DNA of 64,000 nt from Gammaproteobacteria bacterium (lineage in GTDB: Bacteria > Pseudomonadota > Gammaproteobacteria > Arenicellales > JAANXG01), in the NCBI GenBank assembly GCA_024639325.1, contig JAHEIO010000002.1:24132-88131 (forward strand), in the 5' to 3' direction. Shown here piece by piece: positions 1 through 64,000 of the stretch (positions within the stretch are counted from its first letter, which is position 1; each line of letters begins with the position of its first letter). A program made the translations under genes and the position numbers. The notes under the pieces were generated by a model that made no database searches, was not told the DNA's origin, and saw only the letters and a list, made by a program, of their open reading frames with translations.

Positions 1-1
1 C

Positions 2-337
2 GCTGGATGGTACCCACAGCCTTCGGTCATTCCGCAGGTGGATGCCGTGATCCATCATGGCGGCAACAACAGCTTCACGGAGTGCCTTTACTTTGGTAAA
101 CCCGCCATCATCATGCCGTACGTATGGGACGGACATGACAATGCAACCCGCGTTCAGGAAACCGGCCACGGTATCAAGATGGACCGCTATGCTTGGACCG
201 ACGACGACCTCGCCCACAGCATCGGGACAATGCTGACTGACCAGGATATGCAAGCCAGACTCTCTCAGACATCCAGCCATATGCGCGCCCAGGACGGTCC
301 GACCCGTGCCGCCGAGTTGCTGTGCAATTTGTTGTAG
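2..337 (+). CDS. Glycosyltransferase family 1 (MGT/UDP-glycosyltransferase-like), C-terminal fragment; 5' end is outside the window
   Basis: The frame is open from base 2. The translation ...PQVDAVIHHGGNNSFTECLYFGKPAIIMPYVWDGHDNA... matches the GT-B nucleotide-sugar binding signature (HHGG..S/T ... G.P). Confidence 0.7.
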   Translation, partial: AGWYPQPSVIPQVDAVIHHGGNNSFTECLYFGKPAIIMPYVWDGHDNATRVQETGHGIKMDRYAWTDDDLAHSIGTMLTDQDMQARLSQTSSHMRAQDGPTRAAELLCNLL

Positions 338-566
338 TGCCAAGGTGGAACATGTTAAAGATACAATGACAGAAGATGATTACCCTTGGGAGATGGGCAA
401 TTTCGATCGGATCGTCGGGGAAGGCTCGCGCGCTCGTACTGTTTCGCGGACGCAATGCAATCCGCAGAGTAACCCCGGTAGGAAGGGATCGTACGCGTAT
501 GCTGGTGGTGCTGGCCGATAACACGGAGCCGGGCACTTCACTCTCGGAGACGACCAGGATGACCTT

Positions 567-1490
567 TTGCGGATGGTTGGACTGACGACAATGGAAGGTT
601 TCAATCAGTGGACGGTGCCGTGGACGACACCTGAGTTGCCCGAACTGGATGAGATTCGGGCGGGGAATCTCGAACCGCCGGAGTTCCACATCGAGGACGA
701 GCAGATCGAAGCATACCAGCGCGACGGTGTGCTCTATCTCAACGGCGCATTCGAGGGCTGGGTCGAACCCCTGCGTGCAGGCCTTGCCCGGAATCTTTCA
801 GACCCAATGGCTTTCCGCTTCCCCGCGGAGAGTAACGCCGAGGGAGAACCCGGACGTTTTTTCGACAGCTACTGCAACTGGCCGCTGATTCCCGAGTATC
901 GCGATTTCGTGTTCAGATCGCCGGCTGCGTCGCTTGCGGGCAAAGTCATGCAGGGAAGCTACGCGCAATTCTTTCATGAACACGCATTCGTTAAAGAAGC
1001 GGGGACGCAGCGTGCCACGCCGTGGCATCAGGACATTCCCTATTATACGGTTCGCGGCGACCGGAGTGTTTCCATCTATGTTGCGCTGGACGATGTCGAA
1101 GAGGACGTGGCGGTCCGCTTCGTGCGGGGCTCGCACCGCTGGGGCGAGGTCTTCTACCCGAAAATGTGGCTCGATGGCGCCGATTTCAATGTGGGCGAAG
1201 ATGGATACGCTGGCACGGTTCCCGATATCGAGGCGAACCCGGGGAGCTACGATGTGGTTGGCAGGGCGCTGACAGCCGGCGATACGATCCTGTTCAGTTT
1301 CAAGACCCTTCACGGCACCACCGACGGCGTGATGCGTCGCAGAAGGCGTGCATTCTCAACGCGATGGCTGGGCGATGATATGCGCTATCTGGAGCGTGCA
1401 GGCGAATCATCCCCGCCCTTTCCGGATCCGGGAATGTCCACGGGCGACCGAATGCGGGAAGACTGGTTCCCGGTCCTGTGGCGGCACTGA
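567..1490 (+). CDS. Phytanoyl-CoA dioxygenase (PhyH) family Fe(II)/2-oxoglutarate oxygenase
   Basis: 307-aa ORF with ATPWHQDIPYY (HxD iron ligands) and RFVRGSHRWG motifs. The start is uncertain: TTG 567, ATG 573 or ATG 591. Confidence 0.75.
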   Translation: MRMVGLTTMEGFNQWTVPWTTPELPELDEIRAGNLEPPEFHIEDEQIEAYQRDGVLYLNGAFEGWVEPLRAGLARNLSDPMAFRFPAESNAEGEPGRFFDSYCNWPLIPEYRDFVFRSPAASLAGKVMQGSYAQFFHEHAFVKEAGTQRATPWHQDIPYYTVRGDRSVSIYVALDDVEEDVAVRFVRGSHRWGEVFYPKMWLDGADFNVGEDGYAGTVPDIEANPGSYDVVGRALTAGDTILFSFKTLHGTTDGVMRRRRRAFSTRWLGDDMRYLERAGESSPPFPDPGMSTGDRMREDWFPVLWRH

Positions 1491-1565
1491 CCGCAGGGCT
1501 TGAGGCCCGGACCTCGGATTGCGAGGGTATGGGCAGACGATTCGTCCGCAGCGGGAGGGAAAACA

Positions 1566-2597
1566 ATGCTAACCATCTATTCTGATGCCCACAAACTGAG
1601 GGATTCCAGGACCGAATTGTACGGTGGGGAGCTGGTTTACCCGCACGAGCGCCCGACACGCGCTCAATTCATCCTCGACCGCATTTTGAAGACCGGCCTG
1701 GGTGAAGTGAGGGGCCCGAACGAATACGGCACCGTCCCGATCCTGCGGGTGCACGATGCGGGTTTCGTGGCCTTTCTTGAGACGGCGTGGGATGAATGGA
1801 GCAAAACCGGCTACAACGGCGAAGCCATTCCCACGTGCTGGCCGGCGCGGCGGATGGCACTGAAAATACCGCATCACATCGAGGGCAAGCTTGGATACTA
1901 TGCATTGGCTTCGGAAACGTCGATCAGTCCCGGTACGTGGGAGGCCGCGTTGGCGGCCGTCAACGTGGCGTTGACCGGAGCGGAATCGATCGAAGCAGGT
2001 GAGCACGCAGTATTTTCCCTGTGCCGGCCGCCGGGGCATCATGCCGCCATGGACATGTACGGCGGCTATTGTTTCCTGAACAATGCCGCCATCTCGGCAC
2101 AGTACTTCATCGACCGCGGTGCGGCGCGCGTGGCAGTGCTGGACGTTGACTTCCACCATGGTAACGGCAGCCAGGATATCTTTTACCAGCGGGGCGATGT
2201 CGCATATCTTTCCCTTCATGGCGATCCGCTCGATGCATTTCCGCATTTTCTGGGCTACGCGGATGAGACCGGCATGGGCGAAGGAGAGGGCTTCAATTTC
2301 AACTACCCAATGAAACCGGGCACCGGGTATGACCTGTGGGGAAACGCCCTAAACGATGCACTTGAAAACATCCGAAAATTCGGGGCGGAAGTGCTGGTCG
2401 TGTCGCTTGGCGTGGATACCTTCGCGACGGATCCGATCAGTTTCTTCAAGCTCAAATCAGACGACTTCACGACCTATGGCGCCGCCATTGCCAGCCTGGG
2501 TCTGCCTACGCACTTCGTCATGGAAGGTGGCTATGACATCGACGAAATCGGTCTGAACACCGTCAACGTATTGCAGGGATTCGAAAACGGCGGATGA
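1566..2597 (+). CDS. Histone deacetylase-family amidohydrolase (acetylpolyamine/acetoin-utilisation type)
   Basis: Motifs CRPPGHHA, DVDFHHGNGSQDIF and MEGGY are present. ATG 1566 (MLTIYSD...) is preferred over the ORF-track start at 1500, whose first 22 codons are low-complexity. Confidence 0.85.
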   Translation: MLTIYSDAHKLRDSRTELYGGELVYPHERPTRAQFILDRILKTGLGEVRGPNEYGTVPILRVHDAGFVAFLETAWDEWSKTGYNGEAIPTCWPARRMALKIPHHIEGKLGYYALASETSISPGTWEAALAAVNVALTGAESIEAGEHAVFSLCRPPGHHAAMDMYGGYCFLNNAAISAQYFIDRGAARVAVLDVDFHHGNGSQDIFYQRGDVAYLSLHGDPLDAFPHFLGYADETGMGEGEGFNFNYPMKPGTGYDLWGNALNDALENIRKFGAEVLVVSLGVDTFATDPISFFKLKSDDFTTYGAAIASLGLPTHFVMEGGYDIDEIGLNTVNVLQGFENGG

Positions 2598-2649
2598 TCG
2601 GCGTGATATAAAACAATACCACCGGTCTCGTGCAACATGCTAATTAAAT

Positions 2650-2674
2650 AGGGGCTAGCCGATACCAAGCCCCT
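2650..2674. terminator. Candidate bidirectional hairpin between convergent genes
   Basis: AGGGGCT (2650-2656) pairs with AGCCCCT (2668-2674) as a 7-bp stem. It lies between the stop at 2597 (+) and the stop at 2770 (-). There is no clear U-tract. Confidence 0.3.
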
Positions 2675-2769
2675 CTTCCAAGCTCGTCCGCATCAGTTCC
2701 GTTGGCGAGAGTTCCCGTTCTCTTATCAAACGCGCCAGTCCGCGTGCCGGACAATAAATCAGTTCCGTG

Positions 2770-3654
2770 TCAAACATTCTTTTGCAACGAATCGATCAAT
2801 TCGGGAACCGGACTGTCACCCAGGCCCTGCGCCATTGCCTGATCGAACACCCGGTGGATGGCATTGGCGGCGACTGCAGGTACGCCGAGATGCGCGGCGA
2901 GACTGCGATAATAACCGGTGTCCTTGGCGCTGTTGGAGATTGAAAATCTAAAGCCTGCCGCGTCGCCGTCTCGGACAAACGGGCTGATCCGCTTCAGGGC
3001 CGTGCTGTCCCCGCCGCCGGTTGTCAACACCTCGATAAAGGTTTCGATATCCACGCAGCTTTTTCTGGCGGTGACCACGGCCTCCGCCAGCAGTACGCAG
3101 TTTCCGAGCGAGATGAAGTTGTGCAGCAACTTGAGCGTCGCCCCCGCTCCAGTCGGCCCCGCGTGATAGATGTTCTCGGAAAACGTTTCAAGTATCGGGC
3201 GCACGCGTTCAAGCAAGGCGGCGTCTCCACCAACCATCACGTTTGCCTGTCCGAGTTCAGCTTCCCTGGGCGTGCGTGTGAGAGGCGCGTCGACAAACAG
3301 CGCCCCTGTCTCATGCAATTGCGCGGCGACCGCCTTGCTGACGTGGGGCTCTACCGTCGAGCAGTCGATGACTATGGCCCCCGGCTCCAGGTCCCGCAGC
3401 AGTCCCTCGCCGCCCAACAGGATTTCCTCGACCTGGGCCGAGCCGGTCACACACATGACGATCACGTCGCTGTGCCTGGCAATAGTGGCGATGGAAGCGC
3501 TGGAGTTCGCACCCAGATCATAAAGATCTTGGACGGGCTGATTGCCGGGGTGTTCCAGGAACAGCAGAGGGTATCCGGCGCGGGCGATATTCTTTGCCAG
3601 CCCGTGTCCCATAACTCCAACGCCAATGAATCCAACATTATCTATTTCTTTCAT
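2770..3654 (-). CDS. NAD(P)-dependent 3-hydroxyisobutyrate / tartronate-semialdehyde reductase family dehydrogenase
   Basis: N-terminal Rossmann motif GFIGVGVMGHGLAKNI and overall beta-hydroxyacid dehydrogenase layout. A GGAGG Shine-Dalgarno site sits about 6 nt upstream of ATG 3654, so the second Met of the ORF was chosen. Confidence 0.8.
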   Translation of the reverse strand: MKEIDNVGFIGVGVMGHGLAKNIARAGYPLLFLEHPGNQPVQDLYDLGANSSASIATIARHSDVIVMCVTGSAQVEEILLGGEGLLRDLEPGAIVIDCSTVEPHVSKAVAAQLHETGALFVDAPLTRTPREAELGQANVMVGGDAALLERVRPILETFSENIYHAGPTGAGATLKLLHNFISLGNCVLLAEAVVTARKSCVDIETFIEVLTTGGGDSTALKRISPFVRDGDAAGFRFSISNSAKDTGYYRSLAAHLGVPAVAANAIHRVFDQAMAQGLGDSPVPELIDSLQKNV

Positions 3655-3813
3655 CTCAGCCTCCATAGTTTGCGCACCTGTTTTCGATACACGGCTTTCG
3701 CAAGAACCACTGGCAAGTCAATACTATCTCTATCCGTGTCATTGGCAAACAAAATGGTGTGCAATCCCCAGTTTTGATATTGTATTCGAGACAACCCAAT
3801 CGGGGCGCCTTCT

Positions 3814-5460
3814 ATGACGGATCCGTTCAAATCGGCAAGTGCCTACGACTACCCGTTGCTTATCAAGCATCTCCTGCATACACCGCTGGCAAATTATCCT
3901 GATAGGGAGATTGTGTACTCGAACCAGGGACGCTACGGCTATCGAATGTTTGGAGAACGGATTGCCCGTCTCGCCAATGTTTTGAAGGAACTGGGTGTCG
4001 GTCCCGGCGACACAGTGGCCGTAATGGACTGGGACAGTAATCGTTATCTCGAATGTTTCTTTGCGGTACCTATGATCGGGGCCGTGCTTCACACCGTAAA
4101 TGTAAGGCTCGCACCCGAGCAGATTCTTTACACGATCAATCACGCCGAAGACGATGTCCTGCTGGTTCACTCGGACTTTTCCACCATCGTTGATTCAATC
4201 GCCGATAGGTTCGAAAGGCCCGTCAAACTTGTCGAAATAGCGGATCGAGGTCAGTCTAGCTCGAATTTGGATTCAGCCGGCGAATTCGAACGGCTAATGG
4301 ACGGGGTCGGTGCGGTATATGATTTTCCGGATTTTGACGAGCACACCCGGGCAACCACGTTCTACACGACGGGTACCACAGGAGAGCCCAAAGGCGTCTA
4401 CTACAGCCACAGGCAGCTCGTACTGCATACGCTGGGCGTGGTCGCCGGCATGGCGCCCGCGGTTGATCAGGGGTGGTTCAGGCGCGATGATGTCTATATG
4501 CCCATCACTCCCATGTTTCACGTCCACGGCTGGGGTGTGCCTTACGTTGCGACGTTGATGGGCGTTAAACAGGTATATCCCGGGCGCTACGTTCCGCACA
4601 AGCTGCTTGAGTTGATCGACCGTGAGAAGGTGACGTTTTCTCACTGCGTGCCGACCATCCTTCACATGTTGTTGAACGAGCCTTTGGCAAAGGAGATCGA
4701 TCTTTCCAAATGGCGGGTAATCATTGGAGGCGCCGCGTTGCCCCGCGGACTGGCTGCCGCGGCGTTGGACCGGGGGATCGACGTGTTCAGCGCCTATGGT
4801 ATGTCGGAAACCTGTCCGTTTATTTGTTCGGCCCAGCTGGAAGCGGAGGTCATGGCACGAGATCGTGATGAGCAGCTTGACTATCGCTGCAAGACCGGCC
4901 GCGCAGCACCGTTGGTCCAGATGCGAATCGTTGATGGGAGTATGAACGATGTGCCCCATGACGGTAAAACTACCGGCGAAGTGGTTGTGCGTACACCCTG
5001 GCTGACCCAGGGTTACTTAAAGGATCCGGAAAAATCGGACGAGTTGTGGCGCGGTGGTTACCTGCACACCGGCGATATCGGAAACATGGACGGCGACGGC
5101 TATCTGAAGATTACCGATCGTGTCAAGGACGTCATCAAATCCGGCGGTGAATGGATATCGTCACTCATGCTCGAGGACATCGTATCGAGTCATCAAGCGG
5201 TCGGCGAGGTTGCGGCCATAGGATTCCCGGACGAAAAATGGGGTGAGCGGCCCATGCTCATCATAGTTCTGACTGAAGATGCCGGCAAAGGTGTGGACGC
5301 GGAATCTATCAGGCAACACGTCTCGGGATTCGTCGAGTCCGGTGCTGTTTCCAAATGGGCGATTCCGGAGCGAATAGTGTTCGTGGATTCGATCGCCAAG
5401 ACCAGTGTCGGAAAAATTGACAAGAAACTTCTGCGCCAGCGCTTCGTGCGGACTAATTAG
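3814..5460 (+). CDS. AMP-dependent acyl-CoA synthetase (medium/long-chain fatty-acid--CoA ligase type)
   Basis: 548 aa with the AMP-binding motif FYTTGTTGEPKGV and the later motifs YGMSE, GDIG..DGYLKITDRVKDVIKSGGEWIS. Confidence 0.85.
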   Translation: MTDPFKSASAYDYPLLIKHLLHTPLANYPDREIVYSNQGRYGYRMFGERIARLANVLKELGVGPGDTVAVMDWDSNRYLECFFAVPMIGAVLHTVNVRLAPEQILYTINHAEDDVLLVHSDFSTIVDSIADRFERPVKLVEIADRGQSSSNLDSAGEFERLMDGVGAVYDFPDFDEHTRATTFYTTGTTGEPKGVYYSHRQLVLHTLGVVAGMAPAVDQGWFRRDDVYMPITPMFHVHGWGVPYVATLMGVKQVYPGRYVPHKLLELIDREKVTFSHCVPTILHMLLNEPLAKEIDLSKWRVIIGGAALPRGLAAAALDRGIDVFSAYGMSETCPFICSAQLEAEVMARDRDEQLDYRCKTGRAAPLVQMRIVDGSMNDVPHDGKTTGEVVVRTPWLTQGYLKDPEKSDELWRGGYLHTGDIGNMDGDGYLKITDRVKDVIKSGGEWISSLMLEDIVSSHQAVGEVAAIGFPDEKWGERPMLIIVLTEDAGKGVDAESIRQHVSGFVESGAVSKWAIPERIVFVDSIAKTSVGKIDKKLLRQRFVRTN

Positions 5461-5485
5461 TTCCTGTCCAGAAAAAGCCTGAGTT

Positions 5486-5582
5486 CATTGCGTGCCGAAG
5501 CTGCGAGCGAAGCGTGGCAGGACGCGGCGTCAGAGTTTCTTGTATGATAACCATGCTGGATTGCTTCGCTTCATTCGCAATG
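5486..5582. repeat. Imperfect inverted-repeat (REP/MITE-like) element in an intergenic region
   Basis: CATTGCG..GAAGC..GCGAAGC (5486-5513) can pair with GCTTCGCTTCATTCGCAATG (5563-5582). The + frame reads ...LLRFIRNDE..., resembling small repeat-derived pseudo-ORFs I recall from other proteobacteria. Only one copy is present in this window. Confidence 0.3.
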
Positions 5583-5810
5583 ACGAAATGCTGAATCTGT
5601 CAGAGTTACCCCCAGTTTATTTGGTTTTGACTGAAAAACAGTCTGAATCGGCAACGCATATTCCGGCGTATAGGGTCAGGAGTACCGGGTAGGTAATTCA
5701 CAGCGACACGCGCCGTCGATCGGCTGCGAGGCAGCTGAGCCCGATGCCCAGGAAGCATGCCATCGAGGGGAGGTTCTTGCCGAGTTAGAGGGATCGCACG
5801 TGTATTGGAG

Positions 5811-6284
5811 TTAGAAAACCCCCGCCTCAAGACCCGCCGCCATGGTCATTCCCAGTTCCTCGCACTGGTCGAACCATACATTCTGAAAACTGCCGCGAAA
5901 GATGAGCGGTTCCTGTATCGGTCTCCATTTCAGCCCCGAGATGATTTTTGTCACCGCAATGCGGGTGCCGGTCCCGTCCATCCCGGCACGTATGTACAGC
6001 GCGTAGGGCATTCCTTGTGTTTGCTCCAGGCAGGGGTAGTAGATCCGGTCGAAAAAATCCTTGAGCGCACCGCTCATGTATCCAAAATTTTCAGTGGTCC
6101 CGAGAATGATGCCGTCGGCCTGAAGGACTTCCTTCGGCCCGGAGTCCAGGGGTTTGACATGCTCAACCTCCACATGCTCGATTTCCTCGTTGTGGGCACC
6201 GCGCAAGACGGCGTCGAGCAGTCGCTGGGTGTTTGAAGAGGGCACGTGGGAAACGACGAGCAGTTTTTTCTTTGCAGCGGGCAT
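5811..6284 (-). CDS. Flavodoxin-like fold NAD(P)H-dependent FMN reductase / quinone oxidoreductase family protein
   Basis: 157 aa. KKLLVVSHVPSSNTQRLL near the N-terminus and ADGIILGTTENFGYMSGALKDFFDR are typical of flavodoxin-like reductases. Confidence 0.6.
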   Translation of the reverse strand: MPAAKKKLLVVSHVPSSNTQRLLDAVLRGAHNEEIEHVEVEHVKPLDSGPKEVLQADGIILGTTENFGYMSGALKDFFDRIYYPCLEQTQGMPYALYIRAGMDGTGTRIAVTKIISGLKWRPIQEPLIFRGSFQNVWFDQCEELGMTMAAGLEAGVF

Positions 6285-6375
6285 GGGCGCATTCTACCTC
6301 CCGCTACTGCTTTTTACGTTAGTTGGGGAGTACAATAGCCCAGTCCACGGCTTGTTGCGCTCGAGGAGGAACGCG

Positions 6376-7092
6376 GTGATTATCTATCCCGATATAGAGA
6401 TTCAGGACGGCAGGTGCGTGAACCTGTCCCGGGGCGGAATAGACCAGCCAAATGTTTACGATATCCCCCCCATGGACGCCGCCCGGGATTTCCAGCGGGC
6501 TGGCGCGAAGTGGCTCCACGTGGTCGATATAGACGGTGTATTTCAAGGCGGGCGTCACAACGCGGACCTGATCTGCCGGATTATCGACCAAGCCGACATA
6601 CCGGTACAGGTGGCCGGCGGCATCCGCACCATAGACGCGGTGCACTGGTGGTTCGATCATGGTGCTGGGCGAATCGTTCTTGGCACGGCGGCAGTCAAGG
6701 ACCAGCACCTGGTTGCGGAGGCCTGTGCCCGCTATCCCGGCCGGGTGGTGGTCAGCGTAGATGCCCGCAGCGGTTTTGTCGTGATCGAGGGCTGGAGGAC
6801 CAAGACAGCCTTCACGGCGCTGGAACTGGCCAGGCACTTCGAAGAGACCGGCGTAGCCGCGATCATATTTACGGACATCGATCGCTACGAAAACGTGCCT
6901 GAAAGCAGCTTTGCGGCTACCGCTGAGATGGGCACCGAATTGAGCCTGCCGGTTATTTCCACCGGAACCGTGCATGCGCTGGATGACGTGTCGACGCTCA
7001 AATACCTGCCTAACATCTCGGGCGTAATAATCGGCAGGGCGTTGTTCAATGAGGTCTTCCGCCTGGAGGAGGCAATCGAGATCGCCAGTTAG
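6376..7092 (+). CDS. HisA-family (ProFAR isomerase-like) TIM-barrel protein, divergent stand-alone paralog
   Basis: From GTG 6376 the translation VIIYPDIEIQDGRCVNL...HVVDIDG...IPVQVAGGIRT...RIVLGTAAVK...VVSVDARSG...GW...AIIFTDIDR...IIGRAL aligns along its length with HisA. The upstream part of ORF 6154-7092 overlaps the opposite-strand flavodoxin gene and was discarded. Confidence 0.7.
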   Translation: MIIYPDIEIQDGRCVNLSRGGIDQPNVYDIPPMDAARDFQRAGAKWLHVVDIDGVFQGGRHNADLICRIIDQADIPVQVAGGIRTIDAVHWWFDHGAGRIVLGTAAVKDQHLVAEACARYPGRVVVSVDARSGFVVIEGWRTKTAFTALELARHFEETGVAAIIFTDIDRYENVPESSFAATAEMGTELSLPVISTGTVHALDDVSTLKYLPNISGVIIGRALFNEVFRLEEAIEIAS

Positions 7093-7137
7093 CCCGCATA
7101 TAGCGGCACTTCCGGCGGTTCTGATGTATTGCGTGGG

Positions 7138-7731
7138 TCAGGCTCTGGCGGTTTCCTCGCCGTACCGGGCAGTGTATTCGGAATCCTGAAGAGAGGGAGT
7201 CGAAAATACCTTCCGCAGTATCGGTTCGAAAAACTCAAGCTGTAAAGTATCGTAGTCGGGGTCGAAGCAGTTCTGGTCGTATTGCTCGCAGAATTGCACC
7301 GCGTCATCGAACCATTCGTGCTCCCTGAACATATCACGTGCATTGCGGTCTCCTCCCAGATGGTGAGCGTAGTAGTACATCTGAAACAAACCGTGGTGCT
7401 TGATGATCCAATAGGTCTTTTCAGACACATACGGCCTCAGCACCGCCGCGGCGAGTTCACTGTGGGAGCAGGGCGCCAGATCGTCACCGATATCATGCAG
7501 CAGGGCGGCAACCACCATTTCGTCGCTCTCGTCCGCCCGATAAGCACGGGTTGCCGACTGCAGCGAATGCTCCATCCTGGATACCCGCAAGCCACTCGGA
7601 AGATCGAGACGTTTGAGGGCCGCGATCAATCGATCCGGCAGTTCGGCGATGTATTGTTGTTCCAGCCCCTCGAGGAATTCATACTCTTCCTTTGTACCCT
7701 TGCCCATTTCGGTGAAAGCGACTGTATGCAT
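7138..7731 (-). CDS. HD-domain protein resembling PhnZ-type mixed-valent diiron oxygenases
   Basis: The 198 aa from ATG 7731 contain RMEHSLQSATRAYRADESDEMVVAALLHDIGD, then H..., IIKHHG. This parallels the PhnZ INQLEHSLQ...NEMVLAALLHDLGH layout. The longer ORF up to 8142 overlaps typA and was rejected. Confidence 0.55.
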   Translation of the reverse strand: MHTVAFTEMGKGTKEEYEFLEGLEQQYIAELPDRLIAALKRLDLPSGLRVSRMEHSLQSATRAYRADESDEMVVAALLHDIGDDLAPCSHSELAAAVLRPYVSEKTYWIIKHHGLFQMYYYAHHLGGDRNARDMFREHEWFDDAVQFCEQYDQNCFDPDYDTLQLEFFEPILRKVFSTPSLQDSEYTARYGEETARA

Positions 7732-7911
7732 GCTGCGGCTCCGATGACTTGAGCGCCTTGACTGCGCGTGAGGATGCAAGTTTATCTGAATTTGGCCAAA
7801 CAATAGAACACCAGAATGTGAACCAAAGATGTACATTGTGGAATAAGATCTGATAGATACCCAGGAGTCTGGCAGAATCCGCGCGGCTACTGATTCGGGA
7901 ATACGAACTTT

Positions 7912-9729
7912 ATGACCATCAATTTGCGAAATATCGCGATCATTGCTCATGTAGACCATGGCAAAACCACCCTCGTCGACAAACTGTTGGAACAGTCCGG
8001 CACGCTCGGCAGCCGGAACCGGGTCGAACGAGTGATGGATTCCAACGATCTGGAAAAGGAACGGGGCATTACGATTCTGTCCAAGAACACGGCGATCCAG
8101 TGGTGCGACTACCGGATCAACATAGTCGATACCCCGGGCCACTCGGATTTCGGCGGCGAGGTCGAGAGAATTCTTTCAATGGTGGATTCCGTACTGCTTC
8201 TGGTGGACGCGGTCGAGGGCCCCATGCCGCAGACCCGCTTCGTAACCAAAAAAGCCTTCGAACACGGATTGAGGCCCATCGTCGTAATCAACAAGATCGA
8301 CCGCGACGGGGCAAGACCCTACTGGGTGCTGGATCAGACTTTTGATCTGTTCGATAGGCTGGGCGCAACCGAGCAGCAATTGGACTTTCCGGTGATCTAT
8401 GCGTCTGCCTTACGGGGAATAGCGTCTTTGGATGCGGAAAGCCCCGGGTCGGATCTGACGGCTTTATTCGACGCTATTGTCCGGTATACGCCACCTCCGG
8501 ACGTGAACCTCGAGGGCGGTTTTCAAATGCAGATATCTTCCCTCGACTATTCGACTTACGTGGGTGCAATCGGCATCGGCCGCATTAAACGCGGTGAGAT
8601 AAGCAGCAACACCGCGATCAGTGTAGTCGATCGCAATGGCGTGCAAAGGACCGGCAGGGTATTGCAGATCTTCGGATTCATGGGTCTCGAACGCGTTGAG
8701 GTAGGATCCGCCCGCGCGGGCGACATCGTGGCCGTGACCGGTGTGGAAGGCCTGGATATCTCGGATACGCTGTGCGACGTGGATCAGGTGCAGGCACTGT
8801 CTCCACTCAAGGTCGACTCGCCTACGGTGCGCATGACGTTTCAGGTAAACAACTCGCCGTTCGCCGGAAGGGATGGAAAGTATGTGACCTCGCGCCAGCT
8901 AAAGGATCGACTGTTTCGCGAAACCGTGCACAACGTTGCTCTCGAGGTAAATGAAACGGAAGACAGTGAGAAGTTCGCCGTCGCCGGCCGGGGCGAGCTG
9001 CACCTGTCTATACTTCTCGAGACCATGCGGCGCGAAGGTTACGAGGTTGCCGTATCCCGTCCGGAGGTCATCTATCGTCAGCTGGATGGAGCGAGAGAAG
9101 AACCCTACGAACAGCTCGTGGTGGACGTGGAGGAGACCCACCAGGGCGGAGTCATGGAGGCGCTGGGCATGCGCCGGGGCGAGCTCCGGGACATGCAGCC
9201 GGACGGGCGCGGCAGGGTCAAGCTCGAATACATGATGCCGTCTCGAGGATTGATCGGTTTTCAGTCGGCATTCATGACCCTGACTTCGGGATCGGGGCTG
9301 CTCTACCATGTTTTCGATCACTATGGCCCGGCGTTCGGCGGAGTCATCAATCGCAGACCCAATGGCGTCCTCGTGTCTGCTAAAACCGGTAAAGCCCTGG
9401 CCTACGCACTGTTCAACCTGCAGGAGCGCGGGCGACTGCTCATCGGACCAGGGGACGAGGTCTACGAGGGGCAGGTCATCGGGATCCACAGCCGAGCCAA
9501 CGACCTTACGGTCAACCCGCTGAAAGCCAAACAGCTGACGAACATCCGTGCCGCCGGCAAGGACGACAACGTGCTGCTCAATCCGCCTTTGCGAATGACC
9601 CTGGAGCAGGGACTGGAATTCGTCGAGGACGATGAGCTGATGGAAATCACGCCATCACACATCCGCATCAGGAAGCGCCATCTGAGAGAGTTCGAACGCA
9701 AGCGCGCGACCAGGCAGAAGACCGCTTGA
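7912..9729 (+). CDS. typA: Translational GTPase TypA/BipA
   Basis: 605 aa with [22 protein letters not shown] (G1), DTPGH (G3) and NKID (G4); full-length EF-G-like domain order typical of BipA. Confidence 0.95.
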
Positions 9730-9848
9730 AAATGCGGATGACCGAATGGCCAGCACGAACTCGGTGCAATTTCGGTAATTGGGGTTGAACGGGTTTGACA
9801 ATACCGAATAACGCGGGTTGTGATGGCTGCGCGCCCGCGGTAACGTCG

Positions 9849-10958
9849 TCAGAAAGTGACTACGCTGCGGATCGATTCGCCCTTGTGCATGAGATCGAAC
9901 GCATTGTTGATGTCATCAAGCGGCATGGTGTGCGTTATCAGATCGTCGATATTGATCTTTCCTTCCATATACCAATCCACGATTTTTGGAACCTGGGTGC
10001 GTCCTTTGGCGCCACCGAAAGCGGTGCCGCGCCACACCCGGCCCGTTACCAGCTGAAAAGGCCGCGTGCTGATCTCCTGTCCCGCACCCGCGACACCGAT
10101 GATGACCGATTCACCCCAGCCCTTGTGGCAGCATTCCAGTGCCTGCCGCATCACTTCGACATTTCCAATGCATTCGAAACTGTAGTCCGCTCCGCCCTTG
10201 GTGACGTCGACGAGGTGGGCGACCAGATCTCCGTCCACGTCCTTCGGATTGACGAAATGCGTCATGCCGAAATTCCTTGCCAATGACTCCCTCGCAGGAT
10301 TGAGGTCGACGCCGACGATGATATCCGCGCCCACCAGGCGCAGTCCCTGGATGACGTTGAGTCCGATGCCCCCGAGTCCGAAAACCACGCAGTTGCTGCC
10401 GGGCTCCACACCTGCGGTGTTCATTACAGCGCCGATACCGGTGGTCACGCCGCAGCCTATATAACACACCTTGTCGAACGGTGCGTCCTGCCTGATTTTC
10501 GCAGCGGCGATCTCGGGCAGCACCGTGTAGTTTGAAAACGTGGACGTCCCCATGTAATGAAACACCGGGTCGTTGCCCAGTGAAAACCGGCTGGTGCCGT
10601 CGGGCATCAGACCCTGCCCCTGGGTCACCCGTATGGCCTGGCACAGATTTGTCTTGCCGCTGGTGCAATATTCACACTGGCGGCATTCCGGCGTGTACAG
10701 TGGGATGACGTGATCGCCCTTTTTGAGGCTGGTGACGTTGGGTCCGACATCCACCACAATGCCAGCGCCCTCGTGGCCGAGGACCGCGGGAAAAAGTCCC
10801 TCGGGGTCCGCGCCGGACAGAGTAAATTCATCGGTATGGCAAACTCCCGTCGCCTTGATTTCAACCAGAACCTCGCCATCTCTCGGGCCATCGAGCTGGA
10901 TCGTTTCAATGCTTAATGGGTCGCCGGCCTTGTGTGCCACCGCTGCTCTGGTTTCCAC
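9849..10958 (-). CDS. frmA: S-(hydroxymethyl)glutathione dehydrogenase / class III alcohol dehydrogenase
   Basis: 369 aa with [20 protein letters not shown] and [12 protein letters not shown] motifs and the zinc-ADH class III layout. GTG start with an AGGAG Shine-Dalgarno site about 7 nt upstream. Confidence 0.9.
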
Positions 10959-11296
10959 GCCTAGTCTCCTTCGGGGTTGATCTGTTGAGGGGCGGTCATT
11001 GTTTCAATCTCCCGAGTTGAACGCAAGGAAAAACACAGGCCAGGACAAAGCATGGTCGGATTGGCGGGTTGCATGGCCCTGGATGCCTGCGACAAGTGAT
11101 GAAAGGCCGGTCTTTGTGTATTTGATCCGGGACATGTGTGCCTCGTTGTCGGGACCGGAATCATTGATGATCGTGCCGATATCGGAAGTAACGGTGTAAT
11201 GGTGAGTTCAACGGAAAACGAATGCCCCTTGCTGGACGCCTGATTCATGGGGACAATGCGCCTGTGTAGCCCGACAATACCAACCGGAGAATACTG

Positions 11297-13744
11297 ATGA
11301 GCAATTCATTTCCAGCCAATGCGCAGGTAGTCATTATCGGCGGTGGAATCATAGGCTGCAGCGTCGCCTACCATCTGACCAAACTGGGCTGGAAGGACGT
11401 CGTGTTGCTCGAGCGCAAGTCCCTGACCTGCGGCACCACGTGGCACGCCGCGGGACTGGTAGCGCAATTGCGCGCCACCCACAATATGACCCTGCTTGCA
11501 AAGTATACGGCGGAACTTTACCGCGGGCTGGAGGAAGAGACCGGGCAGGCCACGGGATTCAGACAGGCGGGGTCGCTGACCGTGGCCTCTACCGCAGAGC
11601 GATTCGAGGAACTGAAGCGCAGCGCATCGATGGGCCGCTGTTTCGACGTCGATGTGAATGTGTTGACGCCGGAGGAAGCCAAGAAAATGTGGCCGCTGGT
11701 CAACATCGAAGACATTGTCGGCGCTATACACATCCCCAAAGACGGCATGTGCAATCCCATTGACACGACCACGGCGCTGGCCAAGGGCGCGAAGATGGGC
11801 GGTGCTTCCATTTTCGAAGACACCCGCGTAACCGCGGTGCACAATAACAACGGGCGGGTGACGGGTGTCGCCACCGACAAAGGGGAGATCGCGGCGGACA
11901 TCGTTGTGAACTGCGCCGGCATGTGGGCGCGTGAAGTGGCGCGGATGTGCGGTGTCAACGTACCGCTGCACGCCGCGGAACACTTCTATATCGTCACCGA
12001 ACCGATGGAAGGCATGACCAATGATCTTCCGGTCATGCGCGACCTGAACGGCCATGCCTACTACAAGGCCGATGCCGGCAAGTTGCTGCTGGGTGCTTTC
12101 GAACCCAACGCCAAACCCTGGGGAATGGACGGAATTCCCGAGGACTTCAGCTTCGACACGCTGCCGGAAGACTGGGATCATTTCGAGCCGGTCATGGAAA
12201 AAGCCATACACAGGCTGCCAGCGCTGGCGGAAGCGGGGATACAGCTGTTCTTCTGCGGTCCGGAGAGTTTTACTCCCGACGACCGCTATCTGCTGGGTGA
12301 AGCGCCCGAACTCAAGAACTTCTTCGTCGCGGCAGGTTTCAACTCCGTGGGGATTCAATCCGGTGGAGGCGTGGGCAAGGTGCTGGCCTCCTGGATCGTG
12401 GATGGGGCCCCGCCGATGGATCTGTGGGATGTGGATATACGGCGCATGGCACCGTTTCAGGGCAACAGCCGGTACCTGCACGACCGGACCATCGAGGCCC
12501 TGGGCTTGTTGTACGACATGCATTGGCCGTTCCGGCAATTCGAGAGTGCGCGCGGCATCAAGCGCTCGCCTCTGCACGACCGGTTGCTGGCAAAAGGCGC
12601 GTGTTTCGGGGAAAGCACGGGGTGGGAGCGCCCTAATTGGTATGCCCCACGGGGGATTGAACCCCGCTACGAATATTCGTTCGGTCGTCAGAACTGGTTC
12701 GACCACAACGCGGCCGAACACAGGGCCGTCAGGGAGCAGGTCGCGCTATTCGATCAAACGTCATTTGCCAAGTTCCTGGTGCAGGGGCCGGATGCCGAAA
12801 AGGTATTGAACCGCATCTGCGCCAACGATCTATCGGTGCCGGCCGACCGTATCGTATATACACAGTGGTTGAACGAGCGCGGCGGTATAGAAGCGGATCT
12901 GACGGTGACCCGCCTCGATGAAAACAAATATTTCGTGATTACGGCTTTTGCAACCGAGTACCGGGATTACAACTGGCTGCAAAAGAATGTCCGCGAAGAC
13001 GAACGCGCGGTCGTGACCAATGTGACTTCCGGTTATGCCGTTATCAGTATCATGGGACCAAACTCCCGGGATTTATTGTCTGGCTTGACCACTGCCGACC
13101 TGTCAAGTCAGGCGTTCCCTTTCGGTACGTCGCGTGAAATCGAACTGGGCTACGCACTGGTGCGGGCGACCCGGATCACCTTTGTTGGAGAACTCGGCTG
13201 GGAACTTTATATCCCGACCGAGTTTGCCGTTGCGGTCTACGATCTGATCGTGGATAGAGGGCATTCGTTCGGACTGACCCACGCCGGATATCACACGCTG
13301 AACTCCTGCCGCATCGAAAAAGCCTATCGGCACTGGGGGCACGACATCACCGATGAGGATACGCCCCTCGAAGCCGGCCTCGGTTTCGCCGTGGCGTTCG
13401 ACAAACCCGGTGGTTTCATCGGCCGCGAAGCTCTGTTGAAAATGAATGAAGCAGGGATGACACGGCGCCTGCTGACATTTGCCCTGGAGGACCCGCAGCC
13501 GTTGATGTACCACGAGGAACCTATCTACCGGGACGGCGTCAAGGTCGGCAGCACCACGTCGGGCATGTTCGGCCACACGATTGGTTCGTCTATCGCGCTG
13601 GGCTATATCAGCCACCAAGACGGAGTCAGCAAGGACTTTATCGAATCCGGAAATTTTGAGATCGAGGTGGCGGCTCAGCGCATTCCCGCCCGCGCTTCGA
13701 TGCGTTGTTTCTATGATCCACGGCACGAAAGAATAAAGATTTGA
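11297..13744 (+). CDS. Dimethylglycine/sarcosine dehydrogenase family protein (FAD oxidase domain + GcvT-like folate-binding domain)
   Basis: 815 aa. The N-terminal VVIIGGGIIGCSVAYHL dinucleotide fold (DAO family) is followed by a C-terminal aminomethyltransferase-like region (...FAKFLVQGPDAEKVL...GELGWELY...). Confidence 0.8.
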   Translation: MSNSFPANAQVVIIGGGIIGCSVAYHLTKLGWKDVVLLERKSLTCGTTWHAAGLVAQLRATHNMTLLAKYTAELYRGLEEETGQATGFRQAGSLTVASTAERFEELKRSASMGRCFDVDVNVLTPEEAKKMWPLVNIEDIVGAIHIPKDGMCNPIDTTTALAKGAKMGGASIFEDTRVTAVHNNNGRVTGVATDKGEIAADIVVNCAGMWAREVARMCGVNVPLHAAEHFYIVTEPMEGMTNDLPVMRDLNGHAYYKADAGKLLLGAFEPNAKPWGMDGIPEDFSFDTLPEDWDHFEPVMEKAIHRLPALAEAGIQLFFCGPESFTPDDRYLLGEAPELKNFFVAAGFNSVGIQSGGGVGKVLASWIVDGAPPMDLWDVDIRRMAPFQGNSRYLHDRTIEALGLLYDMHWPFRQFESARGIKRSPLHDRLLAKGACFGESTGWERPNWYAPRGIEPRYEYSFGRQNWFDHNAAEHRAVREQVALFDQTSFAKFLVQGPDAEKVLNRICANDLSVPADRIVYTQWLNERGGIEADLTVTRLDENKYFVITAFATEYRDYNWLQKNVREDERAVVTNVTSGYAVISIMGPNSRDLLSGLTTADLSSQAFPFGTSREIELGYALVRATRITFVGELGWELYIPTEFAVAVYDLIVDRGHSFGLTHAGYHTLNSCRIEKAYRHWGHDITDEDTPLEAGLGFAVAFDKPGGFIGREALLKMNEAGMTRRLLTFALEDPQPLMYHEEPIYRDGVKVGSTTSGMFGHTIGSSIALGYISHQDGVSKDFIESGNFEIEVAAQRIPARASMRCFYDPRHERIKI

Positions 13745-13849
13745 GCGAACGAAGTCGAAGCATCGATATTGGAATGATAGGCATCGCCGATCTTCGAAAC
13801 GTCAACGGTATACTTTTTATTCGGGATATGAGCGGATATTATCAAGAGC

Positions 13850-14656
13850 ATGATCAACGAGGACCAGATCGAGCAGTATCATCAGCACGGCGTCACCTGT
13901 CTTCGCGGCGTGTTCGCGCAGGAGTGGATCGATCTGGCCCGTAAGGGTATCGCTTGCAATATCTCTAATCCGGGTCCGTTTTTCAGAGACCATACCAGCG
14001 AGGGTTCGACGGGGCGTTACGTATTCGACTTCTGGAACTGGCGAGAAATCCCGGAATTCAGGGATCTGATATTTCGATCCCCCTTGGGAAAGCTGGGTGC
14101 GGAAGTTCTGGGCCGTGATCGCGTGCTCATGCTCATGGATAACTGGTTCATGCGTGAATCGGGCTCGGTGGACGGCGCGCCCTGGCACCACGACGAACCT
14201 TACTTCGATTTTATCGGACCCATGTGCATCGTTTGGATCCCGCTCGAGAAAGTAAGCGCAGCGCAAGGACTCACTTTCGTGCGCGGCTCTCATAACTGGG
14301 GCCGGTTGTACGCAGCGCCGCAATTCAGCGACAACGTTTCTTTCGACTGTGTCGGCGATGAGTATCATCCCATGCCGGATTTCGACAGCCGTCTTCACGA
14401 ATTCCTGAGCTGGGACCTGCAGCCCGGCGACTGTCTGGTGTTCGACATCCGGACGATTCATGCTGCCAGCGCCAAGCACAGTGCACCCCTCACCTCACAT
14501 CGAATGACGTTTCGACTCGGCGGTGACGATGTGATCTTCGAGCCACGGGGAGCGTGGACGAAGGAGATCAGCGACCACCTCATCAGCCTGGGGCAGGCGT
14601 CGGGCAAAGCGCTGGACAATCCTCTAACCCCGGTTGTTTTCGAGCGCCGATCCTGA
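13850..14656 (+). CDS. Phytanoyl-CoA dioxygenase (PhyH) family oxygenase, paralog of 567-1490
   Basis: 268 aa with APWHHDEPYF (HxD) and TFVRGSHNWG. It shares the extended block F..W.W.EIPEFRDLIFRSP with the first PhyH protein. Confidence 0.75.
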   Translation: MINEDQIEQYHQHGVTCLRGVFAQEWIDLARKGIACNISNPGPFFRDHTSEGSTGRYVFDFWNWREIPEFRDLIFRSPLGKLGAEVLGRDRVLMLMDNWFMRESGSVDGAPWHHDEPYFDFIGPMCIVWIPLEKVSAAQGLTFVRGSHNWGRLYAAPQFSDNVSFDCVGDEYHPMPDFDSRLHEFLSWDLQPGDCLVFDIRTIHAASAKHSAPLTSHRMTFRLGGDDVIFEPRGAWTKEISDHLISLGQASGKALDNPLTPVVFERRS

Positions 14657-14752
14657 CAACCGCCGGAATCAGAGGTCATGGGTCGGCTCGTCGGCAATGC
14701 GGCCGGGTAAGAGGCCCGGCACTGTGCTGGTATACAATATACAAAATTGGCG

Positions 14753-14764
14753 TTTAGGCCTAAA
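14753..14764. promoter_or_regulatory. Perfect 12-bp palindrome upstream of fdsB
   Basis: TTTAGGCCTAAA lies about 22 nt upstream of ATG 14786. It is a possible regulator site, with no further support. Confidence 0.15.
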
Positions 14765-14785
14765 CCCATTTAGAGTAGTGCGACT

Positions 14786-16474
14786 ATGAACAATCAGGTA
14801 CACCAACGCCGGCACCCGGGTTCCGGTCGTGGCAAATTCCACAAAACACCCAAAGGCCGACAGGTCGACGAAGAATCATTGGCCGAAGTCGGGGCGTTGT
14901 TGGGCGACGAATCACGCCAGCGCGATCTGCTGATCGAGCACCTGCATACCATACAGGACTACTACGGTTGCCTGAAACACCGCCATCTGGCGGCTCTGGC
15001 TCAGGAAATGAGGCTGGCCATGGCCGAGGTATTCGAGGTGGCCACGTTTTACGCCCATTTCGACGTGGTGTCCGATGACGCCGAGGTGCCCGAGCTGACC
15101 GTACGGGTGTGCGACAGCGTCGTATGTGAAATGAAGGGCGCCAACGAATTGCTCGCCGAACTTACGCAACGTGCACCCGACGGCGTCAGGATTGTGGCTG
15201 CACCCTGCATGGGACGCTGTGCTGCTGCGCCGACACTCGAGGTGGGGCATCGTCATGTCGATCATTGTGACGTGGAAAAAGCGATCGATTGCATCGCACG
15301 CAGAGACACGGAACCGGAGGTGCCGGACTACCCGGATCTGGACAGATATCAGAACGATCGCGGCTATGTGCTGCTTCGATCCTGCCTTTCAGGAGAGCAC
15401 AATATTGAATCCTTGGTCGAAACTTTGGACCGATCCGGACTGCGCGGGCTTGGTGGCGCGGGATTTCCTACCTCGAGAAAATGGACGTTCGTGCGCGGAT
15501 ACCCCGGCCCGAGACTGATGGCGGTCAACGCCGATGAGGGTGAACCCGGCACGTTCAAGGACCGTTATTACATGGAGAACGATCCGCACAGGGTGCTGGA
15601 AGGCACGCTGATCGCGGCGTGGGCGGTCGGTGCCGAAGCGGTTTACTTCTACCTCAGGGACGAGTACCCGGGGATAAGAAAGATTCTGCAAAAAGAGATC
15701 CACAGACTCGACGCCGCCGGCCTCACACAACACGCTCCTATTATCCTGCGACGGGGTGCCGGCGCATATATCTGCGGTGAGGAGTCGTCCATGATCGAAT
15801 CCATCGAAGGAAAACGCGGGCTCCCCCGGCACCGTCCGCCCTACGTCGCAGAGGTCGGAATTTTCGGCAAACCGACCCTGGTGCAAAATGTCGAAACCTT
15901 GTACTGGGTCAGGGACATTTTGGAAAAGGGCGCCGACTGGTTCGCCGATCAGGGTAAAGGGAACTCGAAGGGGCCGCGCAGCTATTCCGTCTCCGGTCGG
16001 GTTCGTGAGCCCGGTGTAAAAATAGCCCCGGCGGGTACGACAATCAGGGAACTGATCGAAGATTATTGCGGCGGCATGGAGGAGGGTCACGTCTTCAAGG
16101 GCTACCTGCCGGGTGGCGCTTCTGGGGGTATTCTCCCTGCGTCGATGGACGATCTGCCGCTGGACTTCGGCACCCTTCAAAAACATGGGTGTTTTATCGG
16201 ATCCGCCGCGATCGTGGTGTTCAGCGACAAGGACAGTGCCAAAGACGTTGCATTGAATCTGATGCGTTTTTTCGAGGACGAGAGTTGCGGCCAGTGTACG
16301 CCGTGCCGATCCGGCACGGAGAAGGCGGTGACGTTGATGTCTGAAAAGGACTGGGACGAACCGCTGCTTGCGGAGCTGGGCGCAACCATGACGGACGCTT
16401 CCATATGCGGTCTGGGGCAGGCGGCAGCCAATCCGCTGCATAGCATTTTCCGGTATTTTCGTGAGGAACTGTAG
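14786..16474 (+). CDS. fdsB: NAD-dependent formate dehydrogenase beta subunit with fused N-terminal NuoE/FdsG-like domain
   Basis: 562 aa. A NuoE-like thioredoxin-fold [2Fe-2S] region (VCDSVVCEMKG...APCMGRCAAAP) is followed by a NuoF-like NADH/FMN region (GLGGAGFPT, NADEGEPGTFKDR) and a 4Fe-4S motif (ESCGQCTPCR). Confidence 0.85.
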   Translation: MNNQVHQRRHPGSGRGKFHKTPKGRQVDEESLAEVGALLGDESRQRDLLIEHLHTIQDYYGCLKHRHLAALAQEMRLAMAEVFEVATFYAHFDVVSDDAEVPELTVRVCDSVVCEMKGANELLAELTQRAPDGVRIVAAPCMGRCAAAPTLEVGHRHVDHCDVEKAIDCIARRDTEPEVPDYPDLDRYQNDRGYVLLRSCLSGEHNIESLVETLDRSGLRGLGGAGFPTSRKWTFVRGYPGPRLMAVNADEGEPGTFKDRYYMENDPHRVLEGTLIAAWAVGAEAVYFYLRDEYPGIRKILQKEIHRLDAAGLTQHAPIILRRGAGAYICGEESSMIESIEGKRGLPRHRPPYVAEVGIFGKPTLVQNVETLYWVRDILEKGADWFADQGKGNSKGPRSYSVSGRVREPGVKIAPAGTTIRELIEDYCGGMEEGHVFKGYLPGGASGGILPASMDDLPLDFGTLQKHGCFIGSAAIVVFSDKDSAKDVALNLMRFFEDESCGQCTPCRSGTEKAVTLMSEKDWDEPLLAELGATMTDASICGLGQAAANPLHSIFRYFREEL

Positions 16475-19240
16475 ATGAACGAGAAATTTCAATCAGGGGC
16501 CGGAATCCAGTTTACTCTAGATGGCCGCTCGGTCGAGGCGCGCTCCGAGGAAACGATTTGGCAGGTTGCGCGGCGACTGGGCAATGAGTTGCCGCACCTG
16601 TGTTTCAAGGACTCGCACGGCTATCGTCCTGACGGCAATTGCCGGGCATGTATGGTCGAAGTCGAAGGTGAGGCCGCGCTGGCCGCATCGTGCCTCCGGA
16701 AACCTGCGCGGGGAATGGTGGTAAATACAGCCGGGAAGCGACCGGAAAGCGCTCGCCGCAGCGTAATCGAAATGTTGATCGCGGATCAACCCGAGCGCGA
16801 TAGCGGCCCCGAACACGATTCCCGTCTGTGGCAGTGGGCAGACCGCCTCGATGTCAGGAAAAGCCGGTATCCGGCTCGCGACTATGTTGAACATGATGCA
16901 TCGCATCCAGCCATGTGGGTGCGTCTCGATGCCTGCATACAGTGCAGTCTGTGCGTGCGTGCATGTCGCGAGGTCCAGGTCAATGACGTTATTGGCATGG
17001 CTTACAGAGGGCATCATTCTAAGATAGTTTTCGATTTCGATGACCAGATGGGGTCCAGCACCTGTGTTGCATGCGGGGAGTGCGTACAGGCATGTCCGAC
17101 GGGCGCTTTGATGGAAAAGTCGCTGGTGGACGAAACCGGCCGCGATCGGCGCATTCCGCTAACGGAAATCGACAGCATATGCCCTTATTGCGGGGTGGGT
17201 TGCCAGATCACTTATCAGGTAAACGACAATAACATCGTGGCGGTGCAGGGGCGGGACGGTCCGGCCAACCACAACAGACTGTGCATCAAGGGCCGGTTCG
17301 GCTTCGACTACATCAAGCACCCCCATCGATTGACCCGGCCGCTGATTCGCCTGGAAGGCGCGACCAAGAGCCCGGATTGCGAGGTGGATCCCGCCGATAC
17401 GTCCACGCATTTTCGTGAGGCGACATGGGAAGAGGCGCTCGATTTGGCCGCGCGCGGTCTGAAAAATATTCGCGACCATGAAGGATCGGACGCACTGTCC
17501 GGATTCGGCTCTGCCAAGGGTTCGAACGAGGAGGCGTACATGGTCCAGAAGCTGGTCAGGACCGGCTTCGGTACGAACAACGTTGACCACTGCACTCGCC
17601 TGTGCCATGCCTCGTCGGTGGCTGCGCTGCTCGAAGGGATTGGATCCGGCGCGGTGACCGCGCCGTTCACGGCCTGCCTCGATGCGGATGTGATCATTCT
17701 AATTGGCACCAATGCCGCCGATAACCACCCGGTAGCGGCGACGTTTTTCAAGCAGGCGGCAAAGATGGGTAAAACGCTGATCATCTGCGACCCGCGGGGC
17801 AATCCCCTGCGGCGCCACGCCGCCCATATGCTGCAATTCAAGGCGGGAACGGATGTAGCGCTGCTGAATGCCATGCTCAATGTCATCGTGACCGAGCAGC
17901 TGTACAACGAGCAATACATTTCCCGGTTCACCGGAGGATTCGAGCATCTTGTGCGGCACATCGCGGACTTCACGCCGGAGGCCATGGAAAAGATCTGCGG
18001 TATCGACGCCGATGTCATACGCACGGTGGCGCGCACCTATGCCACCGCTGACCGATCCATAATATTCTGGGGGATGGGGATCTCCCAGCACATCCACGGT
18101 ACGGACAATGCGCGCTGTCTTATCGCCCTGGCGCTGATCACGGGGCAGGTCGGGCGGCCGGGAACGGGGTTGCATCCCCTGCGCGGCCAGAACAACGTGC
18201 AGGGTGCATCCGACGCGGGTCTTATTCCCATGATGTTTCCCGACTACCAGTCGGTGGAATCGGCAGACATACGCAAGCGCTTCGAAGACGTTTGGGGTGC
18301 GCCGCTCGATTCAAACAAGGGCCTTACCGTGGTCGAGATCATGAATGCCGTTGTTGCCGGCCGGATCAAGGGCATGTACATAATGGGAGAAAACCCGGCG
18401 ATGTCCGATCCGGATTCCCAGCACGCCCGTGAAGCGCTTGCCAAGCTGGACCATCTGGTGGTCCAGGACCTGTTCCTGACGGAGACCGCTTTCCACGCCG
18501 ATGTCGTGCTGCCGGCATCCGCTTGGCCGGAGAAAAACGGCACCGTGACAAATTCGAACCGGCAGGTGCAGATAGGTCGTGCGGCGCTCGACCTGCCCGG
18601 GGATGCCCGCCAGGACTGGTGGATCATACAGGAGCTGGCCAGGCGCCTTGATCTTGGTTGGAACTATTCAGGCCCGGCCGACGTTTTTGCGGAAATGAAG
18701 CAGGTCATGCCTTCTCTTGACAATATCACCTGGGATCGTCTGCTTCGGGAAAGCGCGGTGACCTATCCCTGCCCGGATCCGGATGCGCCGGGTGAAGCTA
18801 TCGTATTCGGTGACGGCTTCCCGACCCCAACGAAGCGCGGGCGCGTGGTTCCAGCAAGCTACAATGCGCCTGGGGAACTGCCGGATGAGTCATATCCGTT
18901 CGTGTTGACCACCGGGCGACAGCTGGAACACTGGCATACCGGAACTATGACCCGCCGGTCGGCGGTCCTCGATGCCATAGAGCCGGAAGCCGTTGCCAGC
19001 CTGTCGCCGCGGGATATCGACCGCCTGGGGATCCGCGCCGGGGAACGCATCCGCGTGCAGACACGGCGCGGCGCCATCGAGATGAAAACGCGCCGGGATA
19101 CCGGCATTCCCGAAGGAATGATATTCATTCCTTTCTGTTTCGCCGAAGCGGCGGCGAACGTCCTGACGAGCCCAGAGCTCGATCCGATCGGGAAGATACC
19201 CGAGTTCAAATTCTGTGCGGCCAGGATAGAAGCCGTGTGA
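16475..19240 (+). CDS. fdsA: NAD-dependent formate dehydrogenase alpha subunit (molybdopterin, cysteine-type)
   Basis: 921 aa with N-terminal 2Fe-2S and 4Fe-4S cysteine clusters (CIQCSLCVRACRE, CVACGECVQACPTGAL) and CPYCGVGC. The Mo-ligand region reads VDHCTRLCHASS, with Cys and no in-frame UGA. ATG follows directly after the fdsB TAG. Confidence 0.9.
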   Translation: MNEKFQSGAGIQFTLDGRSVEARSEETIWQVARRLGNELPHLCFKDSHGYRPDGNCRACMVEVEGEAALAASCLRKPARGMVVNTAGKRPESARRSVIEMLIADQPERDSGPEHDSRLWQWADRLDVRKSRYPARDYVEHDASHPAMWVRLDACIQCSLCVRACREVQVNDVIGMAYRGHHSKIVFDFDDQMGSSTCVACGECVQACPTGALMEKSLVDETGRDRRIPLTEIDSICPYCGVGCQITYQVNDNNIVAVQGRDGPANHNRLCIKGRFGFDYIKHPHRLTRPLIRLEGATKSPDCEVDPADTSTHFREATWEEALDLAARGLKNIRDHEGSDALSGFGSAKGSNEEAYMVQKLVRTGFGTNNVDHCTRLCHASSVAALLEGIGSGAVTAPFTACLDADVIILIGTNAADNHPVAATFFKQAAKMGKTLIICDPRGNPLRRHAAHMLQFKAGTDVALLNAMLNVIVTEQLYNEQYISRFTGGFEHLVRHIADFTPEAMEKICGIDADVIRTVARTYATADRSIIFWGMGISQHIHGTDNARCLIALALITGQVGRPGTGLHPLRGQNNVQGASDAGLIPMMFPDYQSVESADIRKRFEDVWGAPLDSNKGLTVVEIMNAVVAGRIKGMYIMGENPAMSDPDSQHAREALAKLDHLVVQDLFLTETAFHADVVLPASAWPEKNGTVTNSNRQVQIGRAALDLPGDARQDWWIIQELARRLDLGWNYSGPADVFAEMKQVMPSLDNITWDRLLRESAVTYPCPDPDAPGEAIVFGDGFPTPTKRGRVVPASYNAPGELPDESYPFVLTTGRQLEHWHTGTMTRRSAVLDAIEPEAVASLSPRDIDRLGIRAGERIRVQTRRGAIEMKTRRDTGIPEGMIFIPFCFAEAAANVLTSPELDPIGKIPEFKFCAARIEAV

Positions 19241-19326
19241 ATTGCACGCACTCGGTATCACTGCCACCAGCGAAACGCCGTAATTAGCGCCGGCCACCAA
19301 GCCGGGCCATCCGTTGCCGATTCCGC

Positions 19327-19806
19327 TTACTGTACGCCGCTCGACATGTAATCAACCGCGGCTTTCACGGCGTCGTCGCTCAGGCTCATGTTGCCCCCTT
19401 TCGCGGGCATGGTGTTGAAGCCTTTTATTGCATGTTCGTACATGGTGTCGTCACCCTGCGCGATCCGTGGTTCCCACGCCGCCGCATCTCCGAATTTCGG
19501 GGCGCCGGCGATCCCCGCCGTATGACAGACCGCGCACGCGCTCTGATAGACCTGCTCGCCGGAAAGCGTCTCGGCAGAAGGCGCCGCGGCGGTTGTTCCC
19601 GCAACCTCGCCGACGGCTACGCTGCCCGCGGGCGTTGTTCTTGCCAGCGTCACCTCATCCTTGGCTTTTATTTTTACATCGGAATCAGCGATACCCCCCC
19701 CGACGATATGCGCGAGAATGATGAGAAAGATTGTCAGGACGACCATTCCGGCTAGGGTGGCGGCGAATACCTTGCCGAACTTGGCGTCGCTCATGTGTTC
19801 ACTCAT
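19327..19806 (-). CDS. Membrane-anchored cytochrome c5-type c-type cytochrome
   Basis: 159 aa with an N-terminal hydrophobic anchor and the haem motif CAVCHTAGIAGAPKFGD followed by ...MPAKGG. Confidence 0.85.
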   Translation of the reverse strand: MSEHMSDAKFGKVFAATLAGMVVLTIFLIILAHIVGGGIADSDVKIKAKDEVTLARTTPAGSVAVGEVAGTTAAAPSAETLSGEQVYQSACAVCHTAGIAGAPKFGDAAAWEPRIAQGDDTMYEHAIKGFNTMPAKGGNMSLSDDAVKAAVDYMSSGVQ

Positions 19807-19993
19807 TGCATGTTATCTCTTGAATAATTGACGGCTACGATTGGTGGTGGCCGAATCGTAAATTGATATTGGATAGGGTGGCGAGTATACCTCAAAATTA
19901 CCACTCGCTACACGGGCGGAGCGGGCCGAATCCGCGCCGGGTGAATTCGTTGTTGATCGGACTTACAATATCCCCGATCATGTTGCCCTCAGC

Positions 19994-20070
19994 GCGCCTG
20001 TAGCTCAGTTGGATAGAGTGTTGGCCTCCGAAGCCAAAGGTCACAGGTTCAAATCCTGTCAGGCGCGCCA
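19994..20070 (+). tRNA. tRNA-Arg (anticodon CCG)
   Basis: Hand-folded cloverleaf of 77 nt. Acceptor GCGCCTG/CAGGCGC, D-arm GCTC-AGTTGGATA-GAGT, anticodon arm TTGGC-CTCCGAA-GCCAA, T-arm ACAGG-TTCAAAT-CCTGT, encoded CCA. Confidence 0.9.
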
Positions 20071-20073
20071 GTT

Positions 20074-22503
20074 CTATTCCCAAGCCGCAGCCAGCATCGA
20101 ATCGTCCTTGCGATAGGGCAGCCAGGTCAGGCCGACCAGGTGGACCTGTATATTGGTGCTGGTGGCTTTTACCGCGACAGATTCCAGTTTTTCCGTCTGT
20201 GCGTCGAACGACAGCTCCAAATGGTCCACTTCGTTTTCGAACTGAAAATCCATTTCGTCCATAGTCAGTCGGGTTTCTGCCAACACTTCCTTTGCGTGGC
20301 GAAGATCATCCGAGTGCTGTCCCATTCGGCCGGCTTTCTTGATCGCGGTGCCGACACGGCTGGTACTGGTGGCGCTGATGCGTTTTCGCCCGAGAAACGC
20401 GCCCAGTATCGCCGAGCCGATGGATACGGCGGTATCGATTTTGCCCTGGTTGGACTGCGCCTGCTCCGTCTCCAGTCTTTGTTGAGCACGGAGCAGCTTC
20501 CGCTCCTGCACGGCCAGTTTGGCCTCGTACTTCTTTCTCAGCTTGCCGAGTGCGATATCCCTTTGCTCATGTGCGAGAACCTGCAGGCGGGCGCGAAAGT
20601 CTCCCTCACTCTCGCCGATGTTTGAGACGGTTTTGTACTTCTTGCTGTACAACAGCTGCAGCGGGTTGTCGGTTCGCACCCAGTGCTTGAAGGACTTTTC
20701 CCATTTGGAGTAGTTCTTCGCCGTGAACGCGGCCTTTGGAAGTTCGGCATATGACGCGCCATCAGCGGGGCCTGAGGCCAGATCGTCTATGCGCAAATCG
20801 ACGAGTTCGCTGTCCGACCAGTCTACGGGCACCGGCTCGTCGTTGATTTCGGTAAGCGCCATGAACTGTTTTTCAGCACGCACTTTGTACTTGGCGGACG
20901 AGTAGACGATGTCAGCCGCCCCGAGCAGGCGGGGGTAGTAGATCAGCCCGTCATCCGCTTTGGTGCCGCGGGCGACGGGATAATAGAACTGCGGTATGGC
21001 GGGCGGCAGCGCGGGCGGAGTGCCGGCTGACGGCTTTGTCCGCCTTGGCACATTTTTGGCGGGGGTTGCCTCGACACCGGCTTCGTCGGCGGTGATCTCA
21101 TATCCGGCGGAAAGGAGCTTGATCTGCTCACGCGTCAGGGGCCCGGCCAGGTAGGACAGCACCCAGCGGGTCTGAAATATCACCTGGCCGCTTTCGTGTA
21201 CGTTGTGCAGCAGAAAACGGCGCTTGCCGAGGCCGGCGAGCGTTTGCTCCATTTTTGACCGGTCGAATTCACCACTCGTCCCCGCACCTTCGAGTCCATC
21301 CATGACGCGGGCCTTGTCGCGTTCGGTCTGCAGGCGGCCTATGAACCAGGTTCCCGTATTGGACAATCCCTTATAGTCAAGGTCGACTGGATTCTGCGTG
21401 GCCAGTACCAGGCCCAACCCGTATGCACGCGCCTGCTTCAGCAGCGTAAGAAACAGCATCTTCGAGGGCGGGTTGGCGGTAGGAGGGATATAGCCGAAAA
21501 TCTCGTCCATGTAGAGTATCGCCCGCAACGTGCCGGTTCCCGGCTGACGACGCATCCAGCTCAGGACCTCGTTGAGCAGCATGGTAACGAAGAACATGCG
21601 TTCGGAATCCGACAGGTGCGCGATAGACATCACCGAAACGCGCGGTTTACCACCCGCCGTATGGAACAGGCGGCCGGCATCGAGGCTCTCGCCTTCCAGC
21701 CAGACCTCGAAACCCGGCGCCGCCAGCAAATTGTTCAAACGCATGGCCAGGGTAAAGCGGTCCTGCGGCGAGAAGAACGAATCCATATCCAGAATGCCGA
21801 CCTTTTCCATCGGTGGATTCTGAATGGCCGCGATCAGTCCGGGGATGTCGAGGTCGCCGCCCCGATCCCAGCTCGACTTCAGTATGTTGGAGATCAGTAT
21901 GTGTTCCCGGCTGGTAAGCGGATCGGCCTCGATGCCCAGCAGTGCCAGGATCCCCGTCGCCGTCGATGCTATCCTGTCGCGGTAGAGGTCGCTGTCGTCT
22001 CTCAATTCCGCCGCGGGCGCGTTGAACGATCTCAATACCGATACCGGAACCCCCGCCTGGCTCCCCGGTGTGTAAATCGCCATTTCTACGGTGTTTCGTA
22101 GGCGCTTGATGCGCTCCTTGCTCTGCCCCCAATCGGCAAGCCCTTTCTGCCACATGCGAGCCTGGTCAGCGGCAAACTCCGCTGTGCTGCGACCGCCGTC
22201 TGAGGCCGACCTGGGATCCACCCAGGGCTCGAAATCCTCCGGCAGAAGCTCGGGGAAGCTCAACAGTATATTTCCCAGGTCACCCTTGGGGTCGATGGCG
22301 ATCACCGGGATCTTGTCTAAGGCCGCTTCCTCAAGAAGGCCGATCCCTAGCCCGGTCTTGCCACTGCCGGTCATGCCGATGATGACGGCGTGGGTGGTCA
22401 GGTCCTTGGCATCGTATAAAACGACGTCGTCGCGCAGTTCGCTCCGGTCTGGATCCCAGGATTTACCCAGGTAGAATTTGCCGAGTTTCTCGAAGTCTTC
22501 CAT
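20074..22503 (-). CDS. HerA/FtsK-like P-loop ATPase (DUF87-type) with long coiled-coil C-terminal region
   Basis: 809 aa with Walker A HAVIIGMTGSGKTG, Walker B RAILYMDEIFGY and the HerA-like VLATQNPVDLD. The C-terminal 300 aa include the coiled coil LRKKYEAKLAVQERKLLRAQQRLETEQ. The stop lies 3 nt from the tRNA 3' end. Confidence 0.7.
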   Translation of the reverse strand: MEDFEKLGKFYLGKSWDPDRSELRDDVVLYDAKDLTTHAVIIGMTGSGKTGLGIGLLEEAALDKIPVIAIDPKGDLGNILLSFPELLPEDFEPWVDPRSASDGGRSTAEFAADQARMWQKGLADWGQSKERIKRLRNTVEMAIYTPGSQAGVPVSVLRSFNAPAAELRDDSDLYRDRIASTATGILALLGIEADPLTSREHILISNILKSSWDRGGDLDIPGLIAAIQNPPMEKVGILDMDSFFSPQDRFTLAMRLNNLLAAPGFEVWLEGESLDAGRLFHTAGGKPRVSVMSIAHLSDSERMFFVTMLLNEVLSWMRRQPGTGTLRAILYMDEIFGYIPPTANPPSKMLFLTLLKQARAYGLGLVLATQNPVDLDYKGLSNTGTWFIGRLQTERDKARVMDGLEGAGTSGEFDRSKMEQTLAGLGKRRFLLHNVHESGQVIFQTRWVLSYLAGPLTREQIKLLSAGYEITADEAGVEATPAKNVPRRTKPSAGTPPALPPAIPQFYYPVARGTKADDGLIYYPRLLGAADIVYSSAKYKVRAEKQFMALTEINDEPVPVDWSDSELVDLRIDDLASGPADGASYAELPKAAFTAKNYSKWEKSFKHWVRTDNPLQLLYSKKYKTVSNIGESEGDFRARLQVLAHEQRDIALGKLRKKYEAKLAVQERKLLRAQQRLETEQAQSNQGKIDTAVSIGSAILGAFLGRKRISATSTSRVGTAIKKAGRMGQHSDDLRHAKEVLAETRLTMDEMDFQFENEVDHLELSFDAQTEKLESVAVKATSTNIQVHLVGLTWLPYRKDDSMLAAAWE

Positions 22504-22657
22504 TGTCGTTTCCCTGTGTTAACGCGGTCAATCTATGCGAAATTAGCAGCGCGATCGCGAACTCTCTGAAGCGTTTGGATCGTGTCGGTGGGATATCGAA
22601 GACACAGGTGCCTGACACCTTTATGGATGTCTGGGAACCGGCCGTGCAGGCTTCAGA

Positions 22658-23071
22658 TCAATAGGAGACCGCGGGGTTCAGTTTTTTGGCCTGGGTGATC
22701 CAGTCGGACACCATTTTCTCACTGGGCAGCTGGCGGGCGAATGACCTTTTCCTGCTGACATTTGCTTTTTGCAGGGCTTGATGAAGGTTTTTCGCATTTC
22801 GGTTGCGCAACTCCTTTACCGTGTCTACACCCGCGGCCTCGAGCAATTCCGCGTACTGTGTAGCGACGCCTTTGATGCGGAACAGGTCAGCCATGTTAAC
22901 GCAACGCAGTACGATGGCCTCACTTATTCCCGCGGCCGCAGCAATCTTCTTGCGATTCCTGCGCGTGGCACCATCAGCCAGCAGCTTTATTGGATTGCTG
23001 CATCCGATTTTCCTCAGCTTGGCGCCGTATTTAGGGCCGATACCCTCGATTGTCTCTATAGATTTGGACAT
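22658..23071 (-). CDS. DUF4332-type helix-hairpin-helix protein
   Basis: 137 aa. IEGIGPKYGAKLRKIG and a second IKGVATQYAELLEAAGVDTVKEL repeat are typical of DUF4332/HhH proteins as I recall them. Confidence 0.6.
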   Translation of the reverse strand: MSKSIETIEGIGPKYGAKLRKIGCSNPIKLLADGATRRNRKKIAAAAGISEAIVLRCVNMADLFRIKGVATQYAELLEAAGVDTVKELRNRNAKNLHQALQKANVSRKRSFARQLPSEKMVSDWITQAKKLNPAVSY

Positions 23072-23186
23072 TGTGACCTCCCGGACTTGCGGTATTTATT
23101 CTGCTGTTGGCAGCATGAATACTATCGCTTTTTACACCGTGAAGCGATAGTCCGCAGCGCAAGCTCCGGACAACCCTTACGCCCCG

Positions 23187-23855
23187 TTATTGGCGCTCCG
23201 AGGCCGCTTTCTCGACCAGATAATTGGTGAGTTCCATGAGCTCTCTGTGACCACCCGCGGTTGATGCGGTAGCCCTGTATTTGCCGTCGATGATGATTGT
23301 CGGCACCCCGGTGGCCTGGAAGCGTTCGAACATCATCTGTGCGTGCTTGGTCTTGGTGTCGACCGCAAAAGAGTCGAAAGCCGCGGCAAAATCGGCTTCG
23401 GAGACGCCGTGTTTGTTCAGCAAGTTTCTCAGATCGGACAGTTCCCTGAATGGATTCTTACGCACATGTATCTCTTGGAACACATCGGCGTGCATCTGGT
23501 CCAGAACGCCGAGAGCCTCCAGCGTGTAGTACACCCTGGCATCAAAGATCGTAGACTTTCGAAATATCCCCGGCATTCTCAAATGCTCGGCATTGTCGGG
23601 TTTGGCTTTTTCCGCCCACTCGTCAAGCACCGGTTCGAGGGCGAAACAATGGGGACAGTGATACCAGAACAATTCCAGGACCTCGATCTGGTCGCCCGTC
23701 TGAACGGGCTGGGCCTGTGCCAGCGCCTGGTAGTGAACACCCTCTTCGAACCTCTGCGCTTGGGCGAGTGGGGCGTACGCCAGTATCAATGCGCTGGCCA
23801 GCGGTAATACTGTTCGGCCGATTGATGCCGAAACGTTTTCGGATAGTGTAGTCAT
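23187..23855 (-). CDS. dsbA: Thiol:disulfide interchange protein DsbA
   Basis: Signal peptide ...ILAYAPLAQA and active site FWYHCPHCF. An AGGAG Shine-Dalgarno site lies 6 nt upstream of ATG 23855, so the internal Met was chosen over ORF start 23888. Confidence 0.9.
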   Translation of the reverse strand: MTTLSENVSASIGRTVLPLASALILAYAPLAQAQRFEEGVHYQALAQAQPVQTGDQIEVLELFWYHCPHCFALEPVLDEWAEKAKPDNAEHLRMPGIFRKSTIFDARVYYTLEALGVLDQMHADVFQEIHVRKNPFRELSDLRNLLNKHGVSEADFAAAFDSFAVDTKTKHAQMMFERFQATGVPTIIIDGKYRATASTAGGHRELMELTNYLVEKAASERQ

Positions 23856-23894
23856 ATTGTCTCCTGCGGCCGCTTGAGCGGTGTTCAATAGGTT

Positions 23895-25253
23895 CTAGTC
23901 TGAGACACTCAATGCGTCGATTAGTTTTTGATGGATATTATCAAAACTTCCATTGCTCATGATCACAATCTGGTCGCCGTCCCTGGCATCATCTGCGAGC
24001 AATTGGACAATCTCCGGAACGGAGTCCGATATGGAAATTTTCCCATTCGCAATGGATAACAGGTCCCAGCGGGCGTCCCGCGGCCTCAACACGATCGCCC
24101 GATCCGCCTTGTCCAGGGATCGCGCCAGCGAATGTCGATGGCCGCCCAGCAACATGGTATTCGATCTCGGTTCCAGCACGCAGATGATTCGTCGATCGCC
24201 GGGTCGCTGCCTGAGCGCGGTCAGGGTCTGGTCAATGGCTGTCGGGTGATGGGCGAAATCGTCGTATACGCTGATACCCCGGATCGTCTTCAGAAGCTGG
24301 AGGCGTCGTTGAACCGAAGAAAACGCGGATACACCGCGGCAGGCATCGCCTGCCGCAACACCAGCATGGCTGACCGCCGCGACGGCTGCCAGGGTATTCG
24401 CCATGTTGAATGAACCGATCAGGGGTGATTCCACGGCGCCCTGGAATTCGCCTCGATCGTAAACATCGAATCTGGAGAAGTCTTCGGATTGCGCGTGCGC
24501 GGTCCAATCTGCCTTTTCTGTTATTGAGAACCTTTGCAATTGGGACCAGCAGCCGAGGCCGATCACATCTGCGAGGTTGTCGTCGTCCTGGTTCACCAGG
24601 ATCTGTCCCTGTCCAGGCACAATGCGCACGAGGTGGTGAAACTGTTTTTTGATCTCGTCCAGCGTGTCGAATATATCCGCGTGGTCGTATTCCAGGTTGT
24701 TGAGGACCAGCGTGTCGGGATGGTAATGAATGAATTTTGATCGTTTGTCGAAGAAAGCGGTATCATATTCGTCGGCTTCGATGACAAAGAATCGCCCGCT
24801 TCCCAGCCGGGCCGAGACACCAAAATTTTCAGGCACGCCGCCAATCAGGAATCCGGGCTCCAACCCGGCATGTTCGAGCAGCCAGCACACCAGGCTTGCG
24901 GTTGTAGTTTTGCCGTGGGTTCCGGCAATCGCCACCACCCATCGTTCCCGGAGCACTTCCTCGTAGATCCATTGCGGCCCGGACATGTATCGCGTGTTCC
25001 GGTTCAGCACCATTTCCACGCACGGGTTGCCTCTGGACAAGGCGTTGCCGATGACGATGAGTTCGGGATTCCAGCTTTCTATTTGCGCCGGGTCGTAGCC
25101 GTCGAATAAATCGACACCCAACTGGTGCAGTTGGGTGCTCATGGGGGGATACATATTCGCGTCGCAACCGCCGACCTGGTGCCCCAGTTCCGAGGCCAGT
25201 CGAGCCAGGCCTCCCATAAACGTGCCGCAAATTCCCAGGATATAGATACGCAT
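23895..25253 (-). CDS. mpl: UDP-N-acetylmuramate:L-alanyl-gamma-D-glutamyl-meso-diaminopimelate ligase (murein peptide ligase)
   Basis: About 452 aa with MRIYILGICGTFMGGLA... and AIAGTHGKTTT (Mur ligase P-loop). ATG 25253 overlaps the upstream gene's stop. Confidence 0.9.
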   Translation of the reverse strand: MRIYILGICGTFMGGLARLASELGHQVGGCDANMYPPMSTQLHQLGVDLFDGYDPAQIESWNPELIVIGNALSRGNPCVEMVLNRNTRYMSGPQWIYEEVLRERWVVAIAGTHGKTTTASLVCWLLEHAGLEPGFLIGGVPENFGVSARLGSGRFFVIEADEYDTAFFDKRSKFIHYHPDTLVLNNLEYDHADIFDTLDEIKKQFHHLVRIVPGQGQILVNQDDDNLADVIGLGCWSQLQRFSITEKADWTAHAQSEDFSRFDVYDRGEFQGAVESPLIGSFNMANTLAAVAAVSHAGVAAGDACRGVSAFSSVQRRLQLLKTIRGISVYDDFAHHPTAIDQTLTALRQRPGDRRIICVLEPRSNTMLLGGHRHSLARSLDKADRAIVLRPRDARWDLLSIANGKISISDSVPEIVQLLADDARDGDQIVIMSNGSFDNIHQKLIDALSVSD

Positions 25254-25786
25254 CAAAAGTTAACGTCGATCACCGTCAAAAGCAACATCGACGTGATTAC
25301 CTGGCTGACGATGGTGTACAGTAAGCCGTTACCAAAACGTGTCTCCAGGGTTTCTCGGAATACATGGGCGTACACCACCCAGATCCACAGCGACAGGCCG
25401 AACACCAACATACCGGCCAAACCGCTGCCTGACGATTCCTTGTCTGTGGCAAGCAGGCTTACAACCAGCCAGACGAGTATTCGGATGATGGTGCTGACAC
25501 CGAACATTGCTGTCATTGCCTGTACAAATCGCCCCGAATATCCGCGGATTTTTAAGATCACCCATACCGTCAGGGCAAAAAACGCATGCTCCGCAATCGA
25601 CATCACGACGATCGAATTTTGTGTCCCCAGGATCCGCGCAAGTTCGGGCGTAGCCGGCTTCAGTGCGAGTATGTAGGAAGCGATCGACGTGACCGCGGTG
25701 ATGGCCAGAAGGTGATAGGAATACGGAATATCCTGCGGTTTTGCCTTGAGCAGGCTGATATCCAGAAAAATTTTGAGGGCGTTCAT
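25253..25786 (-). CDS. Small polytopic inner-membrane protein (possibly Yip1-like), function unknown
   Basis: 177 aa with about 5 hydrophobic segments. Its stop overlaps the mpl start (TGATG), suggesting co-translation. I recognise no diagnostic motif. Confidence 0.5.
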   Translation of the reverse strand: MNALKIFLDISLLKAKPQDIPYSYHLLAITAVTSIASYILALKPATPELARILGTQNSIVVMSIAEHAFFALTVWVILKIRGYSGRFVQAMTAMFGVSTIIRILVWLVVSLLATDKESSGSGLAGMLVFGLSLWIWVVYAHVFRETLETRFGNGLLYTIVSQVITSMLLLTVIDVNF

Positions 25787-25877
25787 GCTTGTTCTGCAGA
25801 AAAGTATTATCGAATCATAGCAATGCGCAACCGTAAACTACAGCCTGGCGTAACGCCCGCACTGGTACAATGAATTC

Positions 25878-26975
25878 ATGCCCAATCACATCATAGACTC
25901 CCCGGATCTTCTCGAGTCGTTCTGCCGGGAGATGGGATCGGCTACATTGATGGCGATCGACACGGAATTCGTTCGCGTCAAGACCTACTACCCCAGATTC
26001 TGTCTGATGCAGGTGTCCTCTGGGGGTAACGTGTATTGCATCGACCCGCTGTACGAAAATCCTGATTGGGGATCCTTGGGTGGTGTCTTGTGTGCACCGG
26101 AAACGACGACGGTGTTTCACGCCGCGCGACAGGATATCGAAGTGCTTTACCAAACTTTCGACGATGTCCCCCGCAGGGTCTTCGACACGCAGGTCGCCGC
26201 GGCCATGGCCGGGCTCGGCGATCAGATCGGCTACGCAAACCTTGTCGAGATCGTGACGGGCAGGGCCCTGGCGAAGGCGCACACGCGTACTGACTGGTGC
26301 CAGCGGCCACTGAGCCGGGATCAGATCGCCTATGCTGTTGACGATGTTCGCTACCTGGAATCCATTTATGACCACCTTGGCTCCGAGCTGGACAAGCGTG
26401 GCCGATTGGCTTGGGTATTCGAGGAATGCAGGTCGCTTTCCGACGTCGAACTGTACCGTTCAGATCCCGAATCGGCTTACCGGCGTGTCGGGTTCGGGGA
26501 CAAACTCGACCCCGCCGCCCAGCGTGTCCTCAAGGAACTGGCCAACTGGAGAGAGCGGACTTCCCAGCTGATGGATTTGCCCCGGAACTGGATTGTAAAG
26601 GACAAAATACTGGCGTTGATCGCGCAAAATTTGCCGGACAGCCGGGAAAAGCTTGCGAAAGTCGAGGGGGTGCCGGAGAAATTCGCCAGGCGCCATGGGG
26701 AGCAACTGGTCCAACTCGTGCGGAAAGTGCTGCGCGAAGGCAGCCAAACCGTGGTATGGCACAGGAAGCCGCCCCTGAGTCCGGAACAGCGCGCGCTGCA
26801 AAAGCAGATCCTGAATTGCTTGAAACGGATTGCGAAGGAAAGCGGAATATCTCCGGGCTTGTTGGGGTCGCGCCACGATGTTGACAGGCTCGTCAGGGGC
26901 TCCCGCGACGTAAATCTTCTCAGCGGCTGGCGTGCGCAGCTGCTCGGAAGTGAGTTGAACAAATTGCTGGGCTAA
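25878..26975 (+). CDS. rnd: Ribonuclease D
   Basis: 365 aa. AIDTEFVRVKTYYPRFCLMQV and HAARQDIEVL (DEDD exonuclease motifs) plus the C-terminal HRDC region are collinear with E. coli Rnd. Confidence 0.9.
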   Translation: MPNHIIDSPDLLESFCREMGSATLMAIDTEFVRVKTYYPRFCLMQVSSGGNVYCIDPLYENPDWGSLGGVLCAPETTTVFHAARQDIEVLYQTFDDVPRRVFDTQVAAAMAGLGDQIGYANLVEIVTGRALAKAHTRTDWCQRPLSRDQIAYAVDDVRYLESIYDHLGSELDKRGRLAWVFEECRSLSDVELYRSDPESAYRRVGFGDKLDPAAQRVLKELANWRERTSQLMDLPRNWIVKDKILALIAQNLPDSREKLAKVEGVPEKFARRHGEQLVQLVRKVLREGSQTVVWHRKPPLSPEQRALQKQILNCLKRIAKESGISPGLLGSRHDVDRLVRGSRDVNLLSGWRAQLLGSELNKLLG

Positions 26976-26979
26976 CGCA

Positions 26980-27969
26980 ATGGCCGTCGCTCTGATTACC
27001 GGCGGGACCGGGTTCATTGGAAGCCATCTCGTGGAAGCCCTGTTGGCAAGGGGTGAGAAAGTGAGATGCCTCGTCCGGTCTCCCGACAAATTGCGCTGGT
27101 TGCGCGGCAGCGATGTTGAGATCGTTACGGGAGACTGTCTGCACCCTCAGAGCCTCGACGCTGCCGTCAGGGGCGTGGACCATGTTTATCACGCCGCTGG
27201 CGTGCTTTGGAGCGCAAATGAACAGGCATATCTTCGCGGTAATGTTCAGGGGACACGCAATCTGATCGAGGCATGTGACCGGGCCAGTCCGGGCCTGGCG
27301 AAGTTTGTGCTGGTATCCAGTCAGGCAGCGGCGGGGCCCGGAACCGGGGGGGGGCCCAGAATAGAGTCTGATGCGCCCGCGCCAATCACGACCTATGGCA
27401 AAAGCAAACTGCTGGCGGAGCAGATCGTTTTGGACTACAAAACCCGGATTTCTGGCGTCGTTGTCAGGCCGTGTGCGGTTTATGGGCCACGCGACACGGC
27501 TTTTTTGGCCTATTTCCGGATAGTTCATCGAGGATTCCTGATAGAATTCGGCGGTGGCGAGGATCGTATCGTCAGTTTGTGCCACGTAAGCGACGTCGTC
27601 GGCGGGATAATCCAGGCGGCGCATGCCGTTTCCGCAGCCAGCGGATCGGTATATTTTCTGGCGGATCCGAAACCTTACCCTTGGCGTGAGGTTGAATCTA
27701 TAATAGAGCAGGCGATGGGCATCAGGGCAAAGCGGCTACGCATTCCGGTTTGGTTTTTGTACGGGCTGGGGATGCTGGGTCAAGGGTATGGCCGCGCCAC
27801 GGGAAAATCTGTTATGTTAAACAGGTCGAGAGTTGCTGAAATGACGGCGCGCCGATGGGACTGTGATGCCGGCAAGGCAAGACGTGAACTGAAGTTCGCG
27901 CCGGTAATGAATCTAAACGACGGCTTACGTGACGTGGTTCGTTGGTATAAACAAGAACAATGGCTATGA
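26980..27969 (+). CDS. NAD-dependent epimerase/dehydratase-family SDR (candidate keto-sphingoid/ceramide reductase)
   Basis: 329 aa with ITGGTGFIGSHL (GxxGxxG) and catalytic YGKSK (YxxxK). Its stop overlaps the start of the next gene (ATGA at 27966-27969). Confidence 0.75.
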   Translation: MAVALITGGTGFIGSHLVEALLARGEKVRCLVRSPDKLRWLRGSDVEIVTGDCLHPQSLDAAVRGVDHVYHAAGVLWSANEQAYLRGNVQGTRNLIEACDRASPGLAKFVLVSSQAAAGPGTGGGPRIESDAPAPITTYGKSKLLAEQIVLDYKTRISGVVVRPCAVYGPRDTAFLAYFRIVHRGFLIEFGGGEDRIVSLCHVSDVVGGIIQAAHAVSAASGSVYFLADPKPYPWREVESIIEQAMGIRAKRLRIPVWFLYGLGMLGQGYGRATGKSVMLNRSRVAEMTARRWDCDAGKARRELKFAPVMNLNDGLRDVVRWYKQEQWL

Positions 27970-29219
27970 CAGACCGGCTATACGCAAAACAGGAATTCAT
28001 CGAAGAAACACCAGAGATTGGCCAGTCCGACACCCGTCCGACCATTTTTGACAAGTGCCGGAAGTATACGCGTGCCCGTGAGGCGATGGCCGCTGGGGTT
28101 TATCCTTACTTTCACCGGATAGATTCCGCCCAGGAACCCGATGTGATCTGTGACGGGAAGCCGATGATCATGATGAGTTCCAATGACTATCTTGGACTGA
28201 CCAGCCATCCCAGGGTGAAGGAAGCGGCAATCGACGCGGTGCGCAAGTTCGGAACCGGGTGCGCCGGGTCCAGATTTCTCAACGGCACGCTGGCAATGCA
28301 CGAGGAGATGGAGACTAGACTGGCGACATTCCTTGGCAAGGAGGCGGCGGCGGTGTTTCCCACCGGATTCCAGGCCAACCTCGGAGCGATTTCTGCTCTG
28401 GTAGGAAAAAGCGAGTACGTCATCATCGATCGTATGAACCACGCCAGCATCTATGACGGCTGCAGGCTCTCCTACGGACAAATCAAAAAATACCAGCACA
28501 ACGACATGGAGAATCTTGAGCGGATCCTCAAAAGCGTCGACGGACGGGGTGCGCTTGTCGTTGTCGACGGCGTGTTCAGCATGGAAGGCGATATCGTGAA
28601 TCTGCCGGGCGTCGTGGAGCTGTGCAAACGTTATGGTGCCGGATTGATGGTCGATGATGCACACAGCATTGGCGTCCTCGGCAAGAACGGTTGCGGCACT
28701 GGTGAACACTTCAATATGGTCGATGAAATCGATCTGATCATGGTCACCTACAGCAAATCGTTGGCAACGATCGGAGGATGCATCGCAGCGAGCGAGGAGA
28801 TGATCCACTATCTTAGGCATCACGCCCGTTCTCTCATGTTTTCTGCCAGCCTGCCGCCGGCCCCGGTGGGCGCCGCGTTGATGGCACTCAATATCATCGA
28901 GGAGGAGCCCGAGCGGCGGGAGCGACTCTGGGACAACGCCAGCTACTTGAGAAATGGCTATCAAAACCTTGGCTTCGATACCGGTGTCAGTGAGACCCCT
29001 GTGGTCCCGGTGGTGGTGGGAGACGAGGAAAAAGTGCTGAAGATGTGGCGGATGTTGTTCGATGCGGGCGTATTCGCCAGTCCCGTCATGTTTCCCGGCG
29101 TGCCACCCGGGATGGCCCTGCTCCGAACGAGCTGCATGGCGACCCACACCGAAGATCACCTGGACAAGGTTCTGGAAACATTTGCCAAAGTCGGGCGTCA
29201 GCTTGATTTGATTTCCTGA
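27960..29219 (+). CDS. Alpha-oxoamine synthase, serine palmitoyltransferase-like (PLP-dependent)
   Basis: 419 aa. SNDYLGL, GSRFLNGT, NHASIYDGC, DDAHSIG, the PLP-lysine TYSKSLATIGG and RERLWDNA are collinear with Sphingomonas SPT (SHASIYDGC, TFSKSVGTVGG, RERLWSNA) as I recall it. The start is 27960 or 27966. Confidence 0.75.
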   Translation: MAMTDRLYAKQEFIEETPEIGQSDTRPTIFDKCRKYTRAREAMAAGVYPYFHRIDSAQEPDVICDGKPMIMMSSNDYLGLTSHPRVKEAAIDAVRKFGTGCAGSRFLNGTLAMHEEMETRLATFLGKEAAAVFPTGFQANLGAISALVGKSEYVIIDRMNHASIYDGCRLSYGQIKKYQHNDMENLERILKSVDGRGALVVVDGVFSMEGDIVNLPGVVELCKRYGAGLMVDDAHSIGVLGKNGCGTGEHFNMVDEIDLIMVTYSKSLATIGGCIAASEEMIHYLRHHARSLMFSASLPPAPVGAALMALNIIEEEPERRERLWDNASYLRNGYQNLGFDTGVSETPVVPVVVGDEEKVLKMWRMLFDAGVFASPVMFPGVPPGMALLRTSCMATHTEDHLDKVLETFAKVGRQLDLIS

Positions 29220-29333
29220 CCCGATCAGGCGCCGGACGCAGAATCTTTTCTCACCTGGACTTTCGCGAGAACGGGTCGCCTCGCCAATTACCCTGTATGA
29301 TGGCTTCTCGACTTCTTACCGAAATCCACCCTG

Positions 29334-30440
29334 ATGCAGGCTAATTTTATCCGCGCCGGTTTACTGTTTTTTCTAGCGACCATCGCGTTCTGCTGTGCGG
29401 CGGATGAGAACGCCGGCGCCACCGACTTTCGCCCCAGTCTGCTCGAGGACGAGTGGTACAGCGAAGGGTGGGATCAGATTTTCTATTTCGAAGACGGAAC
29501 ATTACTCGTTTCCCAGATAACGATATTGAACATCGGATTTGGCAGCCATCATGCCGGTGTATTCACCATGCTCGTGGCCCCTGGCGGCGGCAAGACGATC
29601 ATCAAGCAGAGCCGTTCGAACCGGGACTGGGAATTCTCCGAAAGTTCACTTGATTTGGAAATAGCGAAACACCGCTTGCGCGGCCAATCGCCGGTTTATC
29701 GTGTACTGATTCGTCAGAAATCGGATGAGGTGGATGTCACATTCAACTCTATTACCGCGGCCTGGCCCCTGGGTAGAACGCTGGAAATCGAAGAAGCTTA
29801 TCAGTATGTGAGCTTCTATGCGCCGCTGGCCGAAGCCGAAGGCCGCTACAAGCTGGGGGCGGGCGATGAGTCAGAAGGCTCGGAATGGAACAAGCTGCAG
29901 GGCGGCCGCGGTTTTGCCGTGCGCTATGTAAACTCGACCGGCCTGCACGACCTTATACGCAGTTCAACGCGGATCGTCGACCTGGAGCATTCCGCTGTTA
30001 GCCCCGTTATATACACATCCGTGGACGTCGATGGCGGCGTGCAGGTCCATCTTGCGCTGTTCCAGAACGGTCAATTGTTGCACGAAAGCGGAGATTTCGA
30101 TCTGCAAACAAAGGGCAGGATAGAGACCGCGGACAAGGACACGCGGAACATTCCTGATGGGTTTGCAGTCAATATCGAGGAGGATGAATTCGCTCTAACG
30201 GGAACCGTAGAAATTGAAAGGTTCCTTGCCCGTGTGGATCCCGTTGATTCATTGAAACCTTTTGTACGGACGATTGTAAAACTGTTGAATACGCCAATTC
30301 AGTATAGATATCTGGCAAAGTATGACCTGGACTATACGCAGGGCGGCCGAAAGAGCAGACTCCAGGGGCGGGCCTTGATGGATCATATGGTGCTTAGATA
30401 CCAGAGAAAACCCGAAAACGGCACAAATAACACGCGATAA
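29334..30440 (+). CDS. Secreted protein of unknown function (signal peptide)
   Basis: 368 aa with an N-terminal MQANFIRAGLLFFLATIAFCCAADE signal-like sequence and no recognised catalytic motif. It lies immediately upstream of the MMPL gene. Confidence 0.6.
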   Translation: MQANFIRAGLLFFLATIAFCCAADENAGATDFRPSLLEDEWYSEGWDQIFYFEDGTLLVSQITILNIGFGSHHAGVFTMLVAPGGGKTIIKQSRSNRDWEFSESSLDLEIAKHRLRGQSPVYRVLIRQKSDEVDVTFNSITAAWPLGRTLEIEEAYQYVSFYAPLAEAEGRYKLGAGDESEGSEWNKLQGGRGFAVRYVNSTGLHDLIRSSTRIVDLEHSAVSPVIYTSVDVDGGVQVHLALFQNGQLLHESGDFDLQTKGRIETADKDTRNIPDGFAVNIEEDEFALTGTVEIERFLARVDPVDSLKPFVRTIVKLLNTPIQYRYLAKYDLDYTQGGRKSRLQGRALMDHMVLRYQRKPENGTNNTR

Positions 30441-30450
30441 ATGCGGGTGG

Positions 30451-32961
30451 ATGGCTGAAGCAGGCGCGGCAACGGTTTTGGAAGCGGGCGCGGACGACCC
30501 GCCCAAACCTCGTATTCCCGAAAAGCACGTCACCTTCCTCGATCACTGGATTTCATTCCTGATCGCTGCCTACATTCCCTTTCTGCTGGTCGCCGGTGTG
30601 CTCAGTTACTTCAGTTTTGAGATCGCTAAAGGTCTCAAGCTGGATGCTAACATCACATCGCTGATGCCCGACGGCGTGCCCAGTGTCGACAATCTTAAAA
30701 CCGTCATCGATAAAACCGGCGGGTACAACAACGCGATGATACTTGTGGAATCACCGGATCCGGAAATCGCGTTTCGCTATCTCGATGATCTGGGCGCAAG
30801 GATCAGGCAAGAGGACTGGGTTACCAGCGCCGAGTACTCAGAGAACACTGCGATATTCGAACGCAACAAGCTGATTTATGTCGATCAGGAGGATTTGCAG
30901 GAAATGGACCGGCGCCTGGCTGAGCGCATGGAATTCGAGAAAAAGAACCTCGACTTCAGTGTCGATGGGATCCCGGTGGAAGTCACTATCCGTGATGCAC
31001 CCAGAACCCGTCCGGCACTCGAGTTCGAGGACATCGAGTCGAAGTACCGGCGGAAGCAGGCGGGCAGCAGTACCACCAAGTTGTTCACCAGCGAATCTAA
31101 GGATCTGACTATCCTGGTTGTGTTTCCCCAAGGAGGCACCACCAATGTTAAGTACTCCAGAAAAATTATCCGGGATCTCGAGGCGATCATCGCAGAGTCC
31201 GACGCTCAGTCGTACCATCCGGAACTGCGCGTAACGATTGGTGGAAGGATCGCAAATCGCGTTGCCAGCTTCGACTCCATCATGAGCGATGTCAAAGATA
31301 GCGGCTTGTGGTCGATTCTCGCCATATTCCTGGTGGTCGTGCTGTTTTATCGCCGTCTCATGGCAATCTTCTACATCGGGTTGCCGCTCAGCGTCGGATT
31401 TCTGCTCACATTTGCATTGACCAAACTGGTACTGGGCGGGCTCAATCTGGTCACGGTTTTTCTGGTGCTAATTCTGTTCGGACTGGGCATCGACTTCGGA
31501 ATCCACAATCTGGCCCGGTATGACGAAGTTAGAAAGAGCGGCGCCAATATGAGGACCGCGCTCAGAACGATCTACGCGAAAACCGGCCAAGCCTCGCTGC
31601 TGGCGGGGATCACCACGACATGCGGTTTTTATTCCCTGATGTTGACCAACTTCAAGGCGTTCTCGGAGTTTGGCTTCATCGCGGGCAGCGGTATTGTGCT
31701 GACCTTGTTCACGATGTACGTGTTTTTTCCGGCGCTGATGATTTTCGCCGAGAAAATCAGATTGTATCGACCGCCTCGATTCAGTCAGATTCAAAAAAAA
31801 TTAAAGACGCGGCCGTTTCCGGGAGTGGGGCCGATCATGGGCCTTGGAACGGTTTTTGTCTTCGCCGCGTTCTATCTGGCGCCAAATATACAGTTCGAGG
31901 ACGATTTCGGAAAAATAAAGACGAAAGTGCCCGAAATTTCCGAGACCAACGACAAGATAAGGAAAGTGTTTCCCCTGCGCACCGACAAAGCCATGGTGTT
32001 CGTCGAGCAGCTTGAAGACGTGGCGCCGCTGGTGGATGAACTCGAAAAAATCAGGCTCTCCAGGAGCGGTGACGACGTTACCATCGAGAAAGTCAAGTCG
32101 ATCTACAGCGTGGTTCCAAAGTCGGAGGATCAGTACGAGCGTTTGGAGGCCATCGACAGCATTCAACAGAAACTGTTGGAAGCGAGGCGATTGCTCAATG
32201 ATTTCAGTACCGAGAACGATCCGCGAAAACAGGACATCGAAGAAGCACTTCAATATTTCGGCGTGTCGCCGCTGACCGCTCAAGACCTGCCGACCGCGGT
32301 CCAGCGGATGTATACGGGATCGCCGGAGTCGGGCGGATATCTCGTCTATATCTACAACAGCAAAGGCATGTCCAAGCTAGAGAATGCCGAAGCTTTTGTG
32401 AATGACATCCGCGAAATCGAGGCCAATGGTAAAAAGTTCTACCCCGCGACCGAGGCGATGATATTCGTCGACATGATCAACCTGATGAAGCAGGATGCGG
32501 CGCGTGCGATTGGTGTCGTGTTGGCCTCGGTTTTCATCGTTCTTCTGGTTGCGCTCAGGCGACTGAAGCACACCATCGTGGTTATGGTTCCCGTTGTAAT
32601 TGGTATGCTATGGATGCTAGGCCTGATGGTGGCCCTGGACATTCGGCTGAACATTTTCAATATGGTAGTACTGCCCACGGTGCTCGGCATAGGGATCGAT
32701 AACGGCATCCATATTTTTCATCGCTACCAGGAAGAAGGCGGCCGTGTTTTCCACGTTGTCAGAACCACGGGCGGCGCCGCTTTCCTGACCACGCTGACGA
32801 CTATGCTTGGTTTTGCCGGGACGTTGACCGCGTCGAATCAGGGTCTGCAGTCGCTTGGCCTGGTGGCGTGCCTGGGATTGACCTGCTGCATGGTCAGTTC
32901 ACTTACGGTTTTTCCCGCTATCCTGCAGTGGACGGATACTGTCCGTAACGCCAGATCATGA
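30451..32961 (+). CDS. MMPL/RND-superfamily lipid exporter
   Basis: 836 aa with two repeats of a periplasmic loop plus a 5-6 TM bundle (e.g. LILFGLGIDFGIH and VLGIGIDNGIHIFHR), the typical MMPL/HpnN-like architecture. Confidence 0.8.
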   Translation: MAEAGAATVLEAGADDPPKPRIPEKHVTFLDHWISFLIAAYIPFLLVAGVLSYFSFEIAKGLKLDANITSLMPDGVPSVDNLKTVIDKTGGYNNAMILVESPDPEIAFRYLDDLGARIRQEDWVTSAEYSENTAIFERNKLIYVDQEDLQEMDRRLAERMEFEKKNLDFSVDGIPVEVTIRDAPRTRPALEFEDIESKYRRKQAGSSTTKLFTSESKDLTILVVFPQGGTTNVKYSRKIIRDLEAIIAESDAQSYHPELRVTIGGRIANRVASFDSIMSDVKDSGLWSILAIFLVVVLFYRRLMAIFYIGLPLSVGFLLTFALTKLVLGGLNLVTVFLVLILFGLGIDFGIHNLARYDEVRKSGANMRTALRTIYAKTGQASLLAGITTTCGFYSLMLTNFKAFSEFGFIAGSGIVLTLFTMYVFFPALMIFAEKIRLYRPPRFSQIQKKLKTRPFPGVGPIMGLGTVFVFAAFYLAPNIQFEDDFGKIKTKVPEISETNDKIRKVFPLRTDKAMVFVEQLEDVAPLVDELEKIRLSRSGDDVTIEKVKSIYSVVPKSEDQYERLEAIDSIQQKLLEARRLLNDFSTENDPRKQDIEEALQYFGVSPLTAQDLPTAVQRMYTGSPESGGYLVYIYNSKGMSKLENAEAFVNDIREIEANGKKFYPATEAMIFVDMINLMKQDAARAIGVVLASVFIVLLVALRRLKHTIVVMVPVVIGMLWMLGLMVALDIRLNIFNMVVLPTVLGIGIDNGIHIFHRYQEEGGRVFHVVRTTGGAAFLTTLTTMLGFAGTLTASNQGLQSLGLVACLGLTCCMVSSLTVFPAILQWTDTVRNARS

Positions 32962-33765
32962 CGCGGTTTCGAAATCCCGCAGCGGGCGATTGCTGAACTT
33001 GTCCCACGCCGTCTCTTTGTCTGTTTCTCTGGCCAGAATGCTGCCGTCTGGGCGGCGCTCCAGGGTCGGATCGATATAGTATCGGCCGAGCTTTCGGCCG
33101 TCTGCCGGTTCGAACGTATCGCCCAGATATCCCTTTGCGTTCAGATTCAGGATCGTCGCGGGTTCGCCGTCCGCGCCAAACCAGTGCGCGTTGTCCGTAT
33201 ACTCGGTGGTTTTGAAATATTCGTAAGGTGCCAGGATCCGGTCACTGGTTTGCCTCACGGCGAGGGTTCGGTCGTCGATGCGCCGGATCCGCTCGTACTG
33301 CCGAACGTGGGCCTTGCCCTTCAACACGACCTGTGTCGAGACGAGGTTGTGGTGAGCATGCGGCGGCTGACAGGAGTTGGGGGCGACCCACCAGAGCTGC
33401 AGCCGCCAGAGCTTATCAGCGCCGGATCGCGTGATCAGTTTCACCCTTGGGCGGCCATCAGCGAGATCGATCATTCCCTCGTAGATGTCGCGATTGATGT
33501 CGATTTCCTGATAGTACTTGCCAAGCTCCTCTGAAAAGTGCTCGGCGGTGATCTGCTTCGCCTCCAGTCGATTGATCAACTCAACGACCTTTCGGTACAA
33601 CGCACTTTCCGCCGTCGCATCGTTGTCGATGTTCAATAGCTGAAGCAGCCTGGGAACGGCGAAAGGGGAGGCCGCCACCCCGATTCCAATTGCCGCAGAC
33701 AACAGTATGAAGTCACGGCGCTTTACACGATCCATTGCCGGGACGTGATGCACTTGTTCGGTCAT
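32956..33765 (-). CDS. Tat-exported hypothetical protein (possibly cupin-like)
   Basis: Twin-arginine motif MDRVKRRDFILLSAAIGIGVAA and the His-rich segment PPHAHHNLVSTQVVLKG. The start is uncertain: GTG 33801, ATG 33765 or ATG 33735. Confidence 0.55.
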   Translation of the reverse strand: MTEQVHHVPAMDRVKRRDFILLSAAIGIGVAASPFAVPRLLQLLNIDNDATAESALYRKVVELINRLEAKQITAEHFSEELGKYYQEIDINRDIYEGMIDLADGRPRVKLITRSGADKLWRLQLWWVAPNSCQPPHAHHNLVSTQVVLKGKAHVRQYERIRRIDDRTLAVRQTSDRILAPYEYFKTTEYTDNAHWFGADGEPATILNLNAKGYLGDTFEPADGRKLGRYYIDPTLERRPDGSILARETDKETAWDKFSNRPLRDFETAS

Positions 33766-33797
33766 AACGGGACTCTGGAATTCATATGAGCAGTATA

Positions 33798-35033
33798 TCA
33801 CCGCTCATGATTGACGACCGTAGAAACGTGTTTTCTCGAGATTGCCATGGCCATGGCAAAGTGGATACTGATGAACAATATTCCAGCCATGCTAATCCAG
33901 AACAACAGGTGATATCCAAATGGTGTGCCCGTGATCATGGGCGTAATTGACAGCAGAAACACGACGAATGAAAAAGAATCCCGTTTGCCGAGGATCTTCA
34001 GGCTGTCCAGCGCCTTGAACAGCCAGTTGGTCGGCGCTTCGCCCATTTTCTGGCCCAGATCCTGATGCACGGCCGTCATCGTCCCGGGCTGCCGGGTGTC
34101 CACGAGATACCAGGTCATGCCGCCAACCAGCACCAGCATCAACAGCACCATGCTGATGCCGAGCGGAAGCACCCATCCCGCAATCGCGTATTCGTGAGCC
34201 AGGGTGTAGCGTTCATATCCGATGATCAGGCAGACGGCGAACACCACGTATACCAGGTTGTCGCCCACCGTGTCGATCCAGGCGCCCAGCGGAGATGCGC
34301 GGAATGTGCTTCTGGCCAGCTCCCCATCGACCCGATCCAATGCCGCGCACAGTTGGAACAGCGTGCCGCCGATGGCCACGTCGGTCAGCCTGCCCCGGGA
34401 GACGAACCATGCGCTGATGAACCCCACGATGGTTGCCACCAGCGTCATCTGGTTGGGCGTGACGCCGAATTCGCAAAGCACTCGGCTGATAGGAATCGAG
34501 ATCCGCGAGTTCAGGTTGCGTGAAATCGGGCCGGATGTTGATTTGGTTACGTTGGCAAAAATGGCGTCTTTGGCGGCCTTGATATCTTGATGCTCGATCA
34601 CGGGGACGACATAGGCTCCCGTCGGCGAGTCCGGGCGCCAGAGGGGTTCCGGTGCCGAAGACCCGGTTCGTTCCATGCGTGGCGCCGCCGGCACGAATGC
34701 GGGATGTTCACATTCGGAAAGCAATTGCCATACCGGGTTTCCAACGACCACGTTGGCATCGACATGGATATCGGTTTTTTCAATCCGGGTTTGGGAAGTT
34801 TCCCAGCGAATGCCCCTGCCTTTCAGCCGCGGATCATCGCCACATCGGGATCGCGCCGTATCCGCATAGGATCCCGCAACCGAGATTTCGCCGGCGCCCG
34901 CCTGCATGGCGCCCAGGATCAATCGCGTCAGCACCATCACCCCGGCCACCTTCAGAAATGCCGGACTTTCTTCAGGCTCCACATCGGGGAGGTGGATGGT
35001 GACGGTGAACGCTTCCGGTTCAGCTCGATTCAT
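33798..35033 (-). CDS. CDP-alcohol phosphatidyltransferase with degenerate nucleotidyltransferase-like N-terminal domain
   Basis: 411 aa with an intact signature DRVDGELARSTFRASPLGAWIDTVGD (DGxxARx8Gx3Dx3D). The linker TKSTSGPISRNLNSRISIPISR resembles IPCT-DIPPS fusions. The N-domain lacks the GxGxR loop. Confidence 0.8.
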   Translation of the reverse strand: MNRAEPEAFTVTIHLPDVEPEESPAFLKVAGVMVLTRLILGAMQAGAGEISVAGSYADTARSRCGDDPRLKGRGIRWETSQTRIEKTDIHVDANVVVGNPVWQLLSECEHPAFVPAAPRMERTGSSAPEPLWRPDSPTGAYVVPVIEHQDIKAAKDAIFANVTKSTSGPISRNLNSRISIPISRVLCEFGVTPNQMTLVATIVGFISAWFVSRGRLTDVAIGGTLFQLCAALDRVDGELARSTFRASPLGAWIDTVGDNLVYVVFAVCLIIGYERYTLAHEYAIAGWVLPLGISMVLLMLVLVGGMTWYLVDTRQPGTMTAVHQDLGQKMGEAPTNWLFKALDSLKILGKRDSFSFVVFLLSITPMITGTPFGYHLLFWISMAGILFISIHFAMAMAISRKHVSTVVNHER

Positions 35034-36237
35034 ATTGATGCTTCTCGCCGCTCATGGGCAGGTATATGAACCTCATGAGATGGAATGCCAGAGTCAAAAC
35101 GTACCAGACGGTTATCAGTATCAATCCGATCTCCGCATCGCCGAGGATCAGCGCGATGAGCATGCACAACAGGAATGGATTCCGGCGTGCAATGAAGATC
35201 CGGACGGAATAATCGAGCCTGGTATAGTCGTGAAGTTCGTAACCGTACAACCGCTTGTACAGACCGGTGGCGATCTTGTCCGCAAGAAATGACGCTATCA
35301 GTAATGCGTGGATCTGCGCGATCTGATTGGACATATCGAGCAAGGCCCCGCCGCTCAGCGACCATCCGAGGCCGATGTACCATGCCAGCAGATACACGAA
35401 ATCGGAGACATGGTCCAGCAGATCCCCCGACCTGCTGGTCCTCATGGTTACCCTCGCCAGCTTGCCGTCTACGGTATCCAGAAACGCCATGGCAAACCCC
35501 ATGATCGTGGCGACCCAGTAATGACCGGTGAAAAACGGAACTATGGCCCCGAAGGACAAAAGCATGCTGAGCAGGGTGACCTGATTGGGTGTGATCGCAG
35601 TAGGGCTGATCATCCTTACCACCCACCGGGCCGGCAGGTAAAAAACATACTTGGTTATAAAATCGGTGGCGCCTTTGTAAACGGCTGCGAAAGTGATTTT
35701 TTCAGCAAGACGCAAATCTTCGCCGGAGTTCACGGCTATGACGAACGCGCTGACGCGTTTGCGGGTCGCCTGTATGTAGGTGCTGATGTCGGATTCGTGA
35801 ACCAGTTCTGCGGCGTTATCCAAATACCCTGCATGCGTTGTCGCGCCGACAAACCGATTGTCCATGTCGCAGCGGGTGTCCCGACCGGTTTCCTTGAGAT
35901 ACTCCAGAATACGGTTGTCGACCACGACGCCGGCATCGATGACCAGAGCGCGCCCATTGAATGCGGGAATTGAGCGTTCCGTCGAACCCTGGTCTATCTC
36001 CACCGTATCTACCCGTATCTTCGTCCATTTTGAAAAATCCCGCCGGACGAAGTCCTGCAACTGCAGGGGGGAACCACATATGACGCTAGCCTGATCGATG
36101 CCGATCTGAGAAAGCTGGCGCAGCAGCCGCTCCAACAGCGTCATGCCCCACAGGTTTGCCATGGCAAATCGGCCCGTGGCGATCACGTAGGCCCTGGAAA
36201 CACCTCTCGGAATTTCTGAGTTTGATTTGATTATCAT
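35020..36237 (-). CDS. CDP-alcohol phosphatidyltransferase with degenerate nucleotidyltransferase-like N-terminal domain (tandem paralog)
   Basis: Signature DTVDGKLARVTMRTSRSGDLLDHVSD. The start was set at ATG 36237 (MIIKSN...), which forms an ATGA overlap with the upstream flippase stop. The ORF-track extension to 36891 overlaps the flippase gene in another frame. Confidence 0.75.
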   Translation of the reverse strand: MIIKSNSEIPRGVSRAYVIATGRFAMANLWGMTLLERLLRQLSQIGIDQASVICGSPLQLQDFVRRDFSKWTKIRVDTVEIDQGSTERSIPAFNGRALVIDAGVVVDNRILEYLKETGRDTRCDMDNRFVGATTHAGYLDNAAELVHESDISTYIQATRKRVSAFVIAVNSGEDLRLAEKITFAAVYKGATDFITKYVFYLPARWVVRMISPTAITPNQVTLLSMLLSFGAIVPFFTGHYWVATIMGFAMAFLDTVDGKLARVTMRTSRSGDLLDHVSDFVYLLAWYIGLGWSLSGGALLDMSNQIAQIHALLIASFLADKIATGLYKRLYGYELHDYTRLDYSVRIFIARRNPFLLCMLIALILGDAEIGLILITVWYVLTLAFHLMRFIYLPMSGEKHQYESS

Positions 36238-37493
36238 TGGGCTGCCAGGATGCGCCGAACCACCGAACGGCCAAATAGATAAAGCAGTACGAAGTTTACC
36301 AACTGGCCCAGAGGGGCGCCAGTTTGGCCGATCCAGTAAATCATGATGACCGTCGTCGCCAGGCCGGCGATGCCCGCCATGCGCTCCCATATCAACGGCG
36401 CATCTGCCCCGCCTTTCACGACTATTACCGACAACTGGTATTCCGCGAGGCCGTTGAAAATGAACGCGATTGCCAAAATGGCCATTATCGGCCAGGCATC
36501 CGCGTAGGCGTCGCCACCGATCAACCGGACGAGCCACGGGCTGAGGCAAGCCGTTAACAACGGCAGCACGATCATGATCGAATAGTAGAGGCGCCGGTCT
36601 CGGCGGTAGCTCACTGCGTCGAGACCCGCGGCCAGCCTGACCGACAGCGGTCCGGCGAGTATCCTGGCGAGCTGGCTGAGTACCTGTGCCCCCTGCCGCG
36701 CGATGTGGTAACTGGCCATTTGAGCGAGCGGCAGCATGACGGCAATTACGACCCGGTCCAACTGGCGGAAGCCGCGACGGTAGAGCACCCGCTGATAGTC
36801 GGGAAAACAAGCCCTGAGTCGTTTTATCGCGCCGGCCGGGGACAGGGCTTGTAAACTGATGCGCATCAAGATGCTGCGAAGACTCCAGCACGCCAGCAAG
36901 AAGGTAATGAGTACGCCGATCATCAATCCTGCGAACAGGTAATCGACGCCCAGGGCCAGATACAGCAGGAAGGCAAACAGTTTTTCACTCGTTGCTGATC
37001 CCGAGTCGAGTAAAGAATCCAGCCAATACTGCTGCCGGGCGAAAAAAACCGGCGTCAGGATGTACTGGAAGTTTTTCAGCAGAACATGCGTGAAGACGAA
37101 CGGTAGGGCCATCTTAACGTTGATTTCAGGCGCGGCGGCCTGCAGTTCGTCCAGGAATAAATAGCCAAGAACCAGCAGCAGCGCAACAAATCCAATAGTT
37201 GCAGACAGCCGGATCAGCGTCGCCGGCCCGATGACCTTCTCCACGGCTTCTTCGCTCAGGCCCTGATCGATGAGTGGTGTGGCTTCCCGTATGACCTGAA
37301 AATGCAGGCCAAAGTCCAGCAACACCTTGGTCAGCATTACGATTGCGGCATGAACTCCGATCAGGCCCAGCACGGGTTTCGGCAGCTCGCGCGCGAAGTA
37401 AGCCAGAAACAGCAGCGACACCACCGCAACGGCGGCCCGGCTGATTACGATCTCGATAGCGGCGTGCAGTAGGCTTTTATGTTTGGCCTGCAT
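36234..37493 (-). CDS. MOP-superfamily (Wzx-like) polysaccharide/lipid flippase
   Basis: 419 aa, highly hydrophobic with about 12 predicted TM segments, and a general resemblance to polysaccharide biosynthesis (Wzx) transporters. Confidence 0.55.
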   Translation of the reverse strand: MQAKHKSLLHAAIEIVISRAAVAVVSLLFLAYFARELPKPVLGLIGVHAAIVMLTKVLLDFGLHFQVIREATPLIDQGLSEEAVEKVIGPATLIRLSATIGFVALLLVLGYLFLDELQAAAPEINVKMALPFVFTHVLLKNFQYILTPVFFARQQYWLDSLLDSGSATSEKLFAFLLYLALGVDYLFAGLMIGVLITFLLACWSLRSILMRISLQALSPAGAIKRLRACFPDYQRVLYRRGFRQLDRVVIAVMLPLAQMASYHIARQGAQVLSQLARILAGPLSVRLAAGLDAVSYRRDRRLYYSIMIVLPLLTACLSPWLVRLIGGDAYADAWPIMAILAIAFIFNGLAEYQLSVIVVKGGADAPLIWERMAGIAGLATTVIMIYWIGQTGAPLGQLVNFVLLYLFGRSVVRRILAAQ

Positions 37494-37565
37494 GGATCTA
37501 ACACACCCGACGGTCGCTGTGCCGGTCCGGATTCCGGCACCGTCCGAGTACAGAAAAGGTATCGC

Positions 37566-38351
37566 CTAGGAAGCGACCAGCGACAAATTTGAATTCGCCA
37601 GTTTTGAATTCGATTGGCGGACCCAGTTCGAAACCATGGTTTCGGCTTGTGTCCTGTCGACGGGAAAATCCACCTCACACCAGTCCAGTCCCTCGATCGA
37701 GCGAACCTCTACCCGGTTTGTCTGGGCGATGGCACCAATCGCGGACAGATACCAGATGTCAAGCGCGCCATCCGACCTCATCAGCTCGTTCAGCGTGTCG
37801 ACGAAAATACCGGGTCCTTTCCCGTGGAAATAGATCATTCCGATGGACTCGCCGCCGATCCGGTCTGTTGTCAGGTTTTTTCCGATCTCCAGAAGAGTGC
37901 TTCCATCGAGGTGGACCTTCATGTCGTCCTCATCGTAGTGGTCTTTCTTGTCGATGGCCAGAGTAATTGGTGCGGCGGGTTCGTTGAGCAGCCGCCTCAG
38001 TATGTGATAGTGGAAGATTGTGTCACCGTTGATCAACACGAAGTCCGCATCCATGACCCGTCGTGCCATCCAGCAGCTCACAAGATTGTCGGCTACCGCA
38101 TAGAACGGGTTGAATATAGCGTTGATCGTGCATCCTTTATAGACCAGCCTCAACTCGGCAATTTCGTCCTGCAGCACCCGCGCCTTGAATCCGGTGATTA
38201 CGTATATCTCGTTTATGCCGCACTTCGTGAGTTGAGATACCTGCCAGTCCAGCATGCTCCTGCCGGACAGCGCGATCGTCGATTTGGGCCGATCCGACGT
38301 CAACGGCAGCAGACGCTTGCCCTGACCGGCGCCTAGAATAATAGCTTTCAA
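37566..38351 (-). CDS. Nucleotidyltransferase (sugar/alcohol-phosphate cytidylyl- or nucleotidylyl-transferase)
   Basis: 261 aa with N-terminal MKAIILGAGQGKRLLPLTSDRPKSTIAL (GxGxR + PK motif) of the NTP_transferase fold. Confidence 0.8.
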   Translation of the reverse strand: MKAIILGAGQGKRLLPLTSDRPKSTIALSGRSMLDWQVSQLTKCGINEIYVITGFKARVLQDEIAELRLVYKGCTINAIFNPFYAVADNLVSCWMARRVMDADFVLINGDTIFHYHILRRLLNEPAAPITLAIDKKDHYDEDDMKVHLDGSTLLEIGKNLTTDRIGGESIGMIYFHGKGPGIFVDTLNELMRSDGALDIWYLSAIGAIAQTNRVEVRSIEGLDWCEVDFPVDRTQAETMVSNWVRQSNSKLANSNLSLVAS

Positions 38352-38487
38352 TATTCGTCCCCGAAATAGTAATAGTTATACGCCGTGCTTTATAGCAATT
38401 CACTCTGAAAGTTGCAAAGCGACGGCGCCGGTTCGCGCGGTATGACAAGCGATTGGCGTCAAAAGGCAATAAATTCGAGAATCCGGG

Positions 38488-39528
38488 TCATACCGGCCGG
38501 CTCGCCTGCCTGAGTTCGGTGTAAAGCTCATCCAGCGCGTCGCAAACATCGTCATCGCTGGTTCTGGATATCAATTCGTCATTGATGTGAAAGGATTTGT
38601 AGGTGAGGTTCATGCTGCCCAGGAATGCGCACCGGAATCGATGTTGTTGGGGACCAAGGGGCTCGACGAGCACGAACTTGCAATGCATGGGCAACAGCTC
38701 GGGATGGACGTAACGAAACGCACGAATACCGCTGTCAGATAGTTTGTTTACCGTCTTTTGCGGAAATCTCCGCTCACTGTCGTGGCCGATGACTTCGATA
38801 TGGCTTCCCGAGGCAGCGAGTCGCCGCAACAGGTTCAAGGCCCCTGCATCAGAGATATGGGACACCGCAACTCTGATTTTCAGTTCATTTCCGGGTATGA
38901 GCCCGCGGCGCAGGTAGTCGATCAACAGGTTATCGCGTCGCGAGGGAAGGAACTGCAGGTCGATGTTCCCAAAACTTTCCGGCGGTGATGAAAACCGCCG
39001 TCGGGGGTGGCTGAACAGGGTGGCGAGGTGCTGGCGAACATAGCGGTAGAGGAGAGCGTTTCCGTAAATCCGCAGTAGCAGATTGTATCCCGAATCCTGG
39101 TCGCCTATGACATCGAATACTTGCTGTTCGGCGACGTCGTTTCCGGAAGGATTGTAGGTGCCAAACAGGCATATATTGGATCGGCTTCCGGCCTTGGATG
39201 CCAGAAACAGCTTTAAATGCATCCGACGTTTGAGCAGGTTTGCAGGATGGCGAAAGGCCAGGGTCGACGAATCGAAGCCATGATCCTTCAGAAATTTCTC
39301 TGCTGCCAGGTTGCCGGGTTTATAGTAGGTGTTTCCGGACAGCAGCAGTTTCACTTTTACGCCCCGTCCATGTGCCTCGACCAGTGCCTTACAGAACCTC
39401 ATATTGCGCAGGTAGTAGGTTGCAATGAAAATTTCTTCACCTGAGGGTACGGAGTGGATCAGTTTCAACAGTGACTCGAGCAGTAGTGAGGGCGTGGTGG
39501 GGCGATTGACGAGCAGTGCGATGTCCAC
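38488..39528 (-). CDS. Phospholipase D superfamily protein (two HKD-like motifs)
   Basis: 346 aa with MHLKLFL...GTYNPS and MHCKFVLVE...GSMNLT, i.e. two HxK...G(S/T)xN motifs. The acidic position is non-canonical in the first motif. Confidence 0.7.
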   Translation of the reverse strand: MDIALLVNRPTTPSLLLESLLKLIHSVPSGEEIFIATYYLRNMRFCKALVEAHGRGVKVKLLLSGNTYYKPGNLAAEKFLKDHGFDSSTLAFRHPANLLKRRMHLKLFLASKAGSRSNICLFGTYNPSGNDVAEQQVFDVIGDQDSGYNLLLRIYGNALLYRYVRQHLATLFSHPRRRFSSPPESFGNIDLQFLPSRRDNLLIDYLRRGLIPGNELKIRVAVSHISDAGALNLLRRLAASGSHIEVIGHDSERRFPQKTVNKLSDSGIRAFRYVHPELLPMHCKFVLVEPLGPQQHRFRCAFLGSMNLTYKSFHINDELISRTSDDDVCDALDELYTELRQASRPV

Positions 39529-39597
39529 TGGTGCTGTATGCGGATTAGTCCAATTAGTACCACGCTCGGTACAGGGGTAGGCTACGCAATATGCGGT

Positions 39598-40629
39598 CTA
39601 CACGCCGGCAGGCGGGACCACCGGAAGTCCGGGATCGTTGGTGTCTTGTTTTCGCCAGCCATCGAGAGCGCTCATCTGGTGTACGCAACTCAGCGTGCAG
39701 TATGGCGCGCATTCTTTTCGGGTGTCGAACTCCCTCTCGATATCCCGTTGCGTGTACTGAGTTATCGGTATGCCCGGATAACCCCGGCGTTGGGAACACA
39801 GGTGCACGTTGCCATCTTCACAAATATACAGATACCTGGACCCGGCCCGGCACTTCCAGGAGTTTGGCTTTCCGCGCATCAGATTCTTTTGAAACAGCTT
39901 GTAGTTGACACTGTGTGATATGGAGTGAGAGAGCCCGGTGACTCGTTTGTACGTGTCGAACTGCAGCTCGCTGAAAGGTTTTATCTTCCCGGTATCGTCG
40001 TGTAGTACGCCCACGCTGTGGAAAAAACCGTACTTCCGAGCCGTTTTTGCGACGGCGAATGCATCTTCGGTTCTTTCGTCGCTTATGCCAAGAACGGAGT
40101 TGACATTGACTTTGAACTTGGCGTGCATCGACAGCAACTCTAGTTTGCTTTCGATGGCGTTGAGGCTTTTTTGGGAGACGTCATCCGGCTCCAGGTTGTC
40201 AATGCTGATCTGCATCTCCTGGAGGCCACAGTCATTCAATTCGCGGATACGTCTTTCGTTCAACCGGTACCCATTGGTGATCATGGTCGCGATCATGCCC
40301 TTGCCTCTTATCAGGCGGATGACCCTGGTCAGGTGGGGATTCATGAGGGGTTCTCCCCCGGTGCATGTAATCGCCGCCGTGTTGAGTCTGTAGAGTGCTT
40401 CCACCCGTTCCGCCAGTAGTTCGGCCGGTACCGGGGGCGAAAAATCATCGTATTCGTTGCAATATCCGCAGCTCAGATTGCATCTGCGAGTGACCACCAT
40501 CTGCGCGAGCAGCGGATTGTAGCGCGAGGACAATGCTTTCCATAAAAAACGCCCGATACCCGGGCCCATGCCGTTTCCGATTGATTCGTACGTCATTGAC
40601 ATGTTTGAATTGCGCTGTTTAGCCCCCAT
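39598..40629 (-). CDS. Radical SAM enzyme with C-terminal Cys-rich (SPASM-like) region
   Basis: 343 aa with the CNLSCGYC (CxxxCxxC) cluster motif, the GGEP SAM motif, and a C-terminal WKCRAG...YICEDGNVHLC...CAPYCTLSC region. The start is uncertain among N-terminal Mets. Confidence 0.75.
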   Translation of the reverse strand: MGAKQRNSNMSMTYESIGNGMGPGIGRFLWKALSSRYNPLLAQMVVTRRCNLSCGYCNEYDDFSPPVPAELLAERVEALYRLNTAAITCTGGEPLMNPHLTRVIRLIRGKGMIATMITNGYRLNERRIRELNDCGLQEMQISIDNLEPDDVSQKSLNAIESKLELLSMHAKFKVNVNSVLGISDERTEDAFAVAKTARKYGFFHSVGVLHDDTGKIKPFSELQFDTYKRVTGLSHSISHSVNYKLFQKNLMRGKPNSWKCRAGSRYLYICEDGNVHLCSQRRGYPGIPITQYTQRDIEREFDTRKECAPYCTLSCVHQMSALDGWRKQDTNDPGLPVVPPAGV

Positions 40630-40750
40630 TTATCGAATGAGTAGCGGTTTGACTTATATGCGGCTTCCGTTACCGAAACGCTCGATGTGAGTCGTTTCGG
40701 ATGTGGGGACGCAATATTACCTCATCTGGTCATCGGTTTGATGCATTGTT

Positions 40751-41416
40751 TTGAATAAGCGATTTATTGTTCGCTGCGCGCTGGTTGCGTTGCTGGCGGG
40801 AGACGGGCCGTTCGCCGTTGCCGAGGACCTTTGCGGTGAAATTCCTCCCGCGGCATTCAAGTCGCTGGAAGGCACGGCGTTCGAAAAGGTCAGGATCCAG
40901 GCGGATGAGATAGAATTTCCCGGCCGTAATGTCGTTATCCTGCGCGGTTACACCCAGTTGTTCAGGGGTGGACACCGGGTCAACTCGGATGCACTGGTTT
41001 ACTACAAGGCTAGGAACACGGTGGAGGCGAGGGGCTCCGTTACACTGCAGACCCGGAAAGGGGACGTCGTGAAGACGGACGTTCTGGCCTACGACATAAA
41101 AACCGGCATGGCCGTATCCGGCCCGGCGGAGTTTTCGATAGCAAACCGCCGGAGCGAGGTTCTTGGTTCGGCGGATAGTACCGTCAATGCCTTTGGAACA
41201 GCGGCGCGGGTCATGTTCGAGTCCGCCGATATCATGCTGCTGGAGGAAGCGGATGTTACGAGTTGTCTCGACGGTGAAAAAGACATTACTTTCCATGCCG
41301 TAAAGCTGCGGGTCGATCTAAACGAAGGCGTGCGCACCGGGACCCGTGTGAAGATCAGGATCGAAAATCCCGGTAAACACCGAAAACTGAGTGAACTCCA
41401 GAGGCTTATAGAGTGA
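40751..41416 (+). CDS. LptD N-terminal (OstA/beta-jellyroll) domain protein; truncated relative to full-length LptD
   Basis: 221 aa with a signal peptide. ...VRIQADEIEF..NVVILRGYTQLFRGGHRVNSDALVYY...EARGSV... and DVTSCLDGEKDITFHAVKLRVDLNEGV..TRVKI parallel E. coli LptD residues up to ...[26 protein letters not shown]..ARFKV. The ORF then stops where the LptD beta-barrel would begin. Confidence 0.65.
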   Translation: MNKRFIVRCALVALLAGDGPFAVAEDLCGEIPPAAFKSLEGTAFEKVRIQADEIEFPGRNVVILRGYTQLFRGGHRVNSDALVYYKARNTVEARGSVTLQTRKGDVVKTDVLAYDIKTGMAVSGPAEFSIANRRSEVLGSADSTVNAFGTAARVMFESADIMLLEEADVTSCLDGEKDITFHAVKLRVDLNEGVRTGTRVKIRIENPGKHRKLSELQRLIE

Positions 41417-41467
41417 GTAATATCTCGCGCAGGCACACCGCCTCAGCGAGATCCGGTCAGCGTTCGC

Positions 41468-42298
41468 TCAGGTCGCAGTTCGATCTGCCGTTCCGTCGGC
41501 ATAGTTCAACAAGGCATCCCGAAGATTTCTGTTGGTGCGACGTTGAGTTCTTCGCAACCAGATCAGCAGGCCGTTCAGCAGTATTATCTCGTAGAGAAAA
41601 AAAAGAATCGGTATTTTCGCCATACAGGATAGCGACAAGGCGATTGTCCTTTTATTGGAGCTCAACAATGTCCACAGACGGACGCTGCGCAGTGAGTGCG
41701 CCTGGTATGTTTTGCCGAATGTCCCCCGATCCGGGTGGCCACGCAGTTCTCTTTCGGCACTGATCAACTCATTGTCCGGCTCGGAAACCAGGTGCTGCAA
41801 TCTGACATACACACAATGACCCGCACGGAGCAGCGTGGCAGCGACCCCTGATCTGAAATCCAGTTCTATCGGATCTAGTGTTTGTGAGCATTTTCCGGTG
41901 TTACCATGCACCCAGCAGTCGTAATTATCCCGGTGAAATTCCAGGGCACCGGCCTGCAGTGCATGGCTCAGGCCCGCTGCAATTGCCAACAACCATATCG
42001 ACGTCCCGTATTGGGGTTGAAGCGCCAGAGCCAGGGCAACATAGACCATGCCGAAGCCCAGGTGGTCGCACAGGCCGTCGATAACTTTTCCAAACTCCGA
42101 TGTCGTTCCGGTCAATCGCGCCAGTTGCCCATCTGCGCCGTCGAGGACGTGCCACCCCGTCATGAAGACCAATCCCAGCATGGACATCGTGATGCTCTGG
42201 TAGTTATAGAAGCACCATGAAGCGATTAGTGCACTTGCCATGCCGAGTAGCGAAACAGTGTTCGGACTCCAGCCCCATAGCGCAAAAAGGCGGGTCAA
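41468..42298 (-). CDS. CDP-alcohol phosphatidyltransferase (stand-alone)
   Basis: 276 aa with the signature DGADGQLARLTGTTSEFGKVIDGLCD and multiple TM segments. Confidence 0.8.
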   Translation of the reverse strand: MTRLFALWGWSPNTVSLLGMASALIASWCFYNYQSITMSMLGLVFMTGWHVLDGADGQLARLTGTTSEFGKVIDGLCDHLGFGMVYVALALALQPQYGTSIWLLAIAAGLSHALQAGALEFHRDNYDCWVHGNTGKCSQTLDPIELDFRSGVAATLLRAGHCVYVRLQHLVSEPDNELISAERELRGHPDRGTFGKTYQAHSLRSVRLWTLLSSNKRTIALSLSCMAKIPILFFLYEIILLNGLLIWLRRTQRRTNRNLRDALLNYADGTADRTAT

Positions 42299-42442
42299 CG
42301 CGGCACTGGCGGGATGAATGAGATAGAGGTTGGAATATTCTTCTATCTCTCTTGTGCGCCAGTTTGACCGGATTTTGGATTCTTTGATTGCGTCGACCCT
42401 GTCTAATGAGTGTTGATTCGCTCCGCCGGGTTTGATGCTGGA

Positions 42443-43630
42443 TCAATCGGCAGGTTGGTGTTTGCTGTCTTTGGGTTGCAGTACATACAGCCGCCCGGTC
42501 TGTTTCATCAATCCAGCCATGCGTTCCGCTCTTTCTCCCCGTCCCCAGAAAACGTCGGCACGTATGTGTCCCTTTATCGCTCCACCCGTGTCTTGGGCCA
42601 GCATGACTCGCCGGTAGGGTTCCTTGCTATGCGGGAAAGTAGTTTCCAGCCAGATAGGTGTTCCCAGAGTTATGACGCCGGGATCCACCGCGATGCTGCG
42701 TTCCGCAACCAGCGGCACGTTCAGGGAACCATAGGGACCAACCTCTGGGGTGATTCGTTCCGAAAAAAACACGTAGCTCGGATTGCGCCGAAACAGAGCA
42801 TCGACCCGTGACGGATTGTTGCGCAACCATTCACGTATACTGAACAGATTTACATCATCCTCGTGCAACTCGTCCAGCGCAATCAACTCCCTTCCGATCG
42901 ATTGGTAGGGGTGGCCGTTCTGGTCCGCATAACCCACGCCTAGTACGGTGCCATCGGGCAGCATCACCCGGCCGGAGCCCTGGATATGGAGGAAGAACAA
43001 GGCGATCGGATCATCTACCCACACCAGTTCATTGCCCTTGAGAAGATCCGGGTTTTCGTCCAGAGACGAGCGGCTGTAATAAGGAACGACTTTGTTTCCA
43101 CTGAGTCGCCCTCGCAGACGCTTGCCCTCGAGTTCCGGATAAAGATCCGACAGCTCGACGGTGATGAGGTCGCGCGGACGCTTGTATATCGGGTAGCGAT
43201 AGCGCCCGTTTCGCTGCAGGCTGCCTGAAAGCAGCGGCTCATAGTAGCCGGTGATGAGCCCGGAGCGTTTACCGCCGACGCCGTAAAGTGCGTGCGGAAC
43301 GAACCATTGTTCGTAGAAGGTGCGAGCCTGTAGGTCCGTCGGATTCGACAATTCGACTGCGGCATGGCACAGGGCGAACCATTGGGACTCATTATTGAGT
43401 TTCGAACAGCTCCTCAGCAGGGCGCCCCAGGATTCGGCATGCCGGTCGTCTTTCCAGCCGTCGAGCTGCGACCACTTTACGGCTTCCCCGATCCCGGGGT
43501 CGGGAGTGGTCGTGCACCCCCAGAGAAGTGCTGCGCAACAGAAAAGATAAACGGATCTTTGCAGAGGCATAAGAGATTGGAATGATGTCGGGACCATGGG
43601 ATAGTATACATAAAACGTAACTGTCCTCAT
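42443..43630 (-). CDS. mltA: Membrane-bound lytic murein transglycosylase A
   Basis: About 375-395 aa with a lipoprotein-like signal ...LFCCAALLWGCTT. MltA-specific and 3D-domain blocks are present (GYYEP, RYPIY, IDFFWG-like RADVFWGRG). The start is uncertain (43630, 43597 or 43570). Confidence 0.85.
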   Translation of the reverse strand: MRTVTFYVYYPMVPTSFQSLMPLQRSVYLFCCAALLWGCTTTPDPGIGEAVKWSQLDGWKDDRHAESWGALLRSCSKLNNESQWFALCHAAVELSNPTDLQARTFYEQWFVPHALYGVGGKRSGLITGYYEPLLSGSLQRNGRYRYPIYKRPRDLITVELSDLYPELEGKRLRGRLSGNKVVPYYSRSSLDENPDLLKGNELVWVDDPIALFFLHIQGSGRVMLPDGTVLGVGYADQNGHPYQSIGRELIALDELHEDDVNLFSIREWLRNNPSRVDALFRRNPSYVFFSERITPEVGPYGSLNVPLVAERSIAVDPGVITLGTPIWLETTFPHSKEPYRRVMLAQDTGGAIKGHIRADVFWGRGERAERMAGLMKQTGRLYVLQPKDSKHQPAD

Positions 43631-43642
43631 GAGGAGTGCGCA

Positions 43643-44488
43643 TTGAAATTTGAAGGTACGGATCGGTACGTCGCCACTGCGGATCTGATGATGGCTGTAA
43701 ACGCAGCCGTGGTTCTGCAGCGTCCGCTATTGGTAAAAGGAGAACCGGGCACCGGTAAGACCCAATTGGCAATCGAGGTGGCGCGGGCGCTGCAAAGACC
43801 GCTGATAGAGTGGCATATCAAATCGACTACGAGGGCGCAGCAGGGATTGTACGAGTACGACGCGGTGGCAAGGCTGCGGGATTCCCAGCTCGGCGAAGAG
43901 CGTGTGCACGATATCTCGAACTACATAAAAAAAGGCAAACTATGGCGGGCTTTCGAAAGTGAGGAACAGCCGGTATTGCTGATCGATGAGATCGACAAGG
44001 CCGATATCGAGTTCCCCAATGATCTGCTGCTGGAGCTGGATCGCATGGAGTTCTTTGTGTACGAAACGAGCCAACGTGTCAAAGCCCGCAATCGACCGGT
44101 GGTGGTGATTACCAGCAACAACGAGAAGGAGCTTCCGGATGCGTTCCTGCGCCGCTGTTTTTTTCACTATATCCAGTTTCCCGACCGAACAACCATGCAG
44201 TCCATCATCGATGTCCACTACCCCGGTCTCAAAAAGGAATTGTTGAGGGAATCTCTGGAGGTGTTTTTCGACCTGCGCGAAGTGCCGGGTCTGAAAAAGA
44301 AACCTTCTACTTCCGAGCTGCTGGACTGGATCAAACTTCTCGTGGCGGAGGACATTCCCCTTGAAGCATTGCGGTCGGAGGAACCGCGTACCGTAATCCC
44401 GCCCCTGTACGGCGCACTGCTGAAGAACGAGCAGGATGTCCACCTGTTCGAACGGCTGGTTTTCCTGAATCGGCGCGATGCTCGTTGA
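43643..44488 (+). CDS. MoxR-family AAA+ ATPase
   Basis: 281 aa with Walker A LVKGEPGTGKTQLA and Walker B VLLIDEIDKA. TTG start is preceded by a GAGGAG Shine-Dalgarno site at 43631-43636. Confidence 0.85.
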   Translation: MKFEGTDRYVATADLMMAVNAAVVLQRPLLVKGEPGTGKTQLAIEVARALQRPLIEWHIKSTTRAQQGLYEYDAVARLRDSQLGEERVHDISNYIKKGKLWRAFESEEQPVLLIDEIDKADIEFPNDLLLELDRMEFFVYETSQRVKARNRPVVVITSNNEKELPDAFLRRCFFHYIQFPDRTTMQSIIDVHYPGLKKELLRESLEVFFDLREVPGLKKKPSTSELLDWIKLLVAEDIPLEALRSEEPRTVIPPLYGALLKNEQDVHLFERLVFLNRRDAR

Positions 44489-45716
44489 GTTCTTCGAAAA
44501 ACTTCGCTGCGCGCGCATTCCGGTGTCCGTTACCGAGTTTCTGACTCTGTTGCGGGCACTGCGGAAACGTGTGTGCGGATTCGATGTCGAGGAGTTTTAT
44601 TTCCTGGCCAGGGCAACGCTGGTCAAGGACGAACGCCACTTCGATCGGTTCGACGTCGTATTCGGGGCACACTTCAAGGGTTCTGGAGAATTATTCGATC
44701 GAATTGTCGGCGAACTGCCGGAAGAGTGGCTGCGCAAACAGGCCGAACTTCTGCTGAACGAAAGCGAGAAACGGGACATCGAGGCCCTGGGCGGATGGGA
44801 CAGGCTCATGGAAACGCTGCGTCAACGTCTGCAGGAGCAGGAAAAGCGCCACCAGGGCGGCAGGAAATGGATCGGGACCGCCGGTACCTCGGCTTTCGGT
44901 GCGTACGGATTCAATCCCGAGGGCGTTCGCATTGGACAGGATAGATCCCGCAATCGGCGAGCGATAAAGGCATGGGATCGCCGGGAGTTCAGGAACCTGG
45001 ACGATGATCTGACTCTGGGCACCAGGAATTTGCAGATTGCGCTGCGGAAATTGCGTAAGTTCGCAAGAGAGGGTGCGGAAGAAGAACTGGATCTCGACGA
45101 CACGATTCGATCCACGGCGCGCAATGCCGGATTTCTGGACATAAAGCTCGTTCCGGAGCGCCGCAACGCGGCCAAGATATTGTTGTTCCTCGATGTCGGT
45201 GGATCCATGTATCCCTATGTCAAGGGCTGCGAAGAGCTGTTTTCCGCGGCACGCAGCGAATTCAAGCACCTGGAGTATTTCTATTTCCATAATTTTTTCT
45301 ATGATCATGTCTGGCGTGACAATCGGCGCCGCCATAGCGAAAAACTGCCCCTCCTCGATGTGCTCAGAACTTACGGCAAGGATTACAAGGTGATCATAGT
45401 CGGTGATGCAACCATGAGCCCCTACGAGATCACCGTGCCGGGCGGCAGCGTCGAATACTGGAACGAGGAACCGGGCGAGGTGTGGATGAAGCGACTGCTG
45501 GCCGCCTACTCGAGGGTGGCCTGGCTCAATCCGGTCCCGGTGAACCACTGGCCCCATACGATGTCCCTGCAGCGGATCAATGAGATGCTTGAAGGCCGGA
45601 TGTTTCCTTTATCGGTAGACGGTCTGGAACGCTGCATTCAGAGCCTGAAGGGTCAGCGGATAAGCAGCGATACTGTTGATCCGGCGGAAATCAGCGGCAA
45701 TTCGTACAGGCAATGA
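44478..45716 (+). CDS. VWA-domain (CoxE-like) partner of the MoxR ATPase
   Basis: 412 aa with the C-terminal VWA/MIDAS-like ILLFLDVGGSMYPY...VIIVGDATM. It overlaps the MoxR stop by 11 nt. Confidence 0.7.
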   Translation: MLVEFFEKLRCARIPVSVTEFLTLLRALRKRVCGFDVEEFYFLARATLVKDERHFDRFDVVFGAHFKGSGELFDRIVGELPEEWLRKQAELLLNESEKRDIEALGGWDRLMETLRQRLQEQEKRHQGGRKWIGTAGTSAFGAYGFNPEGVRIGQDRSRNRRAIKAWDRREFRNLDDDLTLGTRNLQIALRKLRKFAREGAEEELDLDDTIRSTARNAGFLDIKLVPERRNAAKILLFLDVGGSMYPYVKGCEELFSAARSEFKHLEYFYFHNFFYDHVWRDNRRRHSEKLPLLDVLRTYGKDYKVIIVGDATMSPYEITVPGGSVEYWNEEPGEVWMKRLLAAYSRVAWLNPVPVNHWPHTMSLQRINEMLEGRMFPLSVDGLERCIQSLKGQRISSDTVDPAEISGNSYRQ

Positions 45717-45860
45717 CACGTGATTCGGGATCGGCATCCTGTCTTTCTTGGCAAGGGATGAAGAGCTGTCCGACGGTGGGGCATACATCAACGGTCGAAA
45801 TATCAGGGTCGACGGAGGTATAAGCCGGTTGATGTAAAGCGAACCGGATGTGTTGGCCAG

Positions 45861-46988
45861 TTAATAAAACAGGACTTCGAGATTTGCGATTTGTTCGTCG
45901 TGTGCACATGATGCCCTCAGCTTTTCGGCGGTATCCTTGGCCTGCTCCAATGATTCGAACTCGCTCAAAGCAACCCAGGCTTCGATCTGAATTCGGCCGT
46001 CGATGTAGTGCAGGACGATTCGCTCGATGCTGTCCGCGCCATGAATATCCTGCCAGGACTCCCGCAGCTGCGCCGTAATTTCCGATCGCAAAGGCAGGTG
46101 CGACGATCTTTGATACGCGGCATCGTCCTCCGAATCGACATGAATAGTTATATCCGTGATGTTCTCGAATCCGCTTTTGAGGCTGTAAAACACGGCGTCG
46201 CCGATCCGATGGCCTTCGGAAACACTGATTTTCGAGTCGACCAGTACATGGCCATCCACGAACACGTCAGATCCCATTCGCCTTGTTCTCAAATCGTGGA
46301 TATCGGTGACACCCTCTATTTTTTTGGCTGCTTCGCGGATTGCAGCCAGCTGCTCCGCATCAACGCCGGTGTCGATTAGTTCGCGAACGCCCTGCCGGAT
46401 CATTCCCGCGGCAACATATACGATCATCACGGCAACCAGTACAGCCGCCGCCGCATCCAGCCAGGAAATACCGATCATGCTGCCGCCCACGCCGATTATG
46501 ACGACGATCGATGAAAGTGCATCGCTGCGGCTGTGCCAGGCGTTGCTGCGCAGGAGATCCGAACGAATGCGCTTTGCGACCCGCATCGTGTACTGGTAGA
46601 TGATTTCCTTGCTCAGAACAGACACCGAGGCGACCACCAGTGCCCAGAAAGTTGGGGTCTGAATAGGCACCCTGCTGAGAAGGTCATTGGCGGCGTCTAG
46701 AGCGATTGCTCCCGCGACAGTGACGAGCAGCAGACCGAGTACGATGGTTGCCACCGTTTCAATTCTCTGGTGGCCGTAGGGGTGATCGGCATCGGGTTCC
46801 CGGCTTGCCTGCTTGGCGGCCCAGATGACGAGCACGTCCGTGACCAGATCTGAGAGCGAGTGTACGCCGTCCGCGACGAGAGATTGTGAATAGGATAGCT
46901 TGCCGACAGCTATTTTCAGAATTCCAAGCGCGAGATCCAGCGCGCCACCGATAAGTGTAATGCGTCTGGTTTCCTTATATCGCTGCAT
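45861..46988 (-). CDS. Cation diffusion facilitator (FieF-like) metal efflux transporter with extended C-terminal domain
   Basis: 375 aa with ADGVHSLSDLVTD and DADHPYGHQRIE motifs, six TM segments and a cytoplasmic C-terminal domain plus an extra tail of about 80 aa. Confidence 0.85.
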   Translation of the reverse strand: MQRYKETRRITLIGGALDLALGILKIAVGKLSYSQSLVADGVHSLSDLVTDVLVIWAAKQASREPDADHPYGHQRIETVATIVLGLLLVTVAGAIALDAANDLLSRVPIQTPTFWALVVASVSVLSKEIIYQYTMRVAKRIRSDLLRSNAWHSRSDALSSIVVIIGVGGSMIGISWLDAAAAVLVAVMIVYVAAGMIRQGVRELIDTGVDAEQLAAIREAAKKIEGVTDIHDLRTRRMGSDVFVDGHVLVDSKISVSEGHRIGDAVFYSLKSGFENITDITIHVDSEDDAAYQRSSHLPLRSEITAQLRESWQDIHGADSIERIVLHYIDGRIQIEAWVALSEFESLEQAKDTAEKLRASCAHDEQIANLEVLFY

Positions 46989-47027
46989 ATTGGCAAAACC
47001 AGCCGGCCGCCCGATGGGGACGGGAAA

Positions 47028-48503
47028 CTAGTTGGAAACTGCGGGATTGGTGTCGATTCCACCCATACACAAGTACTTGAGTTCGAGGAACTCGTCGATT
47101 CCGTATTTGGATCCCTCCCGACCAATGCCTGATTCTTTGACACCGCCGAAGGGCGCCACCTCATTGGATATAATTCCCTCATTGATACCGACGATGCCGT
47201 ATTCCAGCGCTTCGGCTACTCGCCATATACGTCCAATGTCCCGGCTGTAGAAATAAGCGGCCAGGCCAAACTCGGTGTCGTTGGAAATGCTTATCGCCTC
47301 GTCTTCCTCGTTGAATCGTATGATTGGAGCAACCGGTCCGAATGTCTCCTCGCGATTGATCAGCATGCTCGGGCTGACGTTGGTCAACACGGTCGGCTTG
47401 AAGAAGCTTCCGCCCAATTCATGGCGTTCGCCGCCGACTGCGATAGCGGCTCCTTCGGAGACCGCGTTGTGAATATGCTGCTCCACTTTCTCTATCGCCG
47501 CCATGTCGATGAGCGGACCTTGCTGAACACCGGGCTCGAGGCCGTTGCCCACCCGCAGTTCGGATGCTGCACCGGCGAGCTTCTCCGAAAACTCATCGTA
47601 GACAGAATCCTGCACCAGGAAACGGTTCGTGCACACGCAGGTCTGACCGGTATTGCGGTATTTGGAAGCAATTGCGCCGTCTACGGCTGCATCGATATCT
47701 GCATCGTCAAAAACCACGAATGGAGCGTTGCCACCGAGTTCGAGCGAAATTTTTTTGACGGTCTGCGCACATTGCGCCATCAACAGTTTCCCTATCTCGG
47801 TCGATCCCGTGAAACTGAGTTTCCGTACATGCGGGCTGGACGTCACCTCGTTGCCGATTTCGGTAGCCGAACCGGTAATAACGTTCACGGTACCCGGCGG
47901 CAGTCCGGCGCGATCTGCGAGTTCAGCCAGAGCCAGGGCCGTAAACGGCGTCTGTTTTGCCGGTTTTACGACCACGGGACAGCCGGCTGCCAGGGCCGGG
48001 CCGCATTTTCTGGTTATCATCGCGGCAGGGAAATTCCAAGGGGTAATCGCGGCCGTGACGCCTATCCCCTGCTTGATTACCAGGATGCGTTTACCCGGAA
48101 GCGGGTGGTCTATGGTGTCACCGTATATGCGCTTGGCTTCTTCAGCGAACCACTCCAGGAAGGAAGCGGCGTAAACCGTCTCACCCCGTGCCTCGGCCAA
48201 GGGCTTACCCTGCTCGGAAGTCATCAGGGTGGCGATGTCATCCTGGTGCTGAATTATCAGATCATGCCATGCACGTAACCGGGCGGCGCGTTCCTTGCCC
48301 GTGAACTGGCGCCATGACCCCCACGCTCGATGAGCGGCATCGATCGCTTCACGGACCTCGTCTATGTTCAAACTGGGAATAGTGCCGATGATGTCGCCTG
48401 ACGCGGGATTGTTGACCTCGATTTCCTTGCCACTGACAGAATTGCGCCACTCACCGTTGATAAAACAACTTTGCTTGAACAAATCCGGATCGTTTAGTTT
48501 CAT
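47028..48503 (-). CDS. gabD: Succinate-semialdehyde dehydrogenase
   Basis: 491 aa, near-collinear with E. coli GabD (MKLND..LF...INGEW, ITPWNFPAAMITRK, LELGGNAPF, FRNTGQTCVC, EETFGP). Confidence 0.93.
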   Translation of the reverse strand: MKLNDPDLFKQSCFINGEWRNSVSGKEIEVNNPASGDIIGTIPSLNIDEVREAIDAAHRAWGSWRQFTGKERAARLRAWHDLIIQHQDDIATLMTSEQGKPLAEARGETVYAASFLEWFAEEAKRIYGDTIDHPLPGKRILVIKQGIGVTAAITPWNFPAAMITRKCGPALAAGCPVVVKPAKQTPFTALALAELADRAGLPPGTVNVITGSATEIGNEVTSSPHVRKLSFTGSTEIGKLLMAQCAQTVKKISLELGGNAPFVVFDDADIDAAVDGAIASKYRNTGQTCVCTNRFLVQDSVYDEFSEKLAGAASELRVGNGLEPGVQQGPLIDMAAIEKVEQHIHNAVSEGAAIAVGGERHELGGSFFKPTVLTNVSPSMLINREETFGPVAPIIRFNEEDEAISISNDTEFGLAAYFYSRDIGRIWRVAEALEYGIVGINEGIISNEVAPFGGVKESGIGREGSKYGIDEFLELKYLCMGGIDTNPAVSN

Positions 48504-48527
48504 GCTGTTACTCTTGTACTCTTGTCG

Positions 48528-51176
48528 TTAATTTAGATTTTGGACACCGAGGGCGTTCAAATTGTCCCGGGCGACTTTGTCGCCTTGCTCTGCGGCAAGT
48601 TTTAGCCATTTTACGGCCTCGATTCTATTCTGAGCTACGCCTTTGCCGTCCGCATACATGGCGCCAAGGTTGGTCTGGGCACCCGCGTAGCCCTGTTCCG
48701 CCGCCGCGCGATACCAGCGCACGGCTTCCTTGTCGTTTTTTGTAACCAGCAGGCCGGTCTGATACAAGGAGCCGAGATCAGCCTGTGCCCAGGCGGCGCC
48801 GGCCACTGCGGCATTCTGGATTTGGGGAAATGCCTTTTTGATCAAGTTTGTTCCCGCGTCCAGGTTCTGGTCCACACCACGGCCCCGGAGATACATCACC
48901 CCGAGTCGAAACTGTGCCCGGGTACTCCCTTGCTCGGCCAGGGGTTTGAGGAGCGTGTATGCTGTTTCGTATCGACCGCTGTAGTAAGCGTCGATCCCCT
49001 TTGCCACCTGTTGTTCGTCGATCTTAACTTTCTGTACCGGGGGTTTTTTCTTTTTGTCAACTCGCGATGTGTCTGCGCGCTGCTGCTGTCGCGCGCTGGC
49101 CAGGGCCGATTGACGCAGTTTCATCTGCTCGCGCAAAAGATTCAGCGTCTCACTTTCCGGGTCGATCGATGCGGCGAGTGTCAAGTTTCTCTCCACTTCA
49201 TCGAAGCGGTCGATCGCCAGCGCTTTGTTGGCCTGGTCGACATAATATCGGTATATGCCGGAGATGCCCGCCAGCGCTTCCTCGTTTTCGGGGTCGATGC
49301 TCAACGCTTCTCTCAAGTAGGGCAGAGCATTCGCTGCGGATGAACGTGTCAGCGCTTTCCCGCCGTACGCGTCTTTTGCCTGAAGCAGCAGGGAACGAAT
49401 ACGGCTGGCGTTCTCGGATTGTCGGATTGTCTCCTGCTCCGCCGGCTGCTGTTCCTCGAGCCGTTGTTGCTCGGCGAGTTTTTCCAGCCTGATCCTTTCC
49501 TGTTCCACCCGCTGCTGTTCTTCGAGTCGCTGTTGTTCGGTGAGTCTTATCTGCCTGCTGCGCTCCTCTGCCGCTGATCTAGTTTGTATCTGCTCATCCA
49601 GTTGCTTGCGCAGTGCCGCCATGCTTTCAATTTCGATATCGGAGTCTTCGAGATCATCGAGAATCGTCATCGCCGTGTCCAGTTCTCCCCTCTCGAGGTT
49701 GTCTTTGGCGCGCGTTATCAGCGCCGTAACGATTTCGTCGATTCCTTGCCGCGCATCGATATTGCCTTCATCCAGTAACAGTACAGCCCGGAAGCTCGCA
49801 AGCGCATTCTCGTTTGCGGGTTTAATCATCTCCCCACGCTCCATCTTCTCCCTTGCGGTATCGAGGAGGGCGCGTATCCCCTTGGTTTTCTGGTCCAGGT
49901 TGCGGTATTGCTCCATACGAAAATCGTCGGCCTTGCGCGTAAACTTCACGGATTCAGGAAGGTCGGGGGGGGCGTCGCCCGGCAAAGGACGTTGCAGTAT
50001 GTCCTGCGGGATTTTTGTACCCTCGATGTTCGACGGCGCCTCGGTGACCTCACGCTCCGGCGGCGAAATGAATGGTTTTATCTGGGGCCAGAAGGTAAAG
50101 ATCCCGACAGCTATCAGAAATCCCAGCGAAATGATCCAAAACAGGGGATTCGATCCGCTTGGGACCCGTTTCGGCGGGACCCGGGTCCTCGGGTCAGCGT
50201 AGAGCCTGGGCGCGTCGAGCTTGATTTCTTTTTGCGCAACTTTCGGCGGTTGGATTTGTTGCTGCTCTTCCGGATCTGCCTCGCCGTGGTTTTCGGTCTC
50301 GGCAAAAGCTGGCATGATTTCATCAACGGATTGCGGGCGATCCTGCGGGGCCGGTCGCATCAGACGGTCGACTGCGTCGAGTATCCGGGAGCCATAGCCA
50401 CTGCGGTAGGTTTCTGCAGCGGATGGCAGCGGGTCTGGATTGCCGCGGGTCAGTTCTGATACCCGCGTGTTTGCAGCCACGGGGACGCGACCGGAAATGC
50501 ACCGGTACATCACCGCCCCCATTGCGTAAAGATCCGTCCACGGGCCCAGTTTGCCCTGGTCATTGTATTGTTCGATCGCGCTGTATCCCGGCGTGACCCG
50601 CGATTCCAGCTCGGCATTCCAGATTGGCAAGGTTCGGTGCGTACTGCCAAACCCAAGTAGCAGGGGCAGCCCGCCGTCGCGAATGAAGATATTTTCGGGA
50701 TTGACATCACGATGGAGCAGTCCGTGGGAATGGACTACCCGCAGCCCCTTCAGCAGTGGAACGAACAGATCACACAGCTCGGTTTGCGCCAGTTCTCCAT
50801 GCTGTTCCAGGTGGGCATTCAGTGTGATCCCGGATTCCAGATCCATCGACAGAAAAGCGGTTCCACCTGCTTCTGCATATTCCCTGACTCGGGTGAGATA
50901 GGGTTCCTGTATTTGTGAGAGGATGCGCGCCTCCTGGAGGAACAATGTGAGGCCTTCCTCGAATCTGCTTTCCTGGCCTGGCAACGGTTGTACGGCGGTG
51001 CTGCCCGGATGGCGTTCCGCAAGCTCCCGGGGAAAATACTCCTGTAACCAGAACTCCTGCTCCGTATCCTCGAGTCGAGCGCGATAGATCACGCTGTGGC
51101 TGTTGGTGTCCACGACCTCGACGATCGCGTACTTGCCTACGCGCGTGTTGGCTTTCAGTGCACGGGGTGGGGCCAT
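48528..51176 (-). CDS. Transmembrane Ser/Thr-kinase-like protein (degenerate catalytic motifs) with coiled-coil and TPR/Sel1-repeat extracytoplasmic region
   Basis: 882 aa with kinase-like LLHRDVNPENIFI, LLLGFGS (in place of DFG) and TPGYSAIEQ. One TM segment (LFWIISLGFLIAVGIFTFW), an EQQRLEEQQ coiled coil, and C-terminal Sel1-like repeats (A.F.LG.MY..G.GV..N...A..W...AA). Confidence 0.75.
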   Translation of the reverse strand: MAPPRALKANTRVGKYAIVEVVDTNSHSVIYRARLEDTEQEFWLQEYFPRELAERHPGSTAVQPLPGQESRFEEGLTLFLQEARILSQIQEPYLTRVREYAEAGGTAFLSMDLESGITLNAHLEQHGELAQTELCDLFVPLLKGLRVVHSHGLLHRDVNPENIFIRDGGLPLLLGFGSTHRTLPIWNAELESRVTPGYSAIEQYNDQGKLGPWTDLYAMGAVMYRCISGRVPVAANTRVSELTRGNPDPLPSAAETYRSGYGSRILDAVDRLMRPAPQDRPQSVDEIMPAFAETENHGEADPEEQQQIQPPKVAQKEIKLDAPRLYADPRTRVPPKRVPSGSNPLFWIISLGFLIAVGIFTFWPQIKPFISPPEREVTEAPSNIEGTKIPQDILQRPLPGDAPPDLPESVKFTRKADDFRMEQYRNLDQKTKGIRALLDTAREKMERGEMIKPANENALASFRAVLLLDEGNIDARQGIDEIVTALITRAKDNLERGELDTAMTILDDLEDSDIEIESMAALRKQLDEQIQTRSAAEERSRQIRLTEQQRLEEQQRVEQERIRLEKLAEQQRLEEQQPAEQETIRQSENASRIRSLLLQAKDAYGGKALTRSSAANALPYLREALSIDPENEEALAGISGIYRYYVDQANKALAIDRFDEVERNLTLAASIDPESETLNLLREQMKLRQSALASARQQQRADTSRVDKKKKPPVQKVKIDEQQVAKGIDAYYSGRYETAYTLLKPLAEQGSTRAQFRLGVMYLRGRGVDQNLDAGTNLIKKAFPQIQNAAVAGAAWAQADLGSLYQTGLLVTKNDKEAVRWYRAAAEQGYAGAQTNLGAMYADGKGVAQNRIEAVKWLKLAAEQGDKVARDNLNALGVQNLN
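49446..49544. repeat. Intragenic 33-nt near-duplicate with 66-nt period (encodes EQQRLEEQQ coiled-coil units)
   Basis: CTGCTGTTCCTCGAGCCGTTGTTGCTCGGCGAG (49446-49478) versus CTGCTGTTCTTCGAGTCGCTGTTGTTCGGTGAG (49512-49544). Confidence 0.7.
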
Positions 51177-51447
51177 CTGGGGAACTGGTTAAGTGTAACT
51201 CTCTATTTTGCAATGGTTTTTGATCTCTGGTCCAGCCAAAGAAGCTGCAAATTCGATGGTTTTTACCGAATACCGACGGTGTTCAGTGTTTTTCGCCCTT
51301 GCCCGCGCATGCCGCCGCAGCGGCCGGGCTAGCACCGGTCCTGAAAAGATAGATAATCGCGACTCCCCAGTCCGGCGTTCATCGGCACCTGCCCTGCGCA
51401 AGCGCTCGGGATCCTGGTGAGAAATGCGGGCTAGAAATTCCTCAAAG

Positions 51448-51467
51448 AGCCGTATTCAGCAACGGCT
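51448..51467 (-). terminator. Candidate rho-independent terminator after the prpE-like gene
   Basis: AGCCGT (51448-51453) pairs with ACGGCT (51462-51467) just downstream (minus strand) of the stop at 51474. The following minus-strand tract CTTTGAGGAATTTCT is only weakly U-rich. Confidence 0.4.
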
Positions 51468-51473
51468 GATTTT

Positions 51474-53372
51474 CTATTCTTTTTTTGCGTAGCCGATTGA
51501 CTTCAATACTTCCGTGATTTCGTCCAGAATGACCGGGTCATCAATAGTGGCGGGCATCTTCCACGGCGCAACGTCCGCGATCTTCTGCATGGTGCCGCGC
51601 AGGATCTTGCCGGAACGCGTCTTCGGCAGGCGTTTGACGACGACCGCCTGTTTGAAGGCCGCGACCGGCCCAATTCGATCGCGCACCATTTTAATCACTT
51701 CTTTGGCTATGTCTTCGTGGCTCCGCTCACATCCGGCGTTGAGAACGATGAAACCAAGCGGAACCTGCCCCTTGAGCTTGTCCGCAACACCGGTCACCGC
51801 GCACTCGGCAACATCGGGATGCGCCGACAGCACTTCTTCCATCGCCCCCGTGGACAACCGGTGTCCCGCCACGTTGATGATGTCGTCGGTTCTGGACATC
51901 ACGAACACGTACCCGTCTTCGTCTATGAAACCCGCGTCCGCGGTTTTGTAATAGCCAGGATAATCGGCCAGGTATGCCTCGTGGTGTCTTTCTTTCGCGT
52001 TCCACAGTGTGGGGAATGTTCCTGGCGGCAACGGCAGTTTGACCACCAGCGCACCGATTTCGCCCGCCTTTATTTCCTGTAAGTCTTCGCCGAGCACCCT
52101 GAGATCCCAGCCGGGTACGGCCTTGGAGGGCGACCCTTCCTTAACCGGCAGGAGTTCGATCCCGGTGCAGTTTGCACAGATGGCCCAGCCGGTCTCCGTT
52201 TGCCACCAGTGGTCGATCACGGGGACCTTGAGTTTTTCCTGCGCCCAAACCAGCGTGGCCGGGTCGCAGCGCTCGCCCGCGAGAAACAGGCTGTCAAGGC
52301 ACGTCAGATCGTAATCCGCAACCAGTTTTCCGTCGGGGTCTTCCTTCTTGATAGCTCGGAACGCGGTTGGCGCCGTAAACAGGCATCTGACTTCGTGCTC
52401 GGAGATGACTCGCCAGAACGCGCCCGCATCCGGTGTTCCCACCGGCTTTCCTTCATAGAGAATGGTGGTGTTGCCGTTGAACAGCGGCGCGTAGACTATG
52501 TACGAGTGACCAACTACCCATCCAACGTCCGAGGCAGCCCAGTAAACGTCCCCGGGGTCGATGTCGTAAATGCTCTTCATCGACCATTTAAGCGCGACCG
52601 CGTGCCCGCCGTTGTCACGCACGATGCCTTTAGGCTGCCCCGTGGTGCCTGAGGTGTACAGAATGTAGAGTGGATCCGTCGCCGCCACGGACACGCAATC
52701 GTGGGCTTCAGCCGATGCCATCAGTTCCTTCATGTCGTAGTCGCGCCCTTCCACCAGCGCAGCGATGGCCTGCTCGCGCTGCAGGATGATGCAAGCGTCG
52801 GGCTTATGAGTGGCGGTATCGATTGCCTCGTCCAGGAGCGGCTTGTATTCCACGATTCTGCCGGGTTCTATACCGCAGGAAGCCGTGACGATCACCTTGG
52901 GCTGTGCGTCGTCAATGCGAACCGCCAGTTCATTGGCGGCAAACCCGCCGAATACAACGGAGTGGACGGCACCCAACCTGGCGCACGCCAACATCGAGAT
53001 TGCGGCCTCGGCGATCATGGGCATGTAGATGATGACCCGCTCACCCTTTACGACGCCTTTTTCGGCCAGCATCCCCGCGAAACGGGCAACCTCGTCCCGC
53101 AGTTCACGGTAGGTGTACGTGCGCTGACTATCCGTGATGGGGCTGTCGTAGATCAGGGCGGCCTGGTCGGCCCTGCCATTTTCCACGTGGACGTCCAGCG
53201 CGTTGTAACAGGTATTGAGTTCGCCGCCCGTAAACCATCGATAATACGGCGCATCGCTGTCATCGAGTACCTTGTCCCATTTCTTATACCAGTGTATGTG
53301 CTCCGCGGCGCTGCCCCAGAACTTTTCCGGATTGTTCAGTGATTCCTGATAGATTTCATCGTACGCGCTCAT
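51474..53372 (-). CDS. prpE: Propionate--CoA ligase / acetyl-CoA synthetase family (PrpE-like)
   Basis: 632 aa. The N-terminus MSAYDEIYQESLNNPEKFWG...RWFTGGELNTCYNALD parallels E. coli PrpE. AMP-binding motif YTSGTTGQPKG. Confidence 0.75.
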   Translation of the reverse strand: MSAYDEIYQESLNNPEKFWGSAAEHIHWYKKWDKVLDDSDAPYYRWFTGGELNTCYNALDVHVENGRADQAALIYDSPITDSQRTYTYRELRDEVARFAGMLAEKGVVKGERVIIYMPMIAEAAISMLACARLGAVHSVVFGGFAANELAVRIDDAQPKVIVTASCGIEPGRIVEYKPLLDEAIDTATHKPDACIILQREQAIAALVEGRDYDMKELMASAEAHDCVSVAATDPLYILYTSGTTGQPKGIVRDNGGHAVALKWSMKSIYDIDPGDVYWAASDVGWVVGHSYIVYAPLFNGNTTILYEGKPVGTPDAGAFWRVISEHEVRCLFTAPTAFRAIKKEDPDGKLVADYDLTCLDSLFLAGERCDPATLVWAQEKLKVPVIDHWWQTETGWAICANCTGIELLPVKEGSPSKAVPGWDLRVLGEDLQEIKAGEIGALVVKLPLPPGTFPTLWNAKERHHEAYLADYPGYYKTADAGFIDEDGYVFVMSRTDDIINVAGHRLSTGAMEEVLSAHPDVAECAVTGVADKLKGQVPLGFIVLNAGCERSHEDIAKEVIKMVRDRIGPVAAFKQAVVVKRLPKTRSGKILRGTMQKIADVAPWKMPATIDDPVILDEITEVLKSIGYAKKE

Positions 53373-53420
53373 AGGTGGTATTCCGATTGTTGTGTGCTAT
53401 GTCAGTTGTGGCCGTAAATG

Positions 53421-53804
53421 TTACAACGAACATGATCCGCAATTTCTTGACTTGAGGCAACATTCTCGTTCACTGGAAACCGCTTCTCCCTCGATCTCGA
53501 CCAGCGGGCCGGGGTGGGCGAGCGCCTTGTTGACGAGATAGGTCGCGGCGAGTATGGCGAATATGTGGTTCCAGCAGCGTCTCATCTGGGCATCGAGTCT
53601 CTCGACAATGCTGCCGTCCGTATCGACACCGATCTGACCGGCGATGATCAGACGCCGCGCATTCGCTGGTACGTCCACACACTGGCCGTAGTTCGACGCC
53701 GGTCGAGTGTTATCCTCTGGTTTTAGCAGCTTCACGACCGTTTTCTCCGGGTCTGGCCCATGGGGCGCCGGGCCGGGTGCCGATCGTTCCCGATTGTGCT
53801 CCAT
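53421..53804 (-). CDS. RidA/YjgF-like protein, apparently shortened (possible gene remnant)
   Basis: LIIAGQIGVDTDGSIV..LDAQMRRCWNHIFAILAA and PGPLVEIEGEAV match the start and end of the RidA fold. The roughly 35-40 aa normally between them seem to be missing. Confidence 0.35.
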   Translation of the reverse strand: MEHNRERSAPGPAPHGPDPEKTVVKLLKPEDNTRPASNYGQCVDVPANARRLIIAGQIGVDTDGSIVERLDAQMRRCWNHIFAILAATYLVNKALAHPGPLVEIEGEAVSSERECCLKSRNCGSCSL

Positions 53805-53997
53805 GGGTGCAACTCGAGTCCGGCGCCCCGAACAGGTTCGTGGGTACGCATTCTCCCGAAATCGAGCCCAATTTGCGCTGAAATTGACCTCGACCGCATA
53901 TTTTTGATGATATGATCGTGGAGAAGTCATGAGGGGATGGATTAGCTGATCTTCTGGGTCACTGCAATCGAAATTACAAAATCGGAGTAATCAAGGT

Positions 53998-55113
53998 ATG
54001 TTAGATATTCACAAACCACTGAGGAATAGTCTTGCCGGTGCGGTCGCACTTGGCCTTGCACTTGCCGCGGGTTCGTCCCTTGCCGCAGGTGAATTGAAGG
54101 TCTACAACTGGGCGGAATACATCGGCGAGGAAACCATCGCTAATTTCGAAAAGGAATTCGACGTCAAGGTCACCTACGACAACTACGACTCGGTGGAGAC
54201 CGCCGATGCGAAACTTTTGGCAGGCGGCTCGGGCTACGATGTAGTGAGCCATTCGGGCAGCGCGATAGGTCGCCTGATCCCCGCCGGCATCCTGATGGAA
54301 CTCGACAAATCGAAGCTGCCCAATCTTAAGCACATGCGCGACGATGTGATGGGACAGCTGTCCAAGAACTGGGATCCGGGCAACAAGTACATCATTCCGT
54401 TCATGTGGGGCACCCACGGCGTGACCTATAACGCAGAACTGGTCAAGAGCGTGGCGCCGGACGTGCCGATCGGGTCGATGGACATGATCTTCGACCCGGT
54501 GCACATGGAAAAGCTGGCCAAGTGCGGGGTGGCGTTCCTTGATTCACCCACCGACGTCATCCCCATGGCGCTGGCTTATATGGGCCTCGACCCGTCTTCC
54601 AACGACAAGGAAGACTACAAGAAGGTCGAGGAGATGCTCCTCAAGATCAGGCCTTACATCAAGACGTTCGACAACTATGCGTATCAGAAGATGCCTGAAA
54701 AGGAGTTCTGCGTGGCGGTAACCTGGGGTCCGGACGGCCTGCTGGCGGTTTCCGGCGCCGAGGAAGCGGGTGCCAACGTGACGTTGGACTTCTTCTCGCC
54801 CCCCGGGCCGGGTAAGGCCAACATCTGGGTCGACGGCTGGATCGTCCCCAGTGACGCCCAGAATGTCGAGAATGCCTACCTTTTCCTGAACTACATGATG
54901 CGCCCCGAAGTCGGTGCCGCGGACAGCAACTTCACCTGGTACGCGACCGCCAACAAGGATGCCATTCCTCTGATCGACGAGGCGGTTACCAGCAGTCAGG
55001 CGGCCTTCCCGCCGGCGGAAATGGTGCAGGACATGTACCCGTTAGCCGTGATTCCACCCAAAGTCGAGCGTGTGCGCACGCGGACCTGGACCAACTTCAA
55101 GTCGGGTGGCTAG
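53998..55113 (+). CDS. potF: Putrescine/polyamine ABC transporter periplasmic binding protein
   Basis: 371 aa with a signal peptide. LKVYNWAEYIGEETIANFEKEFDVKVTYD... and the C-terminal RVRTRTWTNFKSG are collinear with E. coli PotF. Confidence 0.9.
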   Translation: MLDIHKPLRNSLAGAVALGLALAAGSSLAAGELKVYNWAEYIGEETIANFEKEFDVKVTYDNYDSVETADAKLLAGGSGYDVVSHSGSAIGRLIPAGILMELDKSKLPNLKHMRDDVMGQLSKNWDPGNKYIIPFMWGTHGVTYNAELVKSVAPDVPIGSMDMIFDPVHMEKLAKCGVAFLDSPTDVIPMALAYMGLDPSSNDKEDYKKVEEMLLKIRPYIKTFDNYAYQKMPEKEFCVAVTWGPDGLLAVSGAEEAGANVTLDFFSPPGPGKANIWVDGWIVPSDAQNVENAYLFLNYMMRPEVGAADSNFTWYATANKDAIPLIDEAVTSSQAAFPPAEMVQDMYPLAVIPPKVERVRTRTWTNFKSGG

Positions 55114-55191
55114 ATTCGATCTGGCGGCGCTGCCATTTCCGGCGGCGCCGCACGCCCCGGAATTCATACAGTTGTAGCGGGATCCGTCCCG

Positions 55192-56337
55192 GTGTCTGAA
55201 CAAACGCAGTTCGACGACCGTCCATGGTTGGACCCTGAAGCCGAACCCTTTATCCAGGTGAGCGGTGTCACAAAACGGTTTGGTACATTTACCGCCGTCG
55301 ACAACGTTGATCTGCAGATCTATCAGGGAGAATTATTCTGCATGCTCGGTGGATCGGGCTGCGGCAAAACGACGCTGCTGCGCATGCTGGCCGGATTCGA
55401 TAATCCAACCTCCGGCAGCATCTATATCGATGGTGCCGACATGACCGATGTTCCGCCCTACGAGCGACCGGTCAATATGATGTTCCAGTCCTACGCGTTG
55501 TTCCCGCACATGACCGTCGAACAAAATGTCGCCTACGGACTGAAGCGGGACGGCGTCGACAAGCAGGAAATCCTCCAGCGCGTCGAGGAAATGCTGAAGA
55601 TGGTGGAGTTGTCGCAGTTTGCGAAGCGCAAACCGCACCAGCTGTCGGGAGGGCAACGCCAACGGGTCGCTCTGGCGCGCGCGTTGGTAAAAAGACCCAA
55701 GGCCTTGCTGCTCGACGAACCGCTCGGCGCGCTGGACAAGCGTCTGCGTGCGCAGACGCAGTACGAATTGATGAATATTCAGGATCAGCTGGGCGTTACC
55801 TTCGTCGTGGTGACGCATGACCAGGAGGAGGCAATGATCCTGTCGACGCGGATCGCCGTAATGGATGCGGGGAAGTTTGCGCAGATCGGCACGCCAACCG
55901 AGATTTATGAGTCTCCGGAGACCCGATTCGTTGCAAATTTCATCGGTTCGGCGAACATGTTCGAAGGTCGCATCACCGAAGACAGCGCCGATCACGTCGT
56001 GGTCCGGTCCTCCGACCCTGCATGCGAGTTCTATATCGACCACGGCGTGTCCATTAAGGAAGGCAGCAAGGTGTGGGTCGCGGTAAGACCCGAAAAAATT
56101 CGAGTATCCGTGTCGGCACCGGAAAATGCGGCGGCAAATCAACTGAGCGGAACCGTTCGGGACGTGGGTTATCTAGGCAACACCTCGACCTATCGCGTGC
56201 AGGTTGCAGATGGACAGATCGTTGAGGTGACCCATCCTAATCAGAGCCGCCCCCGTGGCGGCAAGCATGCGGTCGATTGGGACGACGTGGTTCATCTGAG
56301 CTGGGAGCCATCCAGTGCGGTGGTGCTGACGGAATGA
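55192..56337 (+). CDS. potG: Polyamine ABC transporter ATP-binding protein
   Basis: 381 aa with Walker A GGSGCGKTT, signature LSGGQRQRVALARAL, Walker B LLLDEP and a C-terminal TOBE-like domain. GTG start. Confidence 0.9.
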   Translation: MSEQTQFDDRPWLDPEAEPFIQVSGVTKRFGTFTAVDNVDLQIYQGELFCMLGGSGCGKTTLLRMLAGFDNPTSGSIYIDGADMTDVPPYERPVNMMFQSYALFPHMTVEQNVAYGLKRDGVDKQEILQRVEEMLKMVELSQFAKRKPHQLSGGQRQRVALARALVKRPKALLLDEPLGALDKRLRAQTQYELMNIQDQLGVTFVVVTHDQEEAMILSTRIAVMDAGKFAQIGTPTEIYESPETRFVANFIGSANMFEGRITEDSADHVVVRSSDPACEFYIDHGVSIKEGSKVWVAVRPEKIRVSVSAPENAAANQLSGTVRDVGYLGNTSTYRVQVADGQIVEVTHPNQSRPRGGKHAVDWDDVVHLSWEPSSAVVLTE

Positions 56338-57311
56338 CCGGACCGGTCTCCGGCTCATCAAATGGTGCGATGGAGACCCGTGATATGAGCTCGATTCTGT
56401 CCGCCTATGCGGCGCAGCTTCAGCACCGGGCGCAGTCCGGCTGGCGCAGTATCGTCGTTTTCGTTCCCTATATCTGGCTGTTTGTTTTCTTCCTGGCTCC
56501 CTTTCTCATTGTTCTGAAGATCAGTCTGGCGGAGTCGCTCATCGCCAGCCCGCCGTTTTCACCGTTGTTCGAATGGACGGAGGAGGGTGTGCTGACCTTG
56601 CAGCTGGTCTTCGACAATTACAGCTACCTTTGGGAAGACGACCTGTACGTCAAGACCTACCTGAATTCGATCAAGATATCGACCATTTCCACCATGCTGT
56701 GCCTGATTCTCGGCTATCCCATCGCCTATGCGATTGTTCGGTCTTCACCGACGACGAAGAACATCCTGTTGATGATGATCATATTACCGTTCTGGACGTC
56801 GTTCCTACTGCGCGTCTACGCGTGGATGGGGCTGCTGGCTGATCAGGGCACGATCAACAGTTTTCTGGTGTGGCTCGGCGTCATCGATGCACCCATCCGG
56901 ATGATGTATTCGGAGTTCGCGGTATACGTCGGGATCGTATACACCTACGTGCCGTTCATGATCCTTCCGCTGTATGCCAACATGGAGAAGCTCGACATCA
57001 CCTTGCACGAGGCCGCCGCGGATCTGGGGGCCAGACCTGTTACCACGTTTCTCACCATCACCCTGCCCTTGACATCGCCCGGCATCCTCGCCGGCTCGCT
57101 GCTGGTGTTCATCCCGGCAACCGGCGAATTCGTCATACCCGACCTGCTTGGCGGCGGCAATGTGCTGATGATCGGCCGCGTTCTCTACAACGAGTTCAAT
57201 TCCAATCACGACTGGCCCGTGGCGGCGGCGGTGGCGATCGTTCTGCTCTTCGTGCTGGTGATCCCGATGATGATTTATCAGCACGTACAGTCGAGGGAAT
57301 CTGAGGGCTGA
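56334..57311 (+). CDS. potH: Polyamine ABC transporter permease
   Basis: ATG 56334 forms an ATGA overlap with the potG stop. Six TM segments and the EAA-loop HEAAADLGARP. Confidence 0.85.
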   Translation: MTGPVSGSSNGAMETRDMSSILSAYAAQLQHRAQSGWRSIVVFVPYIWLFVFFLAPFLIVLKISLAESLIASPPFSPLFEWTEEGVLTLQLVFDNYSYLWEDDLYVKTYLNSIKISTISTMLCLILGYPIAYAIVRSSPTTKNILLMMIILPFWTSFLLRVYAWMGLLADQGTINSFLVWLGVIDAPIRMMYSEFAVYVGIVYTYVPFMILPLYANMEKLDITLHEAAADLGARPVTTFLTITLPLTSPGILAGSLLVFIPATGEFVIPDLLGGGNVLMIGRVLYNEFNSNHDWPVAAAVAIVLLFVLVIPMMIYQHVQSRESEG

Positions 57312-57313
57312 TC

Positions 57314-58168
57314 GTGGGGAAAAAGCGCTCCACATTTCTGTTTTCGGTGCTGTGTTTCGGCATGGCTTTCCTGTACGTGCCGATGATATTTTTGATTATC
57401 TACTCTTTCAATTACTCGAAGATCGTCGCCGTCTGGGGGGGGTGGTCGTTGCGCTGGTATGCGGAACTGTTCCGCAGCCAGGAGATCTGGGATGCGCTTG
57501 TTCTCAGTCTTAAGATCGCGCTGATGAATGCCACTTTCGCGACCCTGCTGGGTACGCTGGCGGGACTTGCCCTGGTGCGCTTCGGCCGATTCAAGGGCCG
57601 CACGTTGTTTACCGGGATGATCACCGCGCCGCTGGTCATGCCCGAGGTAATAACGGGGCTTTCACTGCTGCTGTTGTTCATTACGCTGGGCGACCTGATC
57701 GGGTGGCCCGGCGAGCGCGGAATCACAACGATTACCATTGCGCACATCACATTCTCCATGGCTTATGTCGCGGTAATCATCCAATCCAGGCTTGCGGGCA
57801 TGGCTCAGGATCTGGAGGAAGCCGCCATGGATCTTGGCGGCAAGCCGTTTCGGGTGCTGGTGGATATCACCTTGCCGCTGCTTGCACCGGGTATGGTCTC
57901 GGGCTGGCTGCTGTCGTTTACCCTGTCGCTGGATGATCTGGTGATCGCGAGCTTCGTTTCAGGCCCAGGGGCGAATACCCTGCCCATGTTGATTTATTCC
58001 CGTGTTCGACTGGGCCTGAAGCCTGATATCAATGCGCTGGCCACCATTATCATCGTGGTGGTGGCGGTTGGTGTCATTGCCGCCGGCTACCTGATGTTGA
58101 GACAGCAGAAACAGCGCGAAAGGGACATGCAGATGGCGGCGACCGACACGGTGAAGGTGACTGCGTAG
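57314..58168 (+). CDS. potI: Polyamine ABC transporter permease
   Basis: 284 aa with six TM segments and the EAA-loop EEAAMDLGGKP. GTG start 2 nt after the potH stop. Confidence 0.85.
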   Translation: MGKKRSTFLFSVLCFGMAFLYVPMIFLIIYSFNYSKIVAVWGGWSLRWYAELFRSQEIWDALVLSLKIALMNATFATLLGTLAGLALVRFGRFKGRTLFTGMITAPLVMPEVITGLSLLLLFITLGDLIGWPGERGITTITIAHITFSMAYVAVIIQSRLAGMAQDLEEAAMDLGGKPFRVLVDITLPLLAPGMVSGWLLSFTLSLDDLVIASFVSGPGANTLPMLIYSRVRLGLKPDINALATIIIVVVAVGVIAAGYLMLRQQKQRERDMQMAATDTVKVTA

Positions 58169-58264
58169 TATTTAAGTTGCAGTTCGCAGCAGGCTAATGG
58201 TGCAGTATGCCCGATGCCAAGCGAAGGTTTGTAGGAGCGGCGCCGCGCCGGGACTGTAACTCGT

Positions 58265-60100
58265 TTACAAGAGCGACAGGGAATCGTTTATCTTTGCCAC
58301 CGTACCCGCGCCCGGTTCTTTTTCCAATTTTCCCACTGGCAGCCTATTCTGGATCTGCCGGTGGAACGCGCTTACCCCCCATTCGGCACTGCTCAACGTG
58401 CCTTCAGGGAACGCACTGGAATTCATGCCTTCCTGGATCCAGTTCACGAAGCTCTCGTCCTCGAATGAGGTCTGCCTGTTGATTCTCATGTTCAGGTATC
58501 GGGCCGCGCGGGCTTCCCGGCGCGAGTCGGGCAGTGCGAAGCTGCGGCCGGTGTACATCGTTTTCCCTGGTGCCACGGGCAGCGTCATATAGTATTCCAT
58601 GCTGTCTGGGTACAGAGCGAAGACCAGATTGGGAAATAGCGCGAAGTAAAACCAACGCCGCTGGTTTTCGTCCGGCAAATGGGCGTAGTGCGGCAGGCAC
58701 TTTTGATAGTTGGCCACGCTCCACAGCTTCCCCGGTTTATCCTGGATCCGACCATAGGACCACGGCAGGCCGTCCTCCTCGAGGTCCTCGTATTCACGGC
58801 CAAACAGCTGGTGCAGGGATGGATGACCGACGGGTACATGGTAGCCTTCGTTGTCGATATCGTGAATGACTTTCCAGTTGACCGACCGTGTCTGCCTGAA
58901 TTCGGGGATGATCGGCTGCATGTTCTGCAGTTGATAAGGAGCGACTTTCTCCTCTATCCGTTCAAGTGTGGATGCAACACTCGAATCGGTACGCCGAAAT
59001 GCGACGAACACAAAACCGTTCCACACCTCCAGATCGATAGGCACCAGGCCGAGCGTGCGCTTGTCCAGATCAGTAAAGGTGGTCGCCGCAGGAACGCTTT
59101 TCAGGCTGCCGTCCAGGTTGTAGGACCAGCCGTGAAACGGGCAAACCATCGCGCGTTTGCAGCTGCCCTTTTGATCACGTACCACACGGCCACCACGATG
59201 GCGGCAGACGTTGTGAAATGCCTGCAATTCATTATCGGTGCCTCGAATTACGATGGCGCGTTCTCCCAGGCCGTCGAAGGTGACGAAGTCGCCCGCTTCG
59301 CGAAGTTCGCTGAGGTGTCCGGCAAGCAGCCAGTTGTGCTTGAATAGATGCTCGACCTCGAGATCAAAAAACTCGTCGTTGGCATAGGTCCAGGGGGCCA
59401 TGAGCGTCCGAAACGGCGGACTGTCCGGGATGCTGCGGGGTTTGACATCGTCGAAACGCCCGGGAAACAGGTTCATCAGATAGCCTATGCAGGTAGCCTT
59501 GGCCTTGCCGCAATCGAAAACGTCCGGTTCACGCAGAAGGTCCTCCCAGTAGCCGTCGAGCAGGCCTTCGAAGCCGCGGGCCGCAGCATGGGTGTCGAAC
59601 CGGGAATGGGCGCCCTGCCGGCATAGCTGCGAGAAAGACCGGTGGATGACGTCATATCGTGCGGAATCTTTGGCACCGCATATAGCCAGGTAGTCTGATC
59701 GGGCCTGACTTTCGCCCCAGTATGCCGACCATACTGCCGCCTTGTGGCTGTTGAAAATCCGAGGATCGAAGAAGGCGTCGATGAGTCGCAGCAGAACGAG
59801 GTCCGGCTCCGCGTCGTGTTCGACCGCGGACTGCACCTGGGCATCGAACTCGTTTGCCATCTCTTGCAGCGTTTCGAGGAGCAGCTGTGTCTTGCTTTTG
59901 AAGTAAAAATTGACGATGCCGGGAGACAATTTCGCCGCACTTGCGACCTTTGCCAGGGTGACGCGTGACAGGCCGTGTTCAGCAATAGTCAGTATCGTTG
60001 CATCGATGAGCTGACGTCGGCGTTGGTTGCGGGCGAAATTATTGGACAGGGATGCCTTGCCAGTGGGTGTTGCGGTAGCCATGGATGGTCCGGATTGCAT
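58265..60100 (-). CDS. Fusion protein: TetR-family HTH regulator (N-terminal ~215 aa) + Rieske [2Fe-2S] non-haem-iron oxygenase alpha subunit
   Basis: A single uninterrupted 611-aa ORF. The TetR HTH is ILTIAEHGLSRVTLAKVASAAKLSPGIVNFYFKSK. The Rieske motif is CRHRGGRV...CPFHGWSY. The mononuclear iron motif is DNEGYHVPVGH. The start is 60100 or 60082. Confidence 0.75.
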   Translation of the reverse strand: MQSGPSMATATPTGKASLSNNFARNQRRRQLIDATILTIAEHGLSRVTLAKVASAAKLSPGIVNFYFKSKTQLLLETLQEMANEFDAQVQSAVEHDAEPDLVLLRLIDAFFDPRIFNSHKAAVWSAYWGESQARSDYLAICGAKDSARYDVIHRSFSQLCRQGAHSRFDTHAAARGFEGLLDGYWEDLLREPDVFDCGKAKATCIGYLMNLFPGRFDDVKPRSIPDSPPFRTLMAPWTYANDEFFDLEVEHLFKHNWLLAGHLSELREAGDFVTFDGLGERAIVIRGTDNELQAFHNVCRHRGGRVVRDQKGSCKRAMVCPFHGWSYNLDGSLKSVPAATTFTDLDKRTLGLVPIDLEVWNGFVFVAFRRTDSSVASTLERIEEKVAPYQLQNMQPIIPEFRQTRSVNWKVIHDIDNEGYHVPVGHPSLHQLFGREYEDLEEDGLPWSYGRIQDKPGKLWSVANYQKCLPHYAHLPDENQRRWFYFALFPNLVFALYPDSMEYYMTLPVAPGKTMYTGRSFALPDSRREARAARYLNMRINRQTSFEDESFVNWIQEGMNSSAFPEGTLSSAEWGVSAFHRQIQNRLPVGKLEKEPGAGTVAKINDSLSLL

Positions 60101-60114
60101 CGGAAATGGTCAAA

Positions 60115-60150
60115 TTATACAATCGTTCAAAATATTAAACAATTGTATAA
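60115..60150. promoter_or_regulatory. Candidate operator: 9-bp perfect inverted repeat in a divergent promoter region
   Basis: TTATACAAT (60115-60123) and ATTGTATAA (60142-60150) are separated by 18 nt. They lie in the AT-rich 55-bp gap between the TetR-Rieske gene and the amine oxidase gene. Confidence 0.4.
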
Positions 60151-60155
60151 GTTTT

Positions 60156-61445
60156 ATGGATGTGGATTTGGTGATTGTCGGAGCTGGGGCGGCGGGTATC
60201 GGCGCGGCCAAGGCGGCGCGTCGGCTGGATCTTGATCACGTCGTGGTCGAGGCCTCCCACCGGATCGGGGGCAGGGCATATACGGAGCATCCTGCGCCCG
60301 GGATTTGGTTCGATCTGGGATGCCACTGGCTGCACAGCGCCAGCCGCAACCCGCTGACCCGCTTGCTCGTGCCTTACGGGATGGACGTCCAGAAAACCTG
60401 GCACTGGCGGTCGGGTATTTTTCGTAACAAACGATGGCTGGATGGCAAAAAAGCCAGGGAATTCGAGATAAAAGCGCTCGACGCCGCGGCCGAGCTGGCC
60501 GGCCAGGGCGAGGATATCGCGGTGTGCGATGCCTATGATCGTGACAGCGAGTGGGCGCCCCTCATGGACTACTGGATTTCGCTCAACCACTCGACCGATT
60601 CCGACCAGGTTTCCATCAGGGATATGTGTGCCTATGAGGCCACTGGCGAGAACCAGGACTGGCCCGTCAAGCAGGGGCTCGGCACCCTAATTGCCAGATT
60701 CGGTGCGGATGTGCCGGTTCTGCTCAATGCAGCGGTTACCCGTATCGATTACAGTGGCGGTGTAATTCTGGTCCATACGAAGGGCGGCGATATACGGGCG
60801 TCGCGAGTGCTGCTAACGGTATCCACGGGCGTGCTGAACGCGGGCGACGTCAAATTCACACCCGCGTTGCCCGCCTGGAAGCAGGATGCTATCAACGATC
60901 TGCCGCTTGGAAATCACAACCGGATCTGCCTGGTATTCGACCGTGATGTCTTCGGGGTTTACCGGCGGGACACGGCGACGTTCTTTGATGACGATGATCC
61001 CCCGATGAATTTTTGCATAAGCCCGTTCGGATCGAACTGTGCGGTTGCGGTCACGGGAGGCCGGTTCGCCGACTGGCTTGAGCGGGCGGGGCAGCAGGCG
61101 TCGATCGACTACGCGCGCGAGAGGCTGGTGAAAATGTTTGGTAGCGAGGCGGGACGGCACATCGAAAATGCCACGGTAAGCGCATGGCGCGGAGATCCCT
61201 GGATACGCGGTGCCTATTCCGCAACCAGACCGGGTGCATATGGGGCAAGACATATGCTGGCTGAGCCTGTCGATGAGAAGATATACTTTGCCGGCGAGGC
61301 AACTTCTGAAAATTTCATGGACACCGCACACGGTGCATATATTTCAGGCGTTCGTGAAACACTGCGCGTAGCGAATACCATTTCATCTAACGACCGCAAT
61401 CCTGTTCATCCTGAAGCAATGGCGCGGGAACTCGCATCCTGTTGA
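60156..61445 (+). CDS. Flavin-containing amine oxidase family protein
   Basis: From ATG 60156: MDVDLVIVGAGAAGIGAAKAA (FAD GxGxxG), ...EASHRIGGR..., and C-terminal YFAGEATS. The upstream extension of the ORF (60027) overlaps the divergent gene. Confidence 0.8.
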   Translation: MDVDLVIVGAGAAGIGAAKAARRLDLDHVVVEASHRIGGRAYTEHPAPGIWFDLGCHWLHSASRNPLTRLLVPYGMDVQKTWHWRSGIFRNKRWLDGKKAREFEIKALDAAAELAGQGEDIAVCDAYDRDSEWAPLMDYWISLNHSTDSDQVSIRDMCAYEATGENQDWPVKQGLGTLIARFGADVPVLLNAAVTRIDYSGGVILVHTKGGDIRASRVLLTVSTGVLNAGDVKFTPALPAWKQDAINDLPLGNHNRICLVFDRDVFGVYRRDTATFFDDDDPPMNFCISPFGSNCAVAVTGGRFADWLERAGQQASIDYARERLVKMFGSEAGRHIENATVSAWRGDPWIRGAYSATRPGAYGARHMLAEPVDEKIYFAGEATSENFMDTAHGAYISGVRETLRVANTISSNDRNPVHPEAMARELASC

Positions 61446-61493
61446 ATCGTTTCGGCTGGCAGGCCCACTGGGGTCGAAGCGTTATTCGCGCAG

Positions 61494-62396
61494 TCAATAA
61501 ATTCTTGACGGCGTCCACGGCAGACGAGTCACGATCATCCCGCCCAGTACGAATATGAGCGCGATCCAGCTTGCCTTTGTCGGGACCTCGTTCAAAAACA
61601 GCCAGCCCCAGAACAAACCGAATACCGGGATCAGCAGGCTCACCTGGGACAAGAATGTCGTGCCCACCTGCTGTATGATTTGTATGCGCAGCAAATAGGC
61701 GAAAGCGGTGGGCACGAGACCGAGATAAATCAATGCCGCGACCGACGTCCAATCGGGTTGCTTGGGCAGGGGATCGTCGAACAGAAACATGAGCGGGCCC
61801 ATGTAGGCGCTCGAAGTCAGCAGCACGCCCGCGCTGATCACCAGCGTGGGCACTCCCGTGATACGCCGAATGATCAGGGACGACAGGATATACAGCGTCA
61901 CCGCGGCGACGATGGCGACCTGGCCCGCCACTGCAGTGGGGCTTCCATCCAGCGCCTCCGCACCTATGAGAACGACTACGCCGGAAAACCCGATCGCGAC
62001 GCCGGTGAATTTGGGTATGCTGAATCGATCGTCGTGGGTAAGGTAATGCGATAGAAGGAGCGAGATGAAGGTGCCGCTGGCAATGACGATAGAGGTAGTG
62101 CCGCTGGAAATGAACTGCTGCCCCCAGCTGATCAGTGTGAAGGGGAACGCGTTGTACAACAATCCGGTAGCGGTAAACAGCGCCCATGTTTTTATATCGC
62201 GGGGAAAATTCAGCTGCATTATCAGAACGACGGGCGCGAGCGACAGTGCCGCGATCACGATGCGCCAGGATGCAATGGCAAAGGGCGAGAAGTCACCCAG
62301 GGCGACCTCGATGCACATGAATGCCGAAGACCAGATTGCACCCAGTAAAACGAGCTTGATGGAGTCTTCGAGCGCGGGCGGCCTGATAGTCTGCAC
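61494..62396 (-). CDS. EamA/DMT-family transporter
   Basis: 300 aa with ten hydrophobic segments arranged as two EamA-like halves. Confidence 0.75.
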   Translation of the reverse strand: MQTIRPPALEDSIKLVLLGAIWSSAFMCIEVALGDFSPFAIASWRIVIAALSLAPVVLIMQLNFPRDIKTWALFTATGLLYNAFPFTLISWGQQFISSGTTSIVIASGTFISLLLSHYLTHDDRFSIPKFTGVAIGFSGVVVLIGAEALDGSPTAVAGQVAIVAAVTLYILSSLIIRRITGVPTLVISAGVLLTSSAYMGPLMFLFDDPLPKQPDWTSVAALIYLGLVPTAFAYLLRIQIIQQVGTTFLSQVSLLIPVFGLFWGWLFLNEVPTKASWIALIFVLGGMIVTRLPWTPSRIY

Positions 62397-62552
62397 TCAG
62401 GCTGAAAGCTCCATCGGCGAGGACCCAGGCATTTCTTCCAGTGATTCAGTATCCCCGGCAGCGAAATTATCAGCTTGCCGCGGCAGCTCGATCAGCGGCT
62501 TCTCACCATGGTGATCGGCCTGATTGTCGGAGTTCACGTATTCTTTTTCGCC

Positions 62553-63182
62553 CTATCGGTCGGTTGTAATCAGCTTCAACGCAAGTGCCGCGAAGACCGT
62601 TCCCGCTATCCAGTTTATGATTCGCTGTGCCCGAGGCGACCGGTTTAGCCACTCCCCAAGTGAACCACCGAGGACAGCAATGCCGCTAAATACCAGCAGG
62701 GTCGCAATGATGAAGACTCCTCCCAGAGCCATGAGTTGCAGGGTCAGTCTGCCGCGGTCGGGGCTTACGAACTGGGGCAGAAAGGCCAGGAAAAAAATCG
62801 ACACCTTCGGATTGGTGATGTTCATGATGATGCCTCTGGCATACAGTCGCCTGTTGTTCAACTTTGAATTTTGATCGGTATGCAGCTCCCGGGCCGAGGC
62901 GCGAAAAGCGCCCCAGGCCAGATACAGAAGGTACGCGCCGCCGATGAGTTTCAGCGCCGTAAACGCTGCTGCCGACGCCTGGAATATTGCGGCGACGCCG
63001 AACGACACCGCCGTGGTGTGAACAAGCAGGCCCGTGCACAGACCCATGACGACTATCAGTCCTGCACTGCGGCCGTGTAGTGCCGACTGAGTGAGCACAA
63101 AAATATTGTCAGGGCCCGGCGCCAGACCGAGCAGGACCGAGGCGAGGAAGAATGCTGCAATTGTCTCGGTTGGAATCAACAC
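62553..63182 (-). CDS. LysE/RhtB-family amino-acid exporter
   Basis: About 209 aa with an N-terminal FFLASVLLGLAPGPDNIFVL motif and six TM segments. The start is probably GTG/TTG near 63182; the Pro-rich ORF extension to 63242 is unlikely to be translated. Confidence 0.75.
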   Translation of the reverse strand: MLIPTETIAAFFLASVLLGLAPGPDNIFVLTQSALHGRSAGLIVVMGLCTGLLVHTTAVSFGVAAIFQASAAAFTALKLIGGAYLLYLAWGAFRASARELHTDQNSKLNNRRLYARGIIMNITNPKVSIFFLAFLPQFVSPDRGRLTLQLMALGGVFIIATLLVFSGIAVLGGSLGEWLNRSPRAQRIINWIAGTVFAALALKLITTDR

Positions 63183-63500
63183 GTTTTCTGATCTCCGGCG
63201 TGGTGGTCCTGGTGGAGGGGGCGGGCTACCGAACAAGTACAATGTTATATCAATAAATTCATATGCTTACAAAAGTACGAGCTGGGTATCCGCCGCCCAG
63301 GATCCAAGTGGCGGATCGAAGACGCTTGAGGATTCATTGCAGCGATGTTCAGTGGTAAGGTGATTAAAAAGTCAATAAATGCTACATACACGCAGGAAAA
63401 ATGATCGCCACGGCGTTTCAGCGATTCGGAATTGGGGCTTCAGCTGTGTCAAACTGAGAGGTCGAGCTCAATACGTCATTCCACAATCAGGCGCTTCACC

Positions 63501-64000
63501 ATGAATGATCAAGCACTCACGCGGTGCGTACTATTCGACAACCTCACCCGGCAAGAACTTGACCTGCTGTCCGGAGAAGGCAAAAAGTACCACGTGCCGG
63601 AGCAGCACGTTTTCTTCGACATGGGCGCGTCCAATGATTCAATGTTCGTCATTTTGTCGGGTTCCGTATTGATCGAGATACCGAGTGCCGAGGTTGATGT
63701 GGAACTTGCCGTGCTCGGAAGTGGCGCGATTTTTGGTGAGATGTCCTTCATTGATAGCAGCAAGACCACCGCAAAAGTCAGTACGGTCGCACCCACAGAA
63801 GTGCTCGAACTTCGAAAGAGCGATTTTGACCGGATCCTCAATGATCGACCCGAGCTGGCCATCAAGTTTTGGCAGAACCTTACACTCGAGTTCAAAAGAC
63901 GATTGGCGAGCACGGATGAACTCGTCGAACACTACGCAGACCTCAGTCAGGTGCTGCGCGACAAACCCGCGGTTGCCAACCTGCTTACCGATGCAATAGA
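63501..64000 (+). CDS. Cyclic-nucleotide-binding domain protein (3' end outside window)
   Basis: Not in the ORF track because there is no stop before the window end. My translation from ATG 63501 is MNDQALTRCVLFDNLTRQELDLLSGEGKKYHVPEQHVFFDMGASNDSMFVILSGSVLIEI...GSGAIFGEMSFID...TAKVSTVAPTEVLELRKSDFDRIL, which shows the cNMP-binding beta-barrel FGE motif. Confidence 0.7.
   Translation, partial: MNDQALTRCVLFDNLTRQELDLLSGEGKKYHVPEQHVFFDMGASNDSMFVILSGSVLIEIPSAEVDVELAVLGSGAIFGEMSFIDSSKTTAKVSTVAPTEVLELRKSDFDRILNDRPELAIKFWQNLTLEFKRRLASTDELVEHYADLSQVLRDKPAVANLLTDAI

Follow-up and report, generated by a model that had tools for sequence, protein, structure and literature searches.

A radical SAM enzyme and a phospholipase D-fold enzyme in the head-group gene string of a probable sphingolipid locus

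The anionic outer-membrane sphingolipid of Caulobacter is made by the Cpg enzymes, among them CpgD, a COG1213 cytidylyltransferase that makes a CDP-activated head-group precursor, and CpgA, a PgsA-domain protein that transfers phosphoglycerate to the ceramide lipid (PMC12275187, PMC9393093). An 'alternative' inositol-lipid cluster has been proposed in Prevotella and Bacteroides vulgatus (PMC9246714), and head-group remodelling of lipids by radical SAM enzymes has precedents in HpnJ and the calditol synthase Cds (PMC13459092). No radical SAM enzyme for sphingolipids has been described in the literature. We analyzed a gammaproteobacterial DNA stretch of 64 kb (the window), in which an earlier note had placed three genes at the head of a lipid operon. 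All three are found on the minus strand as described, and encode a radical SAM enzyme (39598-40629, 343 aa, ATG start; Pfam Radical_SAM, 7.8e-19), a two-HKD PLD-fold enzyme (38488-39528, 346 aa, GTG start; Pfam PLDc_2, 3.7e-23, in two stretches) and an NTP-transferase (37566-38351, 261 aa, TTG start; Pfam NTP_transferase, 8.7e-12), separated by gaps of 69 and 136 bp. These matches bear out the protein types that had been proposed. The trio opens a string of seven minus-strand genes running from 40629 to 32956, and since the gene upstream (40751-41416) runs on the other strand, the string does begin with the radical SAM gene. The last four genes are packed, with start/stop overlaps of 4, 14 and 4 nt, and we infer that the genes of the string are co-transcribed; promoter and terminator scans of the locus gave results no better than shuffled sequence. 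The entire locus is retained in synteny in a relative, L091, with protein identities of 94%, 88% and 96% for the radical SAM, PLD-fold and NTP-transferase genes, respectively. All three are real genes and evolve under purifying selection (dN/dS of 0.16, 0.30 and 0.32 relative to L091).

The neighbours of the trio agree with its placement in a lipid head-group operon. The NTP-transferase is of the LicC/IPCT/CpgD type (COG1213-like), has LicC as its closest solved relative (1jyk, 8.8e-11), and presumably makes a CDP-activated head-group precursor. It is followed by a candidate MOP/Wzx-like flippase (36234-37493, minus strand), with a weak, sub-cutoff Pfam match (Polysacc_synt, 0.0015) and TuaB/MOP matches in NCBIfam. 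The stop of the flippase gene overlaps by 4 nt the start of a fusion-type CDP-alcohol transferase (35020-36237, minus strand; Pfam CDP-OH_P_transf, 5.3e-12), whose start position follows the gene calls in L084 and L091. The N-terminal NT-like domain of this protein gives it an architecture like that of IPCT/DIPPS (PDB 4mnd, 1.5e-7). A second long CDP-alcohol transferase (33798-35033, minus strand; Pfam CDP-OH_P_transf, 1.2e-9) is DIPPS-like, with a sub-cutoff NCBIfam match to IPCT/DIPPS (96 bits) and a match to PDB 4mnd (7.2e-15). The last gene of the string (32956-33801, minus strand, 4-nt overlap) encodes a 281-aa protein of no known family, with no match in Pfam or NCBIfam, a twin-arginine-like signal (RRDFILLSAA) and 93% conservation in L091.

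Around the string lie further genes of lipid synthesis and transport. A short, CpgA/PgsA-like CDP-alcohol transferase (41468-42298, minus strand; Pfam, 8e-13) is separated from the radical SAM gene by the divergent gene of a secreted OstA/LptA-like protein (40751-41416, plus strand), which has weak LptA/LptD N-terminal matches and a visible signal peptide, is conserved at this site in L001, L002 and L091, and is a candidate periplasmic lipid carrier. On the other side, the plus strand encodes an HpnN-like RND/MMPL lipid exporter (30451-32961; Pfam MMPL, 4e-39; NCBIfam HpnN, 299 bits, sub-cutoff) and a serine palmitoyltransferase (Spt)-like alpha-oxoamine synthase (27960-29219; Pfam Aminotran_1_2, 7.5e-59). 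The top NCBIfam model of the latter is serine palmitoyltransferase (528 bits, under the cutoff of 640), which outranks BioF and Kbl, and the protein is 39% identical to its counterpart in the acidobacterial radical SAM locus L036. Its start is overlapped by the gene of a CerR/HpnA-like reductase of the NAD-dependent epimerase/dehydratase family (26980-27969, plus strand; Pfam Epimerase, 2.1e-40; HpnA, 162 bits, sub-cutoff), 32.5% identical to its equivalent in L059. Because of the Spt-like and CerR-like genes at 26980-29219, the locus probably makes a sphingolipid and not an ordinary phospholipid; the lipid head-group context claimed in the earlier note stands, with this change of product. Searches of the window found neither a ceramide synthase nor a ceramide kinase, and no MIPS (inositol-phosphate synthase) or glycosyltransferase gene lies within its 64 kb.

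The radical SAM enzyme carries a C50-X3-C54-X2-C57 motif and a GGE motif (G91, G92, E93), both invariant in our alignments; its true start may be M21, and the gene call in L084 is 323 aa long. The extra C-terminal Cys cluster that had been reported is real, with C260, C278, C307 and C311 present in every one of 60 orthologs, the most distant of them at 37% identity; C315 is conserved at 92% and C270 is not conserved. The pattern, C-X12-G-X4-C ... C-X3-C, corresponds to a single four-Cys site. With a single site in place of the seven cysteines of the SPASM motif, and no match to Pfam SPASM (PF13186), the auxiliary domain is, as judged from the sequence, twitch-like and not a full SPASM domain, which replaces the previous SPASM label. 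The best PDB folds for the AF2 model (pLDDT 77.7) are those of BlsE, DesII, viperin and MoaA, which act on nucleotide-linked or sugar substrates, and of SkfB, PqqE and anSME, which modify peptides or proteins, and all these matches are generic (TM-scores ≤0.58). Many Arg and Lys residues are invariant in the family, which suggests an anionic substrate.

This family is large, unnamed and without published function. The radical SAM query returned 80 other loci, 59 of which carry an intact homolog, from Alpha- and Gammaproteobacteria, Acidobacteria, Verrucomicrobia, Myxococcota and Gemmatimonadota, and at least six phyla have members of the family next to genes for sphingolipids and lipid head groups. 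Among the 59 loci, 28 have a CDP-alcohol transferase of any kind, 25 an NTP-transferase, 24 and 21 a GT4 of a first and a second type, 22 a flippase and 11 a MIPS gene; Spt is present in 14 and any sphingolipid marker in 16. No lipid marker is within reach in 16 loci, several of which lie on short contigs. In 22 of the 59, a homolog of the short CDP-alcohol transferase (34-41% identity) lies at ~5 kb or less from the radical SAM gene, and on the P0016 contig this pairing is kept with the PLD module absent: the short transferase is the partner that has stayed with the radical SAM gene in evolution. A Lichenicola locus combines CDP-OH, IPCT-like NTP-transferase, MIPS, Gly_transf_sug, GT4, radical SAM and flippase genes; a Chromatiales MAG has radical SAM, GT4 and PIG-L genes, and the order GT4, radical SAM, PIG-L recurs in Nitrospirillum, Rhodospirillales and Chromatiales loci. 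True members of the family (38-46% identity over the full length) also occur as fusions. The cluster of the GT2-radical SAM fusion counts 13 members, encoded on more than 30 contigs, and the GT2 part of one of the two fusion proteins (P0187) is closest to polyprenyl-phosphate sugar synthases; further fusions join VTT/DedA or a methyltransferase to radical SAM. Gemmatimonadota have a paralogous CDP-OH~radical SAM fusion with a PlsA-like gene on one side and the ortholog on the other. The context of the family is thus lipid and head-group biosynthesis in many phyla, which makes it reasonable to propose, as had been done, that more than a simple CDP-alcohol transfer takes place here.

The PLD-superfamily enzyme occurs in other gene contexts. 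It is a bilobed, putatively soluble protein with no obvious transmembrane segment by eye, and belongs to a rare family (49 matches). Its AF2 model (pLDDT 91.8) matches the PPK1 C-terminal domains, PLD, PLD3/4 and PssA (TMq 0.63-0.72), and no solved structure is matched at the sequence level. A 15-sequence alignment shows invariant H104/K106 with G123..N126-P-S..N130 in the first motif and H282/K284 with G304-S..N307 in the second; Ser111 takes the canonical Asp position of the first motif, as the earlier note had observed, and Glu/Asp289 is found in the second. The protein is plausibly a transphosphatidylase. Among the loci of the radical SAM query, its pairing with the radical SAM enzyme is peculiar to this one, as none of the 80 others has a PLD homolog. 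Together with the NTP-transferase and the fusion-type CDP-alcohol transferase it makes up a separate module that recurs elsewhere without a radical SAM gene, in L087 and L090, with one occurrence in a spirochaete phosphonate cluster. The NTP-transferase is 43% identical to the one adjoining a PLD homolog in L090, and the fusion-type transferase shares 39% full-length identity with the protein adjoining a PLD homolog in the spirochaete L087.

Taken together, we consider it somewhat better than an even chance that the locus encodes a Kennedy-type ceramide-phospho-alcohol pathway, like that of CpgD and CpgA in Caulobacter, supplemented by a radical reaction at the polar head group. We infer both the enzymatic steps and the identity of the alcohol. 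The string would be the head-group part of a locus of ~15 kb (26980-42298), whose product would be a phospho-alcohol sphingolipid destined for export to the outer membrane. The Spt-like and CerR-like enzymes would contribute to the ceramide backbone, the NTP-transferase would use CTP to activate a small phospho-alcohol, and at least one of the three CDP-alcohol transferases would pass it to ceramide or to the growing head group, as CpgD and CpgA do for ceramide diphosphoglycerate. The lipid could then be flipped across the inner membrane by the MOP-type protein and carried outward by the HpnN-like RND pump and the OstA-like protein. The GT2 fusions and the GT4, PIG-L and MIPS neighbours, all in relatives and not in this locus, point to the polar head and not the hydrocarbon chains as the most likely target of the radical SAM enzyme. 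Its substrate may be a cyclitol or sugar alcohol, the CDP-activated form or the lipid-attached head group, from which the 5'-deoxyadenosyl radical would abstract a hydrogen atom, and the fully Cys-ligated auxiliary cluster may conduct electrons, in the manner of the twitch-type oxidations and rearrangements of BtrN, anSME, BlsE and DesII. The PLD-fold enzyme would most likely form a covalent phospho-histidine intermediate and transfer or trim a phosphodiester-linked head group, and its gene may have arrived in a mobile module with those of the NTP-transferase and the fusion-type transferase.

A radical reaction on the hydrocarbon part of the lipid, like those of Tes, Mss, GrsA/B and HpnH, could give a C-C cross-link, a branch, an oxygen-independent desaturation or hydroxylation, or an adenosyl addition. 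Chains are the substrate of most characterised lipid radical SAM enzymes (review PMC13459092), the gene adjoins a PlsA-like ether-lipid enzyme in Gemmatimonadota and a fatty-acid desaturase on the P0016 contig, and the protein has weak matches to Tes and to HpnH, the latter aligned over residues 36-279. However, every match to a chain-modifying family is far under cutoff, these two included (Tes, 51 bits versus 450; HpnH, 35 versus 225), leaving the hopanoid side-chain and membrane-spanning lipid analogies of the earlier note unsupported. Moreover, the family is found with both ceramide and PlsA-type glycerolipid genes, with CDP-alcohol/GT head-group machinery as the common element; its fusions involve GT2, DedA and methyltransferase domains; and Verrucomicrobial loci already encode, beside Spt, an O2-dependent sphingolipid desaturase and hydroxylase (Lipid_DES, FA_hydroxylase). 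With the invariant Arg and Lys residues also suggesting an anionic substrate, we regard chain modification as unlikely. The assignment of the enzyme to a known non-lipid family is effectively refuted. No NCBIfam family reaches its cutoff: MoaA, the top match, scores 66 bits against 284, the prokaryotic viperin (pVip) models 55-61 bits, also far under cutoff, and SPASM peptide maturases are among the weak matches. All of these span the core motif region only (approximately residues 44-185) and are 3- to 10-fold under cutoff. No precursor-peptide ORF is evident in the flanks, no molybdopterin or kinase partner genes adjoin, and the neighbourhood is consistently that of lipid and head-group biosynthesis.

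We see little probability that the string makes a non-lipid product (a phospho-alcohol-decorated glycan, a teichoic-acid-like polymer or a solute of the di-inositol-phosphate kind) and lies near the Spt-like gene by coincidence. The two long CDP-alcohol transferases resemble IPCT/DIPPS, the maker of a soluble solute, the flippase belongs to the polysaccharide (MOP) type, and in L089 and L090 PLD homologs adjoin NeuB/CMP-nonulosonate genes. Yet all IPCT/DIPPS scores are far under cutoff and the window has no MIPS gene. In Alphaproteobacteria, Acidobacteria and Verrucomicrobia, 16 loci have Spt, CerR-like, GNAT, Lipid_DES or FA_hydroxylase genes on the flanks of the radical SAM gene, the HpnN-like RND and OstA-like genes are interspersed with those of the string in an arrangement kept in L001 and L091, and the Caulobacter precedent ties the same enzyme pair to ceramide. 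About as improbable is the reading in which the PLD-fold gene has no relation to the operon and encodes an inserted nuclease or defence protein of the Nuc/DrmC/DpdK type, although it is missing from all 80 loci of the radical SAM query, the relatives L001 (70%) and P0016 (76%) among them, some homologs have no lipid context (e.g. L086, L088), and no curated family is matched beyond weak, sub-cutoff hits to NucT, DpdK and DrmC. These hits are short, and the bilobed two-HKD build is that of PLD, Pss and PPK1 and not of the single-domain Nuc type. Two unrelated lineages have homologs (31-48% identity) surrounded by genes for an NTP-transferase and a fusion-type CDP-alcohol transferase, and the gene is co-oriented with its neighbours at short distances and under constraint (dN/dS 0.30).

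Compared by description, the favoured head-group pathway is closest to Caulobacter CpgA-D, with which it shares a cytidylyltransferase and a CDP-alcohol transferase in a sphingolipid locus. The Cpg pathway has a ceramide kinase, CpgB (LCB5 domain), of which none was found in the window, and lacks radical SAM and PLD-fold enzymes, whereas the window has both, along with three CDP-alcohol transferases, two of them long and IPCT/DIPPS-like. The archaeal/Thermotoga CDP-inositol route (IPCT/DIPPS) also combines an NTP-transferase and a CDP-alcohol transferase, and MIPS accompanies 11 of the 59 relatives; 4mnd (IPCT/DIPPS) is the closest solved relative of the long transferases, but in NCBIfam they reach 57-96 bits where the cutoff is 580, and MIPS is absent from the window. 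The Bacteroidetes inositol-lipid cluster differs in having a HAD hydrolase and no radical SAM gene (PMC9246714). The loci of relatives, with radical SAM, glycosyltransferase and PIG-L-type deacetylase genes, resemble in gene content the HpnI/HpnJ/HpnK set, which builds a sugar-derived polar head. In that set HpnI is a glycosyltransferase, HpnJ a radical SAM enzyme and HpnK a deacetylase. Neither a GT nor a PIG-L gene lies in the window itself, the lipid of HpnJ and Cds is a hopanoid or GDGT where here it would be a sphingolipid, and no HpnJ or Cds model is among the best 25 of 58 NCBIfam matches of the radical SAM protein. BtrN, SpeY, BlsE, DesII, MoaA and viperin, the group that includes the best fold and sequence matches, share with it a partial TIM-barrel core and a C-terminal auxiliary cluster site C-X(n)-G-X4-C ... 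C-X(2-3)-C; at 13-20% identity and TM-scores ≤0.58, and with none encoded in a lipid locus, their reaction type is not transferable. The PLD-fold enzyme, despite a first motif without Asp and a small family, has the bilobed fold and two H-x-K motifs of E. coli/Haemophilus-type PssA, cardiolipin synthases and the PPK1 C-terminal domains, enzymes that work through a phospho-histidine intermediate, with PssA using a CMP-linked donor.

The radical SAM gene (39598-40629), the PLD-fold gene (38488-39528) and the NTP-transferase gene (37566-38351) lie on the minus strand, separated by 69 and 136 bp, and encode proteins of 343, 346 and 261 amino acids, respectively. ORFs and gaps match exactly those of the earlier note, and Pfam agrees with its enzyme classes (Radical_SAM, 7.8e-19; PLDc_2 in two stretches, 3.7e-23; NTP_transferase, 8.7e-12). 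Seven genes are co-directional from the radical SAM gene down to position 32956, the last four with start/stop overlaps of 4, 14 and 4 nt. The radical SAM gene does lead the string, as had been claimed, because the next gene upstream (40751-41416) runs in the opposite direction. The entire neighbourhood is syntenic in L091, a related metagenomic contig, whose radical SAM, PLD and NTP-transferase proteins are 94%, 88% and 96% identical to those of the window, with dN/dS values of 0.16, 0.30 and 0.32. By these measures the three ORFs are functional genes. Scans for promoters and terminators, run in a simple form on the string, returned nothing better than shuffled sequence, and we therefore infer co-transcription from spacing and synteny only. 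The sole match of an Rfam scan for riboswitches or other RNA elements upstream was a tRNA elsewhere in the window. At the end of the string (32956-33801, minus strand) lies the gene of a 281-aa protein that has His-rich stretches and a twin-arginine-like signal (VKRRDFILLSAA), is 93% conserved in L091 and belongs to no Pfam or NCBIfam family. This protein could be a periplasmic tailoring enzyme that contains a cofactor.

Radical SAM enzymes are recognized by a CX3CX2C cluster motif, a GGE motif for SAM binding and a score above the Pfam gathering threshold. The window protein scores 68.9 bits against PF04055 (cutoff 29.5), and C50, C54, C57 and G91-G92-E93 are invariant among 60 sequences. Four C-terminal cysteines (C260, C278, C307 and C311) are likewise invariant across 60 orthologs with identities as low as 37%, while C315 is conserved in 92% of them and C270 is variable. 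The earlier note had described a SPASM enzyme with a C-terminal Cys cluster; the cluster is there, and the SPASM assignment does not hold. SPASM domains carry seven cysteines (CX9-15GX4C - gap - CX2CX5CX3C - gap - C) that bind two auxiliary clusters. The spacing found here, C260-X12-G-X4-C278 ... C307-X3-C311 (-X3-C315), leaves that motif incomplete, and PF13186 gives no match at E<=0.01. The arrangement appears to combine the first SPASM half with a short second half to form one fully Cys-ligated, twitch-like site. Twitch domains are truncated SPASM domains with a single auxiliary site of three or four cysteines. The four invariant cysteines are suitably spaced for such a site, and the fold matches include SkfB, MoaA and SpeY.

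No curated family reached its family-level cutoff in NCBIfam, Pfam or PADLOC, and most NCBIfam matches are restricted to the core motif region. In particular, the protein falls well short of MoaA (TIGR02666; 66.4 bits against a cutoff of 284, with only residues 45-185 aligned), Tes (NF045702; 51.3 against 450), HpnH (TIGR03470; 35.3 against 225) and prokaryotic viperin (NF038283; 51.2 against 180). The PADLOC pVip match (60.7 bits) is confined to residues 44-149. A sequence search of the PDB returned generic matches only. The AlphaFold model (pLDDT 77.7, pTM 0.81) resembles BlsE, SkfB, DesII, PqqE, anSME, viperin and MoaA with TM-scores <=0.58; this likeness is generic, and several of the matched enzymes act on nucleotide-linked or sugar substrates and others on peptides. 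The family is large, with at least 8000 matches in an indexed search and 196 clusters at E<=1e-30 in an exhaustive search of 50%-identity representatives. Its alpha- and gammaproteobacterial members are 60-70% identical.

To survey the gene neighbourhoods, we took one genome per species and retrieved 80 loci with the radical SAM query, 59 of which carry intact homologs (36-71% identity). They come from Gammaproteobacteria, Acetobacteraceae, Nitrospirillum, Rhizomicrobium, Caulobacterales, Gemmatimonadota, Dehalococcoidia, Acidobacteria, Myxococcota and Verrucomicrobia. All flanking ORFs were clustered and counted over the 59 loci. The radical SAM gene has beside it a CDP-alcohol transferase of any type in 28 loci, an NTP-transferase in 25, GT4 glycosyltransferases of type a in 24 and of type b in 21, and a flippase in 22. 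A serine palmitoyltransferase (Spt)-like alpha-oxoamine synthase occurs in 14 of the 59, and myo-inositol-phosphate synthase (MIPS) and a GNAT-like candidate N-acyltransferase in 11 each. Lichenicola holds a CDP-alcohol transferase, an IPCT-like NTP-transferase, MIPS, Gly_transf_sug, GT4, radical SAM and flippase genes in a single block, and a Chromatiales MAG has the order radical SAM > GT4 > PIG-L. In verrucomicrobial loci Spt adjoins a sphingolipid delta4-desaturase-type protein and a fatty-acid hydroxylase.

Members of the family proper are fused to a GT2 glycosyltransferase, to a DedA/VTT membrane domain (587 aa) or to a SAM-dependent methyltransferase (746 aa), as represented by library proteins P0184, P0187, P0174 and P0202 and by locus L092 (9001-10671). 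The GT2 fusion, a stand-alone gene product of 556-594 aa, counts 13 cluster members and more than 30 contigs. For P0187, one of the two GT2 fusion proteins, the nearest relatives of the GT2 part are polyprenyl-phosphate sugar synthases. The Gemmatimonadota ortholog comes after genes for a PlsA-like ether-lipid enzyme and for a paralogous protein in which CDP-alcohol transferase and radical SAM domains are fused. One MAG of this phylum (L025) encodes this fusion in a single 632-aa ORF (8103-10001), placed between the ortholog and an upstream gene (3744-8045) for a 1433-aa PlsA-like protein (BcrAD_BadFG and DUF2229). We rejected it as a fusion of the ortholog itself, since the radical SAM domain in it shares only 29% identity with the window protein and is hence a paralog.

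Genes of sphingolipid type are also found in the window, just beyond the string. A CerR/HpnA-like NAD-dependent reductase gene (26980-27969, plus strand) overlaps that of an Spt-like alpha-oxoamine synthase (27960-29219, plus strand), for which the serine palmitoyltransferase model ranks first in NCBIfam (528 bits, cutoff 640), before BioF and Kbl. They are followed by a gene for a 368-aa protein of no known family (29334-30440, plus strand) and by that of an HpnN-like RND exporter. The 368-aa protein, which has a signal peptide or lipobox-like N-terminus and is conserved in L091, may work together with the exporter in the periplasm; it was discarded as a ceramide synthase, being dissimilar to the GNAT-like candidate. 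Upstream of the radical SAM gene lie genes for a secreted OstA/LptA-like protein (40751-41416, plus strand) and a short CDP-alcohol transferase (41468-42298). The latter is the conserved partner of the radical SAM gene elsewhere (22 loci, 34-41% identity). A homolog search of the 64-kb window found no MIPS, GT4 or other glycosyltransferase, PIG-L or PEP-mutase gene, and no ceramide kinase or GNAT-type or otherwise recognizable ceramide synthase gene.

Other features of the window were recorded alongside. An uninterrupted 611-aa ORF (58265-60100, minus strand) joins N-terminal TetR/BetI-type repressor domains to C-terminal Rieske and ring-hydroxylating oxygenase domains, and represents either a genuine fusion or a read-through of two genes. 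Near it are an ABC uptake system (53998-58168) and an amine oxidase (60027-61445), and further away a dimethylglycine/sarcosine-type oxidase of DAO and GCV_T domains (11297-13744). A tRNA gene (19994-20067, plus strand) abuts the gene of an 809-aa HerA/DUF87-like ATPase (20074-22503, minus strand) where AT skew is strongly negative (-0.11 to -0.15), and this region may mark a boundary of an integrated element. The most extreme AT skew of the window (-0.25) lies over the gene of an 882-aa Ser/Thr protein kinase with C-terminal Sel1 repeats (48528-51176, minus strand).

The PLD superfamily (PF13091) is defined by two H-x-K-x4-D-x6-G-x2-N motifs and a bilobed fold. The PLD protein scores 82.2 bits (cutoff 27), and both H-x-K motifs and their G..N parts are invariant. 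Alignment of the motifs bears out the two HKD-like motifs described earlier, the first without its canonical Asp: Ser111 replaces it, and position 289, in the second motif, is Glu or Asp. The model has a bilobed PLD fold (pLDDT 91.8, TMq up to 0.72 against PLD-fold structures) and resembles PPK1 C-terminal domains, bacterial PLD, PLD3/4 and Haemophilus PssA (TMq 0.63 for the H. influenzae protein). Neither the Cls/Pss NCBIfam models nor a sequence search of the PDB gave a match, and defence and nuclease models gave short, weak ones only.

The PLD family is small (49 matches), and no homolog occurs in any of the 80 loci retrieved with the radical SAM query. In a Spirochaetota MAG (L087, 8568-19158) a 48% identical homolog sits within a phosphonate-type head-group cluster. 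It is flanked by CDP-alcohol transferases, of which the cluster has three long ones, and one of these is 39% identical over its full length to the fusion-type CDP-alcohol transferase of the window (35020-36237, minus strand). The cluster also encodes a CTP_transf_like~PEP_mutase fusion, a phosphonopyruvate decarboxylase, an Fe-ADH and a flippase. At a further locus (L090) a 31% identical PLD homolog is near fusion-type CDP-alcohol transferases and an NTP-transferase 43% identical to that of the window. The nearest radical SAM relative outside the window's own lineage, 70% identical, is in a gammaproteobacterial MAG (L001, 12291-14222) that has neither PLD nor a separate NTP-transferase. Also encoded in its cluster are an LpxO/OlsC-like Asp/Asn beta-hydroxylase and another radical SAM protein, which, unlike that of the window, does match SPASM. 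Relatives with 70-76% radical SAM identity (L001 and library match P0016) keep the radical SAM, CDP-alcohol transferase and MltA genes and lack the PLD module. Since this module recurs elsewhere and is missing in these relatives, the operon is a composite of an old pair of radical SAM and CDP-alcohol transferase genes and a separately mobile module. The latter comprises the PLD, cytidylyltransferase and fusion-type transferase genes, possibly with the flippase candidate (36234-37493, minus strand). This rarer module seems to have been put to use again with different activated head groups, phosphonates among them.

Cytidylyltransferases of COG1213 type (LicC, IPCT, CpgD, PntC) share the NTP_transferase fold, an N-terminal G-x-G-x-(R/K)-L and a specific phospho-alcohol substrate. 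The NTP-transferase scores 45.6 bits in Pfam (cutoff 21.2), with the N-terminus MKAIILGAGQGKRL. Among solved structures its best match is LicC (1jyk, 8.8e-11), and it also matches the PntC-type 6pd1 over residues 2-228 (3.5e-5). None of the NCBIfam equivalog cutoffs was reached. The IPCT/DIPPS model (NF041135) gave 63.9, 56.6 and 96.1 bits in three candidate proteins, against a cutoff of 580, and the coupling of IPCT/DIPPS to MIPS is not seen, with no MIPS homolog in the window.

We tentatively propose that the radical SAM family catalyses an undescribed, widespread radical step in building the polar heads of bacterial sphingolipids and related lipids. Such a step would, for example, oxidize, rearrange or ring-contract a head group made of inositol or an amino sugar, or the CDP-activated precursor of that group, and would be spread over Alpha- and Gammaproteobacteria, Acidobacteria, Verrucomicrobia, Myxococcota and Gemmatimonadota. 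The NTP-transferase and the CDP-alcohol transferases would probably follow a Kennedy-type logic, as do CpgD and CpgA of Caulobacter, and flipping and RND/OstA-like export would come after attachment of the head group. Phosphocholine as the head-group alcohol is a speculative option, raised by LicC as the best relative and by the presence of choline/betaine-type catabolic genes in other parts of the window. PssA uses a phospho-histidine route with a CMP-linked donor; the PLD-fold enzyme could likewise form a phospho-histidine intermediate when it acts on a head group in phosphodiester linkage. Fully ligated auxiliary clusters are typical of twitch and SPASM enzymes that pass an electron in an oxidation or rearrangement, such as BtrN and anSME, and by analogy the cluster of the radical SAM enzyme may do the same.

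The radical SAM enzyme might instead act on the lipid chains, which we consider unlikely. Action on the polar head or its activated precursor is favoured because the head-group machinery is common to ceramide-type and PlsA-type contexts, because the family is fused to GT2 and because the order GT4 > radical SAM > PIG-L recalls HpnI/HpnK/HpnJ and Cds. That the string makes a non-lipid glycan or solute is less probable still, given the recurrent linkage to Spt. The PLD gene could be an unrelated insertion, absent as it is from the radical SAM query loci; its recurrent partner genes speak against this, and we give the idea slightly less weight again. Membership of the MoaA, peptide-maturase or viperin families, the first two of which the earlier note had named as outcomes that would count against its reading, is effectively excluded: the profile scores place the protein outside MoaA and viperin, and a search around the gene found no convincing precursor-peptide ORF.

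Bacterial sphingolipids are widespread outer-membrane lipids that were recognized as such only lately, and it was in 2022 that the core pathway (Spt, bCerS, CerR) was established. To our knowledge, few steps of sphingolipid head-group enzymology have been described, CpgB and CpgD of Caulobacter being examples. We found no radical SAM enzyme in the literature assigned to bacterial sphingolipid synthesis, nor does a 2026 review of radical SAM enzymes that modify lipids name any for sphingolipids (PMC13459092). Kennedy-type sphingolipid head-group pathways and radical SAM tailoring of lipid head groups are both already known; what has not been described is their combination, this radical SAM family and the PLD module. 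One conserved, unnamed family offers a specific and testable candidate for new head-group chemistry, and genetics is feasible in cultured carriers (Nitrospirillum amazonense, Acidisoma cellulosilyticum and Gluconacetobacter tumulicola), whose radical SAM orthologs are 59-62% identical. If the proposal is true, there is a class of soil-bacterial sphingolipids whose head groups lipidomics has yet to see.

Compared by description, the closest characterized system is the ceramide diphosphoglycerate pathway of Caulobacter. The Cpg pathway consists of the ceramide kinase CpgB together with CpgC, CpgD and CpgA, and adjoins spt, cerR and bcerS. CpgD is a COG1213/IPCT-like cytidylyltransferase that makes CDP-glycerate, and CpgA is a PgsA-domain protein that puts phosphoglycerate onto the ceramide lipid (PMC12275187, PMC9393093). 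The window has genes of cytidylyltransferase, CDP-alcohol transferase, Spt-like and CerR-like type, and we found no kinase or ceramide synthase in it. The GT4 > radical SAM > PIG-L order of the relatives recalls two further known cases, HpnI, HpnK and HpnJ on the one hand and Cds on the other (PMC13459092).

Follow-up and report, generated by a model that had tools for sequence, protein, structure and literature searches.

In the window analysed here, a stretch of 64,000 nts from a Gammaproteobacteria bacterium (GCA_024639325.1 JAHEIO010000002.1:24132-88131; all coordinates are positions in the window), the gene at 40751-41416 encodes a stand-alone homologue of the N-terminal beta-jellyroll of LptD, as observed both in sequence and in predicted fold. 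The gene is kept under purifying selection, its linkage to lipid genes persists in distant loci with a rearranged gene order, and it is a paralogue that coexists with an intact lptD in a related MAG. The product is probably a functional, secreted, soluble periplasmic LptD-N paralogue that serves the lipid transport of the adjacent gene cluster, for which we infer export, lipid binding and partners. The parts of the gene and its immediate surroundings are the following.

40751..41416, + strand: stand-alone LptD-N-like beta-jellyroll gene, 221 aa, TTG start and TGA stop (ORF list, homologues, dN/dS, fold)
40751..40822, + strand: predicted Sec signal peptide, residues 1-24, with cleavage after A-V-A (read from the sequence and the family alignment)
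40832..40834, + strand: codon of Cys28, invariant, equivalent to LptD Cys31 (family alignment; alignment to E. coli LptD C31)
40892..41362, + strand: beta-jellyroll core, residues 48-204 (AF2 secondary structure, pLDDT 83-94 over most of it; Foldseek)
41264..41266, + strand: codon of Cys172, invariant, in a VTSCLDG motif, equivalent to LptD Cys173 (alignments, tree columns)
41336..41413, + strand: conserved C-terminal tail with a short basic amphipathic helix; R199, I204, P207 and H210 invariant (alignment)
40630..40750, unstranded: divergent intergenic region of 121 bp, common to the jellyroll and radical-SAM genes (ORF list)
41417..41467, unstranded: convergent intergenic gap of 51 bp, with a hairpin with 13-nt arms at 41422-41452

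The 221-aa ORF is present on the + strand as the first-pass annotation had drawn it. The signal peptide proposed there can be read from the sequence: a basic n-region leads into a hydrophobic helix (residues 4-15 of the AF2 model), and an A-x-A site lies before E25. In the family alignment the A-x-A site is conserved, and A24 is nearly invariant. A lipoprotein identity was considered and rejected, as a lipobox before C28 is absent from every member of the family alignment. The C-terminal tail stands where LptD enters its barrel, and its counterpart in the alignments is the final strands of the LptD N-domain. Its motif, RVKIRIxxPxKHxRL, is the family's own, and the helix at residues 211-220 has low confidence in the AF2 model. 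A simple scan of the 121-bp divergent region finds no match to the sigma-70 consensus. On the other side, the distance to the 3' end of a convergent gene, given earlier as about 50 bp, is 51 bp, after which 41468-42298 runs on the - strand. The hairpin in this gap has a z-score of -1.9 and no T-run, so that its role as a terminator is only plausible.

Several comparisons place the protein next to LptD. Against Pfam, the window protein has sub-threshold matches to LptD_N (PF03968; E 0.037, 14.7 bits with a cut-off of 20.4) and to OstA_2 (PF13100; E 0.018, 15.1 bits with a cut-off of 21.2); the family members P0049, P0052 and P0053 pass PF03968 with 22.8-27.6 bits. The NCBIfam LptD equivalog (NF002997) aligns residues 45-196 to its own positions 49-196 of 783 with E 0.003 and 15.8 bits, where the cut-off is 683. 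Searching the PDB sequences with the family profile returns LptD as the sole match (E 0.12-0.43). A direct hhalign comparison of the family profile with E. coli LptD has a probability of 76.6% and an E-value of 2e-5, and aligns residues 31-205 to 24-196. It pairs C28 with LptD C31, and C172 of the VTSC motif with C173 of the FTSC motif, in agreement with the by-eye alignment from the N-terminal Cys through the TSC block in the first-pass annotation. By BLASTP, the window protein is 32% identical to two full-length gammaproteobacterial LptDs (7e-26 over 167 residues, and 2e-25 over 218 residues). These alignments stop at LptD residues 227-228, immediately ahead of the barrel, and no barrel follows, just as had been noticed from the sequence. 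Judged by these scores, the similarity to E. coli LptD is real but weak, and that to closer LptDs unambiguous. When 1.84 billion representatives are searched exhaustively by HMM, 11 short family members come out at E < 1e-30, followed by a second tier of proteins of 720-850 aa that match N-terminally with E 1e-27 to 1e-10; these full-length proteins are bona fide LptDs with a PF04453 barrel at up to E 1e-92.

The predicted structure agrees with the sequence comparisons. The AF2 model (pLDDT 77.6, pTM 0.70) is all-beta from residue 48 to 204, followed by a short C-terminal helix, with low confidence at residues 17-42, which include C28. The top Foldseek matches in the PDB are all LptD (E 6e-8 to 2e-7, TMq 0.53-0.59), then come LptA/LptH and LptC, and the best 35 matches are all to one of these proteins. 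By its predicted fold the jellyroll protein belongs to the OstA/LptD_N fold superfamily. It is not itself an LptD: Pfam finds no PF04453 barrel in the protein, which ends at residue 221, the CC motif of the barrel is absent, and surA is not adjacent. Nor is it an LptA, as it scores 16.1 bits against the LptA equivalog TIGR03002 (cut-off 71.7) and lies outside an lptC-lptA-lptB operon; no lptB or lptC is found near the gene in the window. Against TIGR04409 it scores 12 bits, with a cut-off of 38.

An intact lptD is found elsewhere in related MAGs. Contig CAMYJT010000004.1 carries a complete lptD followed by surA, and some 55 kb away the short gene of locus L022, so the jellyroll gene is a paralogue and not a replacement. 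The LptD of that contig (P0244, 750 aa) has the N-domain cysteines and the DACCW motif of the barrel, and the short protein is only 27% identical to its N-domain. The best-scoring full-length relative, P0056, comes from a MAG of the same study series and likewise has canonical lptD-surA surroundings. In these MAGs the canonical lptD-surA locus is separate from the jellyroll gene, which sits between the radical-SAM and CDP-alcohol transferase genes; among the loci examined, the jellyroll gene is never in an lptD-surA or lptCAB context.

The family is maintained at full length. Searching 5.8 billion proteins identifies 43 homologue clusters with 42-96% identity, all 204-251 aa long except for one 125-aa fragment. 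The family alignment has 44 invariant positions, which include C28, C172 and the four tail residues R199, I204, P207 and H210, and the distant representatives P0044-P0053 have the same tail motif and the same end. For unsaturated pairs, dN/dS (Nei-Gojobori) is 0.05-0.12; the window and its relative L007, for instance, have dN 0.016 and dS 0.129. The gene is found in 17 species, all of them Gammaproteobacteria/Arenicellales MAGs (one genome per species scanned), and in the same place in these 17 species-level genomes, which answers the suggestion that orthologous clusters be checked for a similar short OstA-domain gene. A metagenome scan returns only 5 loci, which contribute little more. In a neighbour-joining tree of N-domains, built without LptA sequences, the short members form a single clade (79/100) that lies within the gammaproteobacterial LptDs. 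This suggests that lptD was duplicated and truncated once, long ago, in the lineage of the Arenicellales, an uncultured order of marine Gammaproteobacteria, and that the copy was then retained. Both cysteine columns are conserved across the short family and the full-length LptDs of the tree. In some public records members are labelled LptD, LptA or hypothetical, and literature searches on stand-alone LptD N-domain paralogues, Spt-MmpL clusters and Arenicellales sphingolipids return no description of the family.

The genes around the jellyroll gene in the window are the following.

26980-27969, + strand: SDR reductase, HpnA/OleD-like, overlapping the Spt-like gene
27960-29219, + strand: alpha-oxoamine synthase, nearest to serine palmitoyltransferase (NF047600, 528 bits, cut-off 640)
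29334-30440, + strand: putatively exported orphan with an AttH-like double beta-barrel fold (AF2, Foldseek), directly upstream of the MMPL gene
30451-32961, + strand: HpnN/BstA-like MMPL (RND) inner-membrane lipid transporter (Pfam MMPL, E 4e-39)
33798..38351, - strand: head-group block, comprising the next three entries
33798-36234, - strand: two CDP-alcohol phosphatidyltransferase paralogues of about 400 aa (HMM searches)
36234-37493, - strand: MOP-flippase-like membrane protein (HMM searches)
37566-38351, - strand: NTP transferase (HMM searches)
38488..39528, - strand: PLD-like protein (Pfam PLDc_2, E 4e-23)
39598..40629, - strand: radical-SAM enzyme, 343 aa, with a Cys-rich C-terminus (Pfam Radical_SAM, E 8e-19)
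41468..42298, - strand: third CDP-alcohol phosphatidyltransferase, 276 aa, the convergent neighbour (Pfam, E 8e-13)
42443-43630, - strand: mltA (HMM searches)

The oxoamine synthase is below the cut-off of the NCBIfam Spt model, and the BioF and Kbl models likewise score below their cut-offs. The MMPL protein is related to HpnN and BstA without being a member of either family, judging from its scores against TIGR03480 (HpnN; E 6e-89, 299 bits, cut-off 752), NF052374 (146 bits, cut-off 1100) and NF045600 (174 bits, cut-off 1400). Genes for the synthesis of hopanoids or sterols are absent from the window. The AttH-like protein has a signal-peptide-like N-terminus and no Pfam or NCBIfam match; its AF2 model (pLDDT 83, pTM 0.82) matches AttH, pericyclases and a 25-phosphosteroid lyase by Foldseek (E 1e-9 to 8e-11). 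The AttH-like double beta-barrel fold binds hydrophobic ligands. This 368-aa neighbour was also considered as a ceramide synthase and rejected, given that it has no family match and has an AttH-like fold instead; no candidate bacterial ceramide synthase (bCerS) is recognised in the cluster. Both enzyme types of the head-group block have IPCT/DIPPS-like matches in NCBIfam, and the combination of NTP and CDP-alcohol transferases recalls a Kennedy-like head-group route that has been proposed for the inositol lipids of Bacteroidetes (PMC9246714). The radical-SAM enzyme has no NCBIfam match at cut-off. The PLD-like gene is confined, among the loci compared, to the window and its closest relatives, L007 and L029. 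In the window the jellyroll gene points away from the radical-SAM operon and towards the CDP-alcohol transferase gene, so it is not co-transcribed with the cluster, which speaks against its serving the cluster.

In every locus with usable flanks, a lipid gene directly adjoins the jellyroll gene: a radical-SAM gene upstream, a fatty-acid desaturase immediately downstream on the same strand, or both. The radical-SAM gene is the most constant neighbour, adjacent in most loci including the distant L027, either divergent or co-directional as in L001, L008 and L009; L001 and L008 have radical SAM, jellyroll and desaturase in co-directional order. The position of the CDP-alcohol transferase, at 41468..42298 in the window, is conserved in several loci and in the distant L026. 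The linkage is retained where the context has changed, as the distant P0053 has a CDP-alcohol transferase, an SDR and an Spt-like gene alongside in a rearranged context, and the distant P0201 has a radical-SAM gene alongside in an otherwise different one. Of these lipid genes, four species (L013, L014, L016 and L017) keep only the desaturase; radical-SAM, MMPL and Spt-like genes are all missing within 10 kb. The mltA gene adjoins the jellyroll gene in nearly all Arenicellales loci; since it is absent beside the distant members in L026 and L027, we judge it to be inherited gene order and discard a functional link. The loci are all from a single narrow lineage of uncultured bacteria, and shared ancestry may explain part of their conserved synteny. 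The first-pass annotation had offered as one option a deliberately stand-alone module that hands the cluster's lipid across the periplasm. Its two observable parts, a maintained stand-alone gene and a persistent linkage to lipid genes, both stand; the handing over of the lipid stays at the level of a probable function.

The jellyrolls of LptC, LptA and LptD have a groove that shields acyl chains, and they pass lipid along head-to-tail chains; to our knowledge, the Lpt jellyroll has no known function outside lipid transfer. We propose a periplasmic lipid-binding or bridge role for the protein because all characterised proteins of the same fold shield acyl chains and pass lipid. The lipid would be made by a set consisting of the Spt-like synthase and its reductase, the CDP-alcohol and NTP transferases and the radical-SAM enzyme, with a desaturase in some genomes, next to the MMPL and AttH-like proteins. 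The MMPL pump would extract this lipid from the inner membrane, and the jellyroll groove would then shield its acyl chains as the protein passes it towards the outer membrane. The jellyroll protein could act alone or dock edge-to-edge with other jellyrolls (LptA, the LptD N-domain), and perhaps it works together with the AttH-like protein. In its most specific form, this is a hybrid route in which the MMPL pump extracts a sphingoid or phospho-alcohol lipid, and the AttH-like and jellyroll proteins carry it across the periplasm, possibly via the LptA/LptD bridge. We put this specific form forward only tentatively, as one possible route. As for the two cysteines, their bonding partners in LptD lie in the barrel, and an intramolecular disulfide between the first and second cysteines reportedly occurs in LptD folding intermediates (Chng et al. 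2012). By analogy with that intermediate, C28 and C172 would most likely form an intramolecular disulfide.

The closest known relative, in sequence and in fold, is the LptD N-domain (E. coli residues ~25-226; PDB 4q35, 5iv9, 8h1s), with which the protein shares a signal peptide followed by an early Cys, the Cys of the TSC motif, and the same domain end. Unlike LptD, it has no 26-strand barrel (PF04453), no barrel CC motif and no adjacent surA; it is a separate gene with its own tail and short helix, linked to non-LPS lipid genes. Like LptA/LptH and LptC, it is a single-domain, predicted-exported beta-jellyroll of similar size, presumably with a similar groove and head-to-tail docking; unlike LptA and LptC, it is a derivative of LptD-N that has the LptD cysteines and lies outside the lptC-lptA-lptB operon. 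Other parallels are with exporters of non-LPS lipids. As with HpnN (hopanoid) and BstABC (sterol), an RND/MMPL exporter is encoded with dedicated exported lipid-binding proteins, which here are candidates. The MMPL protein scores best against the HpnN and BstA models, yet below their cut-offs, and its putative partners have AttH-like and Lpt-jellyroll folds and not those of BstB and BstC. In the sphingolipid loci of Caulobacter, the paralogues LptF2/G2/C2 are required for sphingolipid transport at the inner-membrane step, the periplasmic and outer-membrane components are stated to be unknown, no duplications of LptA or LptD/E were found in sphingolipid loci, and in Myxococcus MmpL adjoins spt (bioRxiv 10.64898/2026.04.12.717747). 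As in that case, an Lpt paralogue proposed to move a non-LPS lipid is found here in a locus with an Spt-like enzyme. The difference is that LptF2/G2/C2 are in the inner membrane and work with LptB, whereas here the exporter is of the MMPL/RND type and the paralogue comes from the outer-membrane end of the bridge. With LptF2/G2/C2 as forerunners, putting the Lpt jellyroll to a new use has more precedent than the first-pass annotation supposed; duplications of LptA or LptD/E are unreported there.

One alternative is that the protein is an accessory or alternative part of canonical LPS transport, such as a bridge module, a regulator or a decoy acting on LptA or LptD, and that its position is inherited gene order. 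The N-domain of LptD binds LptA and LPS, and the family descends from this domain with both cysteines and both edge strands kept. The synteny data come from a single order, and the four species that retain the gene without the MMPL/Spt/radical-SAM block nearby also fit an LPS function. On the other hand, the rearranged distant members still adjoin radical-SAM, CDP-alcohol transferase, SDR or Spt-like genes and never lpt genes, the lptD-surA and lptCAB contexts are never seen, and the protein has diverged strongly (27% identity) from the LptD N-domain of the same genome. We regard an LPS accessory as unlikely.

The protein could also be a periplasmic scaffold that presents the substrate for lipid modification, holding the lipid for enzymes acting on the head group or the acyl chains. 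The most constant neighbours are indeed modifying enzymes (radical SAM, desaturase, CDP-alcohol transferases) and not the MMPL pump. A scaffold fits poorly with the cytoplasmic side as the place where radical-SAM enzymes and membrane desaturases work, and with the functions of the Lpt jellyrolls among the PDB matches, all of them in lipid transfer. These considerations make a scaffold distinctly improbable, more so than an LPS accessory.

There is even less to be said for the N-terminal half of a split LptD-like translocon, paired with a separate outer-membrane barrel, possibly through the cysteines. Both cysteines that in LptD bond to the barrel are invariant though the barrel is absent, and the conserved tail at the C-terminus might serve for docking. 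A barrel-only LptD-like gene appears in no locus examined, the canonical LptD of the same genome has a complete N-domain and a CC motif of its own, and the disulfide reported for LptD folding intermediates gives the two cysteines an intramolecular pairing. A split translocon is thus very unlikely.

Finally, the gene could be the remnant of a duplicated lptD cut by a rearrangement and marking an island boundary, as the first-pass annotation had also offered, in view of a gene that ends exactly at the jellyroll/barrel boundary with a convergent gene 51 bp on; this reading is refuted by the uniform length and end in 43 clusters and 17 species, the dN/dS of 0.05-0.12 and the conserved family-specific tail, and we give it practically no weight. 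The suggested search for residual barrel homology by tblastn, with the full E. coli LptD or the barrel alone, detects no barrel remnants in the window or in 23 related loci, where beyond the N-domain itself there is only noise (E > 3); the query is a distant relative, and the 51-bp gap has no room for a remnant anyway. An island boundary is likewise rejected: the GC content is flat (0.52-0.61 across 24-46 kb of the window), and the flanks are continuous in synteny with those of the relatives.

The jellyroll family is then an LptD-derived duplication whose locus also encodes an Spt-like enzyme and an MMPL exporter. If the hybrid route is true, no Lpt paralogue dedicated to a non-LPS lipid in the periplasm or close to the outer membrane would have preceded this protein, and it would supply the component that the Caulobacter study names as missing (bioRxiv 10.64898/2026.04.12.717747). 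As such it is a candidate for the missing link by which non-LPS lipids cross the periplasm, and as a small, putatively soluble protein that should be easy to express it offers a handle on how the Lpt jellyroll may be recruited for another lipid and on the combination of MMPL and Lpt parts. The family also indicates that the N-domain of LptD can exist on its own, as a separate protein in which both cysteines are kept, which bears on the folding of LptD and is relevant to the design of antibiotics against the N-domain.

Among the genes next to the stand-alone jellyroll gene, the one for a radical-SAM enzyme is the most constant, and it is kept even in L027, the rearranged locus of a distant member, where the context is otherwise unrelated. 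The genes considered here are, in the window unless stated:

29334-30440 (+), exported orphan protein, immediately 5' of the MMPL gene
32956-33801 (-), 281-aa ORF with a twin-arginine-like signal (RRDFIL)
33798-36234 (-) and 41468-42298 (-), CDP-alcohol phosphatidyltransferases, three paralogues in a single cluster
38488-39528 (-), two-domain PLD-like gene inserted between the NTP transferase and radical-SAM genes
39598-40629 (-), radical-SAM enzyme with a Cys-rich, SPASM/twitch-like C-terminus
48528-51176 (-), Ser/Thr protein kinase with Sel1/TPR repeats in the same polypeptide (L027 counterpart, 10878-13478)
58265-60100 (-), single 611-aa ORF with regulator and oxygenase domains
P0051 and L027 10001-10810, jellyroll proteins of the distant subfamily

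The radical-SAM enzyme reaches no NCBIfam cut-off. The PLD-like gene beside it is confined to the window, L007 and L029, the last two being the nearest relatives of the window; all other loci lack it. The distant jellyroll subfamily has proteins of 269-290 aa in which part of the jellyroll is duplicated internally; it passes the Pfam thresholds of both LptC and LptD_N, and one member is annotated by JGI as LptA. The kinase-Sel1/TPR gene is syntenic close to the cluster in several loci, and in L027 and L028 it lies convergent to the jellyroll gene with no other gene in between.

The exported orphan protein has no match in Pfam or NCBIfam, and its 31 homologue clusters come from the same lineage. 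Structure prediction gives it, with good confidence, an AttH-like double beta-barrel fold, which makes it a candidate periplasmic lipid carrier, partner to the MMPL pump. For the 281-aa ORF, found by tblastn in the window and L007 only, the sole similarity is a faint one to cupin/PCO_ADO; the product may be an exported cupin-type enzyme within the lipid cluster. The 611-aa ORF, in which TetR/BetI-type regulator domains (residues 31-212) precede a Rieske ring-hydroxylating oxygenase alpha subunit (residues 256-587), is either a genuine fusion or a pair of genes that the ORF caller ran together.

Two of the three CDP-alcohol phosphatidyltransferases carry N-terminal extensions of about 200 aa. 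Together with the NTP transferase and a MOP-flippase-like gene, the three paralogues suggest that the lipid cluster makes several phospho-alcohol head groups, or assembles a head group in multiple steps.

Follow-up and report, generated by a model that had tools for sequence, protein, structure and literature searches.

The window, the whole 64-kb stretch of DNA that was analysed, encodes a single polypeptide in which a complete TetR regulator is joined to a complete Rieske oxygenase alpha subunit, bringing together a DNA-binding domain and a catalytic domain with intact ligand residues. Sequence comparisons indicated that this fusion is conserved in many marine bacteria. Because it is conserved and adjoins its own conserved double operator, we propose that the protein is probably both an amine-degrading enzyme and the switch of its own pathway.

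A TetR regulator and a Rieske oxygenase are fused in one reading frame

As the sequence-only reading of this DNA had described, one ORF accommodated both proteins, with four Pfam domains in a single frame. The features of the gene are as follows.

58265..60100, minus strand: BetI-type TetR plus Rieske oxygenase alpha fusion gene, single ORF of 611 aa with an ATG start
59873..60010, minus strand (aa 31-76): TetR_N helix-turn-helix (HTH) domain, PF00440, 39 bits (cutoff 24)
59465..59794, minus strand (aa 103-212): TetR_C_6 BetI-type ligand-binding/dimerisation domain, PF13977, 42.6 bits (cutoff 27)
59396..59464, minus strand (about aa 213-235): inter-domain linker, variable among homologues and of low pLDDT
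59078..59335, minus strand (aa 256-341): Rieske [2Fe-2S] domain, PF00355, 65.6 bits, ligands C299, H301, C320 and H323
58340..58888, minus strand (aa 405-587): catalytic mononuclear-iron domain Ring_hydroxyl_A, PF00848, 110.8 bits

The Rieske and iron motifs quoted in the same reading (CRHRGG...CPFHGW and DNEGYHVPVGH) were both located in the ORF. The catalytic domain contained the bridging residue E418, the iron ligands H421 and H426 and the signature D-I-D-N-E-G-Y-H-V; D548, assigned by position and conservation only, is the probable carboxylate iron ligand. Alignment of 37 fusions showed that C299, H301, C320, H323, E418, H421, H426 and D548 were all invariant, as were the HTH residues T48, A56, S59, G61, F65, F67 and K70 and the TetR_C_6 residues W124, R134, Y137 and W185. 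Since homologues of the fusion protein begin at the equivalent of Met7, the ATG at 60082 may be the true start, giving a protein of 605 aa.

The AlphaFold2 model was confident for a TetR fold and a Rieske oxygenase fold with a flexible linker between them. The TetR half adopted the full nine-helix TetR fold (helices 17-211, high pLDDT), and mean pLDDT in the linker fell to 75 for residues 211-220 and 54 for residues 221-230, with values below 50 for residues 220-225. The linker also differed in length and sequence between homologues, and the reading frame was unbroken across it in all fused loci. Given this variability and the low model confidence, no fixed interface between the two halves is predicted.

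The identical four-domain architecture was found in all 120 of the best homologues, at 46-96% identity, so that at least 120 database proteins share it. These homologues were non-redundant and came from independent sources (NCBI, JGI, ENA and Logan), some on contigs of 3-5 Mb. The same-frame fusion was present in 18 further loci, and the orthologous two-gene arrangement with a stop at the junction was not encountered, relatives down to about 42% identity all being fused in frame. Apart from the rarity of such architectures, nothing favours the idea that a lost stop or a frameshift merged two neighbouring genes during sequencing or assembly, and we rejected it as next to impossible: the fusion recurs in the proteins and loci just listed, and in split relatives the two genes lie on opposite strands, not parted by a stop codon, so a lost stop could not have created it. 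The fusion is therefore real, beyond reasonable doubt. It is not a one-off: the sequences indicate that TetR-Rieske fusions form an unnamed family of considerable size, to which a branch of pseudo-enzymes is sister. A search of the literature on this architecture returned no publication.

The TetR half is BetI-like and its gene adjoins a conserved double palindrome

BetI is a choline-responsive TetR-family repressor acting at the divergent betT and betIBA promoters of E. coli. The N-terminal half of the fusion contained the same type of ligand-binding domain (PF13977), shared 27% identity with E. coli BetI and carried a start, RRRQLIDAT, that is nearly identical in the two proteins. Unlike BetI, it scored below the equivalog cutoffs (101.3 vs 201.3 for TIGR03384, 96.9 vs 118 for NF001978), it bears a C-terminal oxygenase of about 380 aa, and its gene lies beside those for an amine oxidase and a PotF-type ABC transporter instead of betAB/betT. 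By these comparisons the N-terminal half is BetI-like, yet not BetI.

The fusion gene is divergent to the amine oxidase gene, a PF01593 gene on the opposite strand, as had been noted from the sequence, and the region between them has the following features.

60156..61445, plus strand: flavin amine oxidase gene, 429 aa from ATG 60156, PF01593, 160 bits
60101-60155: intergenic gap from the fusion gene to the amine-oxidase ATG, 55 bp, 76% A+T
60115-60130: putative operator palindrome B, adjoining the fusion gene, TTATAC-AATC-GTTCAA on the plus strand, an exact TTRWAY-N4-RTWYAA match
60135-60150: putative operator palindrome A, adjoining the amine oxidase gene, TTAAAC-AATT-GTATAA on the plus strand, likewise an exact match

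The gap contained the perfect 9-bp inverted repeat TTATACAAT-N18-ATTGTATAA exactly as the first reading gave it. Shuffling the gap yielded a perfect 9-bp inverted repeat in 82 of 5000 cases (1.6%), which makes the repeat alone only modestly unlikely; its significance comes from its conservation across loci and not from its rarity in an AT-rich 55-mer. The 9-N18-9 repeat turned out to be the outer part of two 16-bp palindromes of the form TTRWAY-N4-RTWYAA, with centres 20 bp apart. The palindrome is a very good candidate for an operator, and the concern that its spacing was too long disappeared because the site consists of two standard 6-N4-6 palindromes; the single long-spaced operator was replaced by this pair of BetI-type sites.

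Palindromes A and B were the only two exact matches to the pattern in the 64 kb. The double palindrome, with its 20-bp spacing, was found upstream of fusion genes in about ten lineages whose flanking DNA is otherwise unalike, against a background of 33 matches with up to one mismatch in 746 kb. The loci that yielded the pattern were also those in which it was counted; the independent checks are a site in E. coli and sites in two other loci. The E. coli betI-betT region, read directly from the locus sequence and not from a published operator, carries TTGATT-GGAC-GTTCAA, which is the same 6-N4-6 motif; the motif also lies upstream of separate TetR genes in loci L003 and L004. The half-sites and geometry of the fusion's operator match those of the E. 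coli site, and both lie in a divergent promoter region. The two differ in number, since the fusion has two tandem palindromes and the E. coli region a single match. A parallel for the arrangement is Tn10 tetR-tetA, where the tandem operators tetO1 and tetO2 overlap both promoters and bind one TetR dimer each. The fusion gene likewise has two tandem palindromes in a short divergent intergenic region, each predicted to bind one dimer; the operator sequence and spacing are unlike those of Tn10, whose TetR, about 200 aa long, is not fused to another protein.

The same DNA also holds promoter-like elements. Palindrome B shares sequence with TG-TATAAT on the minus strand (60121-60114) and with TACAAT on the plus strand (60118-60123), and two -10-like hexamers overlap palindrome A, namely TATAAG on the plus strand (60146-60151) and TACAAT on the minus strand (60147-60142); a consensus promoter scan detected no canonical -35/-10 pair in the gap. 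The palindrome could accordingly be read as nothing more than back-to-back AT-rich -10 elements, with the TetR half binding elsewhere or nowhere, a reading that draws on the TATAAT-like and TATAAG-like hexamers in the outer arms, on the high A+T content and on the frequency of such repeats among shuffled gaps. We regard it as very improbable, because the inner arms (GTTCAA/TTGAAC and GTTTAA) are conserved though not -10-like, the 20-bp register is held in about ten lineages, the motif recurs at the BetI-controlled region of E. coli, and the double site is also present in L090-L096, which lack a divergent promoter, their upstream gene being read in the same direction. It is likely, judging from this conservation, that the double palindrome is an autoregulatory operator. 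With up to two mismatches allowed, matches ahead of the ABC transporter did not exceed the chance level.

The oxygenase half resembles group V Rieske enzymes but lacks two of their hallmarks

In a Foldseek comparison, the PDB folds closest to the fusion oxygenase were CntA (target TM-score 0.79-0.80) and, after it, Stc2 (about 0.71). Similarly to group V enzymes, the fusion is alpha-only, has the Rieske and 2-His-1-carboxylate ligands and is found in an amine-catabolic setting. H421 and H426 align with H208 and H213 of CntA, and E418 aligns with CntA E205, the bridging glutamate that stands in place of aspartate and is a group V feature (PMC7948474). Other positions set the fusion apart. Position 203 of CntA (Tyr or Phe in clade Va, Asn in clade Vb) holds the trimethylammonium group of the substrate (PMC7948474), and the fusion has D416 there, with Asp in 163 of 163 clade members. 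The Cys pair flanking the first iron histidine (CntA C206/C209), another group V feature (PMC10952381), corresponds to G419 and V422. Overall identity is only about 23%, no reductase gene is adjacent and the enzyme is joined to a regulator. Against the GbcA model NF058607 the fusion scored 145.9-147.6 bits, far from the cutoff of 670, and matched only model positions 37-238 of 420, in the N-terminal half of the model.

The first reading had called this half GbcA/CntA-like and assigned it to quaternary amines. The nearest structural neighbour and the bridging glutamate bear out the likeness; the cation-pi residue, the Cys pair and the GbcA cutoff do not, and membership of the GbcA/CntA group V was rejected on its signature residues. 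As Asp replaces the Tyr/Asn residue and the Cys pair is absent, it is doubtful that the enzyme acts on a quaternary amine. The signature D[IV]DNEGYHV occurred in every one of the 163 clade members, fused or not, and these proteins are a large uncharacterised clade of amine-pathway Rieske enzymes whose substrate is probably not a classical quaternary amine. Since every catalytic residue is kept, the window protein is probably still an enzyme, and catalytic activity of the oxygenase half appears likely. The clade travels with PotF-type transporters in marine Proteobacteria.

Neighbouring genes point to an amine pathway

A divergent amine-oxidase homologue occupied the same position in the window and in L081-L088, which together make up every fusion locus of at least 48% identity to the query (mostly at least 72%) that holds upstream DNA. 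The amine oxidase gene is thus placed as a probable co-regulated target. In a distant group of fusions an aminotransferase takes the place of the amine oxidase. On the other side of the fusion gene lie the genes of a transporter.

53998..58168, plus strand: PotF/G/H/I-type ABC importer (Pfam), convergent to the fusion gene; binding protein 53998-55113, ATPase 55192-56337, permeases ending at 57311 and 58168

The importer is the probable uptake system for the amine of the pathway. Of 50 split loci, 46 encoded a homologous binding protein, as did most of the closer fusion loci with sufficient flanking sequence. The binding protein of the window scored 322 bits against the NCBIfam PotF model, below the 636-bit cutoff, and no equivalog cutoff was reached among the neighbouring genes, which define the substrate no more closely than PotF-like.

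The reported lack of a reductase nearby was confirmed in two ways: a Pfam scan of the ORFs at about 40.7-63.2 kb of the window revealed no reductase or ferredoxin gene, and no ORF of 80 aa or more anywhere in the 64 kb contained a plant-type ferredoxin/FNR motif. The genes called around the fusion in L081-L084 likewise included no typical FNR/Fer2-type reductase. The reductase partner of the oxygenase may be encoded elsewhere in the genome. Pfam scans of the flanking ORFs revealed no Rieske beta-subunit gene near the fusion, and no second copy of its oxygenase was found in the window. A small ORF of 68 aa following the fusion gene in L081 and L082 was dismissed as a spurious gene call, because the two ORFs are not homologous to each other.

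Split relatives and pseudo-enzyme sisters flank the active fusion

In more distant relatives, a BetI-type TetR and a Rieske oxygenase were encoded by separate genes, often divergent, beside a PotF-type ABC transporter. As both genes are kept beside the same transporter, we take the split arrangement as ancestral and the regulator as having become fused to its own target. In a crude neighbour-joining tree the fused forms were not cleanly monophyletic and were interleaved with unfused ones, so the two halves can evidently work apart.

A further group, nearest in the TetR half, has taken another course. About 35 of 49 long representatives lacked the iron histidines, the HTH still being conserved, and by its sequences this TetR-Rieske sister subfamily is a pseudo-enzyme that has lost the catalytic iron ligands. 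This loss suggests that the oxygenase half can serve as a sensor. In one locus of the degenerate subfamily, L169, the degenerate fusion stands beside a separate, intact Rieske oxygenase; no operator of the fusion type was found in this locus.

A proposed self-regulating enzyme

On balance, we favour a bifunctional, self-regulating protein made of a BetI-type repressor and an amine-pathway Rieske monooxygenase whose halves are coupled. We infer that the N-terminal half binds DNA, probably as two dimers, one per palindrome (60115-60130 and 60135-60150). Together the palindromes take in all the candidate -10 elements of the two divergent promoters, and binding would shut off both the fusion gene itself and the amine oxidase gene. 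The C-terminal half would be a Rieske monooxygenase of the alpha-only type, with CntA, Stc2 and GbcA as relatives. It would most likely hydroxylate the carbon adjoining the nitrogen of a cationic amine (oxidative N-dealkylation) that enters the cell through the neighbouring PotF-type ABC transporter. Deamination of the product would fall to the amine oxidase or, in other lineages, to the aminotransferase. In this reading the fusion arose when the repressor of a pathway was joined to the enzyme under its control. Its likely benefit would be that the substrate, product or redox state of the enzyme is relayed directly to the DNA-binding module, and this relay, alone or with the BetI-type ligand pocket, would induce the pathway when the amine is present. 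Taken by itself, functional coupling between the TetR and Rieske halves is a tentative proposal, plausible though somewhat short of probable. The absence of a reductase or ferredoxin gene from the window and of a canonical -35/-10 pair from the gap weighs against the overall scheme.

A possible, though less probable, explanation is that the halves are independent modules: a ligand-gated repressor with its own BetI-type pocket and an ordinary enzyme, with no signal passing between them, the fusion providing co-expression, fixed stoichiometry or oligomer avidity for the tandem operators. TetR_C_6 is complete, with invariant aromatic and basic residues, and the flexible, poorly conserved linker fits uncoupled halves as well as coupled ones. 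Close unfused relatives also exist, interleaved with fused ones in the tree, and the split form works with a separate TetR. These observations have to be set against the maintenance of the fused state across 42-96% identity and against the large sister subfamily, which keeps the oxygenase-derived domain on a conserved HTH after loss of the iron ligands. Because it is kept fused after that loss, this domain likely contributes to regulation, by sensing or oligomerisation.

For a fused protein, the quaternary structure poses a puzzle. TetR regulators, typically two-domain proteins of about 200 aa, belong to the bacterial switches that are understood best, and Rieske oxygenases are obligate oligomeric redox enzymes. 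TetR proteins are dimers, CntA-type oxygenases are trimers, and one chain must satisfy both, which makes the fusion a structural problem of interest in its own right. Electron transfer in CntA-type oxygenases needs the head-to-tail trimer (PMC7948474). One specific form of coupling, which we consider unlikely and put forward as speculation, is a switch driven by turnover: TetR dimers and head-to-tail Rieske trimers would force a higher-order assembly, for instance two trimers paired through three TetR dimers, in which substrate or the redox state of the Rieske cluster and iron would reposition the TetR heads and free the double operator. Were this true, the cell would read oxygenase flux and not ligand concentration alone, and the catalytically dead sisters would be the same device minus catalysis.

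Returning to the bifunctional protein that we favour, its enzymatic role has one further competitor, in which the Rieske half performs no turnover and is solely a ligand-, redox-, iron- or oxygen-sensing domain. MocR/GabR regulators, in which an HTH is joined to an aminotransferase-fold sensor, offer a model for this, and the pseudo-enzyme TetR-Rieske sisters resemble them as an enzyme fold recruited as effector sensor. The existence of this sister subfamily, the absence of a reductase partner nearby and the intact Rieske oxygenase adjoining the degenerate fusion in L169 are in line with such a role. For the window protein it is nevertheless improbable: in its subfamily all eight metal and bridging residues and D[IV]DNEGYHV are invariant, its active-site residues match exactly those of the unfused orthologues, which have to be the enzymes of the pathway, and the window holds no other oxygenase of this kind to take over the reaction. 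The window protein also differs from MocR/GabR in retaining every catalytic residue, and the folds differ on both sides.

Trigger enzymes, among them PutA, BirA and NadR, combine catalysis with DNA binding and control of their own pathway. PutA binds DNA according to the redox state of its cofactor, the type of coupling that we suggest for the fusion. Like PutA, the fusion combines a DNA-binding domain and a pathway enzyme in one chain and has a predicted operator in a divergent promoter region that includes its own gene. Unlike PutA, which has a ribbon-helix-helix domain, it has a TetR HTH; the enzyme class differs, and it also retains a complete small-molecule-binding regulator domain. In tetralin degradation, the electron-transfer proteins ThnY and ThnA3 of a Rieske dioxygenase system have a regulatory role (PMC3771892), which provides a precedent for the redox state of a Rieske system feeding into transcription of its own pathway. 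ThnY and ThnA3 are separate proteins that signal to a LysR activator, whereas the oxygenase of the fusion is covalently joined to the repressor.

The TetR-Rieske fusion adds a new combination, with a predicted operator, to the short list of enzyme-regulators. Public data show a series from separate genes through an active fusion to a pseudo-enzyme sensor, in which an enzyme can be followed as it turns into a sensor domain. If the coupling is real, the fusion protein could be a self-contained scaffold for biosensors.

A conserved protein family fuses a TetR regulator to a Rieske oxygenase

Pfam analysis identified four domains in a single ORF, all scoring well above the gathering score. This bears out the sequence-only reading of the gene as a TetR regulator fused to a Rieske oxygenase, and the Rieske and iron motifs quoted in that reading were found in the ORF. 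The features of the gene and its product are the following (residue numbers refer to the 611-aa version):

60100 to 58265, minus strand: TetR–Rieske fusion ORF, 611 aa
aa 31-76: TetR_N domain
aa 103-212: BetI-type TetR_C_6 domain
~aa 213-235 (nt 59396-59464): inter-domain linker, variable in length and sequence in an alignment of 37 fusions
aa 256-341: Rieske domain
aa 405-587: Ring_hydroxyl_A domain

The start codon ATG 60100 is probably too far upstream, and the true start may be ATG 60082: homologues, including the 96%-identical P0001, start at the equivalent of Met7, a GGA lies ~8-10 nt upstream of this codon, and its use would give a ~25-nt leader from a TG-TATAAT element. The choice between the two codons alters none of the later results.

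Searching ~5.8 billion protein clusters with the fusion protein returned 1292 matches. The best 120 of these were 588-640 aa long, shared 46-96% identity with the query and all contained the same four Pfam domains (120/120); they originated from NCBI, JGI, ENA and Logan assemblies, with contigs of 3-5 Mb among them. TetR-like and Rieske-like halves were also found in one frame, less than 300 nt apart, in 18 other fetched loci. This recurrent architecture excludes a lost stop codon or a frameshift as the origin of the fusion. The nearest fusion loci (~96% identity) were L001/L009, from an uncultured gammaproteobacterial MAG, and L085. We conclude that the TetR–Rieske protein is a real and conserved enzyme–regulator fusion. 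Enzyme–repressor fusions had been called rare; this one is widespread, the best 120 of the 1292 homologues and 18 other loci being fused. The sources label the homologues generically, as "Rieske 2Fe-2S domain-containing protein", "SRPBCC family protein" or "transcriptional regulator BetI". The fusion protein reached the cutoff of no NCBIfam model, and no curated family model was found. A literature search of incomplete coverage found no description of a TetR–Rieske fusion. In one protein of 1342 aa (P0135), TetR and Rieske domains plus a truncated catalytic domain are joined to an ABC exporter (ABC_membrane and ABC_tran), most likely through a chimeric gene call or misassembly rather than as a genuine architecture.

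Both halves of the protein look functional, as judged from residues invariant in the 37 aligned fusions. On the oxygenase side, C299, H301, C320 and H323 (ligands of the Rieske cluster), E418 (bridging), H421 and H426 (iron-binding) and the E547-D548 pair never vary; on the TetR side, the same holds for many HTH residues (T48, A56, S59, G61, F65, F67 and K70) and for W124, R134, Y137 and W185 of the C-domain. The AlphaFold2 model built from the same alignment (mean pLDDT 86.7, pTM 0.63) has nine helices in a TetR fold (17-211) and, beyond a linker of low confidence, a Rieske oxygenase fold predicted with confidence. This pTM value is consistent with two domains lacking a fixed mutual orientation.

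Two adjoining palindromes form the candidate operator

The divergent neighbour of the fusion gene is a flavin amine oxidase gene starting at ATG 60156, and an amine oxidase is also the divergent gene in the closer fusion group (at least 48% identity). The two genes are separated by 55 bp (60101-60155, 76% A+T), in which the inverted repeat previously proposed as an operator, TTATACAAT-N18-ATTGTATAA, was indeed present. When the regions upstream of all fusion genes were compared, this 9-bp repeat proved to be the outer arms of two adjoining 16-bp palindromes of the form TTRWAY-N4-RTWYAA, with a centre-to-centre distance of 20 bp. A palindromic, TetR-type site was thus retained from the proposal, but the single long-spaced 9-N18-9 site was replaced by two 6-N4-6 palindromes. 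All -10-like hexamers of the gap fall within a palindrome, and a consensus promoter scan of the gap found no canonical -35/-10 pair:

60115-60130, read on the plus strand: palindrome TTATAC-AATC-GTTCAA
60135-60150, read on the plus strand: palindrome TTAAAC-AATT-GTATAA
60121-60114, minus strand: -10-like TG-TATAAT
60147-60142, minus strand: -10-like TACAAT
60118-60123, plus strand: -10-like TACAAT
60146-60151, plus strand: -10-like TATAAG

The two palindromes are the only exact matches to the pattern in the 64-kb window. In L081, L082/83, L084-L089, L090 and L091, such a pair, with a 20-bp offset (21 bp in L090), precedes the fusion start by 8-104 bp. In L092-L096, only the downstream palindrome passed at one mismatch or fewer, and the upstream copy, read by eye, is a degenerate CTGTAY-N4-ATACAG palindrome; L002 displayed only two overlapping one-mismatch matches. 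The double-site loci represent ~10 lineages whose flanking DNA is otherwise dissimilar. Allowing one mismatch, the pattern occurred only 33 times in 746 kb of other loci. Two independent checks were available. In the nearest split loci, L003 (Halioglobus) and L004 (Granulosicoccus), the TetR gene stands apart and has a perfect TTGAAC-N4-GTTCAA ~60 bp upstream. The classical BetI-controlled region of E. coli K-12, between betI and betT, holds TTGATT-GGAC-GTTCAA as the sole match in a 7-kb locus; E. coli BetI and the N-half share 27% identity (E = 2e-15), and their HTH regions begin almost identically. The 9-bp repeat arose in 1.6% of shuffles of the gap and would by itself be weak evidence; cross-locus conservation carries the weight for the candidate operator, with the caveat that the pattern was derived from the very loci in which it is conserved.

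Split relatives and gene neighbourhoods point to amine catabolism

At 40-55% identity, most relatives of the Rieske half are encoded on their own. In 50 such loci, a separate homologue of the N-half (31-40% identity) was located nearby on the opposite strand; it contained TetR_N and TetR_C_6 in both loci scanned with Pfam and was immediately divergent to the Rieske gene in several split loci (e.g. L019, L022, L024 and L076). Of the 50 split loci, 46 encoded a PotF-type binding protein homologous to that of the window, as did most closer fusion loci extending far enough. The split loci and their common transporter indicate that the fusion joined a pathway repressor to the enzyme it regulated. 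In a crude neighbour-joining tree built without support values, the fusions fell within one broad, mainly gammaproteobacterial clade with unfused members interleaved, so that fusion or fission probably occurred more than once.

The distant fusion group (L090-L096; L092 1737-9251 is an example) displays a layout without amine oxidase: PotD/F-type ABC transporter, double operator, fusion gene and overlapping class-III aminotransferase. Rhodobacterales clusters add an aminotransferase, two CrtI-like flavoproteins, a GCV_T aminomethyltransferase and a second Rieske gene. In L084 (11844-15551), downstream of a 49%-identical fusion lie genes for a 695-aa OYE-type FMN and NAD(P) oxidoreductase, which might donate electrons, and for an MttB-family protein of the non-Pyl kind (trimethylamine methyltransferase-like); both hint further at the metabolism of methylated amines. 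Collectively, the neighbourhoods point to the catabolism of an imported amine, in which N-dealkylation steps would precede deamination.

Several further observations were made in these neighbourhoods. Tandem Rieske oxygenase genes, which may encode sequential N-dealkylation steps, were found in L049 (7935-10300) and ~35 other Rhodobacterales/alphaproteobacterial loci; the upstream paralogue shares 22-27% identity with the oxygenase of the window, and the orthologue, with DVDNEGYHV, lies downstream. The upstream paralogue of L049 has the canonical group-V signature ENYNECLHC, and genes for a GCV_T aminomethyltransferase, two CrtI-like flavoproteins and an aminotransferase lie ahead of the pair at this locus. 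In L024, a split locus from a Rhodobacterales MAG, dimethylglycine-dehydrogenase-like (DAO and GCV_T), choline/ethanolamine-kinase-like and DMSP-lyase-family genes (3760-7117 and 13107-14042) surround the TetR/Rieske/PotF-ABC core. The window itself encodes a succinate-semialdehyde dehydrogenase-like aldehyde dehydrogenase ~10 kb from the cluster (47028-48503, minus strand; 803 bits against a GabD equivalog cutoff of 828, SSADH subfamily cutoff passed), which could take the aldehyde end-product of an amine pathway. Between it and the cluster, however, lie genes (48528-53372, minus strand) for an acetyl-CoA synthetase and for a Ser/Thr protein kinase of 882 aa containing Sel1 repeats. The synthetase also adjoins the ABC transporter in L081 and L082, and the kinase is also present in L081, an indication that local synteny is conserved in these gammaproteobacteria. 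The 68-aa ORFs after the fusion gene (L081 12092-12298; L082 11841-12047) were rejected as spurious calls, being mutually non-homologous and without a window counterpart.

The oxygenase half is a relative of group V

The best PDB sequence matches of the oxygenase, CntA, Stc2 and 3n0q, covered its N-terminal half only. The closest match to the predicted fold was CntA (target TM-score 0.79-0.80, 23% identity), followed by Stc2. Three features define the group V quaternary-ammonium Rieske oxygenases (PMC7948474, PMC10952381): glutamate as the bridging residue (E205 in CntA), Tyr/Phe for a cation-pi contact in clade Va or Asn in clade Vb at position 203, and a Cys206/Cys209 pair beside the iron. 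In an ungapped alignment, E205 corresponds to E418, and the bridging glutamate is present; Y203 corresponds to D416, which fits neither clade, and C206 and C209 correspond to G419 and V422. The Asp and the missing Cys pair rule out membership of group Va or Vb and leave the oxygenase as a group V relative. The proposed GbcA/CntA-like type was supported by fold and bridging glutamate but not by these positions. The signature D[IV]DNEGYHV was found in 163/163 clade members, fused or unfused. The cation-recognition position carries an invariant carboxylate, suggesting that the substrate would be a protonated primary, secondary or tertiary amine rather than a quaternary one. The window's binding protein is PotF-like but falls far short of the equivalog score (322 against 636). 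The initial interpretation was largely right, with corrections to operator geometry, substrate class and rarity.

A sister branch retains the oxygenase-derived domain after catalytic loss

The N-half alone, searched against 1.84 billion representatives, gave 2882 matches, 66 of them below 1e-30. The best 150 of these 2882 comprised stand-alone TetRs (200-260 aa), window-type fusions (~590-630 aa) and a shorter class (~470-590 aa; including P0144, P0147, P0149, P0153, P0158 and P0161) with TetR and Rieske domains by Pfam and weak oxygenase scores. Alignments indicated that the shorter class kept a very well conserved HTH and both Rieske cysteines, and lost both iron histidines, usually D548 and often one Rieske histidine. 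Among 49 long representatives, all eight metal/bridging residues were present in 11, a twelfth was truncated, and in ~35 the set was incomplete. In L169, the shorter-class gene (8001-9671) is divergent to PotHI-type permeases, the cluster also holds a separate canonical group-V Rieske oxygenase gene (296-1486), and no TTRWAY-N4-RTWYAA operator was found at the locus. That the oxygenase-derived domain was kept after catalytic loss speaks for a role of this domain in regulation, as a sensor or in assembly. Mainly for this reason, we rank coupling of the two halves above their acting as independent modules.

As the sequence-only reading had noted, no reductase partner is encoded nearby: the window contains no reductase, ferredoxin or beta subunit gene, and no typical FNR/Fer2-type reductase was found among the called genes around the fusion gene in L081-L084. 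TetR proteins are dimers. Rieske-to-iron electron transfer in CntA needs a head-to-tail trimer (PMC7948474). A 1:1 fusion must reconcile both, for example as a dimer of trimers.

The fusion combines an unexpected architecture, a clear evolutionary series and a structural puzzle, and belongs to the already known regulatory logic of enzyme–regulator fusions. Functionally, it resembles PutA-type trigger enzymes; its degenerate branch resembles MocR/GabR-type regulators, which use an enzyme fold as sensor, and its operator layout resembles those of BetI and of Tn10 TetR, whose tandem operators lie in a divergent promoter. ThnY/ThnA3 offers a precedent in which the redox state of a Rieske system influences regulation (PMC3771892).
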